This document shows, in pieces, positions 1 through 64,000 of a stretch of DNA of 64,000 nt; positions within the stretch are counted from its first letter, which is position 1, and the number at the start of each line of letters is the position of its first letter. The stretch lies in assembly GCF_054482525.1 (NCBI RefSeq), contig NZ_CM137006.1; one strand, 5' to 3'. The notes beneath the pieces were generated by a model. That model saw only the letters and a list, made by a program, of their open reading frames with translations. It made no database searches and was not told the origin of the DNA. Both the position numbers and the translations under genes were made by a program.

Positions 1-1
1 C

Positions 2-883
2 ACCATTAAATGGGCGATCGCCGTTGGCGATCAGCGCGTTGAAACGGTGTATATCCCGGAAGACGACCGTGCCACGCTCTGCGTCTCTTCGCAGGTGGGG
101 TGTGCGCTGGAGTGTAAATTCTGTTCCACCGCCCAGCAGGGCTTTAACCGCAACCTGCGGGTATCGGAAATTATCGGCCAGGTGTGGCGTGCGGCGAAAA
201 TTGTCGGCGCAGCAAAAGTCACCGGTCAGCGTCCAATCACTAACGTAGTGATGATGGGTATGGGCGAGCCGCTGCTCAACCTGAACAACGTCGTTCCGGC
301 GATGGAAATCATGCTTGATGATTTCGGTTTTGGCCTGTCAAAACGTCGCGTCACGCTTTCCACTTCCGGTGTGGTTCCGGCGCTGGATAAACTGGGCGAT
401 ATGATCGACGTTGCGCTGGCTATCTCCCTGCACGCGCCGAACGACGAAATTCGTGACGAAATTGTGCCGATCAACAAAAAGTACAATATCGAAACGTTCC
501 TTGCGGCGGTGCGCCGTTATCTGGAGAAATCCAACGCCAATCAGGGCCGAGTCACTATTGAATACGTGATGCTTGACCACGTTAACGACGGCACTGAACA
601 CGCGCACCAACTGGCGGAACTGCTGAAAGATACGCCGTGTAAGATCAACCTGATCCCGTGGAATCCCTTCCCGGGCGCGCCGTATGGACGCAGCTCGAAC
701 AGCCGTATCGACCGTTTCTCAAAAGTGCTGATGAGCTACGGTTTCACCACTATTGTGCGTAAAACCCGTGGTGATGATATTGATGCTGCCTGTGGTCAGT
801 TGGCGGGCGATGTTATCGACCGTACGAAACGTACCCTGCGTAAACGGATGCAGGGTGAAGCCATCGACATTAAAGCGGTCTGA
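2..883 (+). CDS. rlmN: Radical-SAM rRNA/tRNA m2A methyltransferase RlmN, 5' end cut by window edge
   Basis: The frame is open from base 2. The translation [47 protein letters not shown] carries the CxxxCxxC radical-SAM motif, and synteny with rodZ-ispG-hisS fits. Confidence 0.95.
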
Positions 884-888
884 TAGCC

Positions 889-930
889 ATTACGCCACGG
901 TTACTTTATGTACCGTGGCGTAATCTTTTA
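889..930 (+). terminator. rlmN intrinsic terminator
   Basis: A 12-bp stem, ATTACGCCACGG / CCGTGGCGTAAT, is followed by CTTTTA just after the rlmN stop. Confidence 0.7.
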
Positions 931-1167
931 TGAATGAAGTATTAAGTTGCAATTGTCTGGTCAATATTAACGGTGCGTTTTTGCTGACTTTAAGGCAGTA
1001 TGTAACGATGCAACAGTAAGTTAGCCTTAGTGAATGTGGGCTTTGTCACGAGCACACAGACGGTCTTATACTGTATGATAACGGTTAACTTAACGGATGT
1101 TTCGCGGTGTGGGTGAGCATGATGGTTCACCGGCATCTCAATTCTCATTTAAACGTACCTGCAGCGA

Positions 1168-2181
1168 ATGAATACTGAAGCCACGCACGACCAAAATGAA
1201 GCACTTACTACCGGCGCTCGCCTGCGTAATGCTCGCGAACAACTAGGACTTAGTCAGCAGGCCGTTGCCGAGCGACTTTGCCTGAAGGTTTCCACGGTAC
1301 GCGACATTGAAGAAGATAAGGCACCCGCCGATCTTGCTTCAACATTCCTGCGCGGATATATCCGCTCTTATGCGCGTCTGGTACATATTCCAGAAGAAGA
1401 ACTGCTGCCAGGGCTGGAAAAGCAGGCTCCACTACGGGCTGCAAAAGTTGCGCCGATGCAGAGTTTTTCCCTTGGTAAACGCCGCAAAAAACGTGACGGC
1501 TGGCTGATGACCTTCACCTGGCTGGTGTTGTTTGTGGTTATCGGCCTGAGCGGTGCCTGGTGGTGGCAAGACCACAAAGCTCAGCAGGAAGAGATCACCA
1601 CTATGGCCGATCAATCTTCGGCGGAATTGAGCAGTAATAGCGAGCAGGGGCAGAGTGTTCCGTTAAATACGTCGACAACTACAGACCCGGCTACAACGTC
1701 CACGCCGCCAGCGTCTGTGGATACTACCGCAACCAACACGCAAACACCTGCCGTAACTGCGCCAGCACCAGCTGTTGATCCGCAACAGAATGCGGTTGTT
1801 TCGCCTTCGCAGGCAAATGTTGATACCGCCGCGACCCCGGCACCAACGGCAACAACAACGCCAGATGGTGCTGCGCCGTTGCCAACCGATCAGGCTGGCG
1901 TGACCACGCCGGTGGCTGATCCGAATGCGCTGGTGATGAACTTTACTGCCGATTGCTGGCTGGAGGTCACTGATGCTACCGGTAAAAAATTGTTTAGCGG
2001 TATGCAGCGTAAAGACGGTAATTTGAACTTAACCGGCCAGGCACCGTACAAACTGAAAATTGGTGCGCCAGCCGCAGTACAGATCCAGTATCAAGGGAAA
2101 CCTGTCGATCTGAGTCGTTTTATCAGAACTAACCAGGTTGCGCGTCTGACCCTCAATGCCGAACAATCACCGGCGCAGTAA
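1168..2181 (+). CDS. rodZ: Cytoskeleton protein RodZ (HTH, one TM segment, Pro/Thr/Ala-rich linker)
   Basis: 337 aa. It has an N-terminal XRE-type HTH ([22 protein letters not shown]), a TM segment ([22 protein letters not shown]) and the conserved C-terminal domain. Confidence 0.95.
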
Positions 2182-2207
2182 CAGACGGGTAACGCGGGAG
2201 ATTTTTC

Positions 2208-3326
2208 ATGCATAACCAGGCTCCAATTCAACGTAGAAAATCAACACGTATTTACGTTGGGAATGTGCCGATTGGCGATGGTGCTCCCATCGCCGTACAG
2301 TCCATGACCAATACGCGCACGACAGACGTCGAAGCAACGGTCAATCAAATCAAGGCGTTGGAACGTGTTGGCGCTGATATCGTCCGTGTCTCCGTACCGA
2401 CGATGGACGCGGCAGAAGCGTTCAAACTCATCAAACAGCAGGTTAACGTGCCGCTGGTGGCTGACATCCATTTCGACTATCGCATTGCGCTGAAAGTAGC
2501 GGAATACGGCGTCGATTGTCTGCGTATTAACCCTGGCAATATCGGTAATGAAGAGCGTATTCGCATGGTGGTTGACTGTGCGCGCGATAAAAACATTCCG
2601 ATCCGTATTGGCGTTAACGCCGGATCGCTGGAAAAAGATCTGCAAGAAAAGTATGGCGAACCGACGCCGCAGGCATTGCTGGAATCCGCCATGCGCCATG
2701 TTGATCATCTTGATCGCCTGAACTTCGATCAGTTCAAAGTCAGCGTGAAAGCGTCAGACGTCTTCCTCGCTGTTGAGTCTTATCGTTTGCTGGCAAAACA
2801 GATCGATCAGCCGCTGCATCTGGGGATCACCGAAGCGGGTGGCGCGCGCAGCGGGGCGGTTAAATCCGCCATTGGTTTAGGTCTGCTGCTGTCTGAAGGC
2901 ATCGGCGACACGCTGCGCGTATCGCTGGCGGCCGATCCGGTTGAAGAGATCAAAGTCGGTTTCGATATTTTGAAATCGCTGCGTATCCGTTCGCGAGGGA
3001 TCAACTTCATCGCCTGCCCGACCTGTTCGCGTCAGGAATTTGATGTTATCGGTACGGTTAACGCGCTGGAGCAACGCCTGGAAGATATCATCACTCCGAT
3101 GGACGTTTCGATTATCGGCTGCGTGGTGAATGGCCCAGGTGAGGCGCTGGTTTCTACACTCGGCGTCACCGGCGGCAACAAGAAAAGCGGCCTCTATGAA
3201 GATGGCGTGCGCAAAGACCGTCTGGACAACAACGATATGATCGACCAGCTGGAAGCACGCATTCGTGCGAAAGCCAGTCAGCTGGACGAAGCGCGTCGAA
3301 TTGACGTTCAGCAGGTTGAAAAATAA
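2208..3326 (+). CDS. ispG: HMBPP synthase IspG (GcpE)
   Basis: 372 aa. The translation [36 protein letters not shown] and the C-terminal CPTCSR...GCVVNGPGE Fe-S motifs fit IspG. Confidence 0.96.
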
Positions 3327-3436
3327 TAACGTGATGGGAAGCGCCTCGCTTCCCGTGTATGATTGAACCCGCATGGCTCCCGAAACATTGAGGGAAGCGT
3401 TGAGGGTTCATTTTTATATTCAGAAAGAGAATAAAC

Positions 3437-4711
3437 GTGGCAAAAAACATTCAAGCCATTCGCGGCATGAACGATTACCTGCCTGGCGAAACGGCCATCT
3501 GGCAGCGCATTGAAGGCACACTGAAAAACGTGCTCGGCAGCTACGGTTACAGTGAAATCCGCTTGCCGATTGTAGAGCAGACCCCGCTATTCAAACGTGC
3601 GATTGGTGAAGTCACCGACGTGGTTGAAAAAGAGATGTACACCTTTGAGGATCGCAATGGCGACAGCCTGACTCTGCGCCCTGAAGGGACGGCGGGCTGT
3701 GTACGCGCCGGCATCGAGCATGGTCTTCTGTACAATCAGGAACAGCGTCTGTGGTATATCGGGCCGATGTTCCGTCACGAGCGTCCTCAGAAAGGGCGTT
3801 ATCGTCAGTTCCATCAGTTGGGCTGCGAAGTTTTCGGTCTGCAAGGCCCGGATATCGACGCTGAACTGATTATGCTCACCGCCCGCTGGTGGCGCGCGCT
3901 GGGTATCTCCGAGCACGTAACTCTTGAGCTGAACTCTATCGGTTCGCTGGAAGCACGAGCCAATTACCGCGATGCGCTGGTGGCATTCCTTGAGCAGCAT
4001 AAAGAAAAGCTGGACGAAGACTGCAAACGCCGCATGTACACTAACCCGCTGCGCGTGCTGGATTCAAAAAATCCGGAAGTGCAGGCGCTTCTCAACGACG
4101 CTCCGGCATTAGGCGATTATCTGGACGAGGAATCTCGTGAGCATTTTGCCGGTCTGTGCAAACTGCTGGAGAGCGCGGGGATCGCTTACACCGTCAACCA
4201 GCGTCTGGTGCGTGGTCTGGATTACTATAACCGTACCGTTTTCGAGTGGGTGACTAACAGTCTCGGCTCCCAGGGCACCGTGTGTGCAGGCGGTCGTTAT
4301 GACGGTCTGGTGGAACAACTGGGCGGTCGTGCAACACCGGCTGTCGGTTTTGCGATGGGCCTCGAACGTCTTGTATTGTTAGTACAGGCCGTTAATCCGG
4401 AATTTAAAGCCGATCCTGTTGTCGATATATACCTGGTGGCTTCAGGTGCTGATACACAATCTGCGGCTATGGCATTAGCTGAGCGTCTGCGTGATGAATT
4501 ACCGGGCGTGAAATTGATGACCAACCACGGCGGCGGCAACTTTAAGAAACAGTTTGCCCGTGCTGATAAATGGGGTGCCCGCGTTGCTGTGGTGCTGGGT
4601 GAGTCTGAAGTGGCTAACGGCACAGCAGTAGTGAAGGATTTGCGCTCTGGTGAGCAAACGGCAGTTGCGCAGGATAGCGTAGCCGCGCATTTGCGCACGT
4701 TACTGGGTTAA
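3437..4711 (+). CDS. hisS: Histidine--tRNA ligase
   Basis: 424 aa with a GTG start. Class II aaRS motifs are present ([24 protein letters not shown]; GGRYDGL). Confidence 0.96.
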
Positions 4712-4728
4712 GGAAGGAGAAGGACAGC

Positions 4729-5349
4729 GTGGAAATTTACGAGAACGAAAACGACCAGGTAGAAGCGGTTAAACGCTTTTTTGCTGAAAATGGCAAAGCA
4801 CTGGCTGTTGGGGTGATTTTGGGCGTTGGTGCACTGATTGGCTGGCGCTACTGGAACAGCCATCAGGTTGATTCTGCACGCTCCGCTTCTCTTGCCTATC
4901 AAAATGCGGTTACCGCAGTGAGCGAAGGCAAACCGGATAGCATTCCGGCGGCGGAAAAATTTGCTGCTGAAAATAAAAATACTTATGGTGCGCTGGCTTC
5001 TTTGGAACTTGCGCAGCAATTTGTTGACAAAAATGAACTAGAGAAAGCTGCCGCCCAGTTACAACAGGGGCTGGCAGACACGAGCGATGAAAATCTCAAA
5101 GCCGTGATAAATCTGCGTCTTGCTCGCGTTCAGGTTCAGCTCAAGCAGGCTGATGCCGCGCTGAAAACCCTTGATGCCATCAAAGGTGAAGGGTGGGCTG
5201 CCATTGTTGCCGACCTGCGTGGTGAAGCATTGCTGAGCAAAGGTGATAAGCAAGGTGCGCGTAGTGCATGGGAAGCAGGCGTGAAAAGCGATGTTACCCC
5301 GGCACTGAGCGAAATGATGCAGATGAAAATTAATAATTTGTCCATCTGA
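4729..5349 (+). CDS. yfgM: YfgM (ancillary SecYEG-associated TPR-like membrane protein)
   Basis: 206 aa with a GTG start and an N-terminal TM segment. It sits in the conserved position between hisS and bamB. Confidence 0.9.
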   Translation: MEIYENENDQVEAVKRFFAENGKALAVGVILGVGALIGWRYWNSHQVDSARSASLAYQNAVTAVSEGKPDSIPAAEKFAAENKNTYGALASLELAQQFVDKNELEKAAAQLQQGLADTSDENLKAVINLRLARVQVQLKQADAALKTLDAIKGEGWAAIVADLRGEALLSKGDKQGARSAWEAGVKSDVTPALSEMMQMKINNLSI

Positions 5350-5359
5350 GAGGGACCCG

Positions 5360-6538
5360 ATGCAATTGCGTAAATTACTGCTGCCAGGACTGCTTTCCGT
5401 TACCCTTTTAAGCGGCTGTTCGCTGTTTAACAGCGAAGAAGATGTGGTAAAGATGTCCCCATTGCCGACCGTTGAAAACCAGTTTACGCCGACCACGGCG
5501 TGGAGCACTTCCGTTGGTAGCGGCATTGGCAACTTCTATTCCAATCTTCATCCGGCACTGGCGGACAACGTTGTCTATGCAGCGGACCGCGCTGGTTTAG
5601 TAAAAGCGCTGAATGCGGATGATGGCAAAGAAATCTGGTCTGTCAGCCTGGCCGAGAAAGATGGCTGGTTCTCTAAAGAGCCTGCATTACTTTCTGGCGG
5701 TGTGACCGTGTCTGGTGGGCATGTCTACATTGGCAGCGAAAAGGCGCAGGTTTACGCGCTGAATACCAGCGATGGTACTGTGGCATGGCAAACTAAAGTC
5801 GCGGGTGAAGCACTTTCGCGTCCGGTGGTCAGCGACGGTCTGGTGTTAATCCACACCAGTAACGGTCAGTTACAAGCGCTGAACGAAGCTGACGGCGCTG
5901 TCAAATGGACAGTTAACCTCGATATGCCTTCGCTCTCTTTGCGTGGCGAGTCTGCGCCGGCAACGGCTTTTGGTGCGGCCGTCGTGGGTGGCGATAATGG
6001 TCGCGTCAGCGCAGTGCTGATGGAACAGGGCCAGATGATTTGGCAGCAGCGTATTTCCCAGGCGACCGGTTCTACCGAAATTGACCGTCTGAGCGATGTT
6101 GACACGACTCCCGTCGTTGTTAACGGTGTTGTTTTCGCGCTGGCCTATAATGGTAACCTGACGGCGCTTGATCTGCGCAGTGGTCAGATTATGTGGAAAC
6201 GCGAACTGGGTTCGGTGAATGATTTCATCGTCGACGGCAATCGCATCTATCTGGTCGATCAAAATGACCGGGTGATGGCGTTGACCATTGATGGCGGCGT
6301 TACGCTGTGGACACAAAGCGATCTGTTGCATCGCCTGCTGACTTCTCCGGTGCTGTATAATGGCAACCTGGTGGTAGGTGACAGCGAAGGTTATCTGCAC
6401 TGGATTAACGTCGAAGATGGTCGTTTCGTTGCCCAGCAAAAAGTTGATAGTTCCGGTTTCCAGACTGAACCGGTTGCCGCTGATGGCAAACTGCTGATCC
6501 AGGCAAAAGACGGAACCGTGTACTCTATTACACGTTAA
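5360..6538 (+). CDS. bamB: Outer membrane protein assembly factor BamB (lipoprotein, PQQ-like beta-propeller)
   Basis: 392 aa with a lipobox (LLSGCS) and repeated propeller blades. Confidence 0.95.
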   Translation: MQLRKLLLPGLLSVTLLSGCSLFNSEEDVVKMSPLPTVENQFTPTTAWSTSVGSGIGNFYSNLHPALADNVVYAADRAGLVKALNADDGKEIWSVSLAEKDGWFSKEPALLSGGVTVSGGHVYIGSEKAQVYALNTSDGTVAWQTKVAGEALSRPVVSDGLVLIHTSNGQLQALNEADGAVKWTVNLDMPSLSLRGESAPATAFGAAVVGGDNGRVSAVLMEQGQMIWQQRISQATGSTEIDRLSDVDTTPVVVNGVVFALAYNGNLTALDLRSGQIMWKRELGSVNDFIVDGNRIYLVDQNDRVMALTIDGGVTLWTQSDLLHRLLTSPVLYNGNLVVGDSEGYLHWINVEDGRFVAQQKVDSSGFQTEPVAADGKLLIQAKDGTVYSITR

Positions 6539-6558
6539 TCGTCTCTGTCGTTCACTTT

Positions 6559-6596
6559 GAAAACGGCTCCTGGACAGGGGCCGTTTTCCTGTTTTT
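6559..6596 (+). terminator. bamB intrinsic terminator
   Basis: The stem GAAAACGGC / GCCGTTTTC is followed by CTGTTTTT. Confidence 0.75.
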
Positions 6597-6655
6597 AACA
6601 ACGACACGAATATAGCGTGCGTTGTCTGATGATGTATAAAAATGAGGCTTTAAAC

Positions 6656-8128
6656 ATGGTACCTGTGGTCGCGCTTGTCGGGCGCCCTAACGTAGGAAAA
6701 TCCACGTTATTTAACCGTCTAACTCGCACCCGAGATGCGCTGGTTGCGGATTTCCCGGGTCTGACTCGTGACCGTAAGTACGGTCGTGCAGAAATTGAAG
6801 GCCGTGAGTTTATCTGCATTGATACCGGCGGGATTGATGGTACAGAAGACGGTGTAGAAACCCGTATGGCGGAACAGTCGCTGCTGGCGATTGAAGAAGC
6901 GGACGTCGTACTGTTTATGGTGGATGCGCGCGCGGGCCTGATGCCGGCGGATGAAGCGATTGCCAAACATCTGCGCTCCCGTGAAAAACCGACCTTCCTG
7001 GTGGCAAACAAAACTGACGGGCTGGATCCCGATCAGGCGGTGGTTGATTTCTACTCGCTTGGTTTAGGGGAAATCTACCCGATCGCCGCGTCTCACGGTC
7101 GTGGCGTATTAAGTCTGCTGGAGCACGTGCTGCTGCCGTGGATGGAAGATCTCGCACCACAAGAAGAAGTGGATGAAGACGCTGAATACTGGGCGCAATT
7201 TGAAGCAGAAGAAAACGGCGAAGAAGAAGAGGAAGATGACTTCGACCCGCAAAGTCTGCCGATCAAACTGGCGATTGTGGGTCGTCCGAACGTAGGTAAG
7301 TCTACACTCACTAACCGTATTCTTGGTGAAGAGCGCGTTGTTGTTTACGACATGCCTGGCACCACGCGTGACAGTATCTACATTCCAATGGAACGCGACG
7401 GACGTGAGTATGTGCTCATTGACACCGCTGGCGTACGTAAACGCGGCAAAATCACCGATGCTGTAGAGAAGTTCTCGGTAATCAAAACGTTGCAGGCCAT
7501 TGAAGATGCCAACGTGGTGATGTTGGTGATTGATGCGCGCGAAGGTATTTCCGATCAGGATCTCTCCCTGCTGGGCTTTATTCTCAATAGTGGGCGCTCA
7601 CTTGTCATTGTGGTGAATAAGTGGGATGGCCTGAGCCAGGAAGTGAAAGAGCAGGTGAAAGAAACGCTGGACTTCCGTCTGGGCTTTATCGATTTTGCTC
7701 GTGTGCACTTTATCTCAGCCTTGCACGGCAGTGGTGTTGGTAATCTGTTTGAATCAGTACGTGAAGCGTATGACAGCTCCACCCGTCGTGTGGGGACCTC
7801 TATGCTGACGCGCATCATGACGATGGCTGTTGAAGATCACCAGCCGCCGCTGGTACGTGGTCGTCGTGTGAAGCTGAAATATGCCCACGCCGGTGGTTAT
7901 AACCCGCCGATTGTGGTGATTCACGGTAATCAGGTGAAAGACCTGCCTGATTCCTACAAGCGTTACTTGATGAACTACTTCCGCAAATCGCTGGACGTAA
8001 TGGGATCGCCGATTCGTATTCAGTTCAAAGAAGGGGAAAACCCGTATGCGAACAAGCGTAACACCCTGACGCCAACCCAGATGCGTAAACGTAAGCGTCT
8101 GATGAAGCACATCAAGAAAAATAAATAA
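6656..8128 (+). CDS. der: Ribosome-associated GTPase Der (EngA), tandem GTPase domains
   Basis: There are two G1 motifs (GRPNVGKST, twice). The start is chosen at [16 protein letters not shown] (490 aa); the upstream GTG/ATG extension in the ORF track is unlikely to be real. Confidence 0.95.
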
Positions 8129-8196
8129 TTATCCGTAAGTATTTTATCTGCCATTCCCTCTATAAATGTAGAGGGATGGCTACTGGAGGAATTCAT

Positions 8197-9809
<1,613 letters not shown>

Positions 9810-9891
9810 TTATTCAGTCGATAGTAACCCGCCCTTCGGGGATAGCAAGCATTTTTTGCAAAAAGGGGTAGATGCAATCGGTTACGCTCTG

Positions 9892-9897
9892 TATAAT
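9892..9897 (+). promoter_or_regulatory. Candidate -10 (TATAAT) of the guaBA promoter
   Basis: A perfect TATAAT lies about 45 nt upstream of the guaB ATG in the xseA-guaB divergent gap. No clean -35 was read. Confidence 0.5.
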
Positions 9898-9940
9898 GCC
9901 GCGGCAATATTTATTAACCACTCTGGTCGAGATATTGCCC

Positions 9941-11407
9941 ATGCTACGTATCGCTAAAGAAGCTCTGACGTTTGACGACGTTCTCCTCGTTCCTGCTCAT
10001 TCTACCGTTCTGCCGAATACTGCTGACCTCAGCACCCAGCTGACGAAAACTATTCGTCTGAATATCCCTATGCTTTCCGCAGCAATGGATACCGTAACGG
10101 AAGCGCGCCTGGCTATTGCTCTGGCTCAGGAAGGCGGTATCGGCTTTATCCACAAAAACATGTCCATTGAACGCCAGGCAGAAGAAGTTCGCCGTGTGAA
10201 AAAACACGAATCTGGCGTGGTAACTGATCCGCAGACTGTTCTGCCAACCACGACGCTGCGCGAAGTGAAAGAACTGACCGAGCGTAACGGTTTTGCGGGC
10301 TATCCGGTCGTTACCGAAGAAAACGAACTGGTGGGTATTATCACCGGTCGTGACGTACGTTTTGTTACCGACCTGAGCCAGCCGGTTAGCGTTTACATGA
10401 CGCCGAAAGAACGTCTGGTCACCGTGCGTGAAGGTGAAGCCCGTGAAGTTGTGCTGGCAAAAATGCACGAAAAACGCGTTGAAAAAGCGCTGGTGGTTGA
10501 TGACGAATTCCACCTGATCGGCATGATCACCGTCAAAGACTTCCAGAAAGCGGAACGTAAACCGAACGCCTGTAAAGACGAGCAAGGCCGTCTGCGTGTT
10601 GGTGCAGCGGTTGGCGCGGGTGCGGGTAACGAAGAGCGTGTTGACGCGCTGGTTGCCGCAGGCGTTGACGTTCTGCTGATCGACTCCTCTCACGGTCACT
10701 CAGAAGGCGTTCTGCAACGTATCCGTGAAACCCGTGCTAAATATCCTGATCTGCAAATCATCGGCGGCAACGTGGCAACAGCTGCAGGTGCACGCGCTCT
10801 GGCAGAAGCTGGTTGCAGCGCGGTTAAAGTCGGTATCGGCCCAGGCTCTATCTGTACGACTCGTATCGTGACTGGCGTCGGTGTTCCACAGATCACCGCC
10901 GTTGCTGATGCAGTAGAAGCCCTGGAAGGCACCGGTATTCCGGTTATCGCTGACGGCGGTATCCGTTTCTCAGGCGATATCGCCAAAGCTATCGCCGCAG
11001 GCGCAAGCGCGGTGATGGTGGGTTCCATGCTGGCGGGTACTGAAGAATCTCCGGGTGAAATCGAACTCTACCAGGGCCGTTCTTACAAATCTTACCGTGG
11101 GATGGGCTCTCTGGGTGCGATGTCCAAAGGTTCTTCTGACCGTTACTTCCAGAGTGACAACGCTGCCGACAAACTGGTGCCGGAAGGTATCGAAGGTCGC
11201 GTGGCCTATAAAGGTCGCCTGAAAGAGATCATTCACCAGCAGATGGGCGGCCTGCGCTCCTGTATGGGCCTGACCGGCTGTGGTACTATCGACGAACTGC
11301 GTACTAAAGCGGAGTTTGTACGTATCAGCGGTGCGGGCATTCAGGAAAGCCACGTTCACGACGTGACCATTACTAAAGAGTCCCCGAACTACCGTCTGGG
11401 CTCCTGA
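9941..11407 (+). CDS. guaB: IMP dehydrogenase
   Basis: 488 aa starting at [18 protein letters not shown], with a CBS pair and the catalytic [11 protein letters not shown] loop. Confidence 0.96.
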
Positions 11408-11413
11408 TTCTCT

Positions 11414-11444
11414 TCGCCCGACTTCATGTCGGGCGATTTATATT
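11414..11444 (+). other. guaB-guaA intercistronic hairpin (terminator-like attenuator)
   Basis: A 9-bp stem, TCGCCCGAC / GTCGGGCGA, is followed by TTTATATT. Confidence 0.45.
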
Positions 11445-11475
11445 ATCTGTTTCACTTGCCTCGGAATAAGCGTCA

Positions 11476-13053
11476 ATGACGGAAAACATTCATAAGCATC
11501 GCATCCTCATTCTGGACTTCGGTTCTCAGTACACTCAACTGGTTGCGCGCCGCGTGCGTGAACTGGGTGTTTACTGCGAACTGTGGGCGTGGGATGTGAC
11601 AGAAGCACAAATTCGTGACTTCAACCCAAGCGGCATTATTCTTTCCGGCGGCCCGGAAAGCACCACCGAAGAAAACAGCCCGCGCGCGCCGCAGTATGTC
11701 TTTGAAGCAGGCGTACCGGTATTCGGCGTTTGCTATGGCATGCAGACCATGGCAATGCAGTTGGGCGGTCACGTTGAAGCCTCTAACGAACGTGAATTTG
11801 GCTACGCGCAGGTTGAAGTCGTAAACGACAGCGCACTGGTTCGCGGTATCGAAGATGCGCTGACCGCAGACGGTAAACCGCTGCTCGATGTCTGGATGAG
11901 CCACGGCGATAAAGTTACCGCTATCCCGTCCGACTTCGTCACCGTAGCCAGCACCGAAAGCTGCCCGTTTGCCATTATGGCTAACGAAGAAAAACGCTTC
12001 TATGGCGTACAGTTCCACCCGGAAGTGACTCACACCCGCCAGGGTATGCGCATGCTGGAGCGTTTTGTGCGTGATATCTGCCAGTGTGAAGCCCTGTGGA
12101 CGCCAGCGAAAATTATCGACGATGCTGTAGCTCGCATCCGCGAGCAGGTAGGCGACGATAAAGTCATCCTCGGCCTCTCTGGTGGTGTGGATTCCTCCGT
12201 AACCGCAATGCTGCTGCACCGCGCTATCGGTAAAAACCTGACTTGCGTATTCGTCGACAACGGCCTGCTGCGTCTCAACGAAGCAGAGCAGGTTCTGGAT
12301 ATGTTTGGCGATCACTTTGGTCTGAACATTGTTCACGTTCCGGCAGAAGCTCGCTTCCTGTCAGCGTTGGCCGGCGAAAACGATCCGGAAGCAAAACGTA
12401 AAATCATCGGGCGCGTTTTCGTTGAAGTATTCGATGAAGAAGCACTGAAACTGGAAGACGTGAAGTGGCTGGCGCAGGGCACTATCTACCCTGACGTTAT
12501 TGAATCTGCCGCATCTGCAACCGGTAAAGCACACGTCATCAAATCTCACCACAACGTGGGCGGCCTGCCGAAAGAGATGAAGATGGGGCTGGTTGAACCG
12601 CTGAAAGAGCTGTTCAAAGACGAAGTGCGTAAGATTGGTCTGGAGCTGGGCCTGCCGTACGACATGCTGTACCGTCACCCGTTCCCGGGACCAGGCCTCG
12701 GCGTTCGTGTACTGGGCGAAGTGAAGAAAGAGTACTGCGACCTGCTGCGCCGTGCTGACGCCATCTTCATTGAAGAACTGCGTAAAGCGGACCTGTACGA
12801 CAAAGTCAGCCAGGCATTCACCGTCTTCCTGCCGGTACGTTCCGTTGGCGTAATGGGCGATGGTCGTAAGTATGACTGGGTTGTCTCTCTGCGTGCTGTC
12901 GAAACCATCGACTTTATGACCGCACACTGGGCGCACCTGCCGTATGACTTCCTCGGTCGCGTTTCCAACCGCATTATCAATGAAGTGAACGGTATTTCCC
13001 GCGTGGTGTATGACATCAGCGGCAAGCCACCAGCGACTATTGAGTGGGAATGA
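11476..13053 (+). CDS. guaA: GMP synthase (glutamine-hydrolysing)
   Basis: 525 aa with a GATase domain (GVCYGMQ), the ATP-PPase motif SGGVDSS and a C-terminus ending IEWE. Confidence 0.97.
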
Positions 13054-13099
13054 TTAACAGCTAACTCATAGCAACTCATTTCTATTCAGATATTAACTC

Positions 13100-13126
13100 A
13101 ACCCTCTGTTTTTACAGAGGGTTTTT
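13100..13126 (+). repeat. attL: left copy of the 27-bp imperfect direct repeat; also the guaA terminator hairpin
   Basis: AACCCTCTGTT-tt-TACAGAGGGTTTTT here matches AACCCTCTGTT-ac-TACAGAGGGTTTTT at 53625-53651. Each copy folds as a stem AACCCTCTG / CAGAGGGTT followed by a T-run. Confidence 0.8.
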
Positions 13127-13187
13127 GTTTTTATGTATTCATCTCTATTCACTCTACACCATATTTTTCGGCGGTACAGGTGACGGT

Positions 13188-13204
13188 ATTACCCTAAAGG
13201 TATA
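13188..13204. promoter_or_regulatory. Dyad site O1 (ATTACC-CTAAA-GGTATA), one mismatch
   Basis: Member of the TTACC-N5-GGTAA family, 42 nt upstream of the int start. Confidence 0.5.
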
Positions 13205-13245
13205 CTCTCATACCGTCATGAAAATGGTTTCTATACGGGTGAATT

Positions 13246-14496
13246 GTGCTTACCGATACAAAATTAAAAAACCTCAAGCCGCAGGACAAACTGTACAAGG
13301 TCTCCGATCGTGACGGGCTGTATGTAGCTGTGCTTACGTCAGGCACGGTCTCGTTTCGCTATGACTACCGTATCAACGGTCGTCGCGAAACACTGGTAAT
13401 CGGGCAGTATGGGCGTGACGGTATCAGCCTGGCAGAAGCGCGAGAAGAACTGATTGCTGCAAAGAAGCTGCTTAAAGCAGGCCAGTCGCCGGCTGCGGCT
13501 AAACGTGACGGTATCAAAAAGATTCGTGGTGCCGAGACGTTTGCGGTACATACCGACAGTTATATGAAACACGTCATCCTGGCTGACAGTACCCGCGCAA
13601 TGAAGCAGGCGGTGATTGACCGTGACATACTTCCGGTTCTTGGTAACAAAATGATGGCTGAAATTACCACATCGATGGTTCGTGATTTGTGTGACCGGAT
13701 TGTCGAACGCGGTGGTCGGGCAACAGCAGTACAGGCCAGGGAGATCATCAGCAGCGTATACCGTCACGCCAATGACCGTGGTCATGGTTTGTTTAATCCT
13801 GCGGCTGACATTAAACCTTCGTCTATCGCCATATTTAAACCACGAGAGCGAACACTGACACCAGAAGAAATTGGCCTGTTCTTCCGCACGCTGGATGCCA
13901 TTGGTGCTATGGGCACTATGAAAATGGCTTTAAAGCTGGTGCTTATCACTATGGTTCGTAAAGGCGAATTCACCAACGCAACGTGGGATGAAATAGATTT
14001 TAAAAAATGGACATGGACAATTCCTTCAGACCGCATGAAGGGAAGCCGGGCGCACGTTATTTACCTGCCTAAACAGGCTCAGGATATATTGGTCGGGTTG
14101 CAGATGTGCGCTGGTGGAAGTGAATATCTGGTTCCTGGTCGTTACAATTTCCGGAAGCCATTATCTAATGCCGCGCTGAACTCTCTGATCGACAGAACGG
14201 TGAAAATAATAAATGAAGATGGTGAGCATATTCAGGGCTTCACCGTACACGATATGCGCCGTACAGCCAGTACGTTGTTGCATGAGGCTGGTTATCCTTC
14301 AGACTGGATTGAAAAGGCTCTGGCACATGAGCAGAAAGGTGTGCGCGCCGTATATAACAAAGCGGAATACGCCAGACAGCGCGCCTACATGTTGCAGCAG
14401 TGGGCCGATATGATTGATTCCTGGATTAACGGGGAGCATACGGATCTGATTCCGTTCTCCCCGTCGAAGTTTGAGAAGTGGATGGCGGGGGAATAA
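13246..14496 (+). CDS. int: Tyrosine integrase (P4-type, DUF4102-like N-terminal arm-binding domain)
   Basis: 416 aa with a GTG start. The N-terminus reads LTDTKLKNLKPQDKLYKVSDRDGLYVAV, and catalytic residues appear in HDMRRTASTLL...LAHE...VRAVY. Confidence 0.9.
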   Translation: MLTDTKLKNLKPQDKLYKVSDRDGLYVAVLTSGTVSFRYDYRINGRRETLVIGQYGRDGISLAEAREELIAAKKLLKAGQSPAAAKRDGIKKIRGAETFAVHTDSYMKHVILADSTRAMKQAVIDRDILPVLGNKMMAEITTSMVRDLCDRIVERGGRATAVQAREIISSVYRHANDRGHGLFNPAADIKPSSIAIFKPRERTLTPEEIGLFFRTLDAIGAMGTMKMALKLVLITMVRKGEFTNATWDEIDFKKWTWTIPSDRMKGSRAHVIYLPKQAQDILVGLQMCAGGSEYLVPGRYNFRKPLSNAALNSLIDRTVKIINEDGEHIQGFTVHDMRRTASTLLHEAGYPSDWIEKALAHEQKGVRAVYNKAEYARQRAYMLQQWADMIDSWINGEHTDLIPFSPSKFEKWMAGE

Positions 14497-14499
14497 CGT

Positions 14500-14694
14500 T
14501 TAATAGTTCTGCTGATTTTCTTCCATCTCTGCTTCTGCTGCCAGTGATTCAATTTTGTTTTCGAATATTGCTGACAGTGTTGCAAATTCAGCATCAGTGA
14601 CAGCGGGAATTGGAACAAACCTGATCCCGCTGTGTGCAAGCATGTTTGCAGTTTCAAGGCATTTTCTTAAATCTGCTGGTGATGCCCTGTTCAT
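14500..14694 (-). CDS. Hypothetical 64-aa protein
   Basis: The start MNRASPADLRKCLE overlaps the stop of the methyltransferase gene in an ATGA junction. The longer ORF-track version would overlap the methyltransferase by 124 nt. Confidence 0.5.
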   Translation of the reverse strand: MNRASPADLRKCLETANMLAHSGIRFVPIPAVTDAEFATLSAIFENKIESLAAEAEMEENQQNY

Positions 14695-15341
14695 GCAGCA
14701 CGCTCCCGCCCCTGGTTGTCTGTTGGTGACATCGGAGAATTGCTGAATGCATTTGTTAATCCGCCAATATCCAACGCGTATCCTGGGTGTAGTTGCACTG
14801 CCGGGCCTTCGCACTGGTTACCCCAAACATCGAAGCCATGAGACGTCTGGCGGGCGAACAGTTCAATGCGAGAAACATCGCCTAACAATTGCACAAGTTT
14901 TTCACGAACGACATCTGGTTTTCTTGAATGCTCAAGCCGCGGTGCGGTAAATGACTGAACGATACCTGCATTAATGCGCGGAGGTAGTTTTCCCTTTACT
15001 GCAAACAGGCAATCTTCACTATTGGCGCGAGTCATGTGTCCCATACCCATAACCAGTTTATCTGGTTGTCGACTACCACATTTTATCCACGTGAAGCCCT
15101 TCATGGTCATCAGACGGAATCCCCAGGCTTCAACAACTTTTAGTGCTTCGAGTGGTTGTGTTGGCACCCACCACATGGCCAACAGACAGTTTTCATCGGC
15201 CAAATCCCACACAGGAAGGCGGCAGATATCCAGCACACTCATAACAGGATATTTAAAACCGGCACCGCGATTACCATCTGCGGCTTTGTCCCGGTATACC
15301 CAGGGTGGATCTGCATAGATTAGTGTGTATTTCTTAGTCAT
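14691..15341 (-). CDS. MT-A70-family N6-adenine DNA methyltransferase (orphan)
   Basis: MTKKYTLIYADPPWVYRDK carries the DPPW catalytic motif. The ATG at 15341 overlaps the upstream stop (ATGACTAA). No adjacent restriction gene is seen. Confidence 0.75.
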   Translation of the reverse strand: MTKKYTLIYADPPWVYRDKAADGNRGAGFKYPVMSVLDICRLPVWDLADENCLLAMWWVPTQPLEALKVVEAWGFRLMTMKGFTWIKCGSRQPDKLVMGMGHMTRANSEDCLFAVKGKLPPRINAGIVQSFTAPRLEHSRKPDVVREKLVQLLGDVSRIELFARQTSHGFDVWGNQCEGPAVQLHPGYALDIGGLTNAFSNSPMSPTDNQGRERAA

Positions 15342-15633
15342 AAACCACCCCACAACATCCTATGCCGCTATAGTCGCCACGGCGAAGGCCGTTACCTTTT
15401 GTGATACATTGGTCCCTGCGAACCGCGATCCTTGCACGTTCAACATCACCAGAAGCAACATCCATACACTGAAGCCAAAGGTGAGCGGCAATGCGGAATT
15501 GCCCTTTTTTCTCTCTTTCAATCGCGCGTTTTTCGATCTCTATCGCCGCAGGAGTAACGGCGACAATCTTTGAAGGGCTGCGCATTGAAACCTTGTTCAT
15601 GTGATATTTTTCAAGTCGGCTTAACTTTCTCAC
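15334..15633 (-). CDS. PerC/ANR-like small transcriptional regulator (putative)
   Basis: 99 aa. The core AIEREKKGQFRIAAHLWLQCMDVASGDVERARIAVRRDQC follows the A..E..G..R.AA..W...ER...RR..C pattern that I associate with PerC-family proteins. Confidence 0.45.
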   Translation of the reverse strand: MRKLSRLEKYHMNKVSMRSPSKIVAVTPAAIEIEKRAIEREKKGQFRIAAHLWLQCMDVASGDVERARIAVRRDQCITKGNGLRRGDYSGIGCCGVVYD

Positions 15634-15742
15634 TTAATCCAACCCTCTCTGAAAATTAATGCCAGCAGATAAAGCCATGCTGAAACAGAGGCCAGGAATA
15701 AGTACCATCCTGACCATTTGCTCCAGTGCCTTAGCAGCACAC

Positions 15743-15991
15743 TCATGCAGCGTTGCTCACAGGACGATATACACGTTGCTGAACAGGAGGCTTTTTACCC
15801 TGGAACTCTGCCGGGCTTGCTGCCTGACGTTCATCAAGCCAACGCTCAACTTCATCACGGTTCCATGCGCAGCGTTTATCGGTGATATACCAGCGTTTAG
15901 GAAATTCCCCTGCGCGCTCCATACGGTCGATAGTGCTCCATGACAGTGGCACCACCGCCAGGAGTTCCTTCTTACCTAATGCACCTTTCAT
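15743..15991 (-). CDS. AlpA-family phage regulatory protein / excisionase-like
   Basis: 82 aa. LSWSTIDRMERAGEFPKRWYITDKRCAWNRDEVERWL is typical of AlpA/Xis winged-helix proteins. Confidence 0.7.
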   Translation of the reverse strand: MKGALGKKELLAVVPLSWSTIDRMERAGEFPKRWYITDKRCAWNRDEVERWLDERQAASPAEFQGKKPPVQQRVYRPVSNAA

Positions 15992-16040
15992 AAATACCTC
16001 TCTTGGTTGCAGTGCGGCGCGCGTGGCGCCGCGGTGGTGG

Positions 16041-16922
16041 TTACATAGATGTTTCGTTTAATTCTTCCCGACGAACGCTGTAAACGTCGGTGGCTTTTGC
16101 CAGCAGTTCGTCATCATCTGAAAGTTTTTGTGCAATGTATTTGTAAGCCTTATCCAGTTCGGAGACAGTGCTGTAATTCATCGCTGCGCTGGTAAAGGCC
16201 ATCAGCATTTCTTCTGGCTCACGGCTATCCGCTTTACGCGTTTGCTCATCAGGCTTTTTCACTGATTTAGCGTTGATCAGACTGTTCATTCCCGCAGCCG
16301 TAGTCATTTGCGGAGTAATGTCTCGCTCAACGCGCGGTGCCGTTTCCTGTAATTCGTCAGGGGTGTAAACACCGAGAAGTACATCAGGAGCGTGCAGGCG
16401 AGCCCATCGTTTCGTGCAAAGATAGGCAAGTTGCTGGCGCGGATCCTGTTCCCACAATGGAGAGTTACGCACTCCTGCTTGCGCCATACTGATGGTAAGC
16501 TCACGTGGTTCTGCTTCTCCTTTAAGAACTGCTGACACAGTTACCGTCAGATTCGGTGATTTATCTGTTTTGCCGTTAACATTCGACCAGTCACCGCTCC
16601 AGCGATAATTCAGGCGTGTCGCCAGCAGGCTGGAAGAGGATACGACCGCGTTTACCAACTGTGCTTCGTAGCCTAACGTTCCGTTTACCACATGCGTTTT
16701 CTGCGCCACGGCGAAAGGGTTCATTCCCCACTGTGCCGCCTGCATGGTCACCGCCAGGCAATCGGCAGGTTTGCCTTCAAGATGTTTCGGTACAGTCGCT
16801 TTGCTTTGTGACATCAACTCCGCGAAACGCACCAGTTGATTCATGCCCTCGGGGCTGAAGATTGCCGCAGCAGTGCCTACAGTTGCGCCTGGTTGTGATG
16901 TGATTGCGATATCATTGCTCAT
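16041..16922 (-). CDS. RecT/Bet-family single-strand annealing recombinase
   Basis: 293 aa. It has QAAQWGMNPFAVAQKTHVVNGTLGYEAQLVNAV and is translationally coupled to the exonuclease gene. Confidence 0.6.
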   Translation of the reverse strand: MSNDIAITSQPGATVGTAAAIFSPEGMNQLVRFAELMSQSKATVPKHLEGKPADCLAVTMQAAQWGMNPFAVAQKTHVVNGTLGYEAQLVNAVVSSSSLLATRLNYRWSGDWSNVNGKTDKSPNLTVTVSAVLKGEAEPRELTISMAQAGVRNSPLWEQDPRQQLAYLCTKRWARLHAPDVLLGVYTPDELQETAPRVERDITPQMTTAAGMNSLINAKSVKKPDEQTRKADSREPEEMLMAFTSAAMNYSTVSELDKAYKYIAQKLSDDDELLAKATDVYSVRREELNETSM

Positions 16923-17740
16923 ACGTACATATCCTGTTTACGTGCCCAGTCAGGGCGTTTAATAATTTCCACTCCGCCCCATTCATCGTTGATGCGGCAT
17001 TCGTGATAGGTATTCAGATCCCGGCGGAACAGAGCGTGCCCGGCATCGACATCCGGCGCATCCAGCTCGAACACGCGTACCGGATACCGACCACAATCAA
17101 TGCTTTCGCTCACGGCAAGAAAGAAAAAACCATGTGGCTGACCAGTAACCCTCATTGCGCCTTCGCGGTACATTGCGTCCTGCACGTGGTAGCGGAACTC
17201 CTCGATGTGGCGTGCAAAACGGTCCATATCTGTAACCTTTTTCACGTCGACGATCACGTTGTGCTCTTTCAGCCATTTGTCTGGACGAATGCGGCACAAC
17301 TCACCAGTCTCTTCATCGTTCCAGTACATTGATGCTTCGCAGTAACCAGGTGCTTCCAGCATCCAGCGTGCCGCCGGGTGAGCCATTGCGCTATCACGCA
17401 TCAGCTCCAGTTTCCGCCACTGCTCGGCATCAAGTACCGTAATCCCCATATCCGCCACATCACGAAGAAATGCCTCTTCGTCAGCTTTACCTTGTTTCGT
17501 CCGACGATCGAATTTCGGCGAAACAATGAAGCGTTTGTCGAACTCTCCAGGCTCCAGAAGCAGACAGTGCAATGCGGTTCCCATATCCAGTGCAGACTTT
17601 TTCTCTTCGTCTTCTGGTGCTGCCTGAACCCATTTAAGAAGCGCCGGATTCTTGGCAACCATGTCCAGTTGCGACTTACTCACGCCGTCCCCGGCGTGGT
17701 AGTCTTCGTTGCTGATGTCGAAATAAATTCCCGGCTTCAT
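16919..17740 (-). CDS. PD-(D/E)XK exonuclease, RecE C-terminal (exonuclease VIII)-like
   Basis: 273 aa with GIYFDISNEDYHAGDGVSKSQL and DVKKV...EEFRYHVQDAMY motifs. Confidence 0.65.
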   Translation of the reverse strand: MKPGIYFDISNEDYHAGDGVSKSQLDMVAKNPALLKWVQAAPEDEEKKSALDMGTALHCLLLEPGEFDKRFIVSPKFDRRTKQGKADEEAFLRDVADMGITVLDAEQWRKLELMRDSAMAHPAARWMLEAPGYCEASMYWNDEETGELCRIRPDKWLKEHNVIVDVKKVTDMDRFARHIEEFRYHVQDAMYREGAMRVTGQPHGFFFLAVSESIDCGRYPVRVFELDAPDVDAGHALFRRDLNTYHECRINDEWGGVEIIKRPDWARKQDMYV

Positions 17741-18036
17741 GCCGCGTCCCTCTGCCCATCAAGCTGATCAGCCAGATCCCAGCGGGCGATAATTGCCATT
17801 GCCTCGCGCCGGTAGGAATCCATCAGTTCTTCGAACTCAGGGCTGTCTTTAGCTGCTTCCAGCACTTCCTGGCGAACTCCTTTGCCTGTTACAACGTCGA
17901 AAGTTGAGGCCAGTTGATGAAGCCGGATGCTCTCAATCAGTTCAACTTGTCGGTCATATAGCTGTTCTGACAGGCGGTAGTCCTTGTCGAATGCCAGCAT
18001 GATTTTTTGAAGATTTTTCTGCTGATTAACGTTCAT
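17737..18036 (-). CDS. Hypothetical protein
   Basis: The start MNVNQQK is preceded by GGGAGG. The ORF-track start at 18051 lies inside that SD and inside the upstream small ORF. Confidence 0.5.
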   Translation of the reverse strand: MNVNQQKNLQKIMLAFDKDYRLSEQLYDRQVELIESIRLHQLASTFDVVTGKGVRQEVLEAAKDSPEFEELMDSYRREAMAIIARWDLADQLDGQRDAA

Positions 18037-18038
18037 TA

Positions 18039-18191
18039 TCAGCCCTCCCATATCTCGTTATCGTTGGCCACATCGCGAGCTTCTTTGCTGACGAAAGCCC
18101 ACTTAATACCTTCCTGTAAGGTGCGGAACTTCCAGCTCATGAATCCGCATGCAGTAACGCAGTACCAACCGTTGATGATTTTCCACTGCAT
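18039..18191 (-). CDS. Hypothetical 50-aa protein, first gene of the leftward operon
   Basis: MQWKIINGWYCVTACGFMSWKFRTLQEGIKWAFVSKEARDVANDNEIWEG. A GAGGT SD lies 8 nt upstream. It is below the ORF-track size cutoff. Confidence 0.35.
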   Translation of the reverse strand: MQWKIINGWYCVTACGFMSWKFRTLQEGIKWAFVSKEARDVANDNEIWEG

Positions 18192-18209
18192 AACTTGTTA
18201 CCTCGGTTT

Positions 18210-18226
18210 GTTACCGTTGAGGTAAT
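18210..18226. promoter_or_regulatory. Dyad site O2 (GTTACC-GTTGA-GGTAAT)
   Basis: Perfect TTACC-N5-GGTAA just upstream of the first leftward gene. Confidence 0.6.
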
Positions 18227-18271
18227 GATTATGCGTATTTGGTTTGGTGTCAATAGATATGAGTTAAAAAA

Positions 18272-18288
18272 ATTACCCACAAGGTAAT
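18272..18288. promoter_or_regulatory. Dyad site O3 (ATTACC-CACAA-GGTAAT)
   Basis: Perfect dyad. A TTGACA hexamer on the minus strand lies between O3 and O2. Confidence 0.6.
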
Positions 18289-18297
18289 CTTGCTGGC

Positions 18298-18324
18298 AAT
18301 AAAAAAGCCGCCATGAGGCGGCTT
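18298..18324 (-). terminator. Terminator of the repressor gene
   Basis: On the minus strand, AAGCCGCC-tcat-GGCGGCTT is followed by TTTTTTATT. Confidence 0.8.
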
Positions 18325-18344
18325 ACTTGCTGAAAACTATAGTT

Positions 18345-18929
18345 TTATTGTTTGCTTTTTTCGTTCTGGTTGATGACAAATTCAATGTAACTTTCGATCT
18401 TTGCTTTCTCGGTTTCGGGTAACAATGCGTAGCGCGAGCGGTCATAGTTGATAGTCGCAGGGTCGTGCGGGTGAATCAGTAATTCATAGCCGTGACGCCC
18501 GAATGCGGATGCAACATTCTCCAGGGTGGAAATGGAAACGCTGACCTCATTGTTTAACAGGCGGCTGATTGTCACCTGGGCGACGCCGGATGCGCGGTGA
18601 AGTTTTCCCTGTGTTGAAAGGTCGCGGCTTTCGCTCATCCAGCGTTCCAGGTTGTGAGCCGCCAGCTGACCAATGTCGCTTGGGCCGACAGGCTGAAAAC
18701 CTTCCTGAGAAAGCGAGCGATCGATATCAAGCCAGTTACGGGGTTTATTGGCGGCAGCTTCAATTTTTCGCGCAACCTGGTCGCCGATAACCTTCTTACC
18801 AAGAGCCCAGCGGTTTACCAGATTTGCCTGAGTTCCAAGTTTTTCTGCCATCCGCGTCTGAACACCATTGAATTCACGGTCGATCAAGTCGTTGAGATTT
18901 TGCCTGCGGACGTCCTGGATACTTTTCAT
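18345..18929 (-). CDS. Prophage repressor with two XRE-type HTH domains and no S24 peptidase domain
   Basis: 194 aa. HTH 1 reads VQTRMAEKLGTQANLVNRWALGKK and HTH 2 reads LHRASGVAQVTISRLLNNEVSVSISTLENVASAF. It is divergent from a cro-like gene, and no Ala-Gly or Ser...Lys autocleavage module is seen. Confidence 0.7.
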   Translation of the reverse strand: MKSIQDVRRQNLNDLIDREFNGVQTRMAEKLGTQANLVNRWALGKKVIGDQVARKIEAAANKPRNWLDIDRSLSQEGFQPVGPSDIGQLAAHNLERWMSESRDLSTQGKLHRASGVAQVTISRLLNNEVSVSISTLENVASAFGRHGYELLIHPHDPATINYDRSRYALLPETEKAKIESYIEFVINQNEKSKQ

Positions 18930-18983
18930 TTTCTGGAAAATCGCCTCATATATGAATCAGTAGATGATTCAATTTAAAGCAAT

Positions 18984-19000
18984 ATTACCCAACAGGTAAA
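18984..19000. promoter_or_regulatory. Dyad site O4 (ATTACC-CAACA-GGTAAA)
   Basis: Perfect dyad in the repressor/cro divergent gap. Confidence 0.6.
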
Positions 19001-19031
19001 TGCACCCCATAGGTAACTATCCTTGATTTTT

Positions 19032-19048
19032 GTTACCTTATGGGTGAA
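19032..19048. promoter_or_regulatory. Dyad site O5 (GTTACC-TTATG-GGTGAA), one mismatch
   Basis: It lies in the spacer of a readable rightward promoter, TTGTTA-17-TATTAT. A lone GGTAAC half-site sits at 19011-19017. Confidence 0.45.
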
Positions 19049-19083
19049 TATTTATTATCTGAAATAAATATCAGGCAATAGCT

Positions 19084-19314
19084 ATGAGCGATAACGGACA
19101 TTTCGATTTCAAAAAGCACTGGCTTGCACTTACTCCGGATGAGCGTGAAGCCTTCGCACAGGAAGCCGGAACGACGAGTCACTATATACAGACTCACTTA
19201 ACAGGTAAGCGCAAAATGCCAGGTAAGGTATTGATGAATGGGCTTTTTAAAGCCTGTAAAACAAGACAATGGCTGCGCTCAAAAGCAGAACTGGCATACT
19301 TCTTCTACTCATGA
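19084..19314 (+). CDS. Cro/YdaS-like HTH protein
   Basis: 76 aa with an HTH (EAFAQEAGTTSHYIQTHLTGKR). It is the first rightward gene opposite the repressor. Confidence 0.55.
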   Translation: MSDNGHFDFKKHWLALTPDEREAFAQEAGTTSHYIQTHLTGKRKMPGKVLMNGLFKACKTRQWLRSKAELAYFFYS

Positions 19315-19335
19315 TATCCAGCCACAACCCTCTGT

Positions 19336-19359
19336 AGACCGCCACCCGGCGGTCTTTTC
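19336..19359 (+). terminator. Intrinsic terminator after the cro-like gene (tR1-like)
   Basis: AGACCGCC-accc-GGCGGTCT is followed by TTTTCA. Confidence 0.75.
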
Positions 19360-19368
19360 ATATCTATT

Positions 19369-19385
19369 CGTACCTCAAAGGTAAT
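19369..19385. promoter_or_regulatory. Dyad site O6 (CGTACC-TCAAA-GGTAAT), one mismatch
   Basis: It lies immediately after the terminator and upstream of the replication operon. Confidence 0.5.
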
Positions 19386-19462
19386 AAAAAACCAAATCTG
19401 GTTGATCAAATTTTCCAATTGTGCAAAATAGCCAATATCAATAACAAAAAGGGGCGGAAAAA

Positions 19463-19675
19463 TTGAAGATAGTAACCAGAATGGAGGCCGCAAAAGCCGG
19501 GTTAAATCGCTATTTCACAGGAAAGCGGTGCCGTCACGGCCATCTCTCTGAAAGGTATGTTCTGAACGGAACATGTGTTGAATGTGCAATGAATAGCGCC
19601 AACCGCCATCGTAATGAATTTGCTTGTGCACTAAAGAGTGCAAGAGGGGAAACCTATGGCAAGCAGCTGGATTAA
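19463..19675 (+). CDS. Small zinc-ribbon protein (hypothetical)
   Basis: 70 aa with a TTG start preceded by AAGGGG. It contains GKRCRHGHLSERYVLNGTCVEC. Confidence 0.5.
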   Translation: MKIVTRMEAAKAGLNRYFTGKRCRHGHLSERYVLNGTCVECAMNSANRHRNEFACALKSARGETYGKQLD

Positions 19676-20486
19676 GGTTGAAGTTATCACTCCTGATAAA
19701 CCTGAAATTTTTCAGATAGCAGAAATTCTGGGTATTGATCCAGATGCTGTTCTTGGAAAGCTGGTTCGTATATGGGCATGGGCTGACCAGCAAACAATAG
19801 ACGGTAACGCTGGCAGCGTTACAAAAGGAGTACTTGATAGACTCGCTTTTATTACAGGATTTGCTGACGCCCTCATTAGCGTCGGATGGCTTGCTTATCA
19901 TGACGGCAAACTAATTCTTCCAAACTTTGAGCGACACAATGGAGAATCATCGAAAAAACGTGCACTTACGAATAGAAGAGTGGCAGAGCATCGAAAACGA
20001 GTAACGCAAAAAGTAACGCCAACAGCGTTACAAAAGGAGTTACCAGAGGAAGAGGAAGAGGAAGATATATATAAAACCCCACACATAGCGCACGTGCGCG
20101 AGGGTGCTCCGACCAGTGAAGCGAACAGTACGCCGTTGCAGGTGGCAGAACCTGAATTTCTGGATGGCCTGAGTGAACCCATCGGGAAATTTCCGATGAC
20201 AGATGGCTGGCTACCGTCGCCAGATTTTCGGCGGCGTGCTGCGCTGTGGGGAACGGCCCTGCCGGAACCGGAATTTACACCTGCTGAACTTGCTGCATTC
20301 CGGGATTACTGGATGGCTGAGGGCAAAGTGTTCACGCAGGTTCAGTGGGAACAAAAATTCGCCAGGCACGTAAATCATATCAGGGGAAAATCAAAAAATG
20401 CCGGGAAAAGCGATGAGCTTGACTGGAATAACACTGACTGGATAGAAGGGGTGTGGGATGAAATCAACTCCAGAACTTCTCAATGA
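19656..20486 (+). CDS. Replication initiation (O-like) protein with DnaT-like C-terminal domain
   Basis: It starts at MASSWIKVEV, has an acidic EEEEEED linker, and has the C-terminal DGWLPSPDF...ELAAFRDYWMAEGKVFTQVQWEQKF. It is followed by a lambda-P-like gene. Confidence 0.6.
   Translation: MASSWIKVEVITPDKPEIFQIAEILGIDPDAVLGKLVRIWAWADQQTIDGNAGSVTKGVLDRLAFITGFADALISVGWLAYHDGKLILPNFERHNGESSKKRALTNRRVAEHRKRVTQKVTPTALQKELPEEEEEEDIYKTPHIAHVREGAPTSEANSTPLQVAEPEFLDGLSEPIGKFPMTDGWLPSPDFRRRAALWGTALPEPEFTPAELAAFRDYWMAEGKVFTQVQWEQKFARHVNHIRGKSKNAGKSDELDWNNTDWIEGVWDEINSRTSQ
19804..19831. repeat. Iteron-like repeat 1: GTAACGC-TGGCA-GCGTTAC-AAAAGGAGT
   Basis: A 7-bp inverted repeat with a 5-nt spacer and a 9-nt tail, near-identical to 20013-20040 but read in a different codon phase. 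Confidence 0.55.
20013..20040. repeat. Iteron-like repeat 2: GTAACGC-CAACA-GCGTTAC-AAAAGGAGT
   Basis: Second copy, with an extra GTAACGC half-site at 20001-20007. It is followed by a polypurine tract, AT-rich GATATATATAAAA (20064-20076) and the palindrome GCGCACGTGCGC (20088-20099). Confidence 0.55.
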
Positions 20487-21234
20487 GTACGATCGCTTAC
20501 GTGAGCATGGTGTTGCTGTGCATGAAGAGCGGCGTGACAGCAATGGCAAAAAGGAGCAGGTTGCTAGAATTTTCAATGAACTATTTGTCCAGTTACAGGC
20601 TGCATTTCCTGCAAGCGTTTCGACCATAAGGGAGCAGAACAAACTTAATGAATTCCGTAAGCAATGGATGCTTGCGTTTCTGGAGAATGGGATCACTACA
20701 ATGGAACAGGTTAACGCTGGTATGCGCCACGCCCGCGCCAGTGAATCTCCGTTCTGGCCGTCGCCAGGGCAATTCATCAAGTGGTGCAAAGACAGCAAGA
20801 TGGTTCTTGGCGTCACCATTGACGATGTGATGGCGGAGTTTCACCGGTACAGCAAGGAAAAAAGTTTATATCCTGGTGGTCCCGAAAGATTCCCGTGGCG
20901 ACATCCGGTTATGTACTGGGTCGTATGTGATACCCGCCGTGCAATGTATCAGCGCCAGCTTAGCGAGATTGAGGTTGAGAAACACGCGCGCAGGCTGCTC
21001 GATGATTGGGCGAAAAAGGTGGCTTCCGGACAGCAGATACCCGATCCGGTGATCAGCATACAGGCAAAGCCAGAACCCATGAGTACGCCTCCTGACACTG
21101 GGAGAGACGTTTACCATCCACCAGGGCGAAGTTTCGGGTGCATGCCTAACGCCGCCACCCTGGGGGGAATAACACCGGCGCAGTGGCTGATAGAGGAATA
21201 CAGGCGGGGAAAGGCGGCAGGATTTATCAAGTAA
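20458..21234 (+). CDS. Lambda P-like replication protein (DnaB helicase loader)
   Basis: 258 aa. FPASVSTIREQNKLNEFRKQWMLAFLENGITTMEQVNAGMRHARASESPFWPSPGQFIKWC closely parallels the lambda P sequence as I recall it. Confidence 0.8.
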   Translation: MKSTPELLNEYDRLREHGVAVHEERRDSNGKKEQVARIFNELFVQLQAAFPASVSTIREQNKLNEFRKQWMLAFLENGITTMEQVNAGMRHARASESPFWPSPGQFIKWCKDSKMVLGVTIDDVMAEFHRYSKEKSLYPGGPERFPWRHPVMYWVVCDTRRAMYQRQLSEIEVEKHARRLLDDWAKKVASGQQIPDPVISIQAKPEPMSTPPDTGRDVYHPPGRSFGCMPNAATLGGITPAQWLIEEYRRGKAAGFIK

Positions 21235-21269
21235 TACCAGCGCGATAGCGCATTTTTTTACGCCTACAT

Positions 21270-21286
21270 GATTACCTGTTGGGTAA
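21270..21286. promoter_or_regulatory. Dyad site O7 (ATTACC-TGTTG-GGTAAT)
   Basis: Perfect dyad. TTACCT (21271-21276), 17 nt, then TCTAAT (21294-21299) reads as a promoter. Confidence 0.6.
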
Positions 21287-21331
21287 TAAAATGTTCTAAT
21301 CTCTATTGATTTCATGTCTTATGTGGTTTTT

Positions 21332-21348
21332 AATTACCTAAGGGGTAA
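21332..21348. promoter_or_regulatory. Dyad site O8 (ATTACC-TAAGG-GGTAAA)
   Basis: Perfect dyad overlapping the RBS of the gene starting at 21352. Confidence 0.55.
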
Positions 21349-21351
21349 ATC

Positions 21352-21696
21352 ATGAGAAAACAGATACAGGCTCTTGGTCGACTCAAAACAGGCCAAATGA
21401 ACAAAACAGAATCTGCGTATTGCCAGCACCTTGAGCTGCGTAAACGTGCAGGAGAAATCGTCTGGTATCGATTTGAGGGTATCAAGCTGCGGTTAGCTGA
21501 CAACACGTTCTATACGCCCGATTTTGCTGTGATGCTCGCCACCGGCGAGATGGAACTGCACGAAGTGAAAGGTTTCTGGACCGACGACGCCAGGGTGAAA
21601 ACCAAAGTCGCCGCAGATCAGTATCCGTTCCGAATCATCGGGGTAACGGTTAAACCAAAGAAAGCAGGTGGTGGCTGGAACATCGAAGAGTTCTGA
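21352..21696 (+). CDS. DUF1064-like PD-(D/E)XK nuclease (possible Holliday junction resolvase)
   Basis: 114 aa with the YTPDF...HEVKG motif. Confidence 0.5.
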   Translation: MRKQIQALGRLKTGQMNKTESAYCQHLELRKRAGEIVWYRFEGIKLRLADNTFYTPDFAVMLATGEMELHEVKGFWTDDARVKTKVAADQYPFRIIGVTVKPKKAGGGWNIEEF

Positions 21697-21757
21697 AGCG
21701 ACGATCTTTTTAGTTATCAATGTAATCAATAAGTTATGTGGATAAGCGAGGGTAAAG

Positions 21758-22276
21758 ATGGAAAGTAATATCAAAGGGTTAGTTGCCGCCGGGCATGAGA
21801 TGGCTTCGGAACTGAAAGCAGAATGTGGTGCCGTTGATATGCGCAGTGTGGCAAAGCTGATCAGCGATTTGGCAACGCAACTGGAAGTGCAACTGGTGCG
21901 TGCTAATGCGCTGGCGGCGGAGAATGAGCTGGCTCGTAAGGCAGTTCAGGCATTCTGCGATGTTGTTGGCGACAACACCGAGGTTATCGCTGAGGTGGTT
22001 GGGCGAGATGGCGTTCTGGTTATTTTGGAGGCCATGAAGGCAACAGGAAATATGCCAGCCACCGATGCTTTCCTGGCTGAAGTGCGGGCGCAGGGCGTGG
22101 ATGCTGCTATAGAAGCTGCAAAAAATCTGGTGGCCCAAGAATATGAGTATAAGGATTTCAAAGCGGCGCAGAGTGATTGCTGTATGCACCCTGGTTCAGA
22201 TCTGGTAGGGAAGGTTGAAATGACTGAGTGGTTAGTTGACTTTGCTGCCCAGCTTCGCAAAGGAGGCAACCAGTGA
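21758..22276 (+). CDS. Hypothetical protein
   Basis: A 172-aa ORF with phage-like coupling to the next gene. Confidence 0.5.
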   Translation: MESNIKGLVAAGHEMASELKAECGAVDMRSVAKLISDLATQLEVQLVRANALAAENELARKAVQAFCDVVGDNTEVIAEVVGRDGVLVILEAMKATGNMPATDAFLAEVRAQGVDAAIEAAKNLVAQEYEYKDFKAAQSDCCMHPGSDLVGKVEMTEWLVDFAAQLRKGGNQ

Positions 22277-22761
22277 GCGAAATTAATTACCAGGCACTGC
22301 GTGAGGCGGCGGAACGTGCAATTCCAGCAATGGAACGCCTGTTAATGTTGCCAGCTGATGATGATTTGTTAAGTGAACAGGAACTTAAAGATTACGGTGT
22401 GGATATTGATGCGCTCAACGCCTTCAAATTTCTGGCCGGACCAGAAACCGTGCTGGCACTACTGGATGAACGGGAAAGGAACCAGCAATACATCAAATCC
22501 CGCGACCAGGAGAACGAGGATATTGCGCTAACGGTAGGGAAGTTGCGCGTTGAGCTTGAGGCAGAAAAACAGCGGGCAAAGGATCTGTTTATGGAAAATG
22601 CTCGGCTTAAGTCAGGTATAGCCGGTCTGATACACCTCGGTATTCGATATGCAGATGTTGATGTCATGAAAATTGCTGGAGATGCCCAGCTTTCTACCCC
22701 ATGCACTGACAGCATCATAAACAGCATTGCAACAGGCATTCGCATCAACGGAGGTGAGTAG
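22273..22761 (+). CDS. Ead/Ea22-like coiled-coil protein (putative)
   Basis: 162 aa with an INYQALREAAERA N-terminus and a central coiled coil. Confidence 0.4.
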   Translation: MSEINYQALREAAERAIPAMERLLMLPADDDLLSEQELKDYGVDIDALNAFKFLAGPETVLALLDERERNQQYIKSRDQENEDIALTVGKLRVELEAEKQRAKDLFMENARLKSGIAGLIHLGIRYADVDVMKIAGDAQLSTPCTDSIINSIATGIRINGGE

Positions 22762-22937
22762 TGCGTGTGGCATGTATTGGCTTGTTACCGTACCCGACTC
22801 GTTTTTGGGCTTCTGCGCTAATTGCAAAGCCACAGGTCCTGATGGCTGACAACATCACCCCAGCACCAAAGCGCCGCCATACCGGTATTGCAGCGGCACG
22901 ACGAGCAGCAAAGAGACGCAGGAGAGCAAAGCGATGA
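22761..22937 (+). CDS. Small Arg/Lys-rich protein (hypothetical, 58 aa)
   Basis: The GTG start overlaps the previous stop and GGAGGTGAG lies upstream. The protein ends ...AAARRAAKRRRRAKR, and its stop overlaps the next ATG (ATGA). Confidence 0.3.
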   Translation: MRVACIGLLPYPTRFWASALIAKPQVLMADNITPAPKRRHTGIAAARRAAKRRRRAKR

Positions 22938-23110
22938 AAAACCGTAAGGCAAAACGACTTTTTTTACAGCGACCTGTGCGTGTGGTGGAGCTGGTTATTA
23001 GCAACCATAAGATAGCGGTACTCCATCCATTTGGTCAGGTGGCTTTTGCCGCAAAGCGTAAGCCTACTGCGTCACAGAACAGGCGGAAGAAAGGGTACGC
23101 AGTAAGATGA
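22934..23110 (+). CDS. Small basic protein, MKNRKAK paralog 1 (58 aa)
   Basis: MKNRKAKRLFLQRPVRVVELVISNHKIAVLHPFGQVAFAAKRKPTASQNRRKKGYAVR. It is coupled to the next gene through an ATGA overlap. Confidence 0.35.
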   Translation: MKNRKAKRLFLQRPVRVVELVISNHKIAVLHPFGQVAFAAKRKPTASQNRRKKGYAVR

Positions 23111-23295
23111 AAAACCGTAAAGCAAAGATTCTGTTAGTTCGTAGAAACGCTCCTGGCGTCTGGCAGTGGGTGAGACTCAGCAACCGACGGATGGGGTTGA
23201 TGAAATATTACGGGATGATGGATTGTGGTTTTTGCAAAAAGCCCAGCGCGGCGCAAAACCGCTGGAAAAACCATTTGCGCACTAAAGGAGAGTGA
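23107..23295 (+). CDS. Small basic protein, MKNRKAK paralog 2 (62 aa)
   Basis: It has the same first 7 codons as the preceding ORF. It is present in the ORF track. Confidence 0.4.
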   Translation: MKNRKAKILLVRRNAPGVWQWVRLSNRRMGLMKYYGMMDCGFCKKPSAAQNRWKNHLRTKGE

Positions 23296-23296
23296 T

Positions 23297-23812
23297 ATGG
23301 CGTTAACACACCGCGAACTCTGTCAGATTGCGTACAAGTTCCTTAAGCGCAACGGGTTCAAGGTTTGTTTTCATGACCGCTTTATAGCTGTAACCAGTAC
23401 CGGAGAACAGCCAGATGCTATGGGGTTCAGAAATTCAGCATCATGCCTGATAGAGGCGAAGTGTTCTCGTGCTGATTTGTTGGCAGATAGAAAAAAGCGT
23501 TTTCGTAAAAATCCGTCTCTTGGAATGGGCGACTGGCGATTCTTTATTAGTGAGCCGGGAATTATTTCAATTGAGGATTTACCACCTGGCTGGGGATTAC
23601 TTCACGTTGTTAACGGAAGAGTACGGAAAGTACATGGGTGGCCCAAGGGTAATTGCTGTTGGGGTAACCCTGAAGATAAACCTTTTATTGGGAATAAGCA
23701 GGTTGAATGCGATTACATGTTATCTGCATTAAGGCGCATGGAGTTGAGAGGGCACCTTAATGAAATATATGACGGTGTAATTGTTAATAAGAAAGAAGGA
23801 AACGCGGCATGA
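23297..23812 (+). CDS. MmcB-like PD-(D/E)XK nuclease-fold protein
   Basis: It starts at MALTHREL after the SD AAAGGAG. GEQPDAMGF...CLIEAKCSRADLLAD...DWRFFISEPG...LPPGWGLL fits the D...E.K nuclease pattern. Confidence 0.5.
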   Translation: MALTHRELCQIAYKFLKRNGFKVCFHDRFIAVTSTGEQPDAMGFRNSASCLIEAKCSRADLLADRKKRFRKNPSLGMGDWRFFISEPGIISIEDLPPGWGLLHVVNGRVRKVHGWPKGNCCWGNPEDKPFIGNKQVECDYMLSALRRMELRGHLNEIYDGVIVNKKEGNAA

Positions 23813-24204
23813 TCACTATTACCAATAAGAAACAGTATCCCAGCGAGCAATATCTTAATGAGCTGATCACCAACATAGAGTTTGCTGCAAGGGCACCAGT
23901 TGAAGTCGTGAGAGCAATGGCAGCAGAGCTACAGAAGCGGCGCGAAGCTGATAGCGCAGAACCAGTTGCTTATATTTTCAAACATCCGGCCGGGAAATTA
24001 TTCTGGGCTTTAACGGATGAAAGTAATAAAGAGCAAGCGGACGTTATTCCTGTTTATGCCGCCCCTCCAGTGCCAGTAGTACCTGAAGAAAAACCAATGC
24101 CTAACCCTCTTAAAATGTACGCGGTCGATGCTGTTGCCGCTATTGCAGAGGTGAGAGGCTGGAATGCCTGCCGCGCCGCCATGCTTCAGGGTAAAGGAGA
24201 GTGA
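23809..24204 (+). CDS. Hypothetical protein
   Basis: A 131-aa ORF, translationally coupled on both sides. Confidence 0.5.
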   Translation: MITITNKKQYPSEQYLNELITNIEFAARAPVEVVRAMAAELQKRREADSAEPVAYIFKHPAGKLFWALTDESNKEQADVIPVYAAPPVPVVPEEKPMPNPLKMYAVDAVAAIAEVRGWNACRAAMLQGKGE

Positions 24205-24205
24205 T

Positions 24206-24415
24206 ATGGCTATTGCCGCAAGTTACACCATGCATCTCTATTGTGACTGCCGCCAGTGTACGGAAGGTGTATATCCAGTGCCAGACTTCGGTGAGTATAT
24301 CGGTACGTCATGGTCTGGTTGTGCAAAAGAGGCCCGTAAAGACGGGTGGCGAATAAGCGCCGACAAAACACGTGCTTTTGCGCCCGGGCATAAAGTTTTG
24401 AGGATTAACACATGA
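24206..24415 (+). CDS. Hypothetical Cys-rich 69-aa protein
   Basis: It starts at MAIAASYTMHLYCDCRQC after the same SD/start string as at 23283. Confidence 0.45.
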   Translation: MAIAASYTMHLYCDCRQCTEGVYPVPDFGEYIGTSWSGCAKEARKDGWRISADKTRAFAPGHKVLRINT

Positions 24416-25215
24416 CCACTATTACCAAAGAACGTATTGAATTGTTCATTAAAAATCCGCTTGAAAACGGGCTTACTCGTGGCGAACAAATGGAACTGGC
24501 ACGAATTGCACTGGCATCACTGGAACGCGAACAGATTCGCCACGAGCATGCCAAATGGTCTGACTCCACATTTGGCTGCGTTGGCCCCATTGGTCCACTG
24601 AAACACCTCTCAAAAGAGGCACTGGAAGCCGCAGCCGAACCAGACGATCTTAGCGAGTGGGCTGATATGCAGTTTCTGTTGTGGGATGCACAGCGCCGTG
24701 CTGGCATCAGCGATGCTGAAATTAACGTTGCTATGGAAGATAAATTGAAGATCAACATGGAGCGCCAGTGGCCTGAGCCAAAAGATGGTGAGCCTCGCTT
24801 GCACATTAAAGAACCCGGCAACTCTCCGGTAATTCCGGATGGTTTATCCACGGTATGCGCTGAGGCTTATCAGGTTGTAGGAGTTATGGCAGATGCGCTT
24901 GGTGTATTCGGTGATGCAGCAGTACAGAACGTTCTGGATAACCTGTCACAGCAAAAACTTGTTCACAGAGATGTGCTGCCGTTCTCGCTTCCGGCAACTC
25001 CGGATGGTTGGATAAGCTGTAGTGATCTAATGCCGGAAGACACCAAAATGTTACTGGCATTTAGTCAAGGTGAAATCGTGGCAGCATATTGGAACTGGGT
25101 TGTAAATCCAATTGATTACAAAAAATATAGAGCTTTCACGTATTTATCAGGAAATATCTTGGATGACGTAACCCACTGGATGCCGCTACCAGAACCGCCG
25201 CAGGAGGTGAAGTGA
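24412..25215 (+). CDS. DUF550 (dATP/dGTP pyrophosphohydrolase-like) plus DUF551 domain protein
   Basis: HAKWSDSTFG...GPLKHLSKEALEAAAEPDDLSEWADMQFLLWDAQRRAG, with the C-terminal DGWISCSDLMPED...THWMPLPEPP. Confidence 0.6.
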   Translation: MTTITKERIELFIKNPLENGLTRGEQMELARIALASLEREQIRHEHAKWSDSTFGCVGPIGPLKHLSKEALEAAAEPDDLSEWADMQFLLWDAQRRAGISDAEINVAMEDKLKINMERQWPEPKDGEPRLHIKEPGNSPVIPDGLSTVCAEAYQVVGVMADALGVFGDAAVQNVLDNLSQQKLVHRDVLPFSLPATPDGWISCSDLMPEDTKMLLAFSQGEIVAAYWNWVVNPIDYKKYRAFTYLSGNILDDVTHWMPLPEPPQEVK

Positions 25216-25565
25216 TGGACTATTCACAGTTAAGTGATTTTGAAATTAACAGAATGGTAGGAGACATAATTTTTAAAGGCCTTTGGGCGTGTAAACCGGA
25301 AACATCAGGGAATAACACCAACAAATGGTATTACGGAAATACTGATACAACTTTTGAGCCATTAAACCCTTTACCTGACTACTGCAATAATCCATCGGAT
25401 GCATGGCCTATTATTGTTGATAATAAAATCAGTCTAACCTGCCACCAATCTCGCGGTGAGTGGTCAGCTGTTTTTAATGTCGAGAACATTTGCTTTCATG
25501 CGAATAATCCACTCCGAGCCGCCATGATTGTATTTCTCATGATGCAGGAAAATCAGAATGGCTAA
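25212..25565 (+). CDS. NinX-like (DUF2591) protein
   Basis: 117 aa with the DYCNNPSDAWPII motif. Confidence 0.5.
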   Translation: MMDYSQLSDFEINRMVGDIIFKGLWACKPETSGNNTNKWYYGNTDTTFEPLNPLPDYCNNPSDAWPIIVDNKISLTCHQSRGEWSAVFNVENICFHANNPLRAAMIVFLMMQENQNG

Positions 25566-25896
25566 ATCAGCAGCAGAGCGCAAAGCCGCTCAGAGAGCCA
25601 GACAAGCTGCATCTGGTGTGCGTAAGCTGGAGATTGTGCTTGATGCTCAGGAAATTGAAATGCTTGAGCGTAACTGTGCCGCACGTCGCCCCGGGCGTGC
25701 GCCTTACGAATTTGGTGAGTATATAGCGTTACTGATCCGCCAGGATGATGCACGCGTGCGCGGGCGTATAAAATCGATCAGTAGAAAACGTTGCGGTAAG
25801 TGCGGCGAGAGAGTTCCCGTTAATTCATGCCCGTGTAATGGTGACTCGCAATGCTGGGTGACTAAAGGCTGGTATGAAACGAAATTAATAGTGTGA
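25558..25896 (+). CDS. Hypothetical protein with basic N-terminal helix and C-terminal Cys cluster, last gene before the packaging operon
   Basis: 112 aa with AERKAAQRARQAASGVRKLEIVLD and CGKCGERVPVNSCPCNGDSQC. The stop codon lies inside the palindrome at 25893. Confidence 0.5.
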   Translation: MAKSAAERKAAQRARQAASGVRKLEIVLDAQEIEMLERNCAARRPGRAPYEFGEYIALLIRQDDARVRGRIKSISRKRCGKCGERVPVNSCPCNGDSQCWVTKGWYETKLIV

Positions 25897-25904
25897 CATG
25901 TCAC
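25893..25904. repeat. Palindrome GTGACATGTCAC, copy 1
   Basis: A perfect 12-bp palindrome overlapping a stop codon, about 40 nt before a terminator. Confidence 0.7.
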
Positions 25905-25945
25905 GAGTAGATTATGCATGATGAATTTGACGGGTTTTGAATACT

Positions 25946-25971
25946 GCCGCCAACTATGGCGGCTTTATTTT
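25946..25971 (+). terminator. Intrinsic terminator ahead of terS
   Basis: GCCGCC-aactat-GGCGGC is followed by TTTATTTT. Confidence 0.75.
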
Positions 25972-25981
25972 GCATGGTACT

Positions 25982-25998
25982 ATTACCACAACGGTAAC
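25982..25998. promoter_or_regulatory. Dyad site O9 (ATTACC-ACAAC-GGTAAC)
   Basis: Perfect dyad between the terminator and terS. A degenerate repeat, ATTACCACGGTGGTTAT, follows at 26000-26016. Confidence 0.55.
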
Positions 25999-26014
25999 TA
26001 TTACCACGGTGGTT

Positions 26015-26611
26015 ATGATGCCTGCTGAACCTAAAACCTATAAACGCAAATCAACGCAATTTAAGCCACTAACAGCAATGCAGGAGGCTTATTGCCAGTC
26101 ATACATCAAAACGCCTGAAAACCAGACTCAGGCAGCGATTAACGCAGGATTCTCCCCAAATACAGCGGCAGTTAAAGCCAGTGTCATGATGCGCGATGAA
26201 CGCATTCAGAAACGGATTGCCGAGTTGATGGAGGAGCGCAACAAACGAATGCGCGTCAGTGCTGATTACGTTCTCATGCGCCTGGTGGAGATCGACCAGA
26301 TGGACGTTATCGACATCCTCAACGACGATGGGAGCCTTAAACCAATCCGTGAGTGGCCGAAAATCTGGCGCACTACGCTTAGTGGCTTTGATCTGTCATC
26401 GACCATCATGAACATGAACGAGGATTCGATAGAGACAATCCTCAAAAAAATTAAATGGCCTGACAAGGTGAAGAACCTTGAGCTGATTGGTAAGCATGTT
26501 GATGTCAATGCGTTCAAAGAACGTCTGGATGTTAATGTGAATGTGACAATTGCTGATCGCATAGCGGCAGCCAGGAAGAGACTGAAAGAACGTCAGGATG
26601 GCAATCAGTGA
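26015..26611 (+). CDS. terS: Terminase small subunit
   Basis: The start is taken at MMPAEPK. The ORF-track TTG start at 25937 would run through the terminator and operator. The region LTAMQEAYCQSYIKTPENQTQAAINAGFSPNTAAVKASVMMRDERIQKRI is Terminase_2-like. Confidence 0.7.
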   Translation: MMPAEPKTYKRKSTQFKPLTAMQEAYCQSYIKTPENQTQAAINAGFSPNTAAVKASVMMRDERIQKRIAELMEERNKRMRVSADYVLMRLVEIDQMDVIDILNDDGSLKPIREWPKIWRTTLSGFDLSSTIMNMNEDSIETILKKIKWPDKVKNLELIGKHVDVNAFKERLDVNVNVTIADRIAAARKRLKERQDGNQ

Positions 26612-28083
26612 CAGATACAGCGTTATCTCCTGAAGAGCAGTTAATTGAGGATATTGCAGGGTTCACTCACGATCCGCTTGGCTATGCCCTCTATGCGTTC
26701 CCGTGGGGGGAAGAGGGGACTGAACTGGCACATGCTACCGGCCCACGTCAGTGGCAGGCCGATGCGTTCCGAGAGATACGTGATCACCTGCAGAATCCAG
26801 AGACGCGTTATCAGCCGCTTATGCTGGCACGTGCTTCTGGTCACGGTATTGGTAAATCCGCATTCATCTCAATGCTCATCAACTGGGGCATGTCCACTTG
26901 CGAGGATTGTAAGGTCGTGGTGACCGCCAACACCGACAACCAGCTACGAACGAAGACCTGGCCGGAAATTATCAAGTGGTCGAACCTTGCTATCACGAAA
27001 GACTGGTTTACCTGTACCGCTACCGCGATGTACAGCAATGACCCTGGGCACGACAAGCGGTGGCGGGCTGACGCAATACCCTGGTCTGAGCACAACACTG
27101 AGGCATTCGCCGGACTACACAACGAGCGCAAACGCATCATCGTGGTGTTTGATGAAGCGTCGAACATTGCGGATCTGGTGTGGGAAGTTGCCGAGGGTGC
27201 GCTTACGGACGAAGACACTGAGATTATTTGGGTGGCGTTCGGAAACCCTACACGTAACACCGGGCGTTTTCGCGAATGTTTCCGCAAATATAAACACCGC
27301 TGGAAAACTGCGCAGATTGACAGCCGGACGGTGGAAGGCACTAACAAACAGCAGTTGCAGAAATGGGTTGATGACTACGGGGAAGACAGCGACTTCGTTA
27401 AAATCCGTGTGCGTGGCATATTCCCTGATGCATCTGAATTGCAGTTTATCCCTACCGGTCTTACTGACGAGGCAATGAAACGGGTGGTAACCGCTGCGCA
27501 GGTTGCACATGCTCCGGTGATAATCGGCGTTGACCCGGCATACTCCGGCGTTGATGACGCTGTGATATACCTGCGGCAGGGGCTACACAGTAAGGTGCTG
27601 TGGACTGGCAACAAGACTACCGACGATCTGATTATGGCGAAGCGTATCGCTGACTTTGAAGACCAGTATCAGGCTGACGCGGTGTTCATCGACTTCGGTT
27701 ACGGAACCGGTTTGAAGTCAATCGGTGACGGCTGGGGTCGTACATGGCAACTTGTTCCGTTCGGTGGCGCGTCTACTGACCCGCAGATGCTCAACAAGCG
27801 TGGGGAGATGTTCAACTCATGCAAGACATGGCTGAGGCTCGGTGGCATGCTGGATGACCAGGAAACAGCGGACGACCTGTCGGCAGCAGAGTACAAAGTT
27901 CGAGTGGACGGTAAAATCGTTATCGAACCGAAGGAAGATATCAAAGAGCGACTTGGGCGTTCTCCTGGTAAAGGCGATGCGCTACTGCTGACGTTTGCGT
28001 TCCCTGTGTCGAAGCGTCTGCGAATTCCCGGTCAGCAGAACCAGCAAGGCAAGGCCATCACAGATTACGATCCCTATGCTTAA
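26608..28083 (+). CDS. terL: Terminase large subunit
   Basis: 491 aa with a Walker A-like ASGHGIGKS, VVFDEAS (Walker B) and a C-terminal nuclease region. It is coupled to terS. Confidence 0.8.
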   Translation: MTDTALSPEEQLIEDIAGFTHDPLGYALYAFPWGEEGTELAHATGPRQWQADAFREIRDHLQNPETRYQPLMLARASGHGIGKSAFISMLINWGMSTCEDCKVVVTANTDNQLRTKTWPEIIKWSNLAITKDWFTCTATAMYSNDPGHDKRWRADAIPWSEHNTEAFAGLHNERKRIIVVFDEASNIADLVWEVAEGALTDEDTEIIWVAFGNPTRNTGRFRECFRKYKHRWKTAQIDSRTVEGTNKQQLQKWVDDYGEDSDFVKIRVRGIFPDASELQFIPTGLTDEAMKRVVTAAQVAHAPVIIGVDPAYSGVDDAVIYLRQGLHSKVLWTGNKTTDDLIMAKRIADFEDQYQADAVFIDFGYGTGLKSIGDGWGRTWQLVPFGGASTDPQMLNKRGEMFNSCKTWLRLGGMLDDQETADDLSAAEYKVRVDGKIVIEPKEDIKERLGRSPGKGDALLLTFAFPVSKRLRIPGQQNQQGKAITDYDPYA

Positions 28084-28126
28084 TCCGCTGGTGGGGATAA
28101 TGTCGTTGATATCCTCTGGTGAGGAT

Positions 28127-28157
28127 AAAACAAAGCCAGCTCATAGGCTGGCTGTTT
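28127..28157. terminator. Bidirectional terminator between terL and the reverse-strand moron
   Basis: AAAACAA-AGCCAGC-tcatag-GCTGGCT-GTTTGTG. Confidence 0.65.
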
Positions 28158-28170
28158 GTGACATGTCACA
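28157..28170. repeat. Palindrome TGTGACATGTCACA, copy 2 (14 bp here)
   Basis: It contains the same 12-mer as 25893 and 45766. It abuts the terminator and lies 3 nt from the moron stop codon. Confidence 0.7.
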
Positions 28171-28173
28171 GAG

Positions 28174-28596
28174 CTAGAAAATAATTTCATCAAATGCAGC
28201 ATTTATTGCCTTTGCTTCGCTAATGGCGCCTTGTTTATCGACAATAGCTTTTTTACCAAGCACCTCGGCAAGGCACTGTAGCTTCATGTTGTATAAGTGT
28301 TCGCTCATGTAATCATTATCACTTTTTGCTTTAGCGCAAACAGAGCGAGAAATATCAAACACATCGCCTTTTTCCATTTCAGAACGTTGTGCTGTTATCC
28401 AGTCATGGAACGTAACGCTAGTACCATGGTCTTCGCTAAGAGTTAACCCGGTCAGTCCCTCACTCTGAATTACTTCGTAATGCATTTCATTACCAGCAAA
28501 AACGCCATAAAAAACGCAGTCTTCAGCCTGAACGATACGAGAATATTTTAATGGCCATTCATTTAGATACTTAGCCAACATATCAATTGTTTTCAT
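28174..28596 (-). CDS. Hypothetical 140-aa protein (reverse-strand moron, visibly AT-rich)
   Basis: A clean ORF with SD AAGGTGAGATC before the ATG. I recognise no motif in it. Its orientation is opposite to the packaging and structural genes. Confidence 0.6.
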   Translation of the reverse strand: MKTIDMLAKYLNEWPLKYSRIVQAEDCVFYGVFAGNEMHYEVIQSEGLTGLTLSEDHGTSVTFHDWITAQRSEMEKGDVFDISRSVCAKAKSDNDYMSEHLYNMKLQCLAEVLGKKAIVDKQGAISEAKAINAAFDEIIF

Positions 28597-28607
28597 GATC
28601 TCACCTT

Positions 28608-28631
28608 AAAAAAATGCCCGGCGAACCGGGC
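28608..28631 (-). terminator. Terminator-like hairpin immediately 5' of the moron gene
   Basis: On the minus strand, GCCCGG-ttcg-CCGGGC is followed by ATTTTTTT, ending 12 nt before the ATG at 28596. Confidence 0.5.
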
Positions 28632-28709
28632 GAACTGGAAGCAATGAGTTATGCCTTCCGTGGCTGTACGGGTTTACAGCATGAAGTCATCGCAATGGCG
28701 TCCTGCTGT

Positions 28710-28751
28710 AAAAAGGGCGGTGATAGTCCTTCAAGGGAAACCATCACCGCC
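28710..28751 (-). terminator. Terminator downstream of the tRNA
   Basis: On the minus strand, a GGCGGTGAT ... ATCACCGCC stem is followed by CTTTTT. Confidence 0.6.
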
Positions 28752-28794
28752 AAGCACCTGGAACTTCTGGCATCACGGTCCTTAGGCGTGATTC

Positions 28795-28871
28795 TGGCGC
28801 GGCATGCAGGATTCGAACCTGCGACCAACCGCTTAGAAGGCGGTTGCTCTGTCCAACTGAGCTAATGCCAC
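28795..28871 (-). tRNA. tRNA-Arg (anticodon UCU), 77 nt with encoded CCA
   Basis: Hand-folded cloverleaf: acceptor GTGGCAT/ATGCCGC, D arm GCTC-AGTTGGACA-GAGC, anticodon arm ACCGC-CTTCTAA-GCGGT, T arm GCAGG-TTCGAAT-CCTGC, discriminator G, then CCA. Confidence 0.85.
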
Positions 28872-29192
28872 AACGCTGAGAGCACTTAGCCTGTTAAGGC
28901 GCCACACTTTGTCGCGGCTCCATAAATGCTCTCATCGTTGTACCCTCGTCTCTTCCGAGGTGTCACACCGAATCGCCGGGATGGTGAATCCCCGTGCGCG
29001 GAATAAAACCGCTCGACTTGCACATTCCGGCTACCTGGTTCGTTTGCCCGAGCAAGGGAGGGTGCCCCTTAAACGTATCCAGACCGCTATCGGCGCATGT
29101 GCCATACGCCGTACTGCTCAAAATAAAAGCTCACCCCACCTGTTCAATTTAACGACAAGCCAGTCAGATTAGTAACTGGAGTGAATTCTTTG

Positions 29193-29209
29193 GTTACCTG
29201 AAAGGTAAT
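29193..29209. promoter_or_regulatory. Dyad site O10 (GTTACC-TGAAA-GGTAAT)
   Basis: Perfect dyad between the leftward tRNA unit and the rightward structural operon. Confidence 0.55.
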
Positions 29210-29298
29210 AATTCGTGCGTTAAATGTCAACTGTCTACGATAAATAAATCATATGTGGTTAAATTGGTAATAATTTAATTGCGTACGGAGTCATTGAT

Positions 29299-29505
29299 AT
29301 GTGCATGGGTAGCTCACCATCAGTGCCTGCAACACCAGAAGTTCAGGCAGCACCACAGGAGCAGGATGCCGCCGTTGTTGATGCCCGCGACGAAGAAACT
29401 CGTCGCCGTCGCGCTGCTGCTGGTCGTAGTTCTACGCTGCTTACCGGTTCTCAGGGCGACACATCAACCGCTAATACCAGCGGTAAAACGCTGCTTGGTC
29501 AGTAA
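29299..29505 (+). CDS. Small conserved protein upstream of the portal gene (hypothetical)
   Basis: 68 aa, ending RRRRAAAGRSSTLLTG...GKTLLGQ. It is the first gene of the structural operon. Confidence 0.5.
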   Translation: MCMGSSPSVPATPEVQAAPQEQDAAVVDARDEETRRRRAAAGRSSTLLTGSQGDTSTANTSGKTLLGQ

Positions 29506-29519
29506 CCGGAGTCATTGAA

Positions 29520-31199
29520 ATGGCGGAAACAACTAAAGAGCGATTGAACAAACAGTTCGCACAACTTGAAAGCGAGCGTCAGTCGTTCGAGCCGCACTGG
29601 CGCGAGTTGAGTGATTACATCAACCCGCGTGGTTCCCGCTTTCTGACTTCTGAGGTCAACCGTAACGATCGGCGCAATACACGCATTATTGATTCGACCG
29701 GGACTATGGCGGCGCGCACTCTCGCCAGCGGCATGATGTCAGGCATCACAAGCCCCGCGCGTCCGTGGTTTCGCCTGGCTACGCCAGATCCTGAAATGAT
29801 GGATTATGGCCCTGTTAAGTTGTGGCTTGAGGCAGTTCAGAACCGCATGAACGATATGTTCAATAAGTCGAATCTCTACCAGTCTCTTCCGCAGTTATAC
29901 GGAAGCCTCGGCACATACAGCACTGGTGCAATGGCAGTGCTGGAGGATGACGAGGACATCATTCGCACAATGCCATTCCCGATAGGCAGTTACTACCTGG
30001 CTAACTCACCTCGTGGCAGTGTTGACACCTGTTTTCGCAAGTTCTCTATGACTGTTCGTCAGCTTGTTCAGGAGTTCGGGCTAAATAACGTCAGCGAATC
30101 CGTAAAAAGCATGTGGGAAAGCGGCACCTACGAGAAGTGGATCGAAGTGATGCATTCGGTTTACCCGAACATTGACCGCGATACATCGAAGCTGGATAGC
30201 AAGAACAAGCCATTCAAATCGGTTTATTACGAGGTTGGTGGAGATAACGACAAGTTGTTGCGTGAGTCCGGATTCGATGAGTTTCCAATTATGGCTCCGC
30301 GCTGGGAAGTTAACGGCGAAGATGTTTATGGATCATCATGCCCGGGTATGCTGGCGCTTGGACCTGTTAAGGCATTGCAGCTTCTCCAGAAGCGCAAGTC
30401 GCAGTTGATTGATAAAGCCACCAATCCGCCGATGGTTGCTCCGACTTCCCTCAAGAATCAGCGCGCCTCCCTTCTTCCTGGCGACATCACGTATATCGAT
30501 CAGATTACTGGTCAGGATGGCTTCAGGCCTGCTTATCTGGTTAACCCCAGTACAGCAGATTTGGTGGCAGACATTCAGGACACTCGTCAAATCATTAACA
30601 GCGCCTACTTTGTCGATCTGTTCATGATGTTGCAGAACATCAATACCCGCTCGATGCCTGTTGAAGCGGTGATCGAAATGAAAGAAGAAAAACTTCTGAT
30701 GTTGGGGCCGGTTCTGGAGCGTCTGAACGACGAATGTCTTAATCCTCTCATTGACCGCGCTTTCTCGATGATGGTGCGCAAAAACATGCTGCCGCCACCG
30801 CCTGACGCGATGGAAGGCATGCCCCTGAAGGTCGAATACATTTCCGTCATGGCTCAGGCGCAGAAGTCTATCGGCCTGTCCAGTCTGGCGTCCACGGTTA
30901 ACTTCATTGGTCAACTTGCGCAAGCGAAACCAGAAGCTCTCGACAAACTCAACGTTGATCAGGCGATCGATGCATTCGCTGATATGTCCGGAGTGTCTCC
31001 AACCGTCATTGTTCCGCAGGAACAGGTTGAGCAGGCTCGCCAGCAACGGGCACAGCAACAACAGCAGCAACAAATGATGGCGATGGGGATGGCGGCGGCA
31101 CAGGGGGCCAAGACGCTAAGCGAAGCTAAAACTTCGGATCCGAGTGTGTTGTCAGCTATGGCGAATGCAGTTAGTGGTCAGGGTGGGCAATCACAATGA
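29520..31199 (+). CDS. Portal (head-to-tail connector) protein, T7 gp8-like family
   Basis: 559 aa. The N-terminus KERLNKQFAQLESERQSFEPHWRELSDYINPRGSRF and the Gln-rich C-terminus fit, as does its position after terL. Confidence 0.75.
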   Translation: MAETTKERLNKQFAQLESERQSFEPHWRELSDYINPRGSRFLTSEVNRNDRRNTRIIDSTGTMAARTLASGMMSGITSPARPWFRLATPDPEMMDYGPVKLWLEAVQNRMNDMFNKSNLYQSLPQLYGSLGTYSTGAMAVLEDDEDIIRTMPFPIGSYYLANSPRGSVDTCFRKFSMTVRQLVQEFGLNNVSESVKSMWESGTYEKWIEVMHSVYPNIDRDTSKLDSKNKPFKSVYYEVGGDNDKLLRESGFDEFPIMAPRWEVNGEDVYGSSCPGMLALGPVKALQLLQKRKSQLIDKATNPPMVAPTSLKNQRASLLPGDITYIDQITGQDGFRPAYLVNPSTADLVADIQDTRQIINSAYFVDLFMMLQNINTRSMPVEAVIEMKEEKLLMLGPVLERLNDECLNPLIDRAFSMMVRKNMLPPPPDAMEGMPLKVEYISVMAQAQKSIGLSSLASTVNFIGQLAQAKPEALDKLNVDQAIDAFADMSGVSPTVIVPQEQVEQARQQRAQQQQQQQMMAMGMAAAQGAKTLSEAKTSDPSVLSAMANAVSGQGGQSQ

Positions 31200-31492
31200 C
31201 AGATTACGAAGACGATCAACTGAAAGAAGAAAACGCCCGTAAGCAACGTGACATGGCGCAGCGTGAAATTGATGACATTCGCTTTGTCATGAGCAGTGAA
31301 CAGGGGCGTCGCGTTGTCTGGTCGGTGCTGGAGAAAGGCCGTGTGTTTTCCGCTATCTCACCGATGGACGCTATGGCAATGGCATTTAATGAGGGGCAAC
31401 GCAATCTGGCGCTGGAACTGTTTCAGCGCGTTATGGCGCATTGCCCTGAACAGTATTTGAAGATGGCCAAAGAGGCCAGTGAACAGGAGTGA
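31196..31492 (+). CDS. Hypothetical protein
   Basis: A 98-aa ORF, coupled to the neighbouring genes. Confidence 0.5.
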   Translation: MTDYEDDQLKEENARKQRDMAQREIDDIRFVMSSEQGRRVVWSVLEKGRVFSAISPMDAMAMAFNEGQRNLALELFQRVMAHCPEQYLKMAKEASEQE

Positions 31493-31494
31493 TC

Positions 31495-32190
31495 ATGAAT
31501 TTATTTGAGCGTTTGCTGTATCGCCGTCTTTGCAATGAGCAACCAGTCGATGGTGGAGCAGCTCCGGCTGCGTCAGAACCGTCAGCGCCTGCAGGTGATA
31601 ACCATGCTCCAGTTGGTGATCCATCACAACCGGAAGGTGATAAGTCACAACCTGTTGCTGATGGCGATAAACCTGCTGATGACAAAAATCCTGAAAACGA
31701 TAAGCAGGATGAAAAAAAGGACGGCGATAAACCAGAGGGTGCGCCTGAGAAGTACGAGTTTCAGGCTGCCGAAGGCGTAGAGCTGGATACAGAAGCGTTG
31801 AAGGAATTCGAGCCGGTGGCGCGAGAACTAAACCTGACCAACGAGCAAGCGCAAAAGCTGGTTGATGCTTATCCGAAGATTCTGGCAGGTGTTCAGCAGC
31901 GCCAGGTAGAAGCCTGGCAGAAAACAACCGAGCAGTGGGCTGCGGATGTAAAAGCTGACAAAGAAATCGGTGGCGACAAGTTGATTTCTAACCTTAGCGC
32001 CGCACAGCGTGCGCTTGACCAGTTCGGGACACCTGAACTCAAAGAATATCTGAACACCACCGGGCTGGGTAATCACCCTGATCTGGTCAAAACGTTCGTG
32101 AAAATCGGAAAGGCGATGTCTGAAGATGGCATGGTCACCGGTGGTAATGAAGGCCAGCGTAGTGCGGCCGAAGTGCTCTATGGCAAATAA
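31495..32190 (+). CDS. Scaffolding protein (putative)
   Basis: An acidic, low-complexity N-terminal half with a helical C-terminal half, placed directly upstream of the major capsid gene. ACAGGAG lies 5 nt before the ATG at 31495. Confidence 0.55.
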   Translation: MNLFERLLYRRLCNEQPVDGGAAPAASEPSAPAGDNHAPVGDPSQPEGDKSQPVADGDKPADDKNPENDKQDEKKDGDKPEGAPEKYEFQAAEGVELDTEALKEFEPVARELNLTNEQAQKLVDAYPKILAGVQQRQVEAWQKTTEQWAADVKADKEIGGDKLISNLSAAQRALDQFGTPELKEYLNTTGLGNHPDLVKTFVKIGKAMSEDGMVTGGNEGQRSAAEVLYGK

Positions 32191-32198
32191 GAGAGGAA

Positions 32199-33191
32199 AT
32201 GACAATGGCTGTTAAAGGCTTAACTGCGCTAACGCTGGCTGACTGGGGTAAGCGCGTCGATCCAAACGGGAAAGTCGATAAGATTATCGAGCTTCTCGGT
32301 CAAACTAACCCGATCCTTCAGGATATGCCTTTTGTCGAAGGGAACCTTCCTACCGGACACCGAACCACTATTCGTTCTGGTTTACCTTCAGCTACCTGGC
32401 GTTTGCTGAACTATGGCGTACAGCCAAGCAAATCAACCACAGTGCAGGTAACCGATTCCGTTGGCATGCTGGAAACCTATGCGGAAGTCGATAAGTCACT
32501 GGCTGATCTGAACGGCAATACCGCCGAATTCCGCCTGTCTGAAGACCGCGCATTTATTGAAGCGATGAATCAGCAGATGGCGCAGACGCTGTTTTATGGT
32601 GATTCCAGCGTTAACCCTCAGCAGTTTATGGGACTGTCCTCCCGCTATTCCAGCCTGTCTGCGGGTAATGCTCAGAATATCATTGATGCTGGTGGCACGG
32701 GTACAGATAACACCTCAATCTGGTTAGTGGTGTGGGGCGAAAACACCGTGCATGGCATCTTCCCGAAAGGGCAGAAGGCTGGCATCCAGATGGAAGATAA
32801 AGGCCAGGTGACACTGGAAGATGCTAATGGCGGCAAGTACGAAGGCTATCGCACCCATTACAAATGGGATAACGGACTTGCTCTGCGTGACTGGCGTTAT
32901 GTTGTTCGCATTGCAAACATCGATGTCAGCAATCTTTCAGAACCATCCTCTGCCGCAAATATTGCGAAGTTGATGGTTAAAGCACTACATCGCATTCCAA
33001 ACCGTGGCATGGGCCGCCCGGTGTTCTACATGAACCGCACTGTAGGCCAGGCTCTTGATCTGCAGTCTCTGGAGAAAACATCTCTGGCTATCAGCGTAAA
33101 AGAGACAGAAGGCGAGTGGTGGACTTCATTCCGTGGTGTACCAATCCGTGAAACTGATGCGCTTCTGGAAACAGAAGCCCGCGTGGTGTAA
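32199..33191 (+). CDS. Major capsid protein
   Basis: About 330 aa; the likely true start is the ATG at 32205 (MAVKGLT). The call rests on position, size and a strong post-gene hairpin. Confidence 0.7.
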   Translation: MTMAVKGLTALTLADWGKRVDPNGKVDKIIELLGQTNPILQDMPFVEGNLPTGHRTTIRSGLPSATWRLLNYGVQPSKSTTVQVTDSVGMLETYAEVDKSLADLNGNTAEFRLSEDRAFIEAMNQQMAQTLFYGDSSVNPQQFMGLSSRYSSLSAGNAQNIIDAGGTGTDNTSIWLVVWGENTVHGIFPKGQKAGIQMEDKGQVTLEDANGGKYEGYRTHYKWDNGLALRDWRYVVRIANIDVSNLSEPSSAANIAKLMVKALHRIPNRGMGRPVFYMNRTVGQALDLQSLEKTSLAISVKETEGEWWTSFRGVPIRETDALLETEARVV

Positions 33192-33207
33192 CGCCTGTTA
33201 TTAACCT

Positions 33208-33227
33208 GTGGGTCGTAACAGACCCAC
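33208..33227 (+). other. Post-capsid-gene hairpin (possible attenuator)
   Basis: GTGGGTC-gtaaca-GACCCAC, with no T-run. Confidence 0.35.
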
Positions 33228-33242
33228 TAATGGAGAAAGAAG

Positions 33243-33680
33243 ATGATCACCGACAAACTGTTGATGTTCTCCGAAGCTCAGGCGGTTACGAATACCGCGG
33301 CTTCTACTGACGTAATCGATCTCGGTCCAATTGACGGAAAACGTCGTGATATCGGCGTGGGTTACCCGCTTGAGTTTTGGGTGCTGGTTAACGCAGCCGC
33401 CGCAGCAAGCGGTGATGCAACTGTAAACATCCAGTTGCAGACGAGTGAGAATAACACCTCATGGACCACTATTTATGATAGTGGCGCACTGGTAAAGACC
33501 GCCCTGACAGCAGGTAAACGAGTTGTTTCTGCAAAGGTGCCTGCCGGTGTTCAGCGATATCTGCGTGTTAACTACTCCGTCGCAACTGGCCCACTAACGG
33601 CTGGCGAATTCACTGCTGGTATCAGTCTTGATGTTGATGCCAATACGCCGTATCCGATCCGCTCAAAAGTAACTGGTTAA
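33243..33680 (+). CDS. Capsid decoration/cement protein candidate (Bbp16-like)
   Basis: 145 aa directly after the capsid gene, with a beta-rich composition. The family assignment is from memory only. Confidence 0.4.
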   Translation: MITDKLLMFSEAQAVTNTAASTDVIDLGPIDGKRRDIGVGYPLEFWVLVNAAAAASGDATVNIQLQTSENNTSWTTIYDSGALVKTALTAGKRVVSAKVPAGVQRYLRVNYSVATGPLTAGEFTAGISLDVDANTPYPIRSKVTG

Positions 33681-33690
33681 GGTGATATCG

Positions 33691-34026
33691 ATGTCAGGTG
33701 AGAAACCAAGATACCGCGTTCTGCGCCTCTCTCATATCCATAACACTCTGTGGCCGGAGGGGGCAGAAATCGAATACGAAGGTGAGCCTGGTAGCGCACT
33801 GGAACCTGTTAACGATGCAGCCAGACAGGCAAAAGCAAAAGTTGCAGGAAAGGTGTCAATGGCAGCAACCAGCACCAAAATCATCAACGATGTGTCAGAT
33901 GATGGTGAACTGGATAAGCTCCGTGAAGAGTACGAATTGCTCTTTAACGAGAAGCCACACCATAACGCCAAAGCTGAAACGCTCCGCGAGAAGATCGCAG
34001 ATAAGCGTAAAGAACTGGGCGTGTAA
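33691..34026 (+). CDS. Hypothetical structural-region protein
   Basis: AAGGTGA lies 5 nt before the ATG at 33691. Confidence 0.45.
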   Translation: MSGEKPRYRVLRLSHIHNTLWPEGAEIEYEGEPGSALEPVNDAARQAKAKVAGKVSMAATSTKIINDVSDDGELDKLREEYELLFNEKPHHNAKAETLREKIADKRKELGV

Positions 34027-34042
34027 GCCTCGCGAATCAGAC

Positions 34043-34064
34043 AAGGGGCTTCGGCCCCTTTATT
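34043..34064 (+). terminator. Hairpin with UUCG loop plus T-rich tail
   Basis: AAGGGGC-ttcg-GCCCCTT-TATT. Confidence 0.5.
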
Positions 34065-34076
34065 GCAGGAGTGTAT

Positions 34077-34400
34077 ATGGAACTCGTAAACCTCAAAACC
34101 GGCACTGACAGCTACCAGGATGAGAGCGGAGAAACCAGAACTCGTGATGAATACCCGTGGGGGCTGTGCATCACTCTTAATAACGACACATTGAATAAGC
34201 TGAAGGCGCAACCTAAGGGCGTCGGAACGGAAGTGATGATAACTGCAAAGGCTGTTATTCGAGGCCTGTCTGCCAGAGAAACTGACGATGGCGTTAATCG
34301 CAGCGCCGATCTGCAGATCACTGATATGGCGATCGCTCCTGTTTCCGGGGATGTAGAAAAATCAGCGGCTGAAACTCTGTACGGTAACGGAGGTGAGTGA
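34077..34400 (+). CDS. Hypothetical structural-region protein
   Basis: AGGAG lies 5 nt before the ATG at 34077 (MELVNLKTG). Confidence 0.45.
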   Translation: MELVNLKTGTDSYQDESGETRTRDEYPWGLCITLNNDTLNKLKAQPKGVGTEVMITAKAVIRGLSARETDDGVNRSADLQITDMAIAPVSGDVEKSAAETLYGNGGE

Positions 34401-35005
34401 TGGCCTCTGTAGTAGAGATCTGTAATCGTGCGCTGTCCAATATTGGCAACAGCCGCAGCATTAACAGCCTGACGGAAGCCAGCAAGGAAGCGGGGGAATG
34501 TTCGCTGCACTTTGAGGCCTGCCGTGATGCTGTGCTTTCTGATTTTGACTGGAACTTTGCTACCAAACGCGTGGCGCTTGCAGATACGAGCAATCCACCG
34601 CCTGACTGGGAATATGCGTACCAGTACCCGTCAGATTGTCTGCGCATTACTGAAATTATGCTTCCTGGTGTACGCAATCCAACAGCAGCAATGCGCGTTC
34701 AGTACGAAGTTGGTGCAGACACCAACGGAACAGGAAAGTTGATCTACACAGACCAGCCTCAGGCATGGCTCAAGTATGTCTCTCGCGTTACAGATGTGAA
34801 CATGTTTGATGCCATTTTTATGGAGGCGTTGGCCTGGCGTCTTGCGGCAGCTATTAACATGGCGCTGACTGGGAATGCAGACCTCGGTACGTTTGCCCTC
34901 AATATGTACAATCGCGTGATTCTTAGTGCTGGCTCGCATAGCCAGAATGAATCACAGGAACCACAGCCACCGGTTGACGAGTTTACCATTGCGAGGTTGT
35001 CCTGA
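34397..35005 (+). CDS. Head-tail adaptor / tail tubular protein A-like
   Basis: 202 aa followed by an 823-aa protein, which mirrors the T7 gp11/gp12 sizes and order. Confidence 0.4.
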   Translation: MMASVVEICNRALSNIGNSRSINSLTEASKEAGECSLHFEACRDAVLSDFDWNFATKRVALADTSNPPPDWEYAYQYPSDCLRITEIMLPGVRNPTAAMRVQYEVGADTNGTGKLIYTDQPQAWLKYVSRVTDVNMFDAIFMEALAWRLAAAINMALTGNADLGTFALNMYNRVILSAGSHSQNESQEPQPPVDEFTIARLS

Positions 35006-37476
35006 TGGCTATCAGTTGGATCCAGCCCAGCTTTGCCGGTGGTGAGATTGGACCGTCGTTGTACGGACGTATCGACATGGCGAAGTACCAGGTGGCATTG
35101 CGCAAGTGCGATAACTTTATCGTGCGGCAGTATGGCGGCGTTGAGAATCGACCTGGTACGCGTTTTGTCGGTGCCGCCAAATACCCAAATCGGAAATGCC
35201 GCCTGATCCCGTTCCAGTTCTCGACGGTTCAGACCTATGCTCTGGAGTTCGGACACCAGTACATGCGCGTTATCAAAGATGGTGCGTTGGTGCTGAACAG
35301 CAGCAATGTTATTTATGAAATTGCCACGCCATATACTGAAGCCGATCTGTTCCGAATTAAATTTACGCAAAGCGCCGACGTGCTTACGCTGGTTCACCCG
35401 GCATACCCGCCGAAAGAGTTGCGCCGCTATGCGCATGACAACTGGCAACTGGTTGATGTGGTAACGAAGAACGGGCCATTTGAAGATATCAATATTGACG
35501 AGTCAGTGACGGTTTATGCCAGCGCCAGCACTGGGACAATTACGTTAACGGCAAGCGCCTCTATTTTTGGCGCGGAGCAGGTAGGCAAATTGTTCTATCT
35601 GGAACAGCCTGCAGTGGATTCTGTGCCGGTATGGGAAACCAGTAAGAGTACGTCGATTGGCGATATTCGCCGTGCAGACAGTAACTACTATCGCGCCGTT
35701 ACAGCAGGAAAAACAGGCACTTTGCGCCCTTCGCATACAGAAGGCACATCATGGGATGGCTGGGGCGGATCCGGTGATGATGATACTGGCATTGAGTGGG
35801 AGTATCTGCACAGTGGTTTTGGCATTGCCCGTATAACTGCTGTAAATGGCACTACTGCAACTGCTGAGGTGATTTCCTATATCCCTTCGCAGGTCGTTGG
35901 CGAGGATAATGCCAGCTATAAATGGGCTAAATATGCCTGGAACAGTGTTAATGGTTATCCTGGCACTGTTGTTTATTATCAACAACGTCTTTACTTCGCC
36001 GCATCGACTGCGTTCCCTCAGACTATCTGGGCCAGCCGTACTGGGGATTATAAGGATTTTGGCAAAAGCAATCCTACGCAGGATGACGACAGAATTATCT
36101 ACACCTATGCCGGGCGTCAGGTTAATGAGATCCGCCACCTGATTGATGTTGGTTCGCTGGTGGCGCTGACTTCCGGAGGTGAGTATGTCATCACCGGCGA
36201 CCAGAACAAAGTGTTAACCCCATCATCATTTGCATTCAGCTCTCAGGGATCAAATGGCTCAAGCAACGTCCCGCCAATTGCCGTGGCGAATATTGCTTTG
36301 TTCGTCCAGGAGAAAGGCAGTGTTGTACGTGATCTGGCCTACTCATTCGATGTTGACGGCTATCAGGGGAACGACCTGACCATCCTTGCCAATCATCTTT
36401 TTCAGAAGCACAGCATTGTTGACTGGTGCTTCTCGATTGTCCCTTACTCCAGCGCCTTCTGCATTCGTGATGACGGTAAATTGCTGGTGATGACCTATTT
36501 GCGTGATCAGCAGGTTTTTGCATGGGCACCACAATCCAGTACCGGGAAATATGAAAGCACATGCAGTATCAGCGAAGGCAATGAAGATGCGGTGTATTTC
36601 GTCGTTAACCGAACCGTTAACGGGCAAACAGTGAGATACATAGAGCGACTGTCCAGCCGTTTATTTACCAGCGATGAAGATGCTTTCTTTGTTGATTCTG
36701 GCCTTAGCTATGATGGAAGAAATACGTCTGACAGAACGATGACCATCACTGGTGGTTCTGGTGAATGGGATTACCGCGCGGAATATACAATCAGTATTTC
36801 TGGTGGTGCGTACTTCACCAGTAGTGATGTCGGTGCGCAACTACAATTCCCTTATACCGGAACTGATCCTGATACTGGCGATGAAGTGTCAAAAGAATTA
36901 CGTTGCGACATTATTTCTGTAACCAGCAATACCGCTGTAGTGGTTCGTCCTAACAGGAACGTCCCATCATCCCTCAGGAATGTGGCCACCACGAACTGGC
37001 AGATGGCGCGCCGGACATTTGGAGGCCTGTCTCATCTTGAAGGCCAGATCGTAAACATTCTCTCTGATGCGAACGTGGAACCACAGAAAGTTGTTTCCGG
37101 AGGTGCCGTCACGCTGGAATCTCCGGGGGCTGTAGTGCACATCGGCCTGCCAATAACTGCTGAATTCGAAACACTGGATATCAACATTAGCGGACAGGAA
37201 ACGCTGCTGGACAAAAAACAGGTGATCCCGTCCGTTACTCTGGTTGTGAATGCCAGTCGCGGCATCTGGGCGACTACGCCCGGCGGTAAATGGTACGAAT
37301 ATCCACAGCGTGAATTCGAGTTCTACGATGATCCTGTTGATGATGCTACCGGAAAAGTAGAAGTGAAACTGGACAGTAACTGGGGCAAAAACGGGCGTGT
37401 AAAAATCCGTCAGCTTGACCCGTTGCCGCTGTCTGTTCTTGCCGTTATTCCTCGCCTTACTGTTGGGGGAGTCTGA
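35005..37476 (+). CDS. Tail tubular protein B-like (nozzle)
   Basis: 823 aa. The call is based on position and size. Confidence 0.45.
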   Translation: MAISWIQPSFAGGEIGPSLYGRIDMAKYQVALRKCDNFIVRQYGGVENRPGTRFVGAAKYPNRKCRLIPFQFSTVQTYALEFGHQYMRVIKDGALVLNSSNVIYEIATPYTEADLFRIKFTQSADVLTLVHPAYPPKELRRYAHDNWQLVDVVTKNGPFEDINIDESVTVYASASTGTITLTASASIFGAEQVGKLFYLEQPAVDSVPVWETSKSTSIGDIRRADSNYYRAVTAGKTGTLRPSHTEGTSWDGWGGSGDDDTGIEWEYLHSGFGIARITAVNGTTATAEVISYIPSQVVGEDNASYKWAKYAWNSVNGYPGTVVYYQQRLYFAASTAFPQTIWASRTGDYKDFGKSNPTQDDDRIIYTYAGRQVNEIRHLIDVGSLVALTSGGEYVITGDQNKVLTPSSFAFSSQGSNGSSNVPPIAVANIALFVQEKGSVVRDLAYSFDVDGYQGNDLTILANHLFQKHSIVDWCFSIVPYSSAFCIRDDGKLLVMTYLRDQQVFAWAPQSSTGKYESTCSISEGNEDAVYFVVNRTVNGQTVRYIERLSSRLFTSDEDAFFVDSGLSYDGRNTSDRTMTITGGSGEWDYRAEYTISISGGAYFTSSDVGAQLQFPYTGTDPDTGDEVSKELRCDIISVTSNTAVVVRPNRNVPSSLRNVATTNWQMARRTFGGLSHLEGQIVNILSDANVEPQKVVSGGAVTLESPGAVVHIGLPITAEFETLDINISGQETLLDKKQVIPSVTLVVNASRGIWATTPGGKWYEYPQREFEFYDDPVDDATGKVEVKLDSNWGKNGRVKIRQLDPLPLSVLAVIPRLTVGGV

Positions 37477-37940
37477 TGATCGATGTTCAAATTATTCCCG
37501 CTACCGAAGAGCATCTTCAGATGATTTTGCCGGATGTTCGTCAGGCTGATATTGACGAACTGTATGCGGTATCGCTGATGACTACCGAAGATGCGCTGCG
37601 CGTTGGTCTTCGCACTGCGACTATGGCCTGGTCAGGGTTCGCGAACGGAGAACTGGTAACCATGTTTGGTGTATCTCCGGCGTCAATGATCGGTGGCAAT
37701 GGTACGCCCTGGCTGGTAGGAACCAGCCGTATTGAAAAATATCAGAAGACATTTCTGCGCCACTGCCGCCCTGTATTGCAGCAGATGCTGGCAGTTTATC
37801 CGCGCCTGGAAAACTACGTCGACGAGCGAAACCATGTTGCCAAAGCATGGCTGCACTGGCTTGGATTCAGGCTTGAAGAAGCCGCGCCTTATGGTGCTCT
37901 TGGTCTTAATTTCCACAGATTTCACATGGAGAGAAAATAA
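37476..37940 (+). CDS. Internal virion protein A-like (T7 gp13/DUF2833-like)
   Basis: 154 aa. The order 13-14-15-16 is as in T7-like phages, with ENYVDERNHVAKAWLHWLGF at the C-terminus. Confidence 0.4.
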   Translation: MIDVQIIPATEEHLQMILPDVRQADIDELYAVSLMTTEDALRVGLRTATMAWSGFANGELVTMFGVSPASMIGGNGTPWLVGTSRIEKYQKTFLRHCRPVLQQMLAVYPRLENYVDERNHVAKAWLHWLGFRLEEAAPYGALGLNFHRFHMERK

Positions 37941-38485
37941 TGTGCGATCCGGTTATTGCTGGTGGCGCAATGCTCGCCATGAGTGGCATTCAGGCATACA
38001 CCCAGTACCAACAGGGAAAGTATGCCTCGAAGGTTGCAGAAGCGAACGCAGATATAGCCACAGCTCAGGCAAATGATGCAATAAACAGAGGTAACGCTGA
38101 AGCTGAGCAACGACGCAGAGAGACCCGACAGCGGCTTGGTACACAGGCGGCGACAATGGGGGCTACCGGCGCTGATTTATCTACAGGTAACGCGCTGGAT
38201 ATATTTGGCGACACTGCCCAGTTTGGCGCTCTTGATTCGCTGACGACGGTGAATAACGCGCAACGCGAGGCTTACGGTTATCAGGTTCAGGCTGCCAACT
38301 ATAAAGCAGAAGCCAGTTCAGCCCGTAAACAGGGGAATGTGGGAGCAGCAACAACATTGCTCACTGCGCCTCTGAAGGCATACGGTGCCTACCAGATGTT
38401 TGGTGGGACGTGGAGTCCGTTTACTCAAAGTACTCCTGCACCAATCGGGGCAGCAGCAGGAACCAGATTACCCGGAGGATTATAA
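37940..38485 (+). CDS. Internal virion protein B-like (T7 gp14-like)
   Basis: 181 aa with a hydrophobic N-terminus and an Ala/Gln-rich helical body. Confidence 0.45.
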   Translation: MCDPVIAGGAMLAMSGIQAYTQYQQGKYASKVAEANADIATAQANDAINRGNAEAEQRRRETRQRLGTQAATMGATGADLSTGNALDIFGDTAQFGALDSLTTVNNAQREAYGYQVQAANYKAEASSARKQGNVGAATTLLTAPLKAYGAYQMFGGTWSPFTQSTPAPIGAAAGTRLPGGL

Positions 38486-40998
38486 TGCCAGTCGTACCAA
38501 CAGTATCCGGACGTCAGGTTGAGAGCCGTGGAGTTCAGTCAGCAGGCTTGCAGACGTTTTCTCAGCCAGGTATTGGTGATGCTTTTGTTCGGGCAGGGGC
38601 AGAGGCTATTGATGTTTTTGGTCAGGCAAAACAGCGTGCCAATATCGCTCTGGCTCAGGAGGCATCTCTTAACCTCAGTCAGATAAGCAGTGATCTGCTG
38701 AATAATCCTGAAACAGGATTGCTTAACCTGAAAGGGAAAAATGCTATTGGAAAAGGCCATGAGTATACGCAGCAGTTTGATGCTCAGGTCGAACAACTGG
38801 CTATGTCGCTGCCGGATGAACAGGCTCGTAATGCTTTCATGCAGCAGGCGCAGCAGCAGCGCATTCAGTTCACTACGCAGGCAGGGCGGCACGAGATAGG
38901 GCAAATAAATGCCTACGAAGAAGGCCAGTTTCAGGCTACGCTGCTGAACAATGGTAAAAATGCCGCAGCATTGTATGGCGACAACGCCGCATACGTATTG
39001 GCTAATAAGCAAACTTTCCAGCAAATTGAGGATTACGGCATTGCACATGGCTGGAGTGACGAGCAAATCCAGGCCAAGAAAATCGAGTTTAAAGAAGCAA
39101 CAGCAAAAGCAACTGCTCAAAATGCTATTGGAGCAAACTATCTTCAGGTAAGACAGCAAAACGGCGAGTTAAGCGATACTGCTGCTGGATCTCGCCGTGC
39201 TGTAGCAGATAGTGGCTCTTTCGATCGTACCCGCGGTATACGCAACAATAACCCCGGCAATCTTGAATACAGCAAAACTAATCCGTGGGTTGGGCAGACA
39301 GGTGATGATGGTCGCTTTGCTAAATTCGAAACACCTGAACACGGTATTCGTGCATTAGGGCGGAACCTGATGTCGTATCAGCGGCAGGGTATTGATACCG
39401 TCAGCGAGATAATTAATCGCTGGGCACCGCCCACTGATAAAAATGACACAATGTCGTATATCAAAGCAGTGTGCGAACAACTTGGCGTTTCTGCTGATGA
39501 GTCTCTCGATGCATCTAATCCGGATACCCTGAAGGCGCTTTGTGCAGCCATTATCCATCATGAAAACGGTAGCCAGCCATACAGTGATCAGCAGTTAACT
39601 GATGGTGTTAGTGCTGCGCTGGGGCTTTCTCAGCTACCGACAAAAAATAAACGTTATACCGGTGTAGCTTGGTTCGATGCTTTAAGTGAATCAGATCAGG
39701 CCAGCGTGTTGCGACAGACTGATGCACTAGCCAGACAACAGCAGGCTGAATATAAAACGATGCTCGACAGCCGGGTTCGCGATGCGACGGCTGCGTATAT
39801 GCGTGGCGTTGAATTTCCTAACCCACCTGGTGAGGATGATTTTATTGCAGCTTATGGAGTCAGAGAAGGAAACCTGCGATATACCGAGTTTAAGAATACG
39901 CAGATCGCCGGACAGTATATAGGCTCTTTCCGCAACATGCCGACAAGCAGCATTACAGCATATGTTGAGCAATTACGCCCGGATACTGGTGATACAGGGG
40001 AGGGGTATGCGGCACGCGCAGCTCTTTATGACAACGTTGTTTCGGCTGCAAATCAGGTGATAAAGCAGCGGCAGTCGGATCCTGTGCAGTTCTCTCTTGC
40101 CTCCGGACAGGCAAAGCCTATCGACATGAGCAATAAGGATAACTTTGGACAGAGCGTTGCCTTGCGTGCCGCTCAGGTCAGTGACCTTGCTAAGTCATAT
40201 GGCACTCCACTGACGTTCTTTTCCAAAGACGAGGCCAATCAGATCGGTGTTTTCTTTCGTGATGCTCCAGTTTCCCAACAGGCAGCATATCTCGATACCA
40301 TCAGGCAGAGCACTGGTGGTGGGCAGGTGTATATGTCAGCACTACAGCAGATCAGTGCCAACGCTCCATCTGCTGCCGTTGCCGGGATACTGATGGATAA
40401 GCCTGGTGGTATTTTGGCAGAAAAAAACTGGTTTAATCCGGATGTTTCCGTGTCTCCTGAAACCGCTGCGCAGACAATTCTTGCTGGCGCGGCGGCTCGT
40501 AAAGGTACTGATGATGCGAAAGGTATTCCGATGCCTAAAGATGCTGATCTTCGCCTTGAGTTTTCTGACATGGTGAAGGATGCATTTGCTGGTGACGCTC
40601 AGGGGGCATCAATGGCATACGAGATCGCAAAGGATTATTACGCTGGTGTGATGGCGAAAAAAGGCGTGGTATCAGGCGAAATTGACAATGATGTCTGGAA
40701 ACAGGCTGTTAACGTAGCTACAGGTGGCGTGCATGACTATAACGGAATGGGGAATGTCCTTTTGCCGTGGGGAATGTCTGCAGAGCAATTCGATAAGCAG
40801 GTTAATCAGGCTTGGAATGAACAAGTTGTCGGCTCTGGGATAAAAACACCGCCTGGTCAGTATGGTTTGCAAAGTTACGGCGATAGTCAGTACCTGGTGA
40901 AACTTGGTACTGGTTATCTGCTGAAAGATGATGGTTCTCCCGTTGTTCTTAATCTGACACAGAAGCGTCAGAGATTCTCCGGAGATATTCCGCAATGA
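38485..40998 (+). CDS. Large internal virion (ejection/core) protein with possible muralytic segment
   Basis: 837 aa starting at MPVVPTVSGRQ. The segment RGIRNNNPGNLEYSKTNPWVGQ...FAKFETPEHGIRALGRNLMSY...INRWAPPTDKNDT resembles a virion-associated cell-wall-acting domain that I recall from other phages. Confidence 0.5.
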   Translation: MPVVPTVSGRQVESRGVQSAGLQTFSQPGIGDAFVRAGAEAIDVFGQAKQRANIALAQEASLNLSQISSDLLNNPETGLLNLKGKNAIGKGHEYTQQFDAQVEQLAMSLPDEQARNAFMQQAQQQRIQFTTQAGRHEIGQINAYEEGQFQATLLNNGKNAAALYGDNAAYVLANKQTFQQIEDYGIAHGWSDEQIQAKKIEFKEATAKATAQNAIGANYLQVRQQNGELSDTAAGSRRAVADSGSFDRTRGIRNNNPGNLEYSKTNPWVGQTGDDGRFAKFETPEHGIRALGRNLMSYQRQGIDTVSEIINRWAPPTDKNDTMSYIKAVCEQLGVSADESLDASNPDTLKALCAAIIHHENGSQPYSDQQLTDGVSAALGLSQLPTKNKRYTGVAWFDALSESDQASVLRQTDALARQQQAEYKTMLDSRVRDATAAYMRGVEFPNPPGEDDFIAAYGVREGNLRYTEFKNTQIAGQYIGSFRNMPTSSITAYVEQLRPDTGDTGEGYAARAALYDNVVSAANQVIKQRQSDPVQFSLASGQAKPIDMSNKDNFGQSVALRAAQVSDLAKSYGTPLTFFSKDEANQIGVFFRDAPVSQQAAYLDTIRQSTGGGQVYMSALQQISANAPSAAVAGILMDKPGGILAEKNWFNPDVSVSPETAAQTILAGAAARKGTDDAKGIPMPKDADLRLEFSDMVKDAFAGDAQGASMAYEIAKDYYAGVMAKKGVVSGEIDNDVWKQAVNVATGGVHDYNGMGNVLLPWGMSAEQFDKQVNQAWNEQVVGSGIKTPPGQYGLQSYGDSQYLVKLGTGYLLKDDGSPVVLNLTQKRQRFSGDIPQ

Positions 40999-42797
40999 GT
41001 TACTTTGGCCTTAATCCAGTAAACCAGAATCAGCAGCTTGACGAAGCAGCATCAAATCCAGCTGGCTTTAACAGCGATGTTGGTTTTTTCGACAATGCTG
41101 TAGGAGCGGCATTGTCTGGTTTGTACTCCGGGCTGGTGGCAAAGCCAGATCAGTTGCTATGGGCAGGGATGGATAAAATCGTATCCCCGATTGCTCAGTT
41201 TGTTAACGAAAACACCTCGCTCAATGATACTTCAGTTTCATACATTGCCGAGCAGAGAAAACTAGCAGAGCAGCAGGTTAAGCGGCTGACGCCTGATGCC
41301 GCGACAACCGGAACCGCTGGGCAGGTTCTTTATGGGTTGTTCGATATGGGCGGGCAGGCTGTTGTCGGTACAACGCTCGGTGGTCCTGTCGGAGGTGCAG
41401 CGGCGGTAACTTCGCTACAGGGTTTTTCTGAGTTTGAACGGCTGACAGCACAGGGTGTTGATTTCAGGACGGCGCAGGAAGCGGGATTAGTGCAGGGCAT
41501 TACTGCTGGTGCCGGAACGCTGATCCCTATGAGCCTCGGGTTACGTGCTGGTGGTGCGCTGGCGGAAGGTGTGGCGGCTCAGCTTGCGCGGACGGGTGAG
41601 AGTTCAGTGCGACGCGCCGCAGCAACAGCAGTACGTGCAACGCCAGATATTGCCTATGCCGCAGGTACAAATATTGCGTTCGGTATGGCACAGCGTGGGC
41701 TTACTGCAAAAACACTTCGTGATGGTGGCTATAGCGAAATGGCTAACCAGTATGATGTGTTGGATCGACAGGCAATTGCTATTGATGCTGTTCTTGGGGT
41801 GGCGTTTGGTGGTGTCGGCAGATTTATTAACTCTCGCGGCGAGTCTACAAACGCACCAAATTTTTCACCAGTTGATATCGATGCTGCACTGGCGGCGAAT
41901 GCCGCTCATCATGCTGAAATTGATATTGCGCCCGGCGTGCCGATCAACGTGCTTTCGCGCAATTCTCACATTCAGGCTCTGCGAAAAGCTATGTCTGATG
42001 TTAGCCAGGGGAGACCTGTAGACGTTGCCAGCATTGTTGAGTCTGCATCTTTCAGTGAAATTCCTGGGCGCAAGAGTCTGCTGTCTCAGGCAGTTAATGA
42101 GGCTCTGTCATCTGTAGATGATGGAGTAACGGCGCGCGCTATAGAAAATCGGTTGCTTGAAGAACAGGCCGCGCAGCTTTTGCCGCGTGGAGATAGACAG
42201 GTTTACCAGTCTGAAATCGCTAATAGCCAACGAATTATTGAAAATCTCACTGAACAGCGTGCACAAATTCTTGCAGAAGAGCCAACCGGTAGCGGTAAAG
42301 CTTTGTCTCGTGCTCGATCAGATAAACAGGCCAGACTTCGCGATATTGATCAACGAATCCGGCAGGCACAAGAACGCCTGGAATTTTCCCGTAACGCGTT
42401 GGCACCGCACGAGCCTGGCGGTCAGTTTTTTGAAGCTCGAGCAGAACTGGCTCGGAGACAGCAGGCAGAAAGTGAACTTAATGCTCAGGCTGTTTCATTC
42501 TATAAAACAGCAGAGGTCAGGACGCCAGACGAAGTAGCTCCTTTTGAGCCTGATAAAATATTGCAACAGGCAGAACAAAAAATGATGTCAGATCAGGCAG
42601 GAGATATTGATCTGCGCATAGCTGAAGACTCGCTGCTTGAATCACCTGACATGATAATCACCGTGCTGGATGATGATGGTAATCCACAATCGCGCAGTGC
42701 GCGTGAAGTACTGGATGAAGCGAACAGGGAAAGTGAGCAGGCAATACAGGATTCCAGCCTGTTTGATGTTGCTGTGGCGTGTTTCTTGAGAGGTTAA
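40995..42797 (+). CDS. Large internal virion (ejection/core) protein
   Basis: 600 aa with an Ala/Gly-rich N-terminal half and a coiled-coil C-terminal half. Confidence 0.5.
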   Translation: MSYFGLNPVNQNQQLDEAASNPAGFNSDVGFFDNAVGAALSGLYSGLVAKPDQLLWAGMDKIVSPIAQFVNENTSLNDTSVSYIAEQRKLAEQQVKRLTPDAATTGTAGQVLYGLFDMGGQAVVGTTLGGPVGGAAAVTSLQGFSEFERLTAQGVDFRTAQEAGLVQGITAGAGTLIPMSLGLRAGGALAEGVAAQLARTGESSVRRAAATAVRATPDIAYAAGTNIAFGMAQRGLTAKTLRDGGYSEMANQYDVLDRQAIAIDAVLGVAFGGVGRFINSRGESTNAPNFSPVDIDAALAANAAHHAEIDIAPGVPINVLSRNSHIQALRKAMSDVSQGRPVDVASIVESASFSEIPGRKSLLSQAVNEALSSVDDGVTARAIENRLLEEQAAQLLPRGDRQVYQSEIANSQRIIENLTEQRAQILAEEPTGSGKALSRARSDKQARLRDIDQRIRQAQERLEFSRNALAPHEPGGQFFEARAELARRQQAESELNAQAVSFYKTAEVRTPDEVAPFEPDKILQQAEQKMMSDQAGDIDLRIAEDSLLESPDMIITVLDDDGNPQSRSAREVLDEANRESEQAIQDSSLFDVAVACFLRG

Positions 42798-42802
42798 ATT
42801 AA

Positions 42803-45277
42803 ATGAGACAGGAATGTATACAAGCGGTCCAGCAGGCGGCGCAGCGCACGTTAACGGCGCGAGAAATACAGAACATTGAAGACCGCATTTATCGAAATAT
42901 GCGCTCCATTGCTCGTGATGACCCGATGTCGTGGCGACAACTTTCCGAATCAGAACGGTTGTATCGTGCAGCACAATTGGCATCTGAAGAATTACAGCGA
43001 GAAGCGGCATTAAAGAAACGTCGTGTGGCCCTCACTATAGCCGCACGTCAGAGATTGGATAAATTTATCAATAGCTATCAAGGGGCTGATGGGAAACTTG
43101 GCGCTCTTAACCGTACTATTGCTTTTAATGCAGACGGTAAATCGAATTTCCTCTCTGTTGAATCCAGAACAAAAGCCACCCGTGATTATGCATTGAGTCA
43201 ATTGCAGGAGGCATTCGAAGCAGTTGATCCTCGCTTTTTTGGTCTGTTTGAAGATGAAGCGGGCGTACGTGACCTGATATATGAAATGCGGGGGCAAAAT
43301 ACTGGCAATGCTAAAGCAAGAAAAGGTGCTAAGGCGTGGAGAGAAGTTACAGAGCTGCTGCGCCGCCGGTTTAATGATGCTGGTGGGGACATTGGCTATC
43401 TCGAAAACTGGGGGATCCCTCAACATCATTCTATGGAAAAGGTTGGGGCGGTATCAAAAGATAAATGGGTTAGCGATGTTATAGGTAAGCTGGATCGCAA
43501 ATATTATACCCGAGCCGATGGACAACTGATGAACGATGCCGAGTTGTCTGCATTTCTTGGAGAGGCTTATAACACGATCGCTACTGGTGGGCTGAATAAG
43601 CTTACTGATACCGGAATGCGAATTTCCGGCGCACGTGCTAACCGTGGTAATGCATCACGACAGATACATTTCAAAGATGCAGATTCCTATCTGCAATATC
43701 AGCAACTTTATGGCGATCGCTCTCTATGGGAAATCATGGTCGGTCACCTGGAAGGTATCAGTAAAGATATTGCACTGGTGGAAACATATGGTCCAAACCC
43801 CGATCATGTTTTCCGCTCTCTTCTTGATCAGGTGAAGGCAGAAACGGCAACAGCTAACCCGAGTAAAACCGGTAAAGTCGAGCGGCTGGCGAACAACACA
43901 GAGAATCTGTACAACTTTATTTCCGGAAAGACACAGCCTGTAGCGAATCCGCACATCGCGCGATGGTCTGACAATATCCGCAACTGGCTGGTTGCCAGCA
44001 GACTCGGATCCGCGTTGCTGTCATCGTTCTCTGATCTTGGAACCATGTATCTGTCTGCGAAGGTTACCAACCTTCCAATGAACCAGTTATTCCGCAACCA
44101 GCTTGAAGCTATGGACCCAACGAACCGTACAGAACTTGCGCGGGCGCGCCGCGCTGGTCTGGCGATGGAATCTCTACTTGGCAGCGTTAACCGCTGGGCG
44201 ATGGATAATATGGGGCCGTCTGTGTCTCGTTGGGCTGCAACGGCGGTAATGCGTGCCAGTGGGCTTACAGCATGGTCAGATGCGCACAAGCGCGCCTATG
44301 GCGTAACCATGATGGGAAGCCTGGGAGAAGTAGTGTCACGGACACCAGACCTTCGTCGCCTCGATGACTCTGATTTTCGTATCCTGAAAAGCAAAGGGAT
44401 TACTGACACAGACTGGAGCGTATGGAAGTTGGCGCAACAGGAGGACTGGGGGAACGGTAATAATACGATGCTGACACCGGAAAGCATTATGCGTATCCCT
44501 GATTCAGCAGTTAAACATCTTGGTGAGCCTGAACGCGTGAAATTTGAGGCAATGCGTAAACTGCTCGGTGCCGTAACTGAAGAAGTTGATATGGCTGTTA
44601 TTACACCGGGAGCACGTGAGCAACTGATAACCGGTTCTGGTATTCAGCGTGGAACATGGAAAGGTGAATTAACGAGAAGTGTTTTCCTGTTTAAATCGTT
44701 CCCTATCTCGGTTGTTATGCGTCACTGGTCACGCGCTATGGGTATGCCGTCTGCTGGTGGGCGTGCGGCATATATTGCGACGTTTATTGCCAGTACGACC
44801 ATTCTTGGCGCTTTGTCGCAACAACTTAACGACCTTGCGTCTGGTCGTAATCCTCGAGAGATGACAGGAGAAGATGCTGCTAAATTTTGGCTTGGTGCTC
44901 TACTGAAAGGTGGTGGTCTTGGCCTTTACGGTGACTTTTTATTGTCAGATCACACTAGGTACGGGAGCGGCGCGCTGGCGTCGATGCTTGGCCCGGTAGC
45001 TGGTCTGGTTGATGACGTAGTGAAGATAGCTCAGGGCATACCGCTAAATGCTGTGGAAGGGAAGAGTGAGCAGACTGGTGGTGATCTGGTGAAGCTGGGG
45101 AAAGGTTTGATGCCAGGTGCGAATCTCTGGTACTTGAAGGCGGCTCTCGATCACATGATCTTTAATCAGATGCAGGAGTATTTTTCACCAGGCTATTTGC
45201 GTAAAATGGAGCAACGTTCGAAGAAAGAGTTTAACCAGACATACTGGTGGCGACCTCAGGATGTCACTCCGCAATAA
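42803..45277 (+). CDS. Large internal virion (ejection/core) protein
   Basis: 824 aa with C-terminal hydrophobic segments. Confidence 0.5.
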   Translation: MRQECIQAVQQAAQRTLTAREIQNIEDRIYRNMRSIARDDPMSWRQLSESERLYRAAQLASEELQREAALKKRRVALTIAARQRLDKFINSYQGADGKLGALNRTIAFNADGKSNFLSVESRTKATRDYALSQLQEAFEAVDPRFFGLFEDEAGVRDLIYEMRGQNTGNAKARKGAKAWREVTELLRRRFNDAGGDIGYLENWGIPQHHSMEKVGAVSKDKWVSDVIGKLDRKYYTRADGQLMNDAELSAFLGEAYNTIATGGLNKLTDTGMRISGARANRGNASRQIHFKDADSYLQYQQLYGDRSLWEIMVGHLEGISKDIALVETYGPNPDHVFRSLLDQVKAETATANPSKTGKVERLANNTENLYNFISGKTQPVANPHIARWSDNIRNWLVASRLGSALLSSFSDLGTMYLSAKVTNLPMNQLFRNQLEAMDPTNRTELARARRAGLAMESLLGSVNRWAMDNMGPSVSRWAATAVMRASGLTAWSDAHKRAYGVTMMGSLGEVVSRTPDLRRLDDSDFRILKSKGITDTDWSVWKLAQQEDWGNGNNTMLTPESIMRIPDSAVKHLGEPERVKFEAMRKLLGAVTEEVDMAVITPGAREQLITGSGIQRGTWKGELTRSVFLFKSFPISVVMRHWSRAMGMPSAGGRAAYIATFIASTTILGALSQQLNDLASGRNPREMTGEDAAKFWLGALLKGGGLGLYGDFLLSDHTRYGSGALASMLGPVAGLVDDVVKIAQGIPLNAVEGKSEQTGGDLVKLGKGLMPGANLWYLKAALDHMIFNQMQEYFSPGYLRKMEQRSKKEFNQTYWWRPQDVTPQ

Positions 45278-45286
45278 GGAAGTGTT

Positions 45287-45460
45287 GTGTTTTTAATTAT
45301 TTTGAGTGTGATAATTTCTGGTGGATTGTTATTTATTGACCGCTACAAATATTTTCTTAACCCTCAGACTCAAGCTATTTGCTGGTTCATCTTTGTTGTG
45401 CAGGGAGTAGTTCTTGTTGCAAGCCTTATTGAGGGGAGGCCTCTTATTTTTACTGGGTAA
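45287..45460 (+). CDS. 57-aa two-TM membrane protein (hypothetical)
   Basis: The GTG start has AAGGAAG 4 nt upstream. The sequence is VFLIILSVIISGGLLFIDRYKYFLNPQTQAICWFIFVVQGVVLVASLIEGRPLIFTG. It is below the ORF-track cutoff. Confidence 0.35.
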   Translation: MFLIILSVIISGGLLFIDRYKYFLNPQTQAICWFIFVVQGVVLVASLIEGRPLIFTG

Positions 45461-45472
45461 ATAGGTGACTAC

Positions 45473-45769
45473 ATGCAAGCTATAGGATTCATTGTTTATA
45501 TCGTCGTTGGTCTTTTTCAGTTGGCAGCAATTATGGCTGGGCTTGAATCATGGTGGGGATTGCACTGGATAATTGCAGCCCCCATTGCTTTCATCGTGAG
45601 CTATATTCCATTTGTTGGAGCGATTGTTGGTATGGTTGGCGCTGTGGATGTATGGCGGTGGGAGTGGTGGCAGGCTGGCCTTCTCTTCTTTGGTGGGATC
45701 ATCTTTGCTATTGTCTGCGGTGGAATGTCATCATTTTTCGAATGGCTATCATTCAGAAAAGGGACGTGA
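45473..45769 (+). CDS. 98-aa polytopic membrane protein (hypothetical)
   Basis: It has three to four hydrophobic segments and is Trp-rich (VDVWRWEWWQAG). Confidence 0.55.
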   Translation: MQAIGFIVYIVVGLFQLAAIMAGLESWWGLHWIIAAPIAFIVSYIPFVGAIVGMVGAVDVWRWEWWQAGLLFFGGIIFAIVCGGMSSFFEWLSFRKGT

Positions 45770-45777
45770 CATGTCAC
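45766..45777. repeat. Palindrome GTGACATGTCAC, copy 3
   Basis: It overlaps the stop codon of the 98-aa gene and directly abuts a terminator. Confidence 0.7.
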
Positions 45778-45802
45778 AGGCCGCTTTCGCGGCCTTGTTT
45801 TT
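45778..45802. terminator. Terminator at the end of the structural operon, shared with the convergent small gene
   Basis: AGGCCGC-tttc-GCGGCCT is followed by TGTTTTT. Confidence 0.75.
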
Positions 45803-45962
45803 AACGAATGCCACCGCCGCCCGGACGGGAATCCGCAGAACGCCCACCGCAGCGGGAGCCGTCAGCGGCAGTATCGCTGTCGTGCTGACAACGACCGGCA
45901 AAGGCCTGAGTTGAAGCTACCAGAGACAACAAAACGAACAGTGCAGCAAATGCTTTTTTCAT
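45801..45962 (-). CDS. Secreted 53-aa pre-peptide (signal peptide plus 31-aa Gly/Arg/Asp-rich, two-Cys mature part)
   Basis: MKKAFAALFVLLSLVASTQAFA | GRCQHDSDTAADGSRCGGRSADSRPGGGGIR. The longer GTG start at 46034 would begin inside the upstream terminator. Confidence 0.45.
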   Translation of the reverse strand: MKKAFAALFVLLSLVASTQAFAGRCQHDSDTAADGSRCGGRSADSRPGGGGIR

Positions 45963-46034
45963 TGTGAAATTTCCATCTATAAGCCACCTCAATGTGGCGT
46001 CAATGAGTGTAGCACTGACTTTTGTTTCGTCCAC

Positions 46035-46055
46035 AAAAAATCCCGCAGCGCGGGC
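46035..46055 (-). terminator. Terminator after the YafO-like gene
   Basis: On the minus strand, CCCGC-gct-GCGGG is followed by ATTTTTTG. Confidence 0.5.
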
Positions 46056-46601
46056 TTATTCCTTCCATTTATCAGAAAAAAGATCTTCTTCTAAAGGCAT
46101 TGGTTCTGTTTTTGTTTTCTCAAAGAATTGATAACTGATAGTGATTGCTGCCTCTTTAAACTCTTCTTGCTCAGTTATGTTGTGGGCATCTGCGTCAACA
46201 AAAAACATAACCAGCGCATCACGATTGTGATTTACCGAATAAACTAAAAAGCAATTACTTGTTGGTATGCATTTTACTTGCACAGACGCTATTTTTTTCC
46301 ATGCATCCCAAGATGATTTTTTACCAGTGTGTTTTTTATCACTATCTTCTGGAATATAGTCTTGGTTATCGACATGAGTATGCCTGACATTTAGTTTAAG
46401 CATTTCTGTCGGACGAGCAAATGCAGCATCTTTACCAAGAGATGGATGGTATCCCGTTTTCCAATACTGGGTAAAGGCATCAGATACTTTCTTCAGCTCA
46501 AGATCAGATGCACAAAGGGCCGAGAAATTTTGCGTATGCAATACTCGACCCTTATATCTGACAATTTGATTTTTATCATTCTGCGACGCAGACGAACTCA
46601 T
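46056..46601 (-). CDS. YafO-like toxin domain protein (putative ribosome-dependent mRNA interferase)
   Basis: It starts at MSSSASQ after AAGGAAAATT. The pattern F.QYWKTGYHPSLGKDAAF....LKLNVRHTHV...TSNCFLVYSVNHNRDALVMFFVDADAHN parallels the E. coli YafO pattern F.SYKRDGVLPDIFGRDALY...VAHIHL...DEAHLVYCQG...AWLLIAILKPEPH. Confidence 0.45.
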   Translation of the reverse strand: MSSSASQNDKNQIVRYKGRVLHTQNFSALCASDLELKKVSDAFTQYWKTGYHPSLGKDAAFARPTEMLKLNVRHTHVDNQDYIPEDSDKKHTGKKSSWDAWKKIASVQVKCIPTSNCFLVYSVNHNRDALVMFFVDADAHNITEQEEFKEAAITISYQFFEKTKTEPMPLEEDLFSDKWKE

Positions 46602-46755
46602 AATTTTCCTTATTGTTACGAGAATCAAAGAAAGCGCGGGATACGCGACTTGCGTGATCTTTTGTCATAGTAACTTTTACGCACTCTACGCTTCCATTGA
46701 AAGAACGTCTTGCGGCAGCTTGCGCTCTACGCATCTGCAATTTTTCGTTTCGCAT
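46576..46755 (-). CDS. 59-aa basic protein upstream of and overlapping the YafO-like gene (candidate antitoxin/regulator)
   Basis: MRNEKLQMRRAQAAARRSFNGSVECVKVTMTKDHASRVSRAFFDSRNNKENYEFVCVAE. A GAGGT SD lies 6 nt upstream, and it overlaps the downstream start by 26 nt. Confidence 0.3.
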   Translation of the reverse strand: MRNEKLQMRRAQAAARRSFNGSVECVKVTMTKDHASRVSRAFFDSRNNKENYEFVCVAE

Positions 46756-46781
46756 GACATTACCTCATATCTCATAAGTTC

Positions 46782-46810
46782 ATTACACGGATTAATAAAA
46801 ATGAAACCAA
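46782..46810 (-). promoter_or_regulatory. Candidate sigma70 promoter of the YafO-like operon (TTGGTT-17-TGTAAT)
   Basis: Read on the minus strand. The dyad O11 lies 4 nt upstream of the -35. Confidence 0.4.
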
Positions 46811-46814
46811 TCCG

Positions 46815-46831
46815 TTTACCCTTGAGGTAAT
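46815..46831. promoter_or_regulatory. Dyad site O11 (TTTACC-CTTGA-GGTAAT)
   Basis: Perfect TTACC-N5-GGTAA. Confidence 0.55.
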
Positions 46832-46867
46832 AGTACGCTATTCACCCACAGTCTGCAATCTGTACAG

Positions 46868-46894
46868 AATTATTTAAAGGCACATCCCTGTGCC
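46868..46894 (-). terminator. Hairpin after the Bro-N gene
   Basis: On the minus strand, GGCACA-ggga-TGTGCC is followed by TTTAAATAATT. Confidence 0.45.
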
Positions 46895-46902
46895 GCCGCC
46901 CG

Positions 46903-47598
46903 TCAGAAGAACCCTGCCTTGTCGTTGATGTACTCCGCGTGCGTCTGGATATCACGCAGGCATTTGCTCACACCGACGATGTAGCAGAACATGGTGGTCA
47001 GCTCCGCCGCCGCGCCCGATACGTCGTGCCCGTCGTCCTGTAACTGGTTCAGCAGATTCATCAGCAGTGAGTTCTCCGTCAGGCCGAGAACACCAGACGG
47101 CGAATGAATCAGGCTGCGGTAGCCGGGCTTCAGTGGGGCACTGTAGGTTTTGTTCTCTATCTTCATCGCCTGCATCACTGCTGATGCTGTGGCGTTGGCT
47201 ACCTGGTCGGCAACCATCTTTATGCGCTCTTCCTGCGGGAGCGAGTTTTTAATGTAACTTCCGGTGCGGCGGATCTGAGGAAGAACCTCACCTGTAACCC
47301 ATTTACGAAAGCGGTATGGGATAGTGCCTGGTGTCACTGCGTCGCGGCAGCGGAGGATCAGTGTGTAGAGGCCTGACTCGGAGATGATGATCGATTCTTG
47401 CTCACCGCCAGGGGTGTCGGTTGAAGCGACGCCCTTCTCATCATCATCAAGTTTTCGAACAGCATCTCGATGGTTTGCTATGCCTATAGCCCGACAAACA
47501 TCTGAAGCGATAAACCATGGCTCACCATTAATGACGATTACTCGTATATCGGCTTGGGATTCGAAAGAAAAAATGGACGTGCTTTTTGTAGCTGTCAT
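46903..47598 (-). CDS. Bro-N domain antirepressor-like protein
   Basis: 231 aa. The N-terminus FESQADIRVIVINGEPWFIASDVCRAIGIANHRDAVRKLDDDEKGV is a typical Bro-N domain. The C-terminal 70 aa are paralogous to the ORF at 47914-48186. Confidence 0.7.
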   Translation of the reverse strand: MTATKSTSIFSFESQADIRVIVINGEPWFIASDVCRAIGIANHRDAVRKLDDDEKGVASTDTPGGEQESIIISESGLYTLILRCRDAVTPGTIPYRFRKWVTGEVLPQIRRTGSYIKNSLPQEERIKMVADQVANATASAVMQAMKIENKTYSAPLKPGYRSLIHSPSGVLGLTENSLLMNLLNQLQDDGHDVSGAAAELTTMFCYIVGVSKCLRDIQTHAEYINDKAGFF

Positions 47599-47754
47599 AG
47601 TGGTTACCTTTTAGTCTGGTTAATCACCACTACCGACGCCAATCGGTTGGTGGTGAGCTGTGCAGGGTTGGCGTAACCGGCTAAAAGGACCCGGCGCACC
47701 TTTCGGTGCCCCCACACAGCCCACCATAATACGAATGTGGCCGTGCTATACGCA

Positions 47755-47776
47755 TAAAAAAACCGCTTGCGCGGTG
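47755..47776 (-). terminator. Intrinsic terminator inside the Ant leader
   Basis: On the minus strand, ACCGC-gcaa-GCGGT is followed by TTTTTTTT. Confidence 0.65.
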
Positions 47777-47875
47777 AATGCGCCTTTTAGTAATCCGGGA
47801 CGCCAATCCCGGCACTGGATTTTGCCAGTGCCCGATTACTATGGCACAAGAGGAGTGCGATGTAAATTTACCGCA
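47755..47875 (-). ncRNA. Predicted short leader transcript (about 120 nt) from the operator-overlapped promoter to the intrinsic terminator
   Basis: The promoter at 47882-47910 and the terminator at 47755-47776 are on the same strand. In between lie the hairpins GGCACTGG/CCAGTGCC (47811-47832) and CCGGGA-cgccaa-TCCCGG (47795-47812). Confidence 0.3.
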
Positions 47876-47883
47876 AAGGTAAA
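47867..47883. promoter_or_regulatory. Dyad site O12 (TTTACC-GCAAA-GGTAAA)
   Basis: Perfect dyad covering the predicted start site of the promoter at 47882-47910. Confidence 0.6.
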
Positions 47884-47910
47884 TATAAGCACTTCATTTG
47901 GTAATTGCAA
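47882..47910 (-). promoter_or_regulatory. Sigma70 promoter TTGCAA-17-TATATT (Ant leader promoter)
   Basis: On the minus strand, the -35 is TTGCAA (47905-47910), the spacer is 17 nt, and the -10 is TATATT (47882-47887). Confidence 0.55.
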
Positions 47911-47913
47911 ACC

Positions 47914-48186
47914 TTATCTGGTTTGTTTTCGTAATTGTTCGGCACAATAGTCGAGATGTGTTTGCAGATCCTGCATAGACATCTGTGAGCTGGTGACGTA
48001 GTTAATCAGTGCAGTCAGTTCGGCAAGTGGGCCATCGACATTAAATCCATCCTTATCTAGATCCCGGAGTAATTTCATCAAGTGCGATCCCTCCACCAGT
48101 GACTTGACGCCTCCCGGCGTGTGAATCCTTTCGGTAAATCCGTCTTCCAGTGGATAGTGATACTGCTGCATCTTAATCTTCTCCAT
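47914..48186 (-). CDS. Small LexA-controlled protein homologous to the Ant C-terminal domain (candidate SOS antirepressor)
   Basis: A 90-aa ORF. The likely real start is the ATG at 48171 (85 aa), 9 nt after GGAG. IHTPGGVKSLVEGSHLMKLLRDLDKDGFNVDGPLAELTALINYV...MQDLQTHLDY aligns with Ant IHSPSGVLGLTENSLLMNLLNQLQDDGHDVSGAAAELTTMFCYI...LRDIQTHAEY. Confidence 0.6.
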   Translation of the reverse strand: MEKIKMQQYHYPLEDGFTERIHTPGGVKSLVEGSHLMKLLRDLDKDGFNVDGPLAELTALINYVTSSQMSMQDLQTHLDYCAEQLRKQTR

Positions 48187-48193
48187 GCAATAA

Positions 48194-48209
48194 CTGTATA
48201 TTTATACAG
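48194..48209. promoter_or_regulatory. LexA (SOS) box CTGTATATTTATACAG
   Basis: Perfect CTGT-N8-ACAG with an all-A/T spacer inside TAACTGTATATTTATACAGTAT. On the minus strand it contains a TATAAA -10 candidate. Confidence 0.8.
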
Positions 48210-48247
48210 TATCAAATAATTTGTTTGCTATCCAGCACGTTTTGCAA

Positions 48248-48264
48248 ATTACCTAAAAGGTAAT
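48248..48264. promoter_or_regulatory. Dyad site O13 (ATTACC-TAAAA-GGTAAT)
   Basis: Perfect dyad overlapping the rightward promoter TTACCT (48249-48254), 17 nt, TATATT (48272-48277) for the tailspike gene. Confidence 0.6.
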
Positions 48265-48367
48265 ATCTATTTATATTCACAGTATTTCTATCCATATGTG
48301 GTTTTTCAGGTAATAGAATAACCAGATATGCGGCGCAACGGGTGCTGCGACTATCTGGAGATTTAAC

Positions 48368-51142
48368 ATGACGGTCTCAACCGAAGTTGACCACAACGAA
48401 TACACAGGTAACGGCGTTACGACATCATTTCCGTATACCTTCCGCATTTTCAAAAAAACAGACCTGGTTGTTCAGGTGTCTGACCTGAACGGTAACGTAA
48501 CAGAATTGGTTCTGGATACCGGTTATACGGTAACTGGGGCGGGCACTTATAGTGGCGGTTCTGTTGTTCTTCCGTCGCCGCTTGCTGCTGGCTGGAAAAT
48601 CACGATAGAGCGTGTGCTTGATGTGGTGCAGGAGACTGATCTTCGCAATCAGGGAAAATTTTTCCCCGAAGTTCATGAGGATGCATTTGACTACCTGACG
48701 ATGCTGATCCAGCGATGTTTTGGGTGGTTCAGACGTGCATTGATGAAACCATCTTTGCTTGCAAAATATTACGATGCAAAGCAAAACAGAATTTCTAACC
48801 TTGCAGATCCATCACTTGAGCAGGATGCTGTAAATAATCGCTCAATGCGTAATTATGTCGATGCTGCAATCGCCGGGGTTGTTGGTGGTTTTGGTTGGTT
48901 TATTCAGTATGGTTTTGGGGCAGTATATCGAACGTTCCAGGATAAGATGCGGGATATCGTCAATGTTCGCGATTTTGGTGCAAAAGGGGATGGCATTACT
49001 GACGATACAGACGCAATAACAAATGCCATCATTTACTGCGCATCTAACGGAAAACGCCTGAAGTGGGATTCTGGTGTGTATTTGATTAGCCGCATAAAAT
49101 GCGGCGGGGATAATTATAACTATGACTGGGTAGCTGATGGCAAGGTTGTCTTAAAGTCAACCGCAAAAGAGCCTCTTGGTCCAAACTGGATTGATGATTA
49201 TTTCATAAGACTCGAAGGTGGAGATGCCACGCCAATTGACTATAATTCAACAATAAATCCTGGTGACACATCAATATCAATTAACTCAGCATATTCTGTT
49301 GATGCAGGCGATATAATTATGATTCATGGTAATCGCTTAATTCAGACAGATAATAGAGGACAGGCTTGTGAAGGTGAAATGCATGTTGTTACTGCTTTTG
49401 ATAATGCAACAAAAAAAGCGGAGATATCAGGTGCATTTTATTTTTTCTACTCTGCGAGCAATGATTACTCAACGACCGTAACAGCATCTGTATCCGGAGG
49501 TGAATTCTCATTTGGTAATGATGCAACATTAACAAAACAATACAATCAGGTAAAAGTAACAGGTGTCACCGGAGCTAACGCCGGAATATCAAGATACATA
49601 ACTCATTGGGATTACGACACTAAAACAGCAAAATTTGAATATGCTCAGGGACCATTCCCGTTTAAACCATCTGTTGGAGACGTGTTTAAAATCACAAGAA
49701 AGGCAAATATATATAAAAGAAAACCATGCTACGGCAGAATTGTCGGTGATTTCAATTTTGAAAGACCTGTCACGCAGAACGCATCTCCTGGTGATTTGGG
49801 GTTCCGTGGTCTTGTGATAGATGGCGCTGTTGATATGCATATAGAAGGAATAAAACTAATCGGCTTTTCAGAAACTGGAATTTTTCTTGAGTCATGCTAC
49901 AGAACGAAAATAATAGAGCCATATATTGAATACTCAAACCGTGCATATGATTTAACAAACGGCACTGGTTATGGTGTTGAAATATACAATAGCAGCTATT
50001 GCACAGTCGTGGATATGATAGCATTTGCTTGCAGGAGGGGGCTTGATGTAAGCGGGACTCAAATGGTATCACTGTATAATAACATTATAAATCCAACGAT
50101 GATGGGTGGTGGAACTGCATATGATGGAGTTAAATTTTTCCCTGATGGCGATACAAGAAATTCATGTTGCGGTGGACACGGCCCATCATACGAAACAACT
50201 TTTACAGGCGGCAATTCAGTCAATTTGTATTATGCTGGTGTAATACGCGGATTAAATGAAGTGTATGATGGAATGAACGCCAGGGGATTTAGCGGACCGG
50301 CTCCTTTTTTTGTAAGATATAGTGGTGGTGGGTTCACGATTCAGAACTGTAATTATATTGATGGTTTTACTGAGATGTCTTTGCCATACAACTTGAGGTA
50401 CAAACCTGTGAATGCAACTCAACGTAATCACAGACCTTTTGTTTTTATTGAAACAACTCTGGCACAGACAGACAGAAACTCTTACTATAAAGAACTTCCT
50501 GTTGTTATTAAGAATAATACCGCAAGGACTGTTCTCAAGGGCTTTTTACGTTTTGAGGTTAATGATGGCCTCACCCCTCTAATCCAAAATATTTATTTTG
50601 GTGGTAATTTATGCATGGCGAACCCAGAAACATCAGACTCTGTATCAGGGCAAACAGAGGCAGTAATGGTTTATTCATCAGTTCCTGGTGCAATAATTGT
50701 TCGAAATTTCCATGATCTTGGCGGTAACAGAATTGTTCCTGTTGGAGCAGGATACAGATACTGCGGTATGTTCAACACGCCAGATGGAATAGCAGGAACA
50801 ATAGTTCAACCAGACGGAAAATATCTAATAACACTTGAAGCCAACAAATCTACAAGTATCCTTGTTGGTGGATATGTCCCATGTGTTCGCCTTGATATGC
50901 ACGACATACTTGATATTCATGGGGTAATTGCAGTTGGTGTTCTTATTCATCGTGGTGAGGCAATTGATTTTTCTCCTTTAAAAGAAATTAATAAGCAAAA
51001 TGTTGTATTGAAAACCGGAGTTCTTTCAGATAATGATGGTGATGAAAATAACTTAAATATTTCGTTTGACTTTGCAACCATATATTTAAGCAACAAGATG
51101 CCAAATAAGATTCAACTATCTATTGAAGTATCAGGAGTGTAA
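48368..51142 (+). CDS. Tailspike: conserved N-terminal particle-binding domain plus pectate-lyase-like beta-helix receptor-binding/depolymerase body
   Basis: 924 aa. The N-terminus MTVSTEVDHNEYTGNGVTTSFPYTFRIF...ETDLRNQGKFFPEVHEDAFDYLTMLIQ is one I recall from epsilon15/phiV10-type tailspikes. It is followed by VNVRDFGAKGDGITDDTDAITNAI. Confidence 0.8.
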   Translation: MTVSTEVDHNEYTGNGVTTSFPYTFRIFKKTDLVVQVSDLNGNVTELVLDTGYTVTGAGTYSGGSVVLPSPLAAGWKITIERVLDVVQETDLRNQGKFFPEVHEDAFDYLTMLIQRCFGWFRRALMKPSLLAKYYDAKQNRISNLADPSLEQDAVNNRSMRNYVDAAIAGVVGGFGWFIQYGFGAVYRTFQDKMRDIVNVRDFGAKGDGITDDTDAITNAIIYCASNGKRLKWDSGVYLISRIKCGGDNYNYDWVADGKVVLKSTAKEPLGPNWIDDYFIRLEGGDATPIDYNSTINPGDTSISINSAYSVDAGDIIMIHGNRLIQTDNRGQACEGEMHVVTAFDNATKKAEISGAFYFFYSASNDYSTTVTASVSGGEFSFGNDATLTKQYNQVKVTGVTGANAGISRYITHWDYDTKTAKFEYAQGPFPFKPSVGDVFKITRKANIYKRKPCYGRIVGDFNFERPVTQNASPGDLGFRGLVIDGAVDMHIEGIKLIGFSETGIFLESCYRTKIIEPYIEYSNRAYDLTNGTGYGVEIYNSSYCTVVDMIAFACRRGLDVSGTQMVSLYNNIINPTMMGGGTAYDGVKFFPDGDTRNSCCGGHGPSYETTFTGGNSVNLYYAGVIRGLNEVYDGMNARGFSGPAPFFVRYSGGGFTIQNCNYIDGFTEMSLPYNLRYKPVNATQRNHRPFVFIETTLAQTDRNSYYKELPVVIKNNTARTVLKGFLRFEVNDGLTPLIQNIYFGGNLCMANPETSDSVSGQTEAVMVYSSVPGAIIVRNFHDLGGNRIVPVGAGYRYCGMFNTPDGIAGTIVQPDGKYLITLEANKSTSILVGGYVPCVRLDMHDILDIHGVIAVGVLIHRGEAIDFSPLKEINKQNVVLKTGVLSDNDGDENNLNISFDFATIYLSNKMPNKIQLSIEVSGV

Positions 51143-51178
51143 TTGTATCAATTTGCTAAATTAAAAAAGGATAAAAAT

Positions 51179-51463
51179 ATGGATACAACACCAATAACAC
51201 ATGCAGTATGCGCGGTTATTGCGCAGATACTGGTTGGCCTTTCTACCGGAAACTGGGCTTACGGTGCGATAGCCGGTTGTACGTTCTTCATTGCGCGTGA
51301 ACACACCCAGGCAGAATATCGCTGGATAGAAAAGTTTGGGAAAGGGAAACGTATCAACATGCCATGGTGGGGAGGTTTTGATCCACGCGTGTGGGATGTG
51401 GGAAGTCTGTTGGATTTTGCTGTTCCTGTCATTTTTTGTTTTTGTATTTATTTCTCTATTTGA
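51179..51463 (+). CDS. 94-aa membrane protein (hypothetical)
   Basis: It starts at MDTTPITHAVCAV, has three hydrophobic segments and is AT-rich. The TTG start at 51143 is unlikely. Confidence 0.45.
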   Translation: MDTTPITHAVCAVIAQILVGLSTGNWAYGAIAGCTFFIAREHTQAEYRWIEKFGKGKRINMPWWGGFDPRVWDVGSLLDFAVPVIFCFCIYFSI

Positions 51464-51467
51464 CCGC

Positions 51468-51492
51468 TACCGCGCCATCAAATGGCGCGGTA
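51468..51492 (+). other. Strong hairpin after the membrane-protein gene
   Basis: An 11-bp stem, TACCGCGCCAT-caa-ATGGCGCGGTA, with no T-run. Confidence 0.4.
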
Positions 51493-51674
51493 TTCAACCC
51501 GATCTCCATAGTTTGAATCATTTCTGTACTGTTGTTTCTTCAGTGTTATGTAAAAGGTGAGCCTTATTATCGGCATGAAAACAGGGGATTGACGATGTTG
51601 AAGTAACAAAAAACCATAAATGGTTTATCATGCATAATGCTTTACTGTTCAGGAGGTAGTTATGCATATAAACG

Positions 51675-52088
51675 GTGGAAAACATGTCAGCTCAACTAAC
51701 CAGTGAAACTTTAAATCAGTGGCTTAGCATGAGTTCTCTGGCGGCGGTGATAGCAGGAGTTCCTCCTGAGGTTGCTTTGGGGGCTTTGGCTGGAGCGGTA
51801 ATTTTTGTTACCTCTGCGGTAGAGTATCCCATTCGTCGTCGTGTACTCTTGTCGATGCTTAGCTTTCTCTGCGGCCTTCTTTTTTATAAACCAGCAGCAT
51901 CAATTCTTATCGGCATAGCCAGCATGATCCCTACTATCACGCAGGACTCTTTTGAAAAAGGGATTGTTTTCTCTGCTGGCGCATTCGTGTCAGCAATTGT
52001 TGCTGTGCGTATTGGTATATGGCTCTACCACCGTTCCGATAATCCACGCGAGTTAATTCCGGGGAGAAAAGACGATGGTAACGCATGA
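51675..52088 (+). CDS. Holin-like multi-TM protein
   Basis: 137 aa with 3-4 TM segments and a charged C-terminus. It is the first gene of the lysis cluster. Confidence 0.45.
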   Translation: MENMSAQLTSETLNQWLSMSSLAAVIAGVPPEVALGALAGAVIFVTSAVEYPIRRRVLLSMLSFLCGLLFYKPAASILIGIASMIPTITQDSFEKGIVFSAGAFVSAIVAVRIGIWLYHRSDNPRELIPGRKDDGNA

Positions 52089-52383
52089 GTTTTTTTTGCT
52101 TATCACCAATGCAGTTATTTGTACTGGCATAGCAATTCGTGTTGTCACATTCCGGCGTAACGGATCTCAACATCGAAGATGGGGGGGGTGGCTTGCTTAT
52201 TTCCTGATTGTTGCTGCGGCCAGTATTCCGGTTCGTGTTGCCTATGCAATCTGGTTCCGCACGCCAATGGCTGTGGATTTATCTGAGGTCATTATCAACG
52301 CTGTCATGCTCGCTGCGGTTATTAAAACGCGCGGTAACGTCGTTCAAATTTTCAAAGTATCGAGGTCTAAACATGGAGATTAA
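52075..52383 (+). CDS. Second holin/antiholin-like membrane protein
   Basis: 102 aa with 3 TM segments and a basic C-terminus. It overlaps both neighbouring genes. Confidence 0.45.
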
Positions 52384-53002
52384 ACAATTCCAGCGAGCTG
52401 CTGGTATTAGCGAGGCGCTGGCCGCACGCTGGTTCTCGCATATAACTTCTGCGATGAAAGAGTTTGGTATCAGCAAACCAGAAGATCAGGCAATGTTTAT
52501 TGCTCAGGTCGGGCATGAGTCTGGAGGTTTCACCCGGTTGCAGGAAAATTTCAACTACAGCGTCAGCGGACTGGCTAACTTTGTTCGGGCTGGGCGTCTC
52601 ACTCAGGGACAGGCCAACGCACTGGGTCGCCGTGCTGGTGAACCGCCATTACCACTCGAGCGCCAGCGTGCGATCGCAAATTTGGTGTACAGCAAACGCA
52701 TGGGGAACAATGCCCCCGGCGATGGCTGGAATTACCGGGGTCGCGGACTTATCCAGATTACCGGTTTGAATAACTATCGTGATTGCGGAAACGGCCTGAA
52801 AGTGGACCTGCTGGAGAATCCTGAACTGTTGGCGCAGGACGAATACGCGGCTCGTAGCGCGGCGTGGTTCTTCTCCAGCAAAGGCTGCATGAAGTATACC
52901 GGAGATATTGCACGTGTAACTCTGCTTATCAATGGTGGCCGGAACGGCATTGATGACCGGCGCGCGCGATACATCACTGCCAGTAAGGTGCTGGCGGTAT
53001 GA
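52373..53002 (+). CDS. Endolysin, glycoside hydrolase family 19 (chitinase-like)
   Basis: It starts at [23 protein letters not shown]...[16 protein letters not shown]...AARSAAWFF...INGG.NG motifs are present. Confidence 0.8.
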
Positions 53003-53496
53003 TCTGGGCATTCGCAAAAGCATACTGGAAACAGTTGGTTATCATGGCGATGCTTGCTGTTCTGGTCATATCAGGAGTTGTAGCCTGGAATGCACACGGT
53101 AGTCGTCAGTACGACGCCGGGTATGCACAGGCACAGGAAGATCAGAAACAGGCTGATGATAAGGCCAGGTCACAACGTGATCAGGAGAAAACACAAATTG
53201 AACGTGAAGCACAATCCCGTATCGATGTGGCGCGTGTTGATGCTGAGCATGCTAATGCCGCTGCTGACAGCCTGCGCGCCGAGCTTGACAAAACCAAGCG
53301 ACTCGCCGAACACTATACCGGATCTTTCCCCACTGGCACGTCAGCCAGCAAGGTCATCGGTGTGCTCGCCGACATGCTTGAAGAAAGCAACCGAGTTTAC
53401 AACGCAACAGCAGCTGAGGCTGAAAAGTATCGGATTGCAGGAGAATCCTGCGAACAGCAATACGATTCACTGAAGAAACAAAAATCGTGGCACTGA
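52999..53496 (+). CDS. i-spanin (Rz-like)
   Basis: 165 aa with an N-terminal TM segment and a coiled-coil periplasmic domain. It follows the endolysin gene. Confidence 0.7.
53225..53473 (+). CDS. o-spanin (Rz1-like lipoprotein) embedded in the +1 frame of the i-spanin gene
   Basis: [17 protein letters not shown] has the lipobox LTAC, and the mature part is Pro-rich. Only the distal part of ORF 53090-53473 is used. Confidence 0.6.
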   Translation: MWRVLMLSMLMPLLTACAPSLTKPSDSPNTIPDLSPLARQPARSSVCSPTCLKKATEFTTQQQLRLKSIGLQENPANSNTIH

Positions 53497-53624
53497 TTTC
53501 CGGTGACGGTATATAAAACGGTACGGCGAAAATCAGGTTGCAGAAAGTTGTTATCAGTCAATTGGTTATGTGTGTCGTAAATAATTGAGTGGGAATAATT
53601 TGACCCTGCACTATGAATGAACAA

Positions 53625-53651
53625 AACCCTCTGTTACTACAGAGGGTTTTT
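53625..53651 (+). repeat. attR: right copy of the 27-bp repeat; terminator-like hairpin
   Basis: AACCCTCTGTT-ac-TACAGAGGGTTTTT is followed by TATC. Confidence 0.8.
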
Positions 53652-53690
53652 TATCTTCAAGAATTATAGGCTTGAAGTTACTTACATCGA

Positions 53691-54230
53691 TTAATTAAAC
53701 CAGCTGTCCGATTTGTTCTCTTCTGCTTTGCCCACGCTTTTCATCAGATCTCGACCGCCCTCAGTCATATTCCTGTTTGCGTCAGCTTCAGATTGCACCA
53801 CATCGGTTTGCGCAGCTTTGTGCTTCAGTTCCTGATCGATAAATTCGTTTTCTCGCTTAACGCGGGCTTCTTCTTTCGCCAGCGCCAGTTTTTGTTTCTG
53901 AATCTCTAAGCTGCGTAGCTCATCTTCATAACTTTGATCGCGTTTTTTGTCCGCAGAGGCTTCGGCGTCCAGTTTATCCTGACGAGCTTTCTTATTTGCC
54001 GCTGCCGTTGCCGCTCTTTTGTTAGCGGCGGCCTGGGCGTTTGCGCGACGTTGCTTCTCTTGCTGGATTTCCCTGTTGCGCTCCGCGACCCATTCGTCAT
54101 GCTGCCTTTGCTCTTCATTTTTACCTTGCTGTTCCGCTTCTGCGACAGCAGAGAGTTGATCCTGCAATGATGAGGCGATAGCCGGATAGCTTAAGGAGGC
54201 TAAGATGGCGCAAAGAAAAACTTTCTTCAT
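53691..54230 (-). CDS. yfgI: YfgI (secreted coiled-coil protein)
   Basis: 179 aa with a signal peptide (MKKVFLCAILASLSYPAIA) and Lys/Glu/Gln-rich repeats. Its position is as in K-12. Confidence 0.85.
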   Translation of the reverse strand: MKKVFLCAILASLSYPAIASSLQDQLSAVAEAEQQGKNEEQRQHDEWVAERNREIQQEKQRRANAQAAANKRAATAAANKKARQDKLDAEASADKKRDQSYEDELRSLEIQKQKLALAKEEARVKRENEFIDQELKHKAAQTDVVQSEADANRNMTEGGRDLMKSVGKAEENKSDSWFN

Positions 54231-54245
54231 GACTCCTCCTGATCA

Positions 54246-54764
54246 TTAGCTCTTTTCAGGACATTTGGTATTTGGCTGAATACGCGTTTCGTTATACGTC
54301 GTGGTAATAACAACGGCTAAACCTGTCGTAAACTGGCACTCTTTACCCACCTGGGTGGAGGTATACACTTTGGTGCCTTCCTTATACGTTAGAGAAACAC
54401 CTTCCACTAAGGTTTTATCATTCACCATAGAACCCGCTGCCGCGCCAACAGCTCCGCCGCCAACTGCACCTGCCGTCGTTCCGGAATTGCTGCCAGACCC
54501 GACGTTGTGGCCAATAACACCGCCAGCGACTGCACCAATAAGCGCGCCGAAGGCTTGTGCGTTTCGTTTATTTTGGGAGTTGTCTACGGCAACTTTTGCG
54601 GGAAGAATGGAAATAATATTAACGGTTTTAGTTTCTTGTTTGGTATTCAGTTGATCGGTTTGATAAACATCGGCGGCATGATCATCAGCATTTGACTGGC
54701 ATCCTGCCAGAGTGAATGACGCTAACATTGCCACAGGCAGAAGACATTTTTTAAATTTCATCAC
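54246..54764 (-). CDS. yfgH: Outer-membrane lipoprotein YfgH (glycine-zipper)
   Basis: 172 aa with the lipobox LAGC and GALIGAVAGGVIGHNVGSG. Confidence 0.85.
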   Translation of the reverse strand: MMKFKKCLLPVAMLASFTLAGCQSNADDHAADVYQTDQLNTKQETKTVNIISILPAKVAVDNSQNKRNAQAFGALIGAVAGGVIGHNVGSGSNSGTTAGAVGGGAVGAAAGSMVNDKTLVEGVSLTYKEGTKVYTSTQVGKECQFTTGLAVVITTTYNETRIQPNTKCPEKS

Positions 54765-55074
54765 TATTCCTTGTTATACACATTACGAAAAATAAGACAT
54801 TTAAGATCATCAAAAGAGGAAAGTAAATGTATTGCGTATAAAGGAATAGATTAAATTTATTAAAATTCATGTGGAAAATAATTTATAAAAATACATCATT
54901 AAAACATATGTATTAATTTTATATTTATTTCGCAGCCAAACAGGATAAACATCAGTCAGGACAAAGACGTAAAATTTAAGATGAAAGAATATCTGCCGCT
55001 TTGATAATCCCAAAGAGCAAAAGCATCCGACAGCGAGGTGCCGTTATGTTCTGTGAAAGTTGAGAAGGTAACCG

Positions 55075-55266
55075 CTAACGTTGTACCGGTGATTCGACGG
55101 AGAGTGTGGATTGCTGAGCTTCTTTTTTGCTCTGATGGTGCTGCCATGCACCGACGGACGAGTAGATAAAACGGCCAAAGAAGAAGATAAAGCTGATGAG
55201 CAGTACGATACGGGTCATGCGACTGTTAAATCGGTGTCGTTTTCGCATACTGGTTGCCTGACTCAC
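55075..55266 (-). CDS. yfgG: Small membrane protein YfgG
   Basis: 63 aa, MSQATSMRKRHRFNSRMTRIVLLISFIFFF. Confidence 0.75.
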   Translation of the reverse strand: MSQATSMRKRHRFNSRMTRIVLLISFIFFFGRFIYSSVGAWQHHQSKKEAQQSTLSVESPVQR

Positions 55267-55617
55267 AAAAGGTTCCTTGAAGTATGTCCCACGCTGTGGA
55301 CGGTACTTACATTAAGGCACAACAGGACAAAATGGTCAATTCTTCGTTATGTAAAAAAGCGTCAGTGGATACATATTTTAATGTTATGGAAGTTAATTTA
55401 ATTATTTACAATGATGATGTAATAATGATGAATTAACATGATAAACGTAATAATTCATTAATCAGGGTTATTTTGTTTGATATATATCAATTGGAACTTT
55501 CATATGACACTTAGAATCAATGCTCTCTATAGTGATGAATAATCATCATTCGAAGTCAGGTGGGATGCCTGTCTGAATACACCTCCTTCAGGATGTGGGG
55601 GATTCTGCTGAGCATCT

Positions 55618-57861
55618 ATGAAACTGAATGCAACTTATATAAAAATACGTGATAAATGGTGGGGGCTTCCGCTGTTCCTGCCTTCTTTAATCTTGCCCAT
55701 TTTCGCCCACATTAATACTTTCGCGCATATTTCTTCCGGTGAGGTTTTTCTCTTTTATCTGCCTCTGGCTCTGATGATCAGCATGATGATGTTTTTCAGC
55801 TGGGCGGCATTGCCAGGGATCGCCTTAGGGATTTTTGTCCGCAAATATGCAGAGCTGGGTTTTTACGAAACGCTCTCATTAACGGCTAATTTTATTATCA
55901 TTATCATTCTCTGTTGGGGCGGTTACAGGGTCTTTACTCCCCGGCGTAACAACGTTTCACATGGTGATACCCGTTTAATTTCCCAGCGTATATTCTGGCA
56001 GATTGTGTTTCCTGCAACGCTGTTTCTGATACTTTTCCAGTTTGCTGCGTTTGTAGGATTACTGGCGAGCAGAGAAAATCTGGTCGGCGTCATGCCTTTT
56101 AACCTCGGGACCTTAATCAATTATCAGGCCTTACTGGTGGGCAATCTGATTGGTGTCCCGCTGTGCTACTTCATCATTCGTGTAGTGCGAAATCCGTTTT
56201 ATTTACGTAGTTATTATTCGCAATTAAAACAGCAGGTTGATGTCAAAGCCACCAAAAAAGAGTTCGCACTCTGGCTACTGGCATTAGGTGCTTTACTGCT
56301 GCTGTTATGCATGCCGTTAAATGAAAAAAGCACAATTTTTAGCACCAACTATACCTTGTCATTATTGCTGCCCCTGATGATGTGGGGAGCGATGCGCTAT
56401 GGTTATAAGCTGATTTCGCTGCTCTGGGCGGTCGTGTTGATGATCAGCATCCACAGCTATCAAAATTACATTCCCATTTATCCTGGCTATACCACGCAGC
56501 TGACCATAACCTCCTCCAGTTATCTGGTATTCTCTTTTATTGTCAATTATATGGCTGTACTGGCAACCCGTCAGAGAGCGGTAGTCAGACGCATTCAGCG
56601 GCTTGCGTATGTGGACCCGGTAGTTCATCTGCCAAATGTTCGCGCCCTGAATCGCGCGTTGCGTGATGCCCCCTGGTCTGCGCTTTGTTATTTACGCATC
56701 CCTGGCATGGAAATGCTGGTTAAAAACTATGGCATCATGCTACGGATTCAGTACAAGCAAAAACTTTCTCACTGGCTGTCACCATTGCTGGAACCGGGTG
56801 AAGATGTTTATCAGCTATCGGGTAACGATCTCGCGCTGCGACTGAATACAGAATCGCACCAGGAGCGCATTACCGCACTGGATAGCCATCTCAAGCAATT
56901 TCGTTTCTTTTGGGATGGAATGCCGATGCAACCGCAGATTGGCGTCAGTTACTGCTATGTGCGCTCGCCAGTGAATCATATCTACTTACTGCTGGGAGAG
57001 CTAAATACGGTCGCCGAACTTTCCATCGTGACCAACGCCCCAGAAAATATGCAGCGTCGCGGGGCAATGTATTTGCAACGCGAATTGAAAGATAAAGTCG
57101 CGATGATGAATCGGCTACAGCAGGCGCTGGAACACAACCATTTTTTCCTGATGGCCCAGCCGATTACCGGTATGCGTGGCGATGTCTACCATGAAATTCT
57201 TCTGCGTATGAAAGGTGAGAATGATGAACTGATCAGCCCCGACAGCTTCTTGCCGGTCGCGCACGAATTTGGTTTATCGTCGAGTATCGACATGTGGGTC
57301 ATTGAACATACGCTGCAATTTATGGCTGAAAACAGAGCGAAGATGCCCGCTCACCGTTTTGCCATTAATCTGTCGCCAACCTCGGTATGTCAGGCTCGTT
57401 TTCCCGTTGAAGTCAGTCAGCTGCTGGCTAAATATCAGATTGAAGCGTGGCAACTTATTTTTGAAGTCACCGAAAGTAATGCTCTGACCAATGTTAAGCA
57501 GGCGCAAATCACCTTGCAGCATCTTCAGGAATTAGGCTGCCAGATTGCGATTGATGATTTCGGCACCGGCTACGCCAGCTATGCGCGGCTTAAAAATGTG
57601 AATGCCGATTTGCTTAAAATTGACGGCAGTTTTATCCGCAATATTGTGTCAAATAGTCTGGATTATCAGATAGTGGCGTCGATTTGCCACCTGGCGCGAA
57701 TGAAGAAAATGCGGGTAGTGGCAGAGTATGTTGAAAACGAAGAGATCCGCGAGGCGGTGCTCTCTTTGGGGATCGATTATATGCAGGGTTATCTTATTGG
57801 TAAGCCGCAACCGTTAATTGATACGCTGAATGAAATCGAACCCATTCGCGAAAGTGCCTGA
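55618..57861 (+). CDS. pdeF: Cyclic-di-GMP phosphodiesterase PdeF (YfgF): membrane sensor domain, degenerate GGDEF, EAL
   Basis: 747 aa with a multi-TM N-terminus and EAL-domain motifs EVTES and DDFGTGYAS. Confidence 0.9.
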   Translation: MKLNATYIKIRDKWWGLPLFLPSLILPIFAHINTFAHISSGEVFLFYLPLALMISMMMFFSWAALPGIALGIFVRKYAELGFYETLSLTANFIIIIILCWGGYRVFTPRRNNVSHGDTRLISQRIFWQIVFPATLFLILFQFAAFVGLLASRENLVGVMPFNLGTLINYQALLVGNLIGVPLCYFIIRVVRNPFYLRSYYSQLKQQVDVKATKKEFALWLLALGALLLLLCMPLNEKSTIFSTNYTLSLLLPLMMWGAMRYGYKLISLLWAVVLMISIHSYQNYIPIYPGYTTQLTITSSSYLVFSFIVNYMAVLATRQRAVVRRIQRLAYVDPVVHLPNVRALNRALRDAPWSALCYLRIPGMEMLVKNYGIMLRIQYKQKLSHWLSPLLEPGEDVYQLSGNDLALRLNTESHQERITALDSHLKQFRFFWDGMPMQPQIGVSYCYVRSPVNHIYLLLGELNTVAELSIVTNAPENMQRRGAMYLQRELKDKVAMMNRLQQALEHNHFFLMAQPITGMRGDVYHEILLRMKGENDELISPDSFLPVAHEFGLSSSIDMWVIEHTLQFMAENRAKMPAHRFAINLSPTSVCQARFPVEVSQLLAKYQIEAWQLIFEVTESNALTNVKQAQITLQHLQELGCQIAIDDFGTGYASYARLKNVNADLLKIDGSFIRNIVSNSLDYQIVASICHLARMKKMRVVAEYVENEEIREAVLSLGIDYMQGYLIGKPQPLIDTLNEIEPIRESA

Positions 57862-57865
57862 ATAA

Positions 57866-57894
57866 TGCGGGCCGACATTTCTTGTCGGCCCGCA
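57866..57894. terminator. Bidirectional terminator between pdeF and ppx
   Basis: TGCGGGCCGACA-tttct-TGTCGGCCCGCA. Confidence 0.75.
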
Positions 57895-57899
57895 AAGCA

Positions 57900-61512
<3,613 letters not shown>

Positions 61513-61683
61513 TACCACTTTTACTCCGTTTTATTCACGGGACACTGCCTGGATATTATGGCGAGCAATATTGGCAGATGTCCAACTATGCCAGAAAAGG
61601 GGGAAAAAAACTGCTGGAGCTTGCGATTTACAGGTGAATTGAAAAACGCCAGCGGCAGAGCTGGCGCTTTAACTACGGGGGCA

Positions 61684-62321
61684 TTACTCGTCGGCAGCGT
61701 AGCCCTGCGGCGGCAGACGTTGACCATCCAGCCACGCGGCGTTTTCGTGCATTTTCAGACGACCATCGGCAAACCAGCTAATCACCAGTGGATAAATAGC
61801 GTGTTCCTGGGTTTGCACGCGGGCGGTGATGTCATCTTCCGTATCACCAGCAAATACCGGGACTTTCGCCTGTAAAATAACCGGGCCACCGTCCAGTTCA
61901 TCGGTGACGAAATGCACCGATGTACCGTGCTCTTCATCGCCATTTTCCAGCGCCTGACGATGGGTGTGTAATCCGGGATATTTCGGCAGCAGAGAAGGGT
62001 GAATGTTCAGCAAACGCCCGGCATAGTGGGAGACAATCGCCGGGCTGAGAATGCGCATAAAACCAGCCAGCACGACCACATCGGGTGCGTACATGTCGAT
62101 TTCATGAATCAACTCCCGGTCATAGGCTTCACGACTGTCAAACGCGCTGGCGATGAGCGTATGCGTTGCAATACCCGCCTGGCGGGCGCGTTCAAGGCCG
62201 AACGCGTCAGCCTTATTGCTGAAAACTGCCCGTACGGTGCCTTTAATTTTATTGGTTTTGCAGGCGTCAATAATTGCCTGCAAATTACTTCCGTTGCCGG
62301 AAATAAGCACCACAATATTCA

Positions 62322-62322
<1 letters not shown>
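61684..62322 (-). CDS. purN: Phosphoribosylglycinamide formyltransferase
   Basis: 212 aa with MNIVVLISGNGSNLQAIIDA. The ATG overlaps the purM stop (TAATG). Confidence 0.95.
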
Positions 62323-63377
<1,055 letters not shown>

Positions 63378-63422
63378 TTACTTGCGGTAGAAAAATAAAA
63401 TTCGGCGCAATTCTAACAGGGA

Positions 63423-63438
63423 AAGCAAACGTTTGCGA
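63423..63438. promoter_or_regulatory. PurR operator of purMN
   Basis: AAGCAAACGTTTGCGA matches the palindromic pur box core GCAAACGTTTGC, about 65 nt upstream of the purM start. Confidence 0.75.
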
Positions 63439-63683
63439 GACTGCTTTACACAACCTTTTTGTACGTCTTTTCCCCAGGCGCGCGGCAAAACAATACTTGT
63501 ACCAGGGCAAAGGATCGTTTTCGGATGGAATAATCTTCTTCCATAACTATTTGAATATAAAATAACTTTATCTCAAACCGTTATCATTTTGACTAAAGTC
63601 AACGAAAATAATATTGCCGCCTTGAAGAAAGGAGGTATAATCCGTCGATTTTTTTTGTGGCTGCCCCTCAAAGGAGAAAGAGT

Positions 63684-64000
63684 ATGAAGATCGTGGAAGT
63701 CAAACACCCACTCGTCAAACACAAGCTGGGACTGATGCGTGAGCAAGATATCAGCACCAAGCGCTTTCGCGAACTCGCTTCCGAAGTGGGTAGCCTGCTG
63801 ACTTACGAAGCGACCGCCGACCTAGAAACGGAAAAAGTAACTATCGAAGGCTGGAACGGCCCGGTAGAAATCGACCAGATCAAAGGTAAGAAAATTACCG
63901 TTGTGCCAATTCTGCGTGCGGGTCTGGGGATGATGGACGGTGTGCTGGAAAACGTTCCGAGCGCGCGCATCAGCGTCGTCGGTATGTACCGTAATGAAGA
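63684..64000 (+). CDS. upp: Uracil phosphoribosyltransferase, 3' end cut by window edge
   Basis: AAGGAG lies upstream of the ATG. The hand translation is [44 protein letters not shown]. It is not in the ORF track because no stop codon falls in the window. Confidence 0.9.

Follow-up and report, generated by a model that had tools for sequence, protein, structure and literature searches.

The window analysed here is a stretch of 64,000 nucleotides of contig NZ_CM137006.1 (RefSeq assembly GCF_054482525.1). Within it, the packaging and portal genes of a prophage are separated by a gap of 1215 bp, from the end of terL (28083) to the start of the next plus-strand ORF (29299). The minus strand of this gap carries, in order, a candidate promoter (PX) with an overlapping operator dyad, a leader hairpin, a structured RNA that we call X, a tRNA-Arg(UCU), two intrinsic terminators (T1 and T2), a Shine-Dalgarno sequence, a 140-aa ORF (ORF140) and a bidirectional terminator (T3) (Table 1). 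A sequence-only reading of this DNA had listed the tRNA, two terminators, the ORF, a terminator with a palindrome on the left and a dyad on the right, and every one of these is in place. It overlooked X, which lies directly 5' of the tRNA and outside the block as it had been drawn. X is the unusual part of the block, rather than the tRNA or the protein, which alone would be ordinary phage accessories. That the block is one leftward early accessory transcription unit of a phiV10/epsilon15-type (Uetakevirus) prophage is, in our judgement, an evenly balanced proposition.

Table 1. Features of the reverse-strand block, with positions in the window
Feature	Position	Strand	Description
Candidate promoter PX	29202..29230	-	TTGACA (29230-29225), 17-nt spacer, TACCTT (29207-29202); direct reading of sequence
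Operator dyad (O10)	29194..29208	.	TTACC-N5-GGTAA; overlaps the -10 of the leftward promoter
Leader hairpin	29160..29179	-	CCAGTTACTAATCTGACTGG then CTTGTCGTT; between promoter and X
Structured RNA X	28872..29118	-	~245 nt, pseudoknotted; directly 5' of the tRNA
tRNA-Arg(UCU)	28795..28871	-	argU-like, CCA encoded; ARAGORN, Rfam tRNA model
T1 intrinsic terminator	28710..28751	-	hairpin 28751-28716, 14-bp stem, ~-22 kcal/mol, then CUUUUU
T2 intrinsic terminator	28608..28631	-	GCCCGG-UUCG-CCGGGC (28631-28616), then A + U7
Shine-Dalgarno of cargo gene	28600..28607	-	AAGGTGAG; part of the conserved module, not of the cargo
Cargo ORF140 (PHROG 4846)	28174..28596	-	140 aa; N-terminal beta-sheet domain, conserved C-terminal helical module
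Palindrome	28158..28169	.	GTGACATGTCAC; one of 3 exact copies in the prophage
T3 bidirectional terminator hairpin	28134..28153	.	common to terL (+) and the cargo ORF (-)

Candidate promoter, operator and terminators

While PX was found by eye, a consensus promoter scan gave a different candidate (TAGACA-18-AATTAT at 29237-29208). From PX a transcript would begin near 29195; a candidate closer to X, TTGAAC-N16-TATTTT, would give a start near 29112. A PX-like TTGAC(A/C)-N17-TACCTT with an overlapping dyad is also present in a Klebsiella relative (L138) and in epsilon15, and in all three the dyad overlaps the -10 element. The dyad occurs at 17 sites against 1.3 expected, and the copy which had been proposed as the right boundary of the block reads TTACCTGAAAGGTAA; the epsilon15 record annotates the equivalent dyad as a repressor binding site. 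The candidate leftward promoter carries, then, the dispersed operator dyad of the phage. In mEp460, X comes after operators and a promoter located behind the repressor gene, and in P7 it lies within the C1-controlled ban operon, so that in the three cases inspected X is in a repressor-controlled early transcript. The leader hairpin also has a counterpart in Klebsiella L138, where a hairpin followed by CTTTGTCGTT occupies the equivalent position.

At the other end of the block, the left boundary had been described as a bidirectional terminator and a palindrome, and this holds. T3 lies 50 nt past the terL stop and reads on the minus strand as AGCCAGCCTATGAGCTGGCT followed by TTGTTTTATC. The palindrome occurs exactly 3 times (at 25893, 28158 and 45766), against 0.18 expected.

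T1, T2 and T3 each consist of a GC-rich hairpin directly before a U-tract, and T1 and T2 are the two terminator-like hairpins that had been noticed between tRNA and ORF. The region has four terminator-like sites against 1.9 expected, a count that is weak by itself. Our terminator scan of X loci was lenient (79 of 114 opposite-strand regions were flagged), and only strong, positionally consistent sites were used. T2 is kept ahead of differing cargoes in Klebsiella, epsilon15 and other loci, and the epsilon15 record annotates it as a terminator. A T1-like terminator follows X in several unrelated contexts: in a locus of the L016 class it shares with T1 the pattern UUGGCGG...CCGCC(C)UUUU(U)ACA, and in mEp460 a similar stem plus TCTTTTTACA stands behind X. 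In epsilon15 most of X and the 5' arm of T1 have been lost, while T2 and the cargo were kept. The suggestion that a hairpin here acts as an attenuator did not survive comparison. A stretch ahead of T1, AUCACGCC (28789-28782), is able to form a duplex of ~-17 kcal/mol with the terminator's 5' arm, but this pairing is not conserved in Klebsiella L138 and the idea was therefore dropped.

A conserved structured RNA 5' of the tRNA

X is built from helix P1, helix P2, which encloses a variable hairpin, an invariant strand (GGUAGCCGGAAUGUGCAAG), a variable P3, P4, from whose loop CACC forms a pseudoknot with GGUG, P5 (CCUCG-GAAGAGA-CGAGG) and a long P6 with compensatory changes, the 3' arm of which stops at the 5' end of the tRNA. 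The covariance model has a single match in the window, at 28925-29118 (164 bits). In the structure test, 96.5% of cells were paired and 11 pairs showed a compensatory change; none of 500 shuffled controls scored as high, and slid controls reached 28-53% paired. In the pseudoknot itself a C-G pair is exchanged for A-U. The strand is identified by G-U pairs, and the alignments contain invariant blocks. X is a conserved, covarying RNA on the minus strand.

Coding was considered for the same stretch and rejected. The lengths of X (194, 193, 182 and 173 nt) do not differ by multiples of three and the substitutions are compensatory, so the annotated plus-strand ORFs are spurious, both the one that covers X in mEp460 (gp37) and those of phiV10 (p04) and TL-2011b (gp24), which span the tRNA and the T1/T2 spacer. 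Correction of these protein annotations in several public records is due. A search of Rfam 15 with lax filters gave no same-strand match overlapping X at E<=10, and none at E<=1, and among the matches listed there is no RefSeq feature under X in E. coli genomes. No description of X was found in the literature on phiV10, put-like RNAs, phage structured RNAs or P1 ban transcriptomics, nor by sequence string. The Pas sRNAs were discarded as its identity, as their genomic context is different, near the Q antiterminator and structural genes.

The distribution of X is wide. It is present in 1835 of 5426 complete E. coli genomes (~34%), in which, as in model phages (P1/P7, Stx2c phages and phiV10), it is unannotated; in P1/P7 it stands before ban and in lambdoid phages just behind the repressor gene. 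The copies in E. coli number roughly 2500. In the K-12 prophage CPS-53 no X was detected, though yfdP-yfdQ, the genes that follow X elsewhere, are present. In nine out of nine other Uetakevirus-like loci tested X is intact, seven of them having no tRNA called by ARAGORN, and only in epsilon15 is it truncated. Of 133 X loci, 61 have X behind a repressor gene of the same orientation; a tRNA-Arg comes after X in 31, and a tRNA with anticodon CAT (tRNA-Met by ARAGORN, tRNA-Ile in the P7 record) precedes it in 17. Adjacent tRNAs are always on the same strand and abut X. The tRNA cluster of phage T4 offers a parallel: it contains the stable RNAs C and D, structured RNAs of unknown function which are co-transcribed with tRNAs and released by tRNA processing. 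X resembles them as a structured phage RNA that would be co-transcribed with a tRNA and freed by its processing, but differs from them in that 85 of the 133 loci have no tRNA at all.

The tRNA and the cargo slot

ARAGORN calls a tRNA-Arg with anticodon TCT, and the Rfam model RF00005 scores it at 69.4 bits against a gathering score of 29, so that the tRNA recognised from the letters alone forms a cloverleaf. Alignment with K-12 argU gives 65 identical positions out of 77. The 12 differences comprise four compensated stem pairs, one U-G wobble and three loop positions, in agreement with the earlier remark that the two differ in their stems; two anticodon-stem base pairs and three acceptor-stem positions are affected. 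The seven-nucleotide anticodon loop, the D stem and the T arm are identical to those of argU, and the change in GGA(C/U)A keeps A20. Arginine identity depends on A20 and C35, both of which are present together with the UCU anticodon, and the gene ends in GCCA. By its sequence it is an intact, normal argU-type tRNA.

The frequency of AGA rises from 1.1 per 1000 codons in the host flanks to 6.9 in the phage late genes, about six times as much, and to 17.3 in the tailspike gene, whose 16 AGA codons bear out the impression, gained by eye, that it is rich in them. A role in codon supply fits these figures. The cargo is another matter, since ORF140 contains neither AGA nor AGG: the tRNA is not there to serve it.

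The other earlier proposal, likewise speculative, was that the tRNA counters an anticodon nuclease. It would then replace a host tRNA-Arg that has been destroyed, or escape destruction itself, rather than supply codons. Phage tRNAs that resist defence nucleases are known, such as the T5 tRNA-Lys against PARIS, and the anticodon-stem and acceptor-stem differences from argU would be in keeping with such a role. However, the anticodon loop does not differ from that of argU and so gives no hint that an anticodon nuclease is evaded. Moreover, the tRNA is optional, being uncalled by ARAGORN in several close relatives, degenerate in Klebsiella L138 and deleted in epsilon15, and the AGA excess of the late genes is a simpler reason for its presence. 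We consider a nuclease-related function quite unlikely. As an intact AGA decoder in a phage with AGA-rich late genes, the tRNA resembles other phage rare-codon tRNAs (the T4 tRNA-Arg, argN and argO beside stx in Stx phages) and the host argU. It is unlike them in being joined directly to a large structured RNA, at the 3' stem of the latter, in preceding two terminators and a cargo gene, and in being optional among close relatives.

ORF140 has a GC content of 0.40-0.42 in flanks of 0.52-0.57 and 80 homologues (38-100% identity). As the sequence-only reading had remarked, it has no recognised motif: no match was obtained in Pfam, NCBIfam, PADLOC, a PDB profile search or a fold search (AlphaFold2 model, pLDDT 75.8), nor did it match Tad2 (PF11195) or any catalogued defence or anti-defence family in profile comparison. 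PHROGs places it in a tiny family of unknown function, its only assignment. Profile search of 1.84 billion representative proteins returned only 32 matches, with no informative domain fusions, two long matches looking like chimeric junk.

T2 has the last T of its T-run at 28608, and ORF140 starts with the ATG at 28596. The 12-nt gap between them holds only the Shine-Dalgarno sequence; in addition, the promoter scan found no sigma-70-like promoter between T1 and ORF140. The claim that the gene has no room for a promoter of its own is thus upheld, and ORF140 has to be reached by transcription that passes T1 and T2.

The sequence becomes similar to that of phiV10, TL-2011b and other phages at ~28592-28608, where the start codon lies. 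More than ten alternative cargoes are found in this slot, among them PF13876 (Gp49/Sf6-gp66) proteins, Tad2-like PF11195 proteins (anti-Thoeris) and distant relatives of ORF140, and some slots are empty. Unrelated genes occupy the same position between conserved flanks in related phages, and comparison of these sequences shows that the cargo position is a hot spot for many unrelated genes. ORF140, one cargo among many beside an optional tRNA, is not a fixed partner of the tRNA. In its fixed position, conserved flanks and unrelated AT-rich genes, the slot resembles morons and accessory hot spots, including anti-defence loci (Tad2). A classical moron, in contrast, has its own promoter and terminator, whereas no promoter lies ahead of ORF140, which stands behind two terminators. 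With Tad2-like genes in some relatives, the slot behind X is a practical place to seek anti-defence genes, and ORF140 and its modular relatives are the first candidates.

Proposed expression of the block and possible roles of X

As we infer its promoter use, processing and read-through fraction, the unit would be silent in the lysogen and fire on induction or infection, and its main products would be two RNAs, X and the tRNA. A cut by RNase P at the 5' end of the tRNA would release X, the P6 stem providing a stable 3' end, and the tRNA would add to the host's scarce supply of AGA decoder when the AGA-rich late genes, and the tailspike in particular, are translated. Most transcripts would end at T1 or T2; a minority would read through, and their translation from the strong Shine-Dalgarno sequence would yield a little ORF140. 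X most likely acts in trans, as an accessory RNA with a conserved host component for its binding partner. For ORF140 the most likely role, to judge from its slot-mates, is that of an early accessory protein directed against host defence or competing phages. Against such a role for the protein stands its lack of detectable similarity to defence or anti-defence families. Passive leak as the source of ORF140 is also open to objection, as T1 followed by T2 should leave little read-through, and what passes may be too little to have any effect. The early-left operon of lambdoid phages lies entirely behind the X/T1 module, which argues that something actively overcomes T1. For a separate RNA gene, the P6-to-T1 spacer, which varies between 100 and 150 nt, is untidy. 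In P1/P7, X forms the 5' UTR of ban and has no terminator of its own, which fits a role in cis better.

One such cis role would be that of a processive antiterminator like the HK022 put RNA or the Bacillus EAR RNA: nascent X would fold and bind the transcribing RNA polymerase, making it resistant to T1 and T2 so that the cargo is expressed, as the early-left operon would be in lambdoid phages. X has the position of put, downstream of an early promoter and upstream of terminators to be passed. Three unrelated phage types have it immediately behind an early promoter under repressor control, and the 61 loci where it follows a same-strand repressor gene reproduce the nutL/putL position. In at least five context classes a strong terminator has to be passed between X and the ORF that comes next. 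T2 together with the Shine-Dalgarno sequence is retained as a delivery module before any cargo, and the invariant unpaired nucleotides and the pseudoknot suggest binding to a conserved host machine. Cleavage by RNase P at the tRNA would be no obstacle, since put RNA works untethered from the transcript. The resemblance to put (putL/putR) extends to the neighbouring repressor gene, the terminators downstream and the absence of an evident N-like gene. It does not extend to size and structure, as put is ~70 nt long (PMC9378689). It has two stem-loops and occurs twice per phage, whereas X measures ~190-245 nt, has five to six helices and a pseudoknot, and occurs once; in the mEp460 locus searched, no copy was found on the side of the rightward promoter. 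Kinship of X with put was rejected when the covariance model of X (R1) gave no match in positions 22500-33000 of the HK022 record. Further, epsilon15 keeps T2 and the cargo without most of X (though there the 5' arm of T1 is also gone), processive modification would also carry polymerase past T3 into antisense terL, and in P1/P7 there is no terminator between X and ban to be overcome. Taking both sides together, we regard antitermination by X as possible but on the doubtful side.

A leader that senses a ligand or a factor, either a riboswitch or a protein-binding attenuator, could instead open the terminators under, for example, a defence signal, so that the cargo is induced on demand. The complex fold with its invariant junction nucleotides would suit such a device, as would the Tad2-like genes downstream of X in two phage lineages and an alternative pairing of GCACAU (P1) with AUGUGC (the invariant strand), which RNAalifold prefers. 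That pairing, however, uses invariant bases and so has no covariation support. A tRNA and 100-150 nt of variable sequence lie between X and T1, so that aptamer and expression platform do not overlap, and the genes found behind X include ban and whole early operons besides anti-defence-like cargo. A sensing leader is, on these grounds, very improbable.

We favour the trans-acting accessory RNA over these alternatives, and we advance only tentatively the broader idea that X represents a new class of phage early-leader RNA, which would either reprogram host RNA polymerase, as a processive antiterminator made of RNA alone and not related to put, or draw off a conserved component of host or defence as a decoy, and that X and the terminators make up a portable expression cassette for RNA and protein cargo (tRNAs, Tad2-like proteins, ORF140). 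Should X modify RNA polymerase, the best-studied phage hosts would turn out to contain a new RNA antiterminator; should it be a decoy, a new factor for host takeover or anti-defence, based on RNA, would have been added. The inferred layout is that of the dicBF operon of the Qin prophage, in which the sRNA DicF has a terminator that is read through to dicB. Like that operon, the unit would have a repressor-controlled early promoter, a processed RNA ending at an intrinsic terminator and a downstream gene reached by read-through, but X is four to five times as long as DicF, pseudoknotted and unrelated in sequence.

RNA X and the parts of the unit

The prophage in the window starts at an integrase gene (13246) and ends at about 53.5 kb. 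The 1.2 kb that we examined match E. coli strain MS20659 at 100% and phage HEMP4 at 99.9% identity, and about 64% of them can be aligned with phiV10 and related phages of the genus Uetakevirus, the identity there being about 98%. The tRNA, ORF, terminators, palindrome and dyad described by the sequence-only reading between terL and the portal gene were all found, and the parts and their order are established as listed in the table. That reading missed X, a stretch of 245 nt which, on the minus strand, immediately precedes the 5' end of the tRNA. X is an unannotated, widespread RNA which organises the unit; the tRNA itself is of a known kind.

Features of the unit, the prophage and the comparison loci (window positions unless a locus is named)
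Feature	Position	Strand	Remark
terS	25937-26611	+	
terL	26608-28083	+	
Terminator T3	28153-28134	-	
ORF140	28174-28596	-	140-aa ORF
Terminator T2	28631-28616	-	
Terminator T1	28751-28716	-	
tRNA-Arg(UCU)	28795-28871	-	ARAGORN; Rfam tRNA model 69.4 bits
X	28872-29118	-	pseudoknotted RNA
Portal gene	29520-31199	+	PF12236
ORFs across tRNA or X, not genes	28614-28865; 28909-29172	+	
Palindrome GTGACATGTCAC	25893-25904; 28158-28169; 45766-45777		3 exact copies
TTACC-N5-GGTAA sites	13189-57803, e.g. 18211, 18273, 18985, 21272, 21334, 25983, 29194, 46816, 47868, 48249		n=17
190-aa ORF	46056-46628	-	
Bro-N domain protein gene	46903-47598	-	
Tailspike gene	48368-51142		
phiV10p04	phiV10 (L001) 2672-2923		spurious hypothetical protein over tRNA or X
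gp24	TL-2011b (L003) 2507-2758		likewise spurious
gp37	mEp460 (L004) 2934-3302		likewise spurious
gp54	Tyrion (L007) 2850-3011		likewise spurious
Tad2-like genes after X	L045 and similar P1-like loci; Klebsiella phage ST512-KPC3phi13.3 (L008) 1635-2156		

The X region is about 83% identical to unannotated DNA of the lambdoid phages cdtI, mEp460 and 2H10 and of Stx2c phages, and its 160-nt core recurs at about 80% identity in P1, P7, D6, SJ46 and hundreds of P1-like plasmids. In the alignments, invariant blocks (notably GGUAGCCGGAAUGUGCAAG) are separated by helices with compensated variation. The structure tested, comprising helices P1, P2, P4 and P5 and a pseudoknot between the P4 loop and GGUG, is paired in 96.5% of cells, with 11 pairs changed on both sides; 0/500 shuffles matched this score, and controls with slid arms of pairing paired at only 28-53%, establishing X as a real structured RNA. 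Since G-U pairs are frequent, X was assigned to the minus strand, which is also that of the tRNA. In P6, another long stem, the conserved tail CAACGAUGAGAGCAUU pairs with a partner that ends exactly at the 5' end of the tRNA, and between-lineage changes in this stem are compensated. A search of Rfam 15 at E<=10 with lax filters gave no match, no RefSeq features lie beneath the listed X matches, and we found no description of X in Rfam or the searchable literature. X resembles put in its position and the DicF unit in its layout, but is a member of neither. Annotated or potential ORFs over X or the tRNA were rejected as genes, given the covariation and the differences in length, which do not come in multiples of three.

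With a covariance model, the window yields a single copy, at 28925-29118 with a score of 164 bits. Of 5426 complete E. coli genomes, 1835 carry X, at 2467 sites in all (551 of them on plasmids), and so do Enterobacterales species ranging from Kosakonia to Erwinia; the CPS-53 prophage, the sole K-12 region searched, has no X, and the searched regions of HK022 gave no match to the model. Among the 133 loci of a context survey, X lies just downstream of a same-strand prophage repressor gene in 61 and is followed immediately by tRNA-Arg(UCU) in 31. At 17 P1-like loci a CAT-anticodon tRNA (tRNA-Met according to ARAGORN, tRNA-Ile in the P7 record) directly precedes X, and ban follows X in most. In at least five context classes a strong terminator intervenes between X and the ORF that follows, P1/P7 being the exception. 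In SopranoGao (Klebsiella phage, genus Lastavirus, 61.6 kb; 746-922), the lysis cassette is immediately followed by X, which shares the strand of the cassette's genes.

tRNA-Arg(UCU) and codon use

Both ARAGORN and the Rfam model call the tRNA, which is identical to K-12 argU at 65/77 positions as counted from the alignment. The 12 differences comprise one U2-G wobble, three positions in loops and four compensated stem pairs, two of them in the acceptor stem and two in the anticodon stem, while the D stem, the T arm and the entire anticodon loop are the same and A20 and the CCA end are retained. Per 1000 codons, AGA occurs 1.1 times in the host flanks, 6.9 times in the late genes and 17.3 times in the tailspike gene, whose 16 AGA codons make up 38% of its arginine codons and 16 of the 44 AGA codons in the late-gene set. 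Given this excess, the simplest role for the tRNA is to supplement the scarce host AGA decoder during late translation. The earlier suggestion of codon supply fits the tailspike, the main client of the tRNA, and the late genes, but not ORF140, which contains neither AGA nor AGG; for escape from anticodon nucleases, also suggested, the sequence gives no hint, the anticodon loop being that of argU. The tailspike gene has a GC content of 0.40 versus about 0.51 in adjacent late genes, suggesting a receptor-binding module that was exchanged recently.

The tRNA is optional among relatives: ARAGORN found none in Tyrion, PAT1 and the Enterobacter and Klebsiella relatives, epsilon15 has lost it by deletion, and a Klebsiella prophage (L138, 3776-3895) carries at its position a tRNA-like remnant that has an acceptor stem and a T arm but whose centre, about 70 nt long, is aberrant. 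This remnant received no ARAGORN call, and its best Rfam match, tRNA-Sec at 20 bits, is under threshold. In SPN1S, an insert within P6, between X and its tRNA, holds the T-arm-like fragments GGTTCAATTCC and GTTCGATTC.

The cargo slot and ORF140

Similarity among relatives ends at the cargo start codon, after which the slot is variable: it holds PF13876 (Gp49/66), Tad2-like PF11195, a 282-aa protein or unnamed ORFs (about 80-260 aa), or is empty. The slot is an accessory-gene hot spot, for which the conserved side (X, tRNA, T1, T2 and Shine-Dalgarno) provides the expression signals; the GC content of ORF140 is about 0.41, that of its surroundings 0.52-0.57. As had been noted from the sequence, there is no room for a promoter before ORF140, the 12 nt from the T2 U-tract to the ATG being occupied by the Shine-Dalgarno sequence AAGGTGAG, and a scan of the T1-to-ORF140 interval found no promoter-like site. 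The slot is moron-like as a hot spot, but its cargo does not have its own promoter. Tad2-like (Thoeris anti-defence) genes lie directly after X and a terminator in two unrelated phage lineages.

ORF140 belongs to PHROG 4846 and has 80 homologues, all in Enterobacteriaceae and none named; its profile matches only 32 representatives among 1.84 billion, and profile searches of Pfam, NCBIfam, PADLOC and PDB gave zero matches. In the predicted structure (pLDDT 75.8), an N-terminal beta-sheet with one helix precedes two long C-terminal helices, and no meaningful structural neighbours were found. Conservation centres on the last 45 residues (LYNMKLQCL...AINAAFD.I), and the Tyrion cargo joins the same C-terminal module to a different N-terminal domain. 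Distant relatives in Enterobacter and Klebsiella occupy the same slot, with a Gp49/Sf6-gp66 gene next.

Operators and expression of the unit

The dyad TTACCTGAAAGGTAA at 29194 is one of 17 TTACC-N5-GGTAA sites with at most one mismatch (1.3 expected), which are spread over the entire prophage, close to the starts of many transcription units, an arrangement that resembles P1 with its dispersed C1 operators. Equivalent sites are labelled as repressor binding sites in the record of epsilon15. In the window, the Klebsiella prophage and epsilon15, the dyad lies over the -10 of a promoter, TTGAC(A/C)-N17-TACCTT. In mEp460 the repressor gene and a terminator are followed by TTGC-N7-GCAA operators together with a promoter; then come X, a T1-like terminator and the first early-left gene. 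In P7 X lies within the C1-controlled ban operon. Together, these arrangements indicate that the transcript containing X is an early one under repressor control in each of the three cases inspected. The palindrome GTGACATGTCAC (0.18 copies expected) occurs shortly ahead of terS, 4 nt past the terL/cargo terminator and at 45766.

We favour, with about an even chance of its being right as a whole, a picture in which the unit would be expressed early, tRNA processing would release X and the tRNA, most transcripts would end at T1 and T2, and ORF140 would be translated from the minority that read through passively. Active antitermination, with X acting on RNA polymerase to promote read-through, would suit its putL-like position, the genes without promoters, among them the entire early-left operon of lambdoid phages, that lie behind terminators downstream of it, and its invariant unpaired bases, which suggest a conserved host partner. 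We consider it less likely; against it, each phage has only one copy of X, read-through of T3 would yield antisense terL RNA, no terminator separates X from ban in P1, and epsilon15 has T2 and its Gp49/66 cargo gene without X. In this phage (NC_004775.2; L166, 2607-2728), a natural deletion from inside P2 to the 3' arm of T1 has fused P1 and the start of P2 to that arm, with loss of the remainder of X, of the tRNA and of the T1 5' arm, and it offers a ready-made comparison strain. X itself is more likely a separate trans-acting RNA: it travels with T1 as a module, is precisely flanked by tRNAs, and has been gained and lost in the patchy way that is typical of accessory genes.

Finally, two reverse-strand genes lie upstream of the tailspike gene, an AT-rich 190-aa ORF (GC 0.37) with a sub-threshold YafO-toxin match and a Bro-N domain protein gene; with operator dyads at 46816 and 47868, this looks like a second accessory region.

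Follow-up and report, generated by a model that had tools for sequence, protein, structure and literature searches.

Small predicted envelope proteins of two putative, adjoining accessory-gene modules in a phiV10/epsilon15-like prophage of Escherichia coli

Prophage-encoded membrane proteins alter the surface receptor in epsilon15 and phiV10 lysogens; these are gp21 and gp22 of epsilon15, the latter a protein of 66 aa with two transmembrane (TM) segments, and Oac of phiV10. The genes encoding the epsilon15 O-antigen polymerase and alpha-polymerase inhibitor, as well as phiV10 Oac, are located downstream of the tailspike gene. In phage P22, DNA delivery via the gp16/gp20 conduit is blocked by SieA, a 3-TM inner-membrane protein of 162 aa (Leavitt et al. 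2024, PMC10883804). The sieA gene lies between gene 16 and the antirepressor/tailspike region, on the opposite strand and under its own prophage-active promoter, and its product carries a conserved cytoplasmic motif, FxRYPxEAxxFNK (PMC10883804).

The window analysed in this study, a stretch of 64,000 nucleotides, was a segment of an E. coli chromosome with a phiV10/epsilon15-like prophage (genus Uetakevirus), whose integrase gene was found at 13246-14496 and beyond which host genes returned by approximately 55.6 kb. The DNA surrounding the three open reading frames (ORFs) of interest was matched by phages of the phiV10 type and by E. coli chromosomes, several hundred in number. phiV10 and the best-matching chromosome shared a gene order in which three large virion proteins were followed by the small ORFs, by Bro-N and gp19-like genes pointing leftward, by the tailspike gene, and by the lysis cassette. 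Immediately before the small ORFs, a gp17-like large virion protein was encoded on the plus strand at 42803..45277; it is a homologue of epsilon15 gp17 (28% identity), which an HMM study assigned to the T7 gp16/IVP-D class of ejection proteins (PMC4819975). The original prediction had described a cluster of three small envelope-targeted proteins at 45287-46034 and had likened the site to the region of epsilon15 that encodes O-antigen-modifying proteins. This positional analogy failed, as the conversion genes of epsilon15 and phiV10 are downstream of the tailspike gene, and the equivalent site in this prophage would be at about 51143-51675. P22 sieA is the closer positional analogue. We lean, by a small degree, toward interpreting the 750-bp stretch as a junction of two accessory-gene modules in the phiV10/epsilon15-like prophage, both carrying envelope-acting cargo.

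All three ORFs were found at the coordinates claimed for them, and the mature sequence quoted for the third, ORF3, was exact. The span claimed for the locus held for the ORFs themselves, but its right end at 46034 corresponded only to the upstream GTG of a 77-aa extension of ORF3 that was not conserved. Chance alone produces many small open frames (a stretch of 5.5 kb contained 64 ORFs of 30 aa or more), and gene status was therefore argued from conservation and not from the frames. The three ORFs were conserved in Enterobacterales and showed dN/dS ratios of 0.02-0.38, which corresponds to purifying selection; they are real genes and ordinary prophage cargo, and had been correctly observed. 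Envelope targeting was likewise predicted for all three products, as hydropathy analysis indicated two TM segments in ORF1, three hydrophobic segments in ORF2, and an N-terminal hydrophobic region (h-region) in ORF3. ORF1 and ORF2 are thus predicted to be inner-membrane proteins and ORF3 to be a secreted mini-peptide. Scans of the three ORFs against Pfam, NCBIfam, and PADLOC yielded only sub-threshold noise (holin Hol44, HxsA3, and MarB signal-peptide matches), and the PHROG scan returned only families of “unknown function” or “membrane associated”. Literature searches by protein accession, motif, database name, and Uetakevirus morons retrieved no expression, localisation, or phenotype data for the three genes.

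The description of the locus as a single cluster of three was replaced by one of two modules of different origin, meeting at a bidirectional terminator. ORF1 and ORF2 closed the late operon, sharing the strand of the virion genes, and a strong terminator followed ORF2. This terminator, a GC-rich hairpin at 45778..45795 that serves both strands and is common to the convergent units, had a strong T-tract on the plus strand; its structure was conserved among relatives, with one compensatory change, and it coincided with a recombination junction between the two modules. Among 80 IMG/VR contigs with an identical ORF3, ORF3 always ended an operon divergent from the tailspike gene. This operon consisted of a gp19-like gene, sometimes Bro-N, sometimes a 59-aa ORF with a YafO-like gene or a DUF2335 gene, and then ORF3. 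The 59-aa ORF of the window showed no similarity to P22 orf59a. The convergent partner of ORF3, in turn, varied among ORF2-ORF1-gp17, gp17 alone, lipoprotein-gp17, Arc-Ant, and another phage type. GC content formed a mosaic across the locus, with values of approximately 37.5% in ORF1, 50% in ORF2, 55-57% in ORF3, and 34-40% in the YafO-like gene. Of 5426 complete E. coli genomes, 445 carried ORF3, compared with 204 for ORF1 and 215 for ORF2, and ORF3 also occurred in other prophage types; its distribution was independent of its flanking genes, as is expected of a moron. The ORF1/ORF2 module and the ORF3 module are therefore independent of each other. The regulatory anatomy is conserved.

ORF3 was encoded on the minus strand at 45801..45962, with its ATG at 45962 and its stop at 45801, and specified a pre-peptide of 53 aa (WP_000708858.1, phrog_14503). 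The signal peptide proposed in the original prediction, with AFA before the cleavage site and two Cys in a mature part of 31 aa, agreed with a Sec-type pattern. Residues 1-22 (45897-45962, minus strand) formed the predicted signal peptide, running from MKK through AFAALFVLLSLVA to STQ-A-F-A|G, with a basic n-region, an h-region of about 13 residues (within the 10-15 residues typical of Sec substrates), and small residues at -3 and -1. Nearly all homologues retained the AxA-type pattern, whereas their h-regions varied. A lipobox of the form L-[AS]-[GA]-C, as in lipoprotein exclusion factors of the Cor/Llp type, was not present in ORF3, which had A-G-R/N-C in its place; counted from the predicted cleavage site, the Cys was at +3. 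The mature part (45804-45896, minus strand) contained a Cys25-x12-Cys38 loop motif. ORF3 homologues formed 57 clusters from at least 10 enterobacterial genera, in which the signal peptide varied and the mature part was nearly invariant, including both Cys, and dN/dS among divergent pairs was 0.03-0.09. An AF2 model of the mature part was too poor for use (pLDDT 64).

The signals surrounding ORF3 were examined in an alignment of eight diverged ORF3 loci. The best promoter candidate was TGGACG-16-(TG)C-TACACT at 46006..46033 on the minus strand. Its -10 element (46011-46006, with a TG extension) was TACAAT or TACACT in seven loci and TAAACT in one, while the candidate -35 element, TGGACG, was weak, with a spacing of 16 nt. 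This candidate took the place of the promoter suggested originally, TTGACG-16-TATAGA, located about 30 bp downstream; that sequence was present at 46003-45976, but it had no T at -7 and was not conserved in the homologous loci, and was dropped as a promoter. The absence of a repressor dyad upstream of ORF3 had also been claimed, but a dyad, GCCAC-N6-GTGGC, was found at 45983..45998. On the minus strand, it would form a hairpin where the ORF3 transcript is predicted to begin, followed by a Shine-Dalgarno-like GGAAA element. All eight loci preserved the pairing of this 5-bp hairpin, in which two pairs varied and shifted only to G.U; since these changes were limited to wobble pairs, they gave a hint, in a small sample of eight, of RNA rather than DNA constraint. 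Farther upstream, at 46042..46054 on the minus strand, CCCGCGCTGCGGG followed by ATTTTTT was predicted from the sequence to be the intrinsic terminator of the YafO-like gene, and would separate ORF3 transcriptionally from the operon ahead of it. One short ORF, ATGGAAATTTCACAATGA, which is located upstream and overlaps the ORF3 start, was rejected upon inspection of the alignment because its frame was not conserved in other loci.

With a promoter, a 5' hairpin, an ORF, and a terminator, ORF3 is predicted to be an autonomous transcription unit with moron-like anatomy. Like phage morons such as lambda bor, it is a single gene between two phage modules with its own predicted promoter and terminators, a GC content that differs from that of its surroundings, and a distribution wider than that of its neighbours (the moron concept is reviewed in PMC3594210). 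With regard to the earlier suggestion of expression in the lysogen, the predicted promoter and terminators of ORF3 are consistent with expression as its own unit, but ORF1 and ORF2 lie on the late strand, no credible sigma-70 promoter was found ahead of them, and their expression in the lysogen is doubtful for that reason. A search for a transcriptome covering a Uetakevirus-type prophage found none. The LF82 “Gally” transcriptome was set aside, as it concerns a P22/HK620-like phage and not the Uetakevirus type.

The mature part of ORF3 proved to be the stand-alone version of a 27-residue motif, G-[NP]-C-x4-D-x-A-x-D-G-S-R-C-G-x-R-[SA]-A-x-x-R-P-G-G. Searched against 1.84 billion representative sequences, a profile of the ORF3 family matched 464 proteins (E<=1e-3). 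Among the matches listed that fitted the pattern, which itself fixes several positions of the motif, the motif stood alone after a signal peptide in 33 and was C-terminal in 40; in 31 others it was N-terminal and preceded a TM segment, and in the remaining 16 it was internal. Genomes with the motif included those of Rhizobiales, cyanobacteria, Vibrio, and Bacteriovorax. On one Devosia contig, the motif gene was located approximately 1.1 kb from a homologue of the tailspike N-terminus. Sequence-profile searches of Pfam, NCBIfam, and the PDB found no entry covering the motif. In the larger motif proteins, only SH3b was matched, in few proteins and elsewhere in the chain, and the cluster names were all “hypothetical”. 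The ORF3 product, as judged by its sequence, belongs to a mini-domain family that is absent from the curated databases. The neighbours of motif genes in Enterobacterales were largely phage proteins from several prophage types, whereas those outside Enterobacterales were mostly ordinary chromosomal or mobile-element genes, which argues that the motif is not intrinsically anti-phage.

Following its synthesis from this self-contained unit, which closes the operon divergent from the tailspike gene, the ORF3 product would leave the cytoplasm through Sec, lose its signal peptide after AFA, and be oxidized to a periplasmic mini-protein of about 3 kDa with one disulfide loop. The mature peptide has a mass of 3060 Da when reduced, which a disulfide bond would lower by about 2 Da. 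We tentatively propose that this peptide may bind an envelope component in the lysogen. ORF3 could instead act on the host as a lysogenic-conversion factor, either as a metal- or ligand-binding periplasmic peptide or, if uncleaved, as an anchored modulator of an envelope sensor similar to MgrB. MgrB resembles the predicted ORF3 product in its length of about 50 aa, its hydrophobic N-terminal segment, and the two conserved Cys of its short periplasmic portion. The autonomous nature of the cassette, the conserved Cys pair together with an Asp/His cluster, the occurrence of the motif in chromosomal, non-phage contexts (Rhizobiales, cyanobacteria), and its fusion to SH3b or membrane-anchored proteins are consistent with a host-directed role, as is the name “transmembrane anchored protein” that ORF3 homologues carry in the database. 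However, no similarity to a characterised regulator or metal-binding domain was found in Pfam, NCBIfam, or the PDB, and the Enterobacterales neighbours are largely phage proteins. Unlike MgrB, to which it has no detectable sequence similarity, ORF3 has a typical cleavable AxA signal, and the short h-region together with the conserved AxA favours cleavage over anchoring; we know of no sensor kinase linked to ORF3. We regard the host-directed role as somewhat unlikely.

ORF1, on the plus strand at 45287..45460, was confirmed as a predicted two-TM protein of 57 aa with a GTG start by its coordinates, hydropathy, and conservation. Its start codon was located 10 nt past the stop of the gp17-like gene, with an AAGGAAG Shine-Dalgarno sequence ahead, an arrangement that suggests translational coupling of ORF1 to the gp17-like gene. 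Among relatives, the start codon was GTG, TTG, or ATG, but always 10 nt after the gp17 stop. These relatives formed 13 database clusters at 67-98% identity, with a constant length of 57-58 aa, and came from five genera (Escherichia, Citrobacter, Klebsiella, Salmonella, and Enterobacter). The two hydrophobic segments were separated by a basic loop, and dN/dS was 0.18-0.38. In the RefSeq E. coli genomes listed, ORF1 was without annotation.

ORF2 (45473..45769, plus strand, ATG start) began 12 nt downstream of ORF1 and encoded a Trp-rich, polytopic, predicted inner-membrane protein of 98 aa (phrog_3075), in agreement with the earlier description; it had 8 Trp, and the middle one of its three hydrophobic segments spanned 34 residues. 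The AF2 model of ORF2 was confident (pLDDT 90), with helices at residues 3-28, 32-42, 46-59, and 65-97. The protein was conserved from Met1 across 52 database clusters, and dN/dS was 0.02 against a Klebsiella phage. In strain N1131, the RefSeq call was 78 aa, beginning 20 codons too late; conservation from Met1 indicated that the 98-aa start is correct and the N1131 call too short. Salmonella and Yersinia prophages likewise had ORF2 behind their last ejection-protein gene. In one Salmonella prophage, the gp17 homologue was only 26% identical, while ORF2 was 52% identical and still followed it.

The slot behind the ejection-protein gene was filled among relatives by a lipoprotein, by other small membrane proteins, or by a secreted protein, as expected for a hot spot of accessory cargo. 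At the position of ORF1, epsilon15 has gp18 (64 aa) and phiV10 has p21 (46 aa), both with two TM segments and both unrelated to ORF1 in sequence. The hhalign probability between ORF1 and gp18 was below 1%, and p21 was only 21% identical to ORF1 in spite of its like position, size, and two hydrophobic segments. ORF2 was missing from phiV10, whose gp17 3' end is 97% identical. At the position of ORF2, Salmonella and Citrobacter prophages encoded a 126-aa lipoprotein (an LVGC lipobox was present in slot proteins L012 and L016), and Kluyvera encoded a 92-aa membrane protein. In Buttiauxella, a 91-aa membrane protein was located directly behind the gp17-like gene, and the slot of the Yersinia prophage held a secreted 147-aa protein together with the ORF2 homologue. 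Constant position and constant envelope targeting, combined with interchangeable sequence, are as expected for envelope-acting accessory cargo. In our interpretation, ORF1 and ORF2 would be made from the far end of the late virion operon, right after the T7-gp16-type ejection gene, in a slot that each related prophage would fill with small membrane proteins or lipoproteins, one or two in number and unrelated in sequence.

Similar to SieA, whose gene is an accessory one found in only some relatives, ORF1 and ORF2 are accessory, small, predicted inner-membrane proteins, with genes that follow the last ejection-protein gene and precede the tailspike gene. Unlike sieA, which has its own promoter and is transcribed from the opposite strand, both are late-strand genes. 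The ORF2 family was unrelated to P22 SieA by profile comparison (hhalign probability 0.2%), and the FxRYPxEAxxFNK motif was not found in the ORF2 sequence. More generally, none of the three ORFs showed homology to SieA, the epsilon15 conversion proteins, or any PADLOC defence model. A possible role of ORF1 and ORF2, though not one we would call probable, is that they operate in the inner membrane and target the ejection-protein conduit, where they could block the entry of DNA from related phages or restrain the membrane-active ejection proteins of their own phage.

The two proteins might otherwise be lytic-cycle helpers with no role in the lysogen, providing membrane “immunity” against, or a chaperone for, the membrane-inserting internal virion proteins of their own phage, so that these would not harm the producer cell before packaging. 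Such a role would fit their place on the late-operon strand with no intervening promoter or terminator, the probable coupling of ORF1 to gp17, and a linkage to the IVP-D-class gene that has been kept across deep divergence. However, phiV10 lacks ORF2 in spite of its near-identical gp17 3' end, and the slot is occupied elsewhere by unrelated proteins, including a lipoprotein; dispensable cargo fits these observations better than a dedicated chaperone, and a helper role appears unlikely.

A more specific proposal joins both modules in superinfection exclusion. The mature ORF3 product would represent the smallest independent version of a new extracytoplasmic Cys-loop domain, used by temperate podoviruses as a secreted decoy or inhibitor in the periplasm (for example, by binding the periplasmic portion of the ejection conduit of an incoming phage, or a cell-wall or LPS ligand) and so providing exclusion by a soluble peptide, while ORF1 and ORF2 would form a second, SieA-like but unrelated, block at the inner membrane. 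We consider this combination speculative and improbable as a whole. A role of the small ORF2 protein, alone or together with ORF1, in pore formation or lysis timing (as a holin, antiholin, or viroporin-like protein) is very unlikely; the only matches behind it were sub-threshold ones to Holin superfamily V (PF16079), to which ORF2 scored 15.2 bits against a Pfam gathering threshold of 29.2 and which matched 3 of 30 members of the ORF2 family.

Serotype conversion, with the small membrane proteins acting in the manner of epsilon15 gp22/gp21 to inhibit or modify O-antigen polymerisation and thereby change the receptor of the phage's own tailspike, is highly improbable: ORF1 does resemble the epsilon15 alpha-polymerase inhibitor in size and two-TM topology, and no recognisable oac, gtr, or wzy was found beside the tailspike gene of this prophage, but the epsilon15 and phiV10 conversion genes occupy another locus, neither homology to gp22 or gp21 nor a site at the tailspike 3' end was found here (a profile comparison of ORF1 with gp22 detected no relationship), epsilon15 and phiV10 have their own two-TM genes at the ORF1 position (gp18 and p21) besides their conversion genes, and a partner polymerase or transferase is absent, with no Wzy-like or acetyltransferase gene found within the prophage region.

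The reading of the locus as two modules of envelope-acting cargo has implications for both the phage family and its hosts. The slot behind the ejection-protein gene in epsilon15-like phages would be a systematic home of small envelope proteins, parallel to the sieA locus of P22, and provides a concrete place in which to seek new mechanisms of exclusion against podovirus DNA delivery. The genes are common cargo in the species, with ORF1 and ORF2 in about 4% of complete E. coli genomes and the ORF3 cassette in about 8%. The motif of ORF3 represents an uncurated mini-domain in hundreds of secreted or membrane proteins of Proteobacteria and cyanobacteria. The phage ORF3 would be the simplest handle on the role of this domain, and the motif is the most interesting lead of the locus.

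Directly 3' of the tailspike gene, on the plus strand at 51143-51463, lay a gene encoding a hydrophobic protein of 94-106 aa, for which Pfam yielded no match. The same slot is occupied by gp21/gp22 in epsilon15 and by Oac in phiV10, and by position this protein was a better candidate for receptor modification than the products of ORF1 (57-aa two-TM protein), ORF2 (98-aa Trp-rich membrane protein), or ORF3 (53-aa pre-peptide). Two minus-strand genes at the prophage's right end (53691-54764), one for a DUF5384 protein and the other for a glycine-zipper/TraT-like protein, represented additional envelope-type cargo. Slightly inside the left end of the prophage, a gene for an MT-A70-family methyltransferase (14691-15353, minus strand) adjoined the integrase.

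Among the RefSeq E. coli genomes listed, no annotated feature lay beneath ORF1 (45287-45460), and in RefSeq strain N1131 the start of ORF2 (45473-45769) was set at an internal Met, giving a protein of 78 aa rather than 98 aa. In related prophages, the position of ORF2 behind the gp17-like ejection-protein gene (L012, 5418-5804; L016, 5279-5659; L010, 5539-5982; L021, 5195-5473; L030, 5188-5463) was occupied by a 126-aa lipoprotein carrying the lipobox LVGC, by a secreted protein of 147 aa, or by small membrane proteins (91-92 aa) of unrelated sequence.

Upstream of ORF3 lay a YafO-family-like gene and, overlapping and preceding it, a 59-aa ORF (phrog_6685), together spanning 46056-46755 on the minus strand. 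The YafO-family-like gene scored 23.2 bits in Pfam, slightly below the cutoff of 25, and its product is named a YafO-family toxin in RefSeq; for the 59-aa ORF, an annotation exists in phage TL-2011b and is missing from RefSeq strain N1131. The two genes, which may form a toxin-antitoxin system, were AT-rich (34-40% GC), occurred in only some of the ORF3-bearing contigs, and had no match in PADLOC or the PDB. Further along the minus strand, a Bro-N antirepressor-like protein gene (46903-47598) adjoined the gene for a 90-aa gp19-like protein (47914-48186). PHROG matches phrog_450, phrog_15539, and phrog_1760 were common to the gp19-like protein and the C-terminal part of the Bro-N protein (approximately residues 131-231); judged by these matches, the former looks like a free-standing copy of the latter's C-terminal domain.

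The Cys-loop motif of ORF3 was also encoded on an alphaproteobacterial contig (L053, a Devosia MAG; 3497-5120), by a gene located ca. 1.1 kb from the coding sequence of a protein homologous (40% identity) to the N-terminal domain of the tailspike. This proximity suggests that the linkage between tailspike and ORF3 reaches beyond Enterobacterales.

Follow-up and report, generated by a model that had tools for sequence, protein, structure and literature searches.

A YafO-type gene and its unnamed 59-aa partner form a probable toxin-antitoxin-like pair behind a prophage repressor-type operator

A prophage of the epsilon15/phiV10 type (Uetakevirus) carries an AT-rich cassette consisting of a promoter and operator, a gene for a 59-aa protein, a gene for a 181-aa protein and a terminator, and we consider it probable, though some way from certain, that this cassette is a type II toxin-antitoxin-like pair controlled in trans by the prophage repressor. 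It lies in a 64,000-nucleotide stretch of DNA (RefSeq assembly GCF_054482525.1, contig NZ_CM137006.1), which we refer to as the window. Judged by its sequence, the 181-aa protein belongs to the YafO superfamily as a divergent and extended member. The toxin as such is not new, since the superfamily is known and RefSeq already names the protein "type II toxin-antitoxin system YafO family toxin"; what is new here is an unnamed partner family paired with YafO-type toxins on phages, beyond the 2011 survey of such systems (PMC3141249).

Results

Relationship of the 181-aa protein to YafO

The larger gene (46056-46601, minus strand, with its ATG at 46601) encodes a protein of the family phrog_1651 that exceeds K-12 YafO (132 aa) by 49 aa, close to the 50 or so that the first-pass annotation of this DNA had estimated. 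The Pfam model PF13957 (YafO_toxin), which that annotation had named as the check to run, matches the protein at E 6.6e-5 but with 23.4 bits, short of the gathering cut-off of 25, and because of this shortfall we place the protein in a divergent subfamily of the YafO superfamily and not among the canonical PF13957 members. The same model matches 23/23 aligned close relatives at E <=0.01, and three of the five distant relatives scanned with it (P0041, P0045, P0052, P0060 and P0073) pass the cut-off (P0041, 26.5 bits; P0045, 28.1 bits; P0073, 25.7 bits).

No similarity to K-12 YafO appeared when the 181-aa protein was compared with it by BLASTP; the relationship is visible at profile level only. 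A search of 1.84 billion representative sequences with the family profile found just 70 proteins, and the tail of this list is made up of ~130-aa proteins with PF13957 scores of 83-93 bits, of which two, P0090 and P0108, match K-12 YafO by BLASTP (6e-15). Canonical YafO proteins were reached by the profile at library-wide E values of 4.6e-6 to 8.7e-4. When the family profile was aligned by hhalign with a canonical YafO alignment (K-12 YafO plus sequences drawn from the profile's own hits), the probability was 99.8%, with an E of 2e-27 over 131 columns.

The positions conserved in canonical YafO are kept along the length of the protein: F43, G56-K57-D58, P64, H74, H76, S115, L119, Y121, A139 and H140. 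N116 is also aligned with a conserved canonical position, which is D in most relatives; the remaining motif positions are invariant or nearly so within the subfamily, and the three histidines and all conserved YafO polar residues are invariant. The ordered motif series from which the large open reading frame had been called a YafO relative thus aligns with canonical positions from F43 through A139-H140 and, together with the PF13957 and hhalign matches, upholds that call. Beyond the YafO-like core the protein has an N-terminal extension, a Lys/Trp-rich insert (GKKSSWDAWK) that falls at roughly residues 78-112, about 35 residues modelled with low confidence, and a conserved C-terminal extension (MPLxEDLFSDKW).

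The AF2 model of the 181-aa protein is of moderate quality (pLDDT 72, pTM 0.69; residues 81-115 of low confidence), and the remaining four models average a pLDDT of about 50. From this moderate-quality model a RelE/HigB-like fold may be predicted. A Foldseek search of the PDB with the same moderate-quality model gave no significant match (best, HigB2, E 0.8), nor did BFVD, and PDB sequence searches with the toxin and partner profiles found nothing. NCBIfam held no meaningful match for the 181-aa or the 59-aa protein, no relative was found when GTDB species-representative genomes were scanned with the family patterns, and in PHROGs the families of both proteins (phrog_1651 and phrog_6685) have no assigned function. 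From its homology to YafO, the 181-aa protein is likely to be an endoribonuclease that arrests translation.

A small gene upstream of the toxin gene

Directly upstream, on the same strand, an open reading frame at 46576-46755 (minus strand; phrog_6685) encodes a 59-aa basic protein, a candidate antitoxin of an unnamed family. It contains 12 K+R and has a pI of 9.9, and its N-terminal helix is Arg-rich (pI 11.8 over 24 aa). A GAGGT Shine-Dalgarno sequence (46762-46766, minus strand) stands 6 nt before the ATG in a block that is conserved among relatives, ATGAGGTnATGTCATG; both this ribosome-binding site and the basic composition had been pointed out earlier and hold good. The reading frame overlaps the start of the toxin gene by 26 nt, and an AAGGA sequence at 46607-46611 (minus strand), which we read as the ribosome-binding site of the toxin gene, lies within the partner reading frame.

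Pairwise comparison of diverged loci gave dN/dS values for the 59-aa frame of 0.16-0.35, while the other two frames gave about 0.7-4. Because these low values fall in the annotated frame, we regard the 59-aa reading frame as a protein-coding gene and not a leader, and by this measure it is under purifying selection as a protein. The first-pass annotation had described an overlapping upstream reading frame of a family it could not name, and the dN/dS values and the 26-nt overlap agree with a real and translationally coupled gene; the alternative that it had allowed, an untranslated leader, is contradicted by the in-frame dN/dS.

The protein has no significant match in Pfam, NCBIfam, PADLOC or the PDB, and no DNA-binding family is among its matches. 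Its profile search returned 39 clusters, all labelled "hypothetical"; in RefSeq E. coli chromosomes the gene is not called, and in the annotation of phage TL-2011b it is listed as hypothetical. The AF2 model consists of helices at residues 2-20 and 32-44 followed by a disordered tail. On these grounds the protein is probably an antitoxin candidate without a recognisable DNA-binding domain, and it would be expected to neutralise the toxin by direct binding. Among close relatives the partner is better conserved than the toxin, which is unusual among antitoxins.

Two possible family assignments were considered and set aside. A likeness between the C-terminus of the partner and that of YafN was rejected, as the partner profile and K-12 YafN aligned in hhalign with a probability of just 0.1%; the earlier statement that the partner is not YafN-like is thereby borne out. 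A ribbon-helix-helix reading of the segment VKVTMTKEHA..VSRAF is unsupported: there is no Pfam match, and the AF2 monomer has two helices and no strand, in a fold whose strands form only in dimers.

The pair in other phages and prophages

A small reading frame stands immediately upstream of the toxin gene in 16/16 homologous loci compared, and in 15 of the 16 the start of the toxin gene falls within it, with an overlap of 8-26 nt. These upstream frames encode proteins of 52-139 aa. The pair occurs in Uetakevirus-type prophages of several genera, in an Arsenophonus prophage, in phage EC.W1-9 and in the tail module of a siphovirus, where it is located before the tape-measure gene; one chromosomal site (L058) that carries it is not phage.

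The N-termini of the partners are variable; common to their C-terminal ~35 residues is a motif that reads approximately [VK]x[MVL][ST]x[EKD]x[AS]xx[IV]S[RK]x[FM], with an aromatic/acidic tail behind it. An HMM built from the closer partners placed those of three independent distant loci at ranks 1-3 among 323 background segments. The identities of partner and toxin co-vary across loci (rho 0.62). Adjacent and co-directional genes, the small one first and the pair conserved over the 16 loci, are what is looked for in a type II toxin-antitoxin system, and type II antitoxins typically show this order of genes, an overlap of stop and start, and an N-terminus that varies beside a C-terminus with a conserved motif.

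Operator, promoter and terminator

Upstream of the pair lies a dyad, TTACC-N5-GGTAA (46816-46830, no strand), which is one of 17 copies in the window. Sites with <=1 mismatch were expected 1.3 times in the 64 kb. Four of them surround a gene for a 194-aa HTH_3 repressor (18345-18929, minus strand), with 18211 and 18273 on one side and 18985 and 19033 on the other, arranged as OL and OR would be. By sequence and copy number, then, the dyad is a genuine operator of the prophage repressor type, as had been proposed, and going by position only it would be bound by the 194-aa HTH protein. The dyad occurs in all Uetakevirus-type relatives, where no other sequence ahead of the module is as well conserved, and its distance to the ATG ranges among them from 46 to 75 nt; in all E. 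coli copies the dyad centre is 68 nt before the ATG. No module-specific regulatory site is conserved upstream, where the prophage operator is the only conserved element. The module has a single operator and lacks a second site 62 bp away, such as the early promoters have.

In 8/9 Uetakevirus-type loci, a sequence of the form TTGxxx-17/18-TA(A/C)TAT or CA(A/G)AAT abuts the dyad while the flanking sequence has diverged. Here it reads TTGCAG-17-TACTAT, with the -35 at 46853-46858 and the -10, TAATAT in most relatives, at 46830-46835 (both minus strand), so placed that -10 and operator share one base, the last of the former and the first of the latter. A -10 joined to the operator in this way, at the same offset of -5, is also present in the leftward early promoter (site 18211; TTGACA-17-AATCAT), at site 21334 (TTGATT-17-TTTAAT) and, before a Bro-N gene, at site 47868 (TTGCAA-17-TATATT); sites 29194 and 25983 show weaker versions.

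The first-pass annotation had placed the promoter downstream of the dyad, at TTGGTT-17-TGTAAT (46782-46810, minus strand; TTGGTT at 46810-46805 and TGTAAT at 46787-46782). That sequence is present, with 8/12 consensus positions of which the -35 supplies 3/6, but it was not reported by the promoter scan and it falls in a length-variable segment that is unconserved among relatives; this segment between dyad and ATG is best read as a 5' untranslated region. Both candidates are weak matches to consensus, and since 7/12 for TTGCAG/TACTAT is no better than 8/12 for TTGGTT/TGTAAT, positional conservation and analogy are what separate the two. The accompanying suggestion, that the repressor activates the pair from about -48, does not agree with a conserved promoter upstream of the dyad whose -10 abuts it. 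As the same layout is found at the early promoters, occlusion and thus repression is favoured over activation, and by that analogy, with moderate confidence, the most probable place of the operator is the transcription start, where it would repress.

The TTGGTT-17-TGTAAT candidate overlaps an inverted repeat, ACGGATT-N15-AATCCGT (46787-46815), which we considered as a module-specific autoregulatory operator and rejected: it occurs just once in exact form in the window and is absent from relatives. As an RNA hairpin its stability is no better than that of shuffled sequence (z -0.59).

At the other end of the cassette, the terminator scan located an intrinsic terminator at 46035-46054 (minus strand), with a stem CCCGC-GCT-GCGGG (46042-46054) followed by a T-run. 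In relatives a terminator comes right after the toxin stop codon with a conserved stem and a variable loop, and since the stem recurs at this place we take the terminator to be functional and not a chance match, confirming the earlier view that the module has a terminator of its own.

Genomic context

The cassette is part of an accessory segment (45824-46891, no strand) that is absent from phage phiV10: in blastn, homology to phiV10 ends at 45823 and restarts at 46892, and the phiV10 annotation has no counterpart genes for it. The segment holds a small secreted-protein gene, the terminator, the toxin and partner genes, their 5' region and the operator. Its toxin-partner part has a GC content of 38.8%, compared with 48.7% for the prophage, which, with the conserved terminator, bears out the earlier description of a self-contained AT-rich accessory unit. 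The module region is flanked by a conserved gene for an 824-aa virion protein on one side and a Bro-N antirepressor-like gene on the other, and is positioned upstream of the tailspike gene. The module is dispensable, being missing from phiV10 and most relatives.

A 1.3-kb region around the module is matched (>=80% coverage) in 59/5426 complete E. coli genomes (~1%), and among isolated phages TL-2011b is essentially the sole match to it. Neither the 181-aa nor the 59-aa protein matches the PADLOC-DB defence-system models at E <=1. Literature searches on the module, on TL-2011b and on phiV10/epsilon15 operators found nothing relevant, and the literature searched holds no experimental evidence on toxicity, neutralisation or binding for the module.

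Discussion

A model for the cassette

We propose that transcription of the cassette would start from a sigma-70 promoter with its -10 directly against the operator, and that an occupied operator would repress it at least partly; once immunity collapses, by induction or infection, the cassette would be derepressed. The 181-aa toxin would then act as an endoribonuclease and arrest translation as YafO does, and the 59-aa protein would bind it through its conserved C-terminal helix and acidic/aromatic tail and so neutralise it. Because the 59-aa protein has no recognisable DNA-binding domain, transcriptional control would be supplied in trans by the prophage repressor. Activation of the cassette by the repressor is the less likely reading. 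As to its role, the pair may serve in abortive or exclusion defence, in an early-lytic shut-off of host translation, or in selfish stabilisation. Separately, we note that a cassette repressed in lysogens would be ill suited to defending them.

A stronger version of this proposal, which we put forward as speculative and on the low side of likelihood, is an immunity-gated toxin switch, a YafO-type RNase with a minimal antitoxin wired directly to the prophage immunity operator. If it were correct, the pair would be made only when repression collapses, at induction or under the antirepressor of another phage, and would work as an early-lytic brake on host translation or as an abortive response that keeps a competing phage from using the cell; the founding member of a new antitoxin family, specific to the extended YafO subfamily, would then be the 59-aa protein.

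Alternative explanations

The scheme that came with the TTGGTT-17-TGTAAT promoter, in which the repressor switches the pair on in lysogens as a toxin-antitoxin or abortive-infection defence, seems to us unlikely. No other candidate downstream of the dyad in the window is as good as the proposed promoter, with its 8/12, and the distance from dyad centre to ATG is the same in all E. coli copies. Prophage accessory genes with a promoter and terminator of their own are, moreover, often expressed in lysogens, and that general expectation would apply to this cassette; since the single operator has no partner site 62 bp away, repression could also be weak. What weighs against the scheme is that its operator-promoter geometry is unconserved, the segment concerned differing in length and sequence in every related lineage, and that its promoter, with a -35 of only 3/6, was missed by the scan; the positionally conserved promoter instead has its -10 fused to the operator, as at promoters that must be repressed, and a PADLOC match is absent. 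A somewhat different view, and one we find a little more doubtful still, makes the 181-aa protein a lytic effector, a phage endoribonuclease that remodels or shuts off host translation, with the 59-aa protein not a classical labile antitoxin but a subunit for timing or regulation, or else a protein that binds RNA or DNA. The early-promoter geometry of the operator, the place of the cassette among repressor-controlled leftward units next to the Bro-N antirepressor-like gene, the partner's strongly basic N-terminal helix and its unusually high conservation would all suit such an effector, but the anatomy of the pair (order, overlap, variable N-terminus and C-terminal motif) is standard for type II antitoxins. 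Its occurrence at a non-phage site and in a siphovirus late tail operon is a misfit to a single early-lytic role, and the module is dispensable.

It is, finally, very improbable that nuclease activity has been lost, that the pair is non-toxic, or that the small reading frame serves simply as a coupling leader. The 181-aa protein does fall under the Pfam cut-off, it contains the low-confidence insert of ~35 residues and a C-terminal extension not found in YafO, and the mechanism of YafO is itself debated (PMC8546651); yet the conserved YafO polar residues, including the three histidines, are invariant in the subfamily. Purifying selection on the small protein and a motif common to distant partners together argue that the small reading frame is not a mere leader.

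Comparison with known systems

The closest counterpart is YafN-YafO of K-12 (dinB-yafN-yafO-yafP). The toxins are homologous at profile level and share the series F..Y/W..G(R/K)D..RP..H.H..SD..LVY..AH, and in both cases an antitoxin-type gene stands upstream of the toxin gene. Expression of yafNO is controlled by LexA, and the two systems would also resemble each other in having a stress- or immunity-controlled promoter, with a prophage repressor operator in the place of LexA control here. Unlike YafO, the toxin of the cassette is longer by 49 aa, has the internal Lys/Trp-rich insert and the conserved C-terminal extension, shows no BLASTP similarity to it and scores below the PF13957 gathering cut-off. 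YafN is a Phd/YefM-type protein of 97 aa, whereas the partner has 59 aa and, at an hhalign probability of 0.1%, is unrelated to it. The 2011 survey by Leplae et al. found YafO neither on phages nor on plasmids, and with Phd-type or unclassified partners only (PMC3141249); in contrast to that distribution, the present pair is on a phage.

Toxins of the HigB2, HigB1 and RelE types are more remote (identity 4-15%, with Foldseek not significant), and the cassette has no HigA/HTH-type antitoxin. Classical higBA operons are not ordered antitoxin first, unlike the present one, in which the antitoxin-type gene comes first. The apparent control logic resembles that of PaaR2-PaaA2-ParE2 of an E. coli O157 prophage, which we take as a functional analogy. 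Differences are that the cassette has no adjacent regulator gene, the immunity repressor presumably acting in trans instead, and that its toxin is of the YafO type where that of the O157 prophage is of the ParE type.

"Orphan" YafO toxins without a recognised cognate antitoxin have been described in P. aeruginosa prophages (PMC10449497), in Pseudomonas tailocins (PMC4684702) and in Salmonella mTmII (PMC9836087). Like these, the cassette places a YafO-type gene in a phage accessory region; unlike them, as they are described in those papers, it comes with an identified and conserved partner family.

YafO is among the least understood of the E. coli toxins, with no solved structure and a disputed dependence on the ribosome (PMC7180214, PMC8546651), and prophage genes annotated as YafO are usually reported as orphan toxins (PMC10449497). 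The pair offers a compact two-protein system suited to structural work on a YafO-type toxin, and an opportunity to test whether a toxin-antitoxin system can leave its control to a prophage repressor operator. It also supplies a specific candidate for a new and minimal family of antitoxins, whose gene is uncalled in RefSeq E. coli chromosomes; for annotation this means that 59/5426 complete E. coli genomes carry a "YafO family toxin" beside which the partner gene is left unannotated.

A repressor-type operator dyad recurring across the prophage

The dyad (A)TTACC-N5-GGTAA(T), a copy of which lies at the toxin-partner module, occurs 17 times in the window at no more than one mismatch, against 1.3 copies expected; the sites in 13189-51808 include those at 18211, 18273, 18985, 19033, 19370, 21272, 21334, 25983, 26001, 29194, 46816, 47868, 48249, 48481 and 51808. 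Two pairs (18211/18273 and 21272/21334) have a centre-to-centre spacing of exactly 62 bp, and at several sites a -10 hexamer is fused with the operator at a fixed offset. Taken together, the copy number, the 62-bp pairs and these fusions suggest that many of the prophage's transcription units, some of them close to the terminase and portal genes, are under the direct control of a single repressor.

No peptidase S24 domain was found in the presumed immunity repressor (18345-18929, minus strand), whose domain matches are all of the HTH_3 type; induction of the prophage may therefore rest on antirepressors, among them the Bro-N antirepressor-like protein (46903-47598, minus strand), rather than on RecA-mediated self-cleavage of the repressor. 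In PHROGs, the Bro-N protein and a 90-aa ORF (47914-48186, minus strand) both match phrog_450 and phrog_15539. This ORF shows homology to the C-terminal domain of the neighbouring Bro-N protein and is a stand-alone copy of that domain; its own 5' region is associated with the operator site at 48249.

Subfamily features of the toxin and its partner

Two segments conserved in the subfamily of the toxin (46056-46601, minus strand) are absent from canonical YafO: a Lys/Trp-rich insert, GKKSSWDAWK (residues ~78-112), in which W98 and W101 are invariant, and a C-terminal extension, MPLxEDLFSDKW (residues ~166-181). Through either of them the toxin could contact the ribosome, RNA or the partner. The partners of two distant relatives are much longer (113 aa in L057, 2673-3014, and 139 aa in L060, 2059-2478) and retain the C-terminal motif alone, joined to an N-terminal domain of no named family, an architecture consistent with modular antitoxins that swap N-terminal domains.

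The toxin-partner pair is also found on two metagenomic or prophage siphovirus contigs (L006, 5817-6537; L007, 5751-6471), where it lies within a late tail-gene operon, with a DUF6246 gene on one side and the tape-measure gene on the other, and where a short palindrome, GACG(C/T)TATCGTC, immediately precedes the SD of the partner on its 5' side. The regulatory setting of the pair on these contigs differs from that in the Uetakevirus loci.

Small genes beside the module

Directly beyond the module's terminator, inside the segment missing from phiV10, is a gene (45801-46034, minus strand) whose small protein product has an N-terminus resembling a signal peptide and belongs to phrog_14503 ('membrane associated protein', moron category). 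Farther along, the window encodes a 98-aa multi-pass membrane protein of phrog_3075 (45473-45769, plus strand), whereas phiV10 has a 46-aa membrane protein in its place.

Follow-up and report, generated by a model that had tools for sequence, protein, structure and literature searches.

The locus and its two genes

The window, by which we mean the whole 64-kb stretch of contig NZ_CM137006.1 (NCBI RefSeq assembly GCF_054482525.1) that was analysed, holds on its minus strand a small gene and, beyond a spacer of 315 bp, a gene for a Bro-N protein.

47914..48171, minus strand: ant, putative gene for a small antirepressor (85 aa and a stop), start placed by homology
46903..47598, minus strand: Bro-N-Ant fusion gene, 231 aa plus stop, a Bro-N head followed by a helical linker
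47278..47550 (residues 17-107), minus strand: Bro-N head of the fusion, Pfam PF02498, E=2.3e-21
46906..47163 (residues 146-231), minus strand: the fusion's Ant-like C-terminal domain, which shares 42% identity with the small Ant and matches PDB 5D50_E

An earlier note on this DNA had aligned the small open reading frame (ORF) without gaps to the C-terminus of the Bro-N protein, and BLASTP confirms the alignment, returning one ungapped segment that pairs residues 146-223 of the fusion with residues 3-80 of the small ORF (58% positives). The significance of this similarity had been set beforehand as a test of the idea, and the similarity is significant (E=2e-20); at 33 of 78 positions (42%), identity is somewhat higher than the third or more that had been estimated by eye. 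The Bro-N head scores 76.7 bits against a Pfam gathering cut-off of 25.6, and the BLASTP and Pfam results agree on two same-strand neighbours that carry one module, in one case fused to Bro-N. The window contains these two copies of the domain only.

The note did not recognise the C-terminal domain as any named family, a judgement that does not hold, as both copies match the Ant protein of Salmonella phage SPC32H. For the small ORF the match to PDB 5D50_E has E=1.3e-46 (ORF residues 7-89 against chain residues 3-85), and for the fused C-terminal domain E=1.9e-13; 5D50 is the crystal structure of SPC32H Ant, an antirepressor under LexA control, in complex with the repressor Rep. Homology of the small ORF extends over the whole protein (~86 aa), and the annotated SPC32H ant is 86.7% identical to the window's small Ant by tblastn. 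On this sequence evidence, the small protein is an ortholog (about 87% identical) of SPC32H Ant. It matches phrog_450 (88 positions, E=8e-48), which also matches residues 148-229 of the fusion (E=6e-36), and 16 alignment columns are invariant across the small-Ant and fused clades. The polar residues that are invariant across the clades (S29, D41, E51, T71, H72 and Y75 in small-Ant numbering) are all kept in the fused domain. The fusion as a whole matches phrog_130, ‘anti-repressor Ant’ (E=2e-62), an annotation-level match by which the Bro-N protein is a predicted antirepressor. The C-terminal part of the 231-aa protein matches no Pfam family, and no domain name for the Ant module is given by Pfam, NCBIfam or PHROGs; hits of Pfam DUF724 and NCBIfam UpsF to the small ORF fell below their cut-offs and were set aside. 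In complete E. coli genomes the small Ant is still annotated as ‘hypothetical protein’. An AF2 model of the Bro-N protein, built on a 20-sequence alignment, gives block-mean pLDDT of about 57-90, mostly 80-90, for the head and below 50 for the C-terminal domain.

The earlier note located the small ORF correctly but probably began it five codons too early. Extended mechanically, the ORF runs over 47914..48186 (minus strand, 90 aa) to an ATG at 48186; the end of a LexA box lies 5 nt before this ATG, so a ribosome-binding site does not fit there. The next methionine is the start in both the characterised SPC32H ortholog and phiV10p24, and GGAG at 48181-48184 precedes it. The real product is most likely the 85-aa protein encoded by 47914-48171.

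A LexA box, a repressor gene and operator-like dyads

Three sites of possible control and a repressor gene elsewhere in the window bear on how the two genes are regulated.

48192-48211, minus strand: predicted LexA box at the promoter of ant, TACTGTATAAATATACAGTT, the sole match in the 64-kb window, with 0.01 expected
48249..48263, no strand: dyad TTACC-N5-GGTAA, a candidate operator for Rep that adjoins the TTGCAA of the ant promoter on its upstream side
47868..47882, no strand: dyad TTACCGCAAAGGTAA, a candidate operator for Rep, lying between the Bro-N cassette's two promoter-like sites
18345..18929, minus strand: repressor Rep of the prophage (194 aa), matching SPC32H Rep 5D50_A over its full length with E=3.5e-42

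The LexA box that had been noticed at the small gene is upheld as a predicted site, unique within the window; the equivalent position in SPC32H reads TACTGTATGTTTATACAGTG. The dyad at 48249..48263 sits in the divergent ant/tailspike control region, and SPC32H has it at the same place. Across four phages, the dyad at 47868-47882 keeps its half-sites unchanged and varies in its central 5 nt.

The homolog at 18345-18929 provides the same phage with a counterpart of the cognate (non-cleavable) Rep, 43% identical to that of SPC32H, and is presumed to be the common target of both antirepressors. Its gene is flanked by five TTACC-N5-GGTAA dyads (18211, 18273, 18985, 19033 and 19370). The window contains 17 copies of this dyad against 1.3 expected, and the SPC32H genome 18 against 0.5; in both, they cluster on either side of rep and at both ant promoters. 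Judged by its distribution only, TTACC-N5-GGTAA is probably the Rep operator.

A predicted RNA switch in the spacer

The spacer between the two genes is densely occupied by two promoter-like sites, a dyad, an IsrK-like small RNA (sRNA) and a C4-type antisense RNA.

47882..47910, minus strand: promoter-like TTGCAA-17-TATATT, immediately past the ant stop codon
47838..47866, minus strand: promoter-like TTTACA-17-CATAGT with upstream TG, ending 6 nt ahead of the first base of the IsrK-like RNA
47756..47831, minus strand: IsrK-like sRNA, scoring 77.9 bits with Rfam RF01394 (gathering score 50)
47762-47775 (stem) plus U-run, minus strand: intrinsic terminator of the IsrK-like sRNA, with a T-run in the DNA
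47646..47731, minus strand: C4-type antisense RNA, matching all 87 positions of Rfam RF01695 with 79.2 bits (gathering score 45)
47607..47643, minus strand: targets of C4 within the leader of the Bro-N gene, b2 AUUGGCGUC (47635-47643) and a2 CUAAAAGG (47607-47614)

The TTGCAA and TATATT hexamers of the first site are conserved in phiV10, Tyrion and Klebsiella phi3.2. The IsrK-like sRNA scores above its gathering threshold, ends in an intrinsic terminator and lies upstream of a putative antirepressor gene; a c4-a1b1 match that overlaps it scores 45.1 against 46.7, and it contains the decoy sites b1 AUUGGCGUC (47799-47807) and a1 CUAAAAGG (47783-47790). The C4 RNA presents loops a' CCUUUUAG (47681-47688) and b' ACGCCAA (47668-47674), which show 7-9 nt of perfect or G-U complementarity to every one of a1, b1, a2 and b2. 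Site a2 includes the Shine-Dalgarno AAGG, 8 nt ahead of the ATG of the Bro-N gene. The Rfam C4 model also finds this RNA in phiV10, TL-2011b, Tyrion, Klebsiella phi3.2 and L171. In Tyrion the pairings are preserved by compensatory changes (a, CUACAAAGG/CCUUUGUAG; b, UUGGUCU/AGACCAA), and in both Tyrion and Klebsiella phi3.2 the C4 loop changes together with its upstream and downstream sites, a three-way covariation that indicates selection on the control element. Folding of the leader has z=-4.8.

A leader ORF resembling icd/orf45 (35 codons, 47620-47727) was considered and dropped, because its frame is not conserved and indels break it in Klebsiella phi3.2. Accordingly, the spacer contains no icd-like leader ORF coupled to ant, and no orf45 equivalent is present at the locus.

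These elements refine what had been proposed for the second gene. A promoter with a dyad (47868-47882) and a terminator (47762-47775, with its T-run) are both there, but the latter is not a plain leader terminator: it closes an IsrK-like sRNA, which is followed by C4. The presence of C4 and IsrK elements points to an RNA switch of the P1-immI or Gifsy-1-isrK type rather than simple attenuation. The idea that the two genes have separate control regions is borne out, with a LexA box at one, and a dyad promoter and RNA elements at the other.

Distribution and evolution of the pair

A word-indexed protein search with the small Ant retrieved close stand-alone relatives only, and one with the C-terminal domain alone gave few matches; the fusion architectures were seen only through exhaustive profile search. 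The earlier note had called for a survey of co-occurrence in related prophages, and there the pair does recur. It is found in epsilon15-like phages of five genera (E. coli, Klebsiella, Enterobacter, Citrobacter and Erwinia), and 74 of the 80 small-ant loci in IMG/VR also have isrK, C4 and the fused Ant domain; one further, truncated locus shows isrK, C4 and a Bro-N head. The fused domain occurs in 469 of 5,426 complete E. coli genomes and the 1.4-kb region in about 9-10% of such genomes, and a scan of species-representative genomes gave only three related loci. Salmonella epsilon15-like phages carry the small Ant alone, and the fused cassette is also absent from E. coli phage PAS61 and from YDC107_2 (same Rep).

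By these comparisons, the small Ant and Rep are the conserved core of all epsilon15-like phages and the fused cassette is an accessory. The two Ant copies fall in separate clades of the tree, as old paralogs rather than products of a recent duplication. Describing the small protein as a stand-alone copy of the larger one's domain, as the note did, is thus misleading as to direction.

An accessory of this kind might be a redundant or decaying mobile moron that recombines among prophages and has no measurable part in the switch. Its presence/absence polymorphism and a frameshift inside the fused C-terminal domain of the phiV10 lineage would suit such an origin, as would extra inserts in the region: in 27 of 81 loci, 0.9-1.2 kb with opposite-strand ORFs part the two units, which also means that direct transcriptional coupling is not universal. 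Near-identical tails on swapped heads (below) likewise point to recent recombination. However, the fusion frame is intact in the window and in most relatives, the pair has been kept in five genera, and a divergent metagenomic relative whose small Ant is only 56% identical has C4/IsrK and a Rha-Ant fusion, in opposite orientation. With the three-way RNA covariation and the frequency of the fused domain in complete E. coli genomes also against it, we consider this explanation very unlikely.

The fused domain is closely tied to Rep. Among 50,697 phage records, the Rep and Ant record sets coincide, all 32 records that match the fused C-terminal domain are also in the Rep list, and each of the 19 with the fused copy also carries the small Ant; the fused domain was found only in genomes that also encode a Rep of the window family. 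Its divergence keeps step with that of Rep: at Rep identities of 99%, 78% and 45%, the identity of the fused domain is 98-100%, 78% and 53%, respectively. Co-divergence of Ant and Rep is not strict, as E. coli and Salmonella phages with Reps only 43% identical have small Ants that are 87% identical.

These patterns bear on a second alternative, in which the fused domain has diverged to act on another repressor, either a heteroimmune epsilon15-like Rep or that of another resident prophage, as a weapon or a means of coordination between phages. At only 42% identity to the small Ant, and in an old and separate clade, the fused domain could differ in partner specificity. The annotators of phiV10 named the gene ‘anti-immunity’, and it is general knowledge that P1 and P22 Ant act mainly on superinfection. 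Trans-acting antirepressors are known in Salmonella (PMC3121763). Still, confinement to genomes with the window's Rep family, divergence in parallel with the resident Rep, retention of every invariant polar residue and a promoter with the same dyad as the rep region make such cross-talk unlikely, and the fused domain would instead bind the resident Rep.

The same C-terminal domain occurs on five heads (Bro-N, AntA, ORF6N, P22_AR_N and Rha), and in E. coli prophages copies at least 98% identical are found on four different N-terminal heads. This swapping fits the C-terminal domain as the predicted specificity module. Freely exchanged heads on a constant tail might equally be expected of a shared oligomerisation scaffold that tetramerises an active Bro-N head, or of a decoy that co-assembles with the small Ant and, by dominant-negative poisoning or buffering, sets a threshold for it. 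The poor monomer model of the C-terminal domain is what an obligate oligomer would be expected to give, and SPC32H Ant, as reviewed in PMC9638917, is a tetramer acting on two Rep dimers through the Rep C-terminal domains. However, the whole 86-aa SPC32H Ant both tetramerises and binds Rep, with no separate scaffold part known, and a pure scaffold need not be confined to Rep-bearing phages. The wiring of the fusions, with C4/IsrK or, for a P22_AR_N fusion, Arc/sar, is also that of classic antirepressors. A scaffold or decoy therefore seems quite unlikely.

Comparison with known systems

The Rep-Ant-LexA lytic switch of SPC32H is reportedly the subject of papers by Kim and Ryu (J Virol, 2013) and Kim et al. 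(PNAS, 2016), with structures PDB 5D50 and 5D4Z. SPC32H resembles the window in its LexA box at ant, divergent tailspike neighbour, upstream dyad and full-length homologous Rep. Unlike the window, it lacks a second Ant-domain gene and a C4/IsrK cassette; a terminator and convergent structural genes directly follow ant.

In the immI region of P1 and P7, the c4 antisense RNA is followed by icd and ant1/2, and loop and target sequences co-vary between the two phages. The window shares with immI a full-length C4 match, a'/b' loops complementary to a1/b1 sites on the upstream side and to a2/b2 sites on the downstream side, a downstream site over the ribosome-binding site, loop/target covariation between phages, and tandem promoter-like sites with a repressor operator (a candidate one here). 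It differs in having no conserved icd-like ORF, in that C4 would target the antirepressor's own Shine-Dalgarno, and in its primary repressor family. P1 Ant was not matched in any search with the Ant domain.

In Gifsy-1 (Hershko-Shalev et al. 2016, PMC4825925), the antirepressor AnrP is encoded downstream of IsrK, which activates its translation in trans. The isrK-orf45-anrP region resembles the window in its IsrK match with terminator, in the C4-like RNA that comes next (STnc1160 in Gifsy-1) and in an antirepressor headed by a KilA-N-type domain; the head of AnrP is ORF6N, which is also found fused to Ant in E. coli relatives of the window. Unlike Gifsy-1, the window has no orf45, and the C-terminus of AnrP shows no relation to the Ant domain. 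Downstream of dinI, Gifsy-1 has an ORF that we take to be the LexA-controlled GfoA; it has no similarity to AnrP at BLAST level, so the sharing of a domain between two antirepressors is not seen there.

In the phage-plasmid N15, an SOS-controlled AntC accompanies an immA operon (antA-icd-antB) under a small processed RNA (Mardanov and Ravin 2007 and Ravin et al. 1999, reviewed in PMC4488713). Its two-tier logic is the window's: one LexA-controlled antirepressor that serves induction and one RNA-controlled anti-immunity operon. The Bro-N head of N15 gp30 is 44% identical to that of the window, but the N15 tiers lie at separate loci, whereas those of the window are adjacent and have a clearly homologous effector domain; BLAST detected no stand-alone paralog of the C-terminal half of gp30 in N15.

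The immI region of P22 comprises mnt, arc and ant with the sar antisense RNA. TL-2011b and eight IMG/VR loci carry a P22_AR_N head under Arc and sar RNA, with the Ant-like C-terminal domain in place of the P22 C-terminal part; unlike TL-2011b, the window has no such third copy. From this comparison, which for SPC32H draws on the PDB entries, the GenBank annotation and a secondary summary, the locus is best read as a new form of the bipartite immunity that P1, P22 and N15 display.

Discussion

We propose that the locus serves secondary immunity and induction in an epsilon15/phiV10-type (Uetakevirus) prophage of E. coli, with one Rep-binding module placed in two differently wired antirepressors directed at the phage's own Rep; we give this reading a probability of roughly 0.6. 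Of the possibilities that the earlier note raised, a shared repressor-binding domain in a two-tier switch fits the evidence best, and a decoy/competitor pair is not the best fit. A small LexA-controlled Ant is already known. The second component, an adjacent Bro-N fusion with a diverged domain under C4/IsrK control, makes this a two-input variant.

From what is observed at the locus (the homologies, the RNA elements with their covarying complementarity, the LexA box, the operator-like dyads and the co-occurrence), we infer the following order of induction events. In the first tier, host LexA would repress the small Ant until the DNA is damaged; going by its SPC32H homolog, Ant would then bind, as a tetramer, the C-terminal domains of Rep and take Rep off its operators. 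In the second tier, Bro-N-Ant would be transcribed from one or both promoters with the Rep-type operator dyad, which would keep the cassette off while Rep is active. The C4-type RNA may further block translation by pairing with the Bro-N Shine-Dalgarno region, and the IsrK-like sRNA from the same leader, with its decoy C4 targets, could relieve that block. Once the small Ant had inactivated some Rep, the cassette would be derepressed and more antirepressor made, forming a feed-forward latch. The cassette might also give an incoming phage anti-immunity like that of P1, P22 or N15, with specificity set by the C4 loops.

A further and more speculative proposal is that free and fused Ant domains co-assemble into mixed tetramers, so that SOS and C4/IsrK/Rep-operator inputs are integrated in one particle to which the swappable KilA-N-type head adds a second activity, such as DNA tethering or a second target. 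We regard this as unlikely, but if it were true, epsilon15-like phages would offer a natural system in which to study the function of the Bro-N head.

Bro-N/KilA-N ‘antirepressors’ are among the most often annotated and least understood phage regulators. For Bro-N proteins such as this one, the C-terminal part can now be related to a domain of known structure and mechanism, the SPC32H Ant tetramer on the C-terminal domains of Rep. As the Ant domain works without a head in the same genomes, repressor specificity may be assigned to the C-terminal module, which turns the contribution of the head into a testable question. Three layers of control that are usually studied apart, namely LexA and the SOS response, the C4/IsrK switch and the phage repressor operator, meet here within a single 1.4-kb region. 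Such an arrangement bears on predicting which prophages, including the phiV10 and TL-2011b types associated with O157 and O103, respond to DNA-damaging antibiotics and which can respond to other signals or superinfection.

The domain common to the two ORFs

Two minus-strand ORFs, reported in the earlier note, are present at 46903–47598 (231 aa, with a Pfam Bro-N domain at residues 17–107) and 47914–48186 (90 aa). The gapless likeness between the small ORF and the C terminus of the Bro-N protein, judged by eye at about a third identity or more, proved significant on pairwise alignment and somewhat closer than estimated: BLASTP pairs Bro-N protein residues 146–223 with small-ORF residues 3–80 in one ungapped segment (33/78 identities, 42%; E = 2e-20). 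As one PHROG profile, phrog_450 ('unknown function'), also matches both the entire small ORF (8e-48) and Bro-N protein residues 148–229 (6e-36), the similarity is, at the sequence level, real and far beyond chance.

The earlier note did not recognise this C-terminal domain as a named family. Pfam indeed has no family for the domain in either ORF, but PDB 5D50 chain E ('Anti-repressor protein') matches the small ORF (E = 1.3e-46) and the Bro-N protein C terminus (E = 1.9e-13); NCBIfam gave no usable match to the ORFs. The 5D50 entry is the complex of Rep and Ant from Salmonella phage SPC32H, whose annotated ant is 86.7% identical to the small ORF (tblastn). In work attributed to Kim & Ryu 2013 and Kim et al. 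2016, SPC32H Ant is reportedly repressed by LexA and inactivates Rep without cleavage. The Ant tetramer binds two Rep dimers and splits the Rep tetramer (PMC9638917). The ortholog has been crystallised and its function published, yet small Ant (47914–48171) is still listed as a 'hypothetical protein' in RefSeq E. coli genomes and as of 'unknown function' in PHROGs (phrog_450).

The prophage and its repressor

At the DNA level the region shares 95–98% identity with phiV10, TL-2011b and their relatives among the E. coli Uetakevirus phages, and the window therefore is, on this identity, an epsilon15-like prophage within an E. coli chromosome; the host sRNA sroE is encoded at 3326–3417, close to the left end. 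A phage-borne tRNA sits within the prophage (28798–28871, minus strand), and a tRNA-Arg occupies the corresponding position in SPC32H. A full-length Rep homolog is encoded at 18345–18929 (E = 3.5e-42 to 5D50_A), with a Pfam HTH_3 match in its C-terminal half (residues 106–147). Between E. coli and Salmonella epsilon15-like phages, Rep is 43% identical, whereas the candidate operator has unchanged half-sites and small Ants share 87% identity; judged by these identities, the far better conservation of small Ant than of Rep is an oddity.

Control of the two genes

The control elements of the two minus-strand genes are as follows.

48192–48211, LexA box TACTGTATAAATATACAGTT at small ant, the sole LexA-consensus match in 64 kb (0.01 expected)
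47882–47910, promoter-like TTGCAA-17-TATATT
47868–47882, dyad TTACCGCAAAGGTAA
47838–47866, promoter-like TTTACA-17-CATAGT, with TG
47756–47831, IsrK-like RNA, its 3' end a terminator (77.9 bits against 50)
47646–47731, C4 antisense RNA, full length (79.2 bits against 45)

The LexA box proposed for the small gene is thus present, unique in the window and at the position of the SPC32H box. It ends only 5 nt upstream of the ATG at 48186, and the next Met, at 48171, has an upstream GGAG and corresponds to the starts of SPC32H ant and phiV10p24; the product is therefore probably 85 aa rather than 90. A dyad, ATTACCTTTTAGGTAAT, lies immediately upstream of the TTGCAA hexamer at small ant, and SPC32H is arranged likewise.

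Allowing up to one mismatch, TTACC-N5-GGTAA occurs 17 times in the window against 1.3 expected, including five sites around rep/cro and three at the locus under study (46816, 47868 and 48249). SPC32H has 18 against 0.5 expected, with three copies flanking rep on either side and a single copy at P_ant, and the cassette-promoter dyad has invariant half-sites and a varying centre across four phages. We infer that this dyad is a candidate Rep operator across the whole phage group, and the set is probably a Rep regulon of epsilon15-like phages that extends much beyond one rep/cro switch. Dyads in the window (starts at 18211, 18273, 18985, 19033, 19370, 21272, 21334, 25983, 26001, 29194, 46816, 47868 and 48249) are scattered across the prophage, often in pairs 48–62 bp apart.

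Directly downstream of the Bro-N gene, the stretch 46056–46755 (minus strand) holds a weak YafO-toxin-like ORF (190 aa; Pfam 23.2 bits, just below cut-off) overlapped by a 59-aa ORF, with a Rep-type dyad (46816–46830) ahead of both; the two ORFs may form a toxin-antitoxin moron.

The 315-bp spacer between small ant and the Bro-N gene had been read as a repressor-dyad promoter with a leader terminator. The dyad, promoter-like sites and terminator are all there, but the terminator ends an IsrK-like RNA. The C4 loop CCUUUUAG is exactly complementary to CUAAAAGG at 47607–47614, which includes the Shine-Dalgarno sequence, 8 nt 5' of the Bro-N ATG, and an ACGCCAA segment of C4 is complementary to UUGGCGU at 47635–47643; the IsrK-like RNA holds second copies of both target motifs. 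Loop, decoy and target are altered jointly in Enterobacter phage Tyrion and Klebsiella phage ST11-OXA245phi3.2 (CCUUUGUAG/CUACAGAGG/CUACAAAGG; AGACCAA/UUGGUCU; CCGUUUAG/CUAAACGG/CUAAGCGG), and this three-way covariation in two relatives strongly supports a functional antisense switch. C4 also contains a 35-codon frame, which was considered as an icd/orf45 equivalent and rejected because it is unconserved, leaving no such equivalent.

A second oddity is that no minus-strand terminator was found from the ant stop up to the one in IsrK, so that LexA-controlled transcripts may end with the IsrK decoy. In 27/81 loci, however, a 0.9–1.2-kb insert parts small ant from the IsrK element. Its ORFs lie on the opposite strand, encoding 203 and 151 aa in one related locus (L012, 2756–3910), with 26 other loci carrying it, about a third of relatives.

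Distribution and modularity

Across 50,697 phage records, Rep homologs occur in 36 and small Ant in 35, two sets of epsilon15-like phages that are nearly identical. A query with the Ant-like C-domain matched 32 records, 19 of them with the fused copy, so that the pair, whose co-occurrence the earlier note had proposed surveying, does recur. Small Ant stands without a fused copy in all Salmonella members and in PAS61, YDC107_2, BUCT554 and BUCT711; in SPC32H a terminator and convergent structural genes lie directly 3' of ant. The fused domain is frameshifted in phiV10 and O157 typing phages 9 and 10, and since the frameshift is common to three related records, the phiV10 lineage may lack a functional fused copy. 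The phiV10 Bro-N gene (L001, 3012–3691) is broken into ORFs of 194 and 29 aa.

Of 80 IMG/VR loci whose small ant reaches 98% identity or more, 74 continue downstream with isrK, C4 and a fused Ant domain, and one further, truncated locus shows isrK, C4 and a Bro-N head; the small gene is alone in two, and two others are too short downstream to judge. An extra Ant-domain copy lies on the opposite strand in 15/80. The arrangement is present too in Citrobacter werkmanii, 'Ca. Erwinia dacicola', Klebsiella and Enterobacter, and in a divergent metagenomic relative a small Ant of 56% identity, preceded by the dyad and a LexA-like box, is accompanied by C4/IsrK and a convergently oriented Rha-Ant fusion. 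Complete E. coli genomes contain the small gene in 528/5,426 and fused-domain DNA in 469/5,426. The cassette could be a redundant moron, a reading we do not favour.

When 1.8 billion representatives were searched exhaustively with a profile, just 62 family members were recovered, either stand-alone (82–95 aa) or C-terminal to a Bro-N, AntA, Phage_pRha or ORF6N head. Four heads (Bro-N, AntA, ORF6N and P22_AR_N) are followed in E. coli prophages by C-terminal ~75-residue segments (PLKPGYRSLIHSP...KAGFF) that share at least 98% identity. The P22_AR_N version, TL-2011b gp42, is located behind an Arc-like repressor gene and sar RNA. Because gp42 adds to small Ant and the fused copy, TL-2011b has three Ant-domain proteins under three controls (LexA, C4/IsrK and Arc/sar). 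The gp42 region (L002, 844–2028) encodes a 314-aa 'Ant' whose C-domain is 92% identical to the window's fused copy.

By pairwise identity, small and fused domains are two old clades (small Ants 54–86% mutually, fused domains 41–77%, between clades 31–50%). A stand-alone 84-aa protein in our Ant-family alignment (P0142 in A1) is of small-Ant type in its first half and fused type in its second, a chimera that suggests recombination between the paralogs.

Discussion

Most simply, the Ant domain would be a Rep-specific module that the phage uses twice. Alone under LexA, it would form the core switch for induction, which all members retain; behind a KilA-N-type head, it would act within an accessory immI-like cassette that Rep could repress through the dyad, with C4 gating translation and IsrK acting as an anti-antisense. 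The predicted outcome is a feed-forward latch after SOS and/or anti-immunity on superinfection, with C4 loops setting specificity. The fused domain could instead be aimed at a different target, or be merely a tetramerisation part or decoy, and we favour neither; in phage records it occurs solely in phages that carry Rep, and it diverges in parallel with Rep, both of which support a common target.

Every part is already known: SPC32H Ant/Rep/LexA, C4, IsrK and Bro-N. Besides N15, two-tier designs are known from P1 and P22. The window's C4 switch follows the logic of P1/P7 immI, and its IsrK/C4/antirepressor layout mirrors the Gifsy-1 isrK-anrP locus, in which the antirepressor encoded downstream is translationally activated by IsrK (PMC4825925); N15 combines LexA-controlled AntC with an RNA-controlled immA operon carrying a Bro-N protein (PMC4488713). 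N15 gp30 (L169, 27064–27858) has a Bro-N head and Gifsy-1 AnrP (L173, 33513–34076) an ORF6N head, each with an unrelated C terminus. At the BLAST level, no effector domain common to both tiers was found in N15 or in Gifsy-1, where the ORF compared as the LexA tier is one we take to be GfoA. We found no prior description of two tiers with a homologous effector domain, or of these prophages' 'Bro-N antirepressors' ending in the solved Ant domain, although the SPC32H papers may mention fused homologs.

To phage-regulation specialists the finding will be unsurprising. The N15 and Gifsy-1 proteins fit a general pattern, in which C4/IsrK-controlled antirepressors carry a phage-specific tail behind a KilA-N-type head. 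For learning what Bro-N heads contribute, this locus offers a clean handle.
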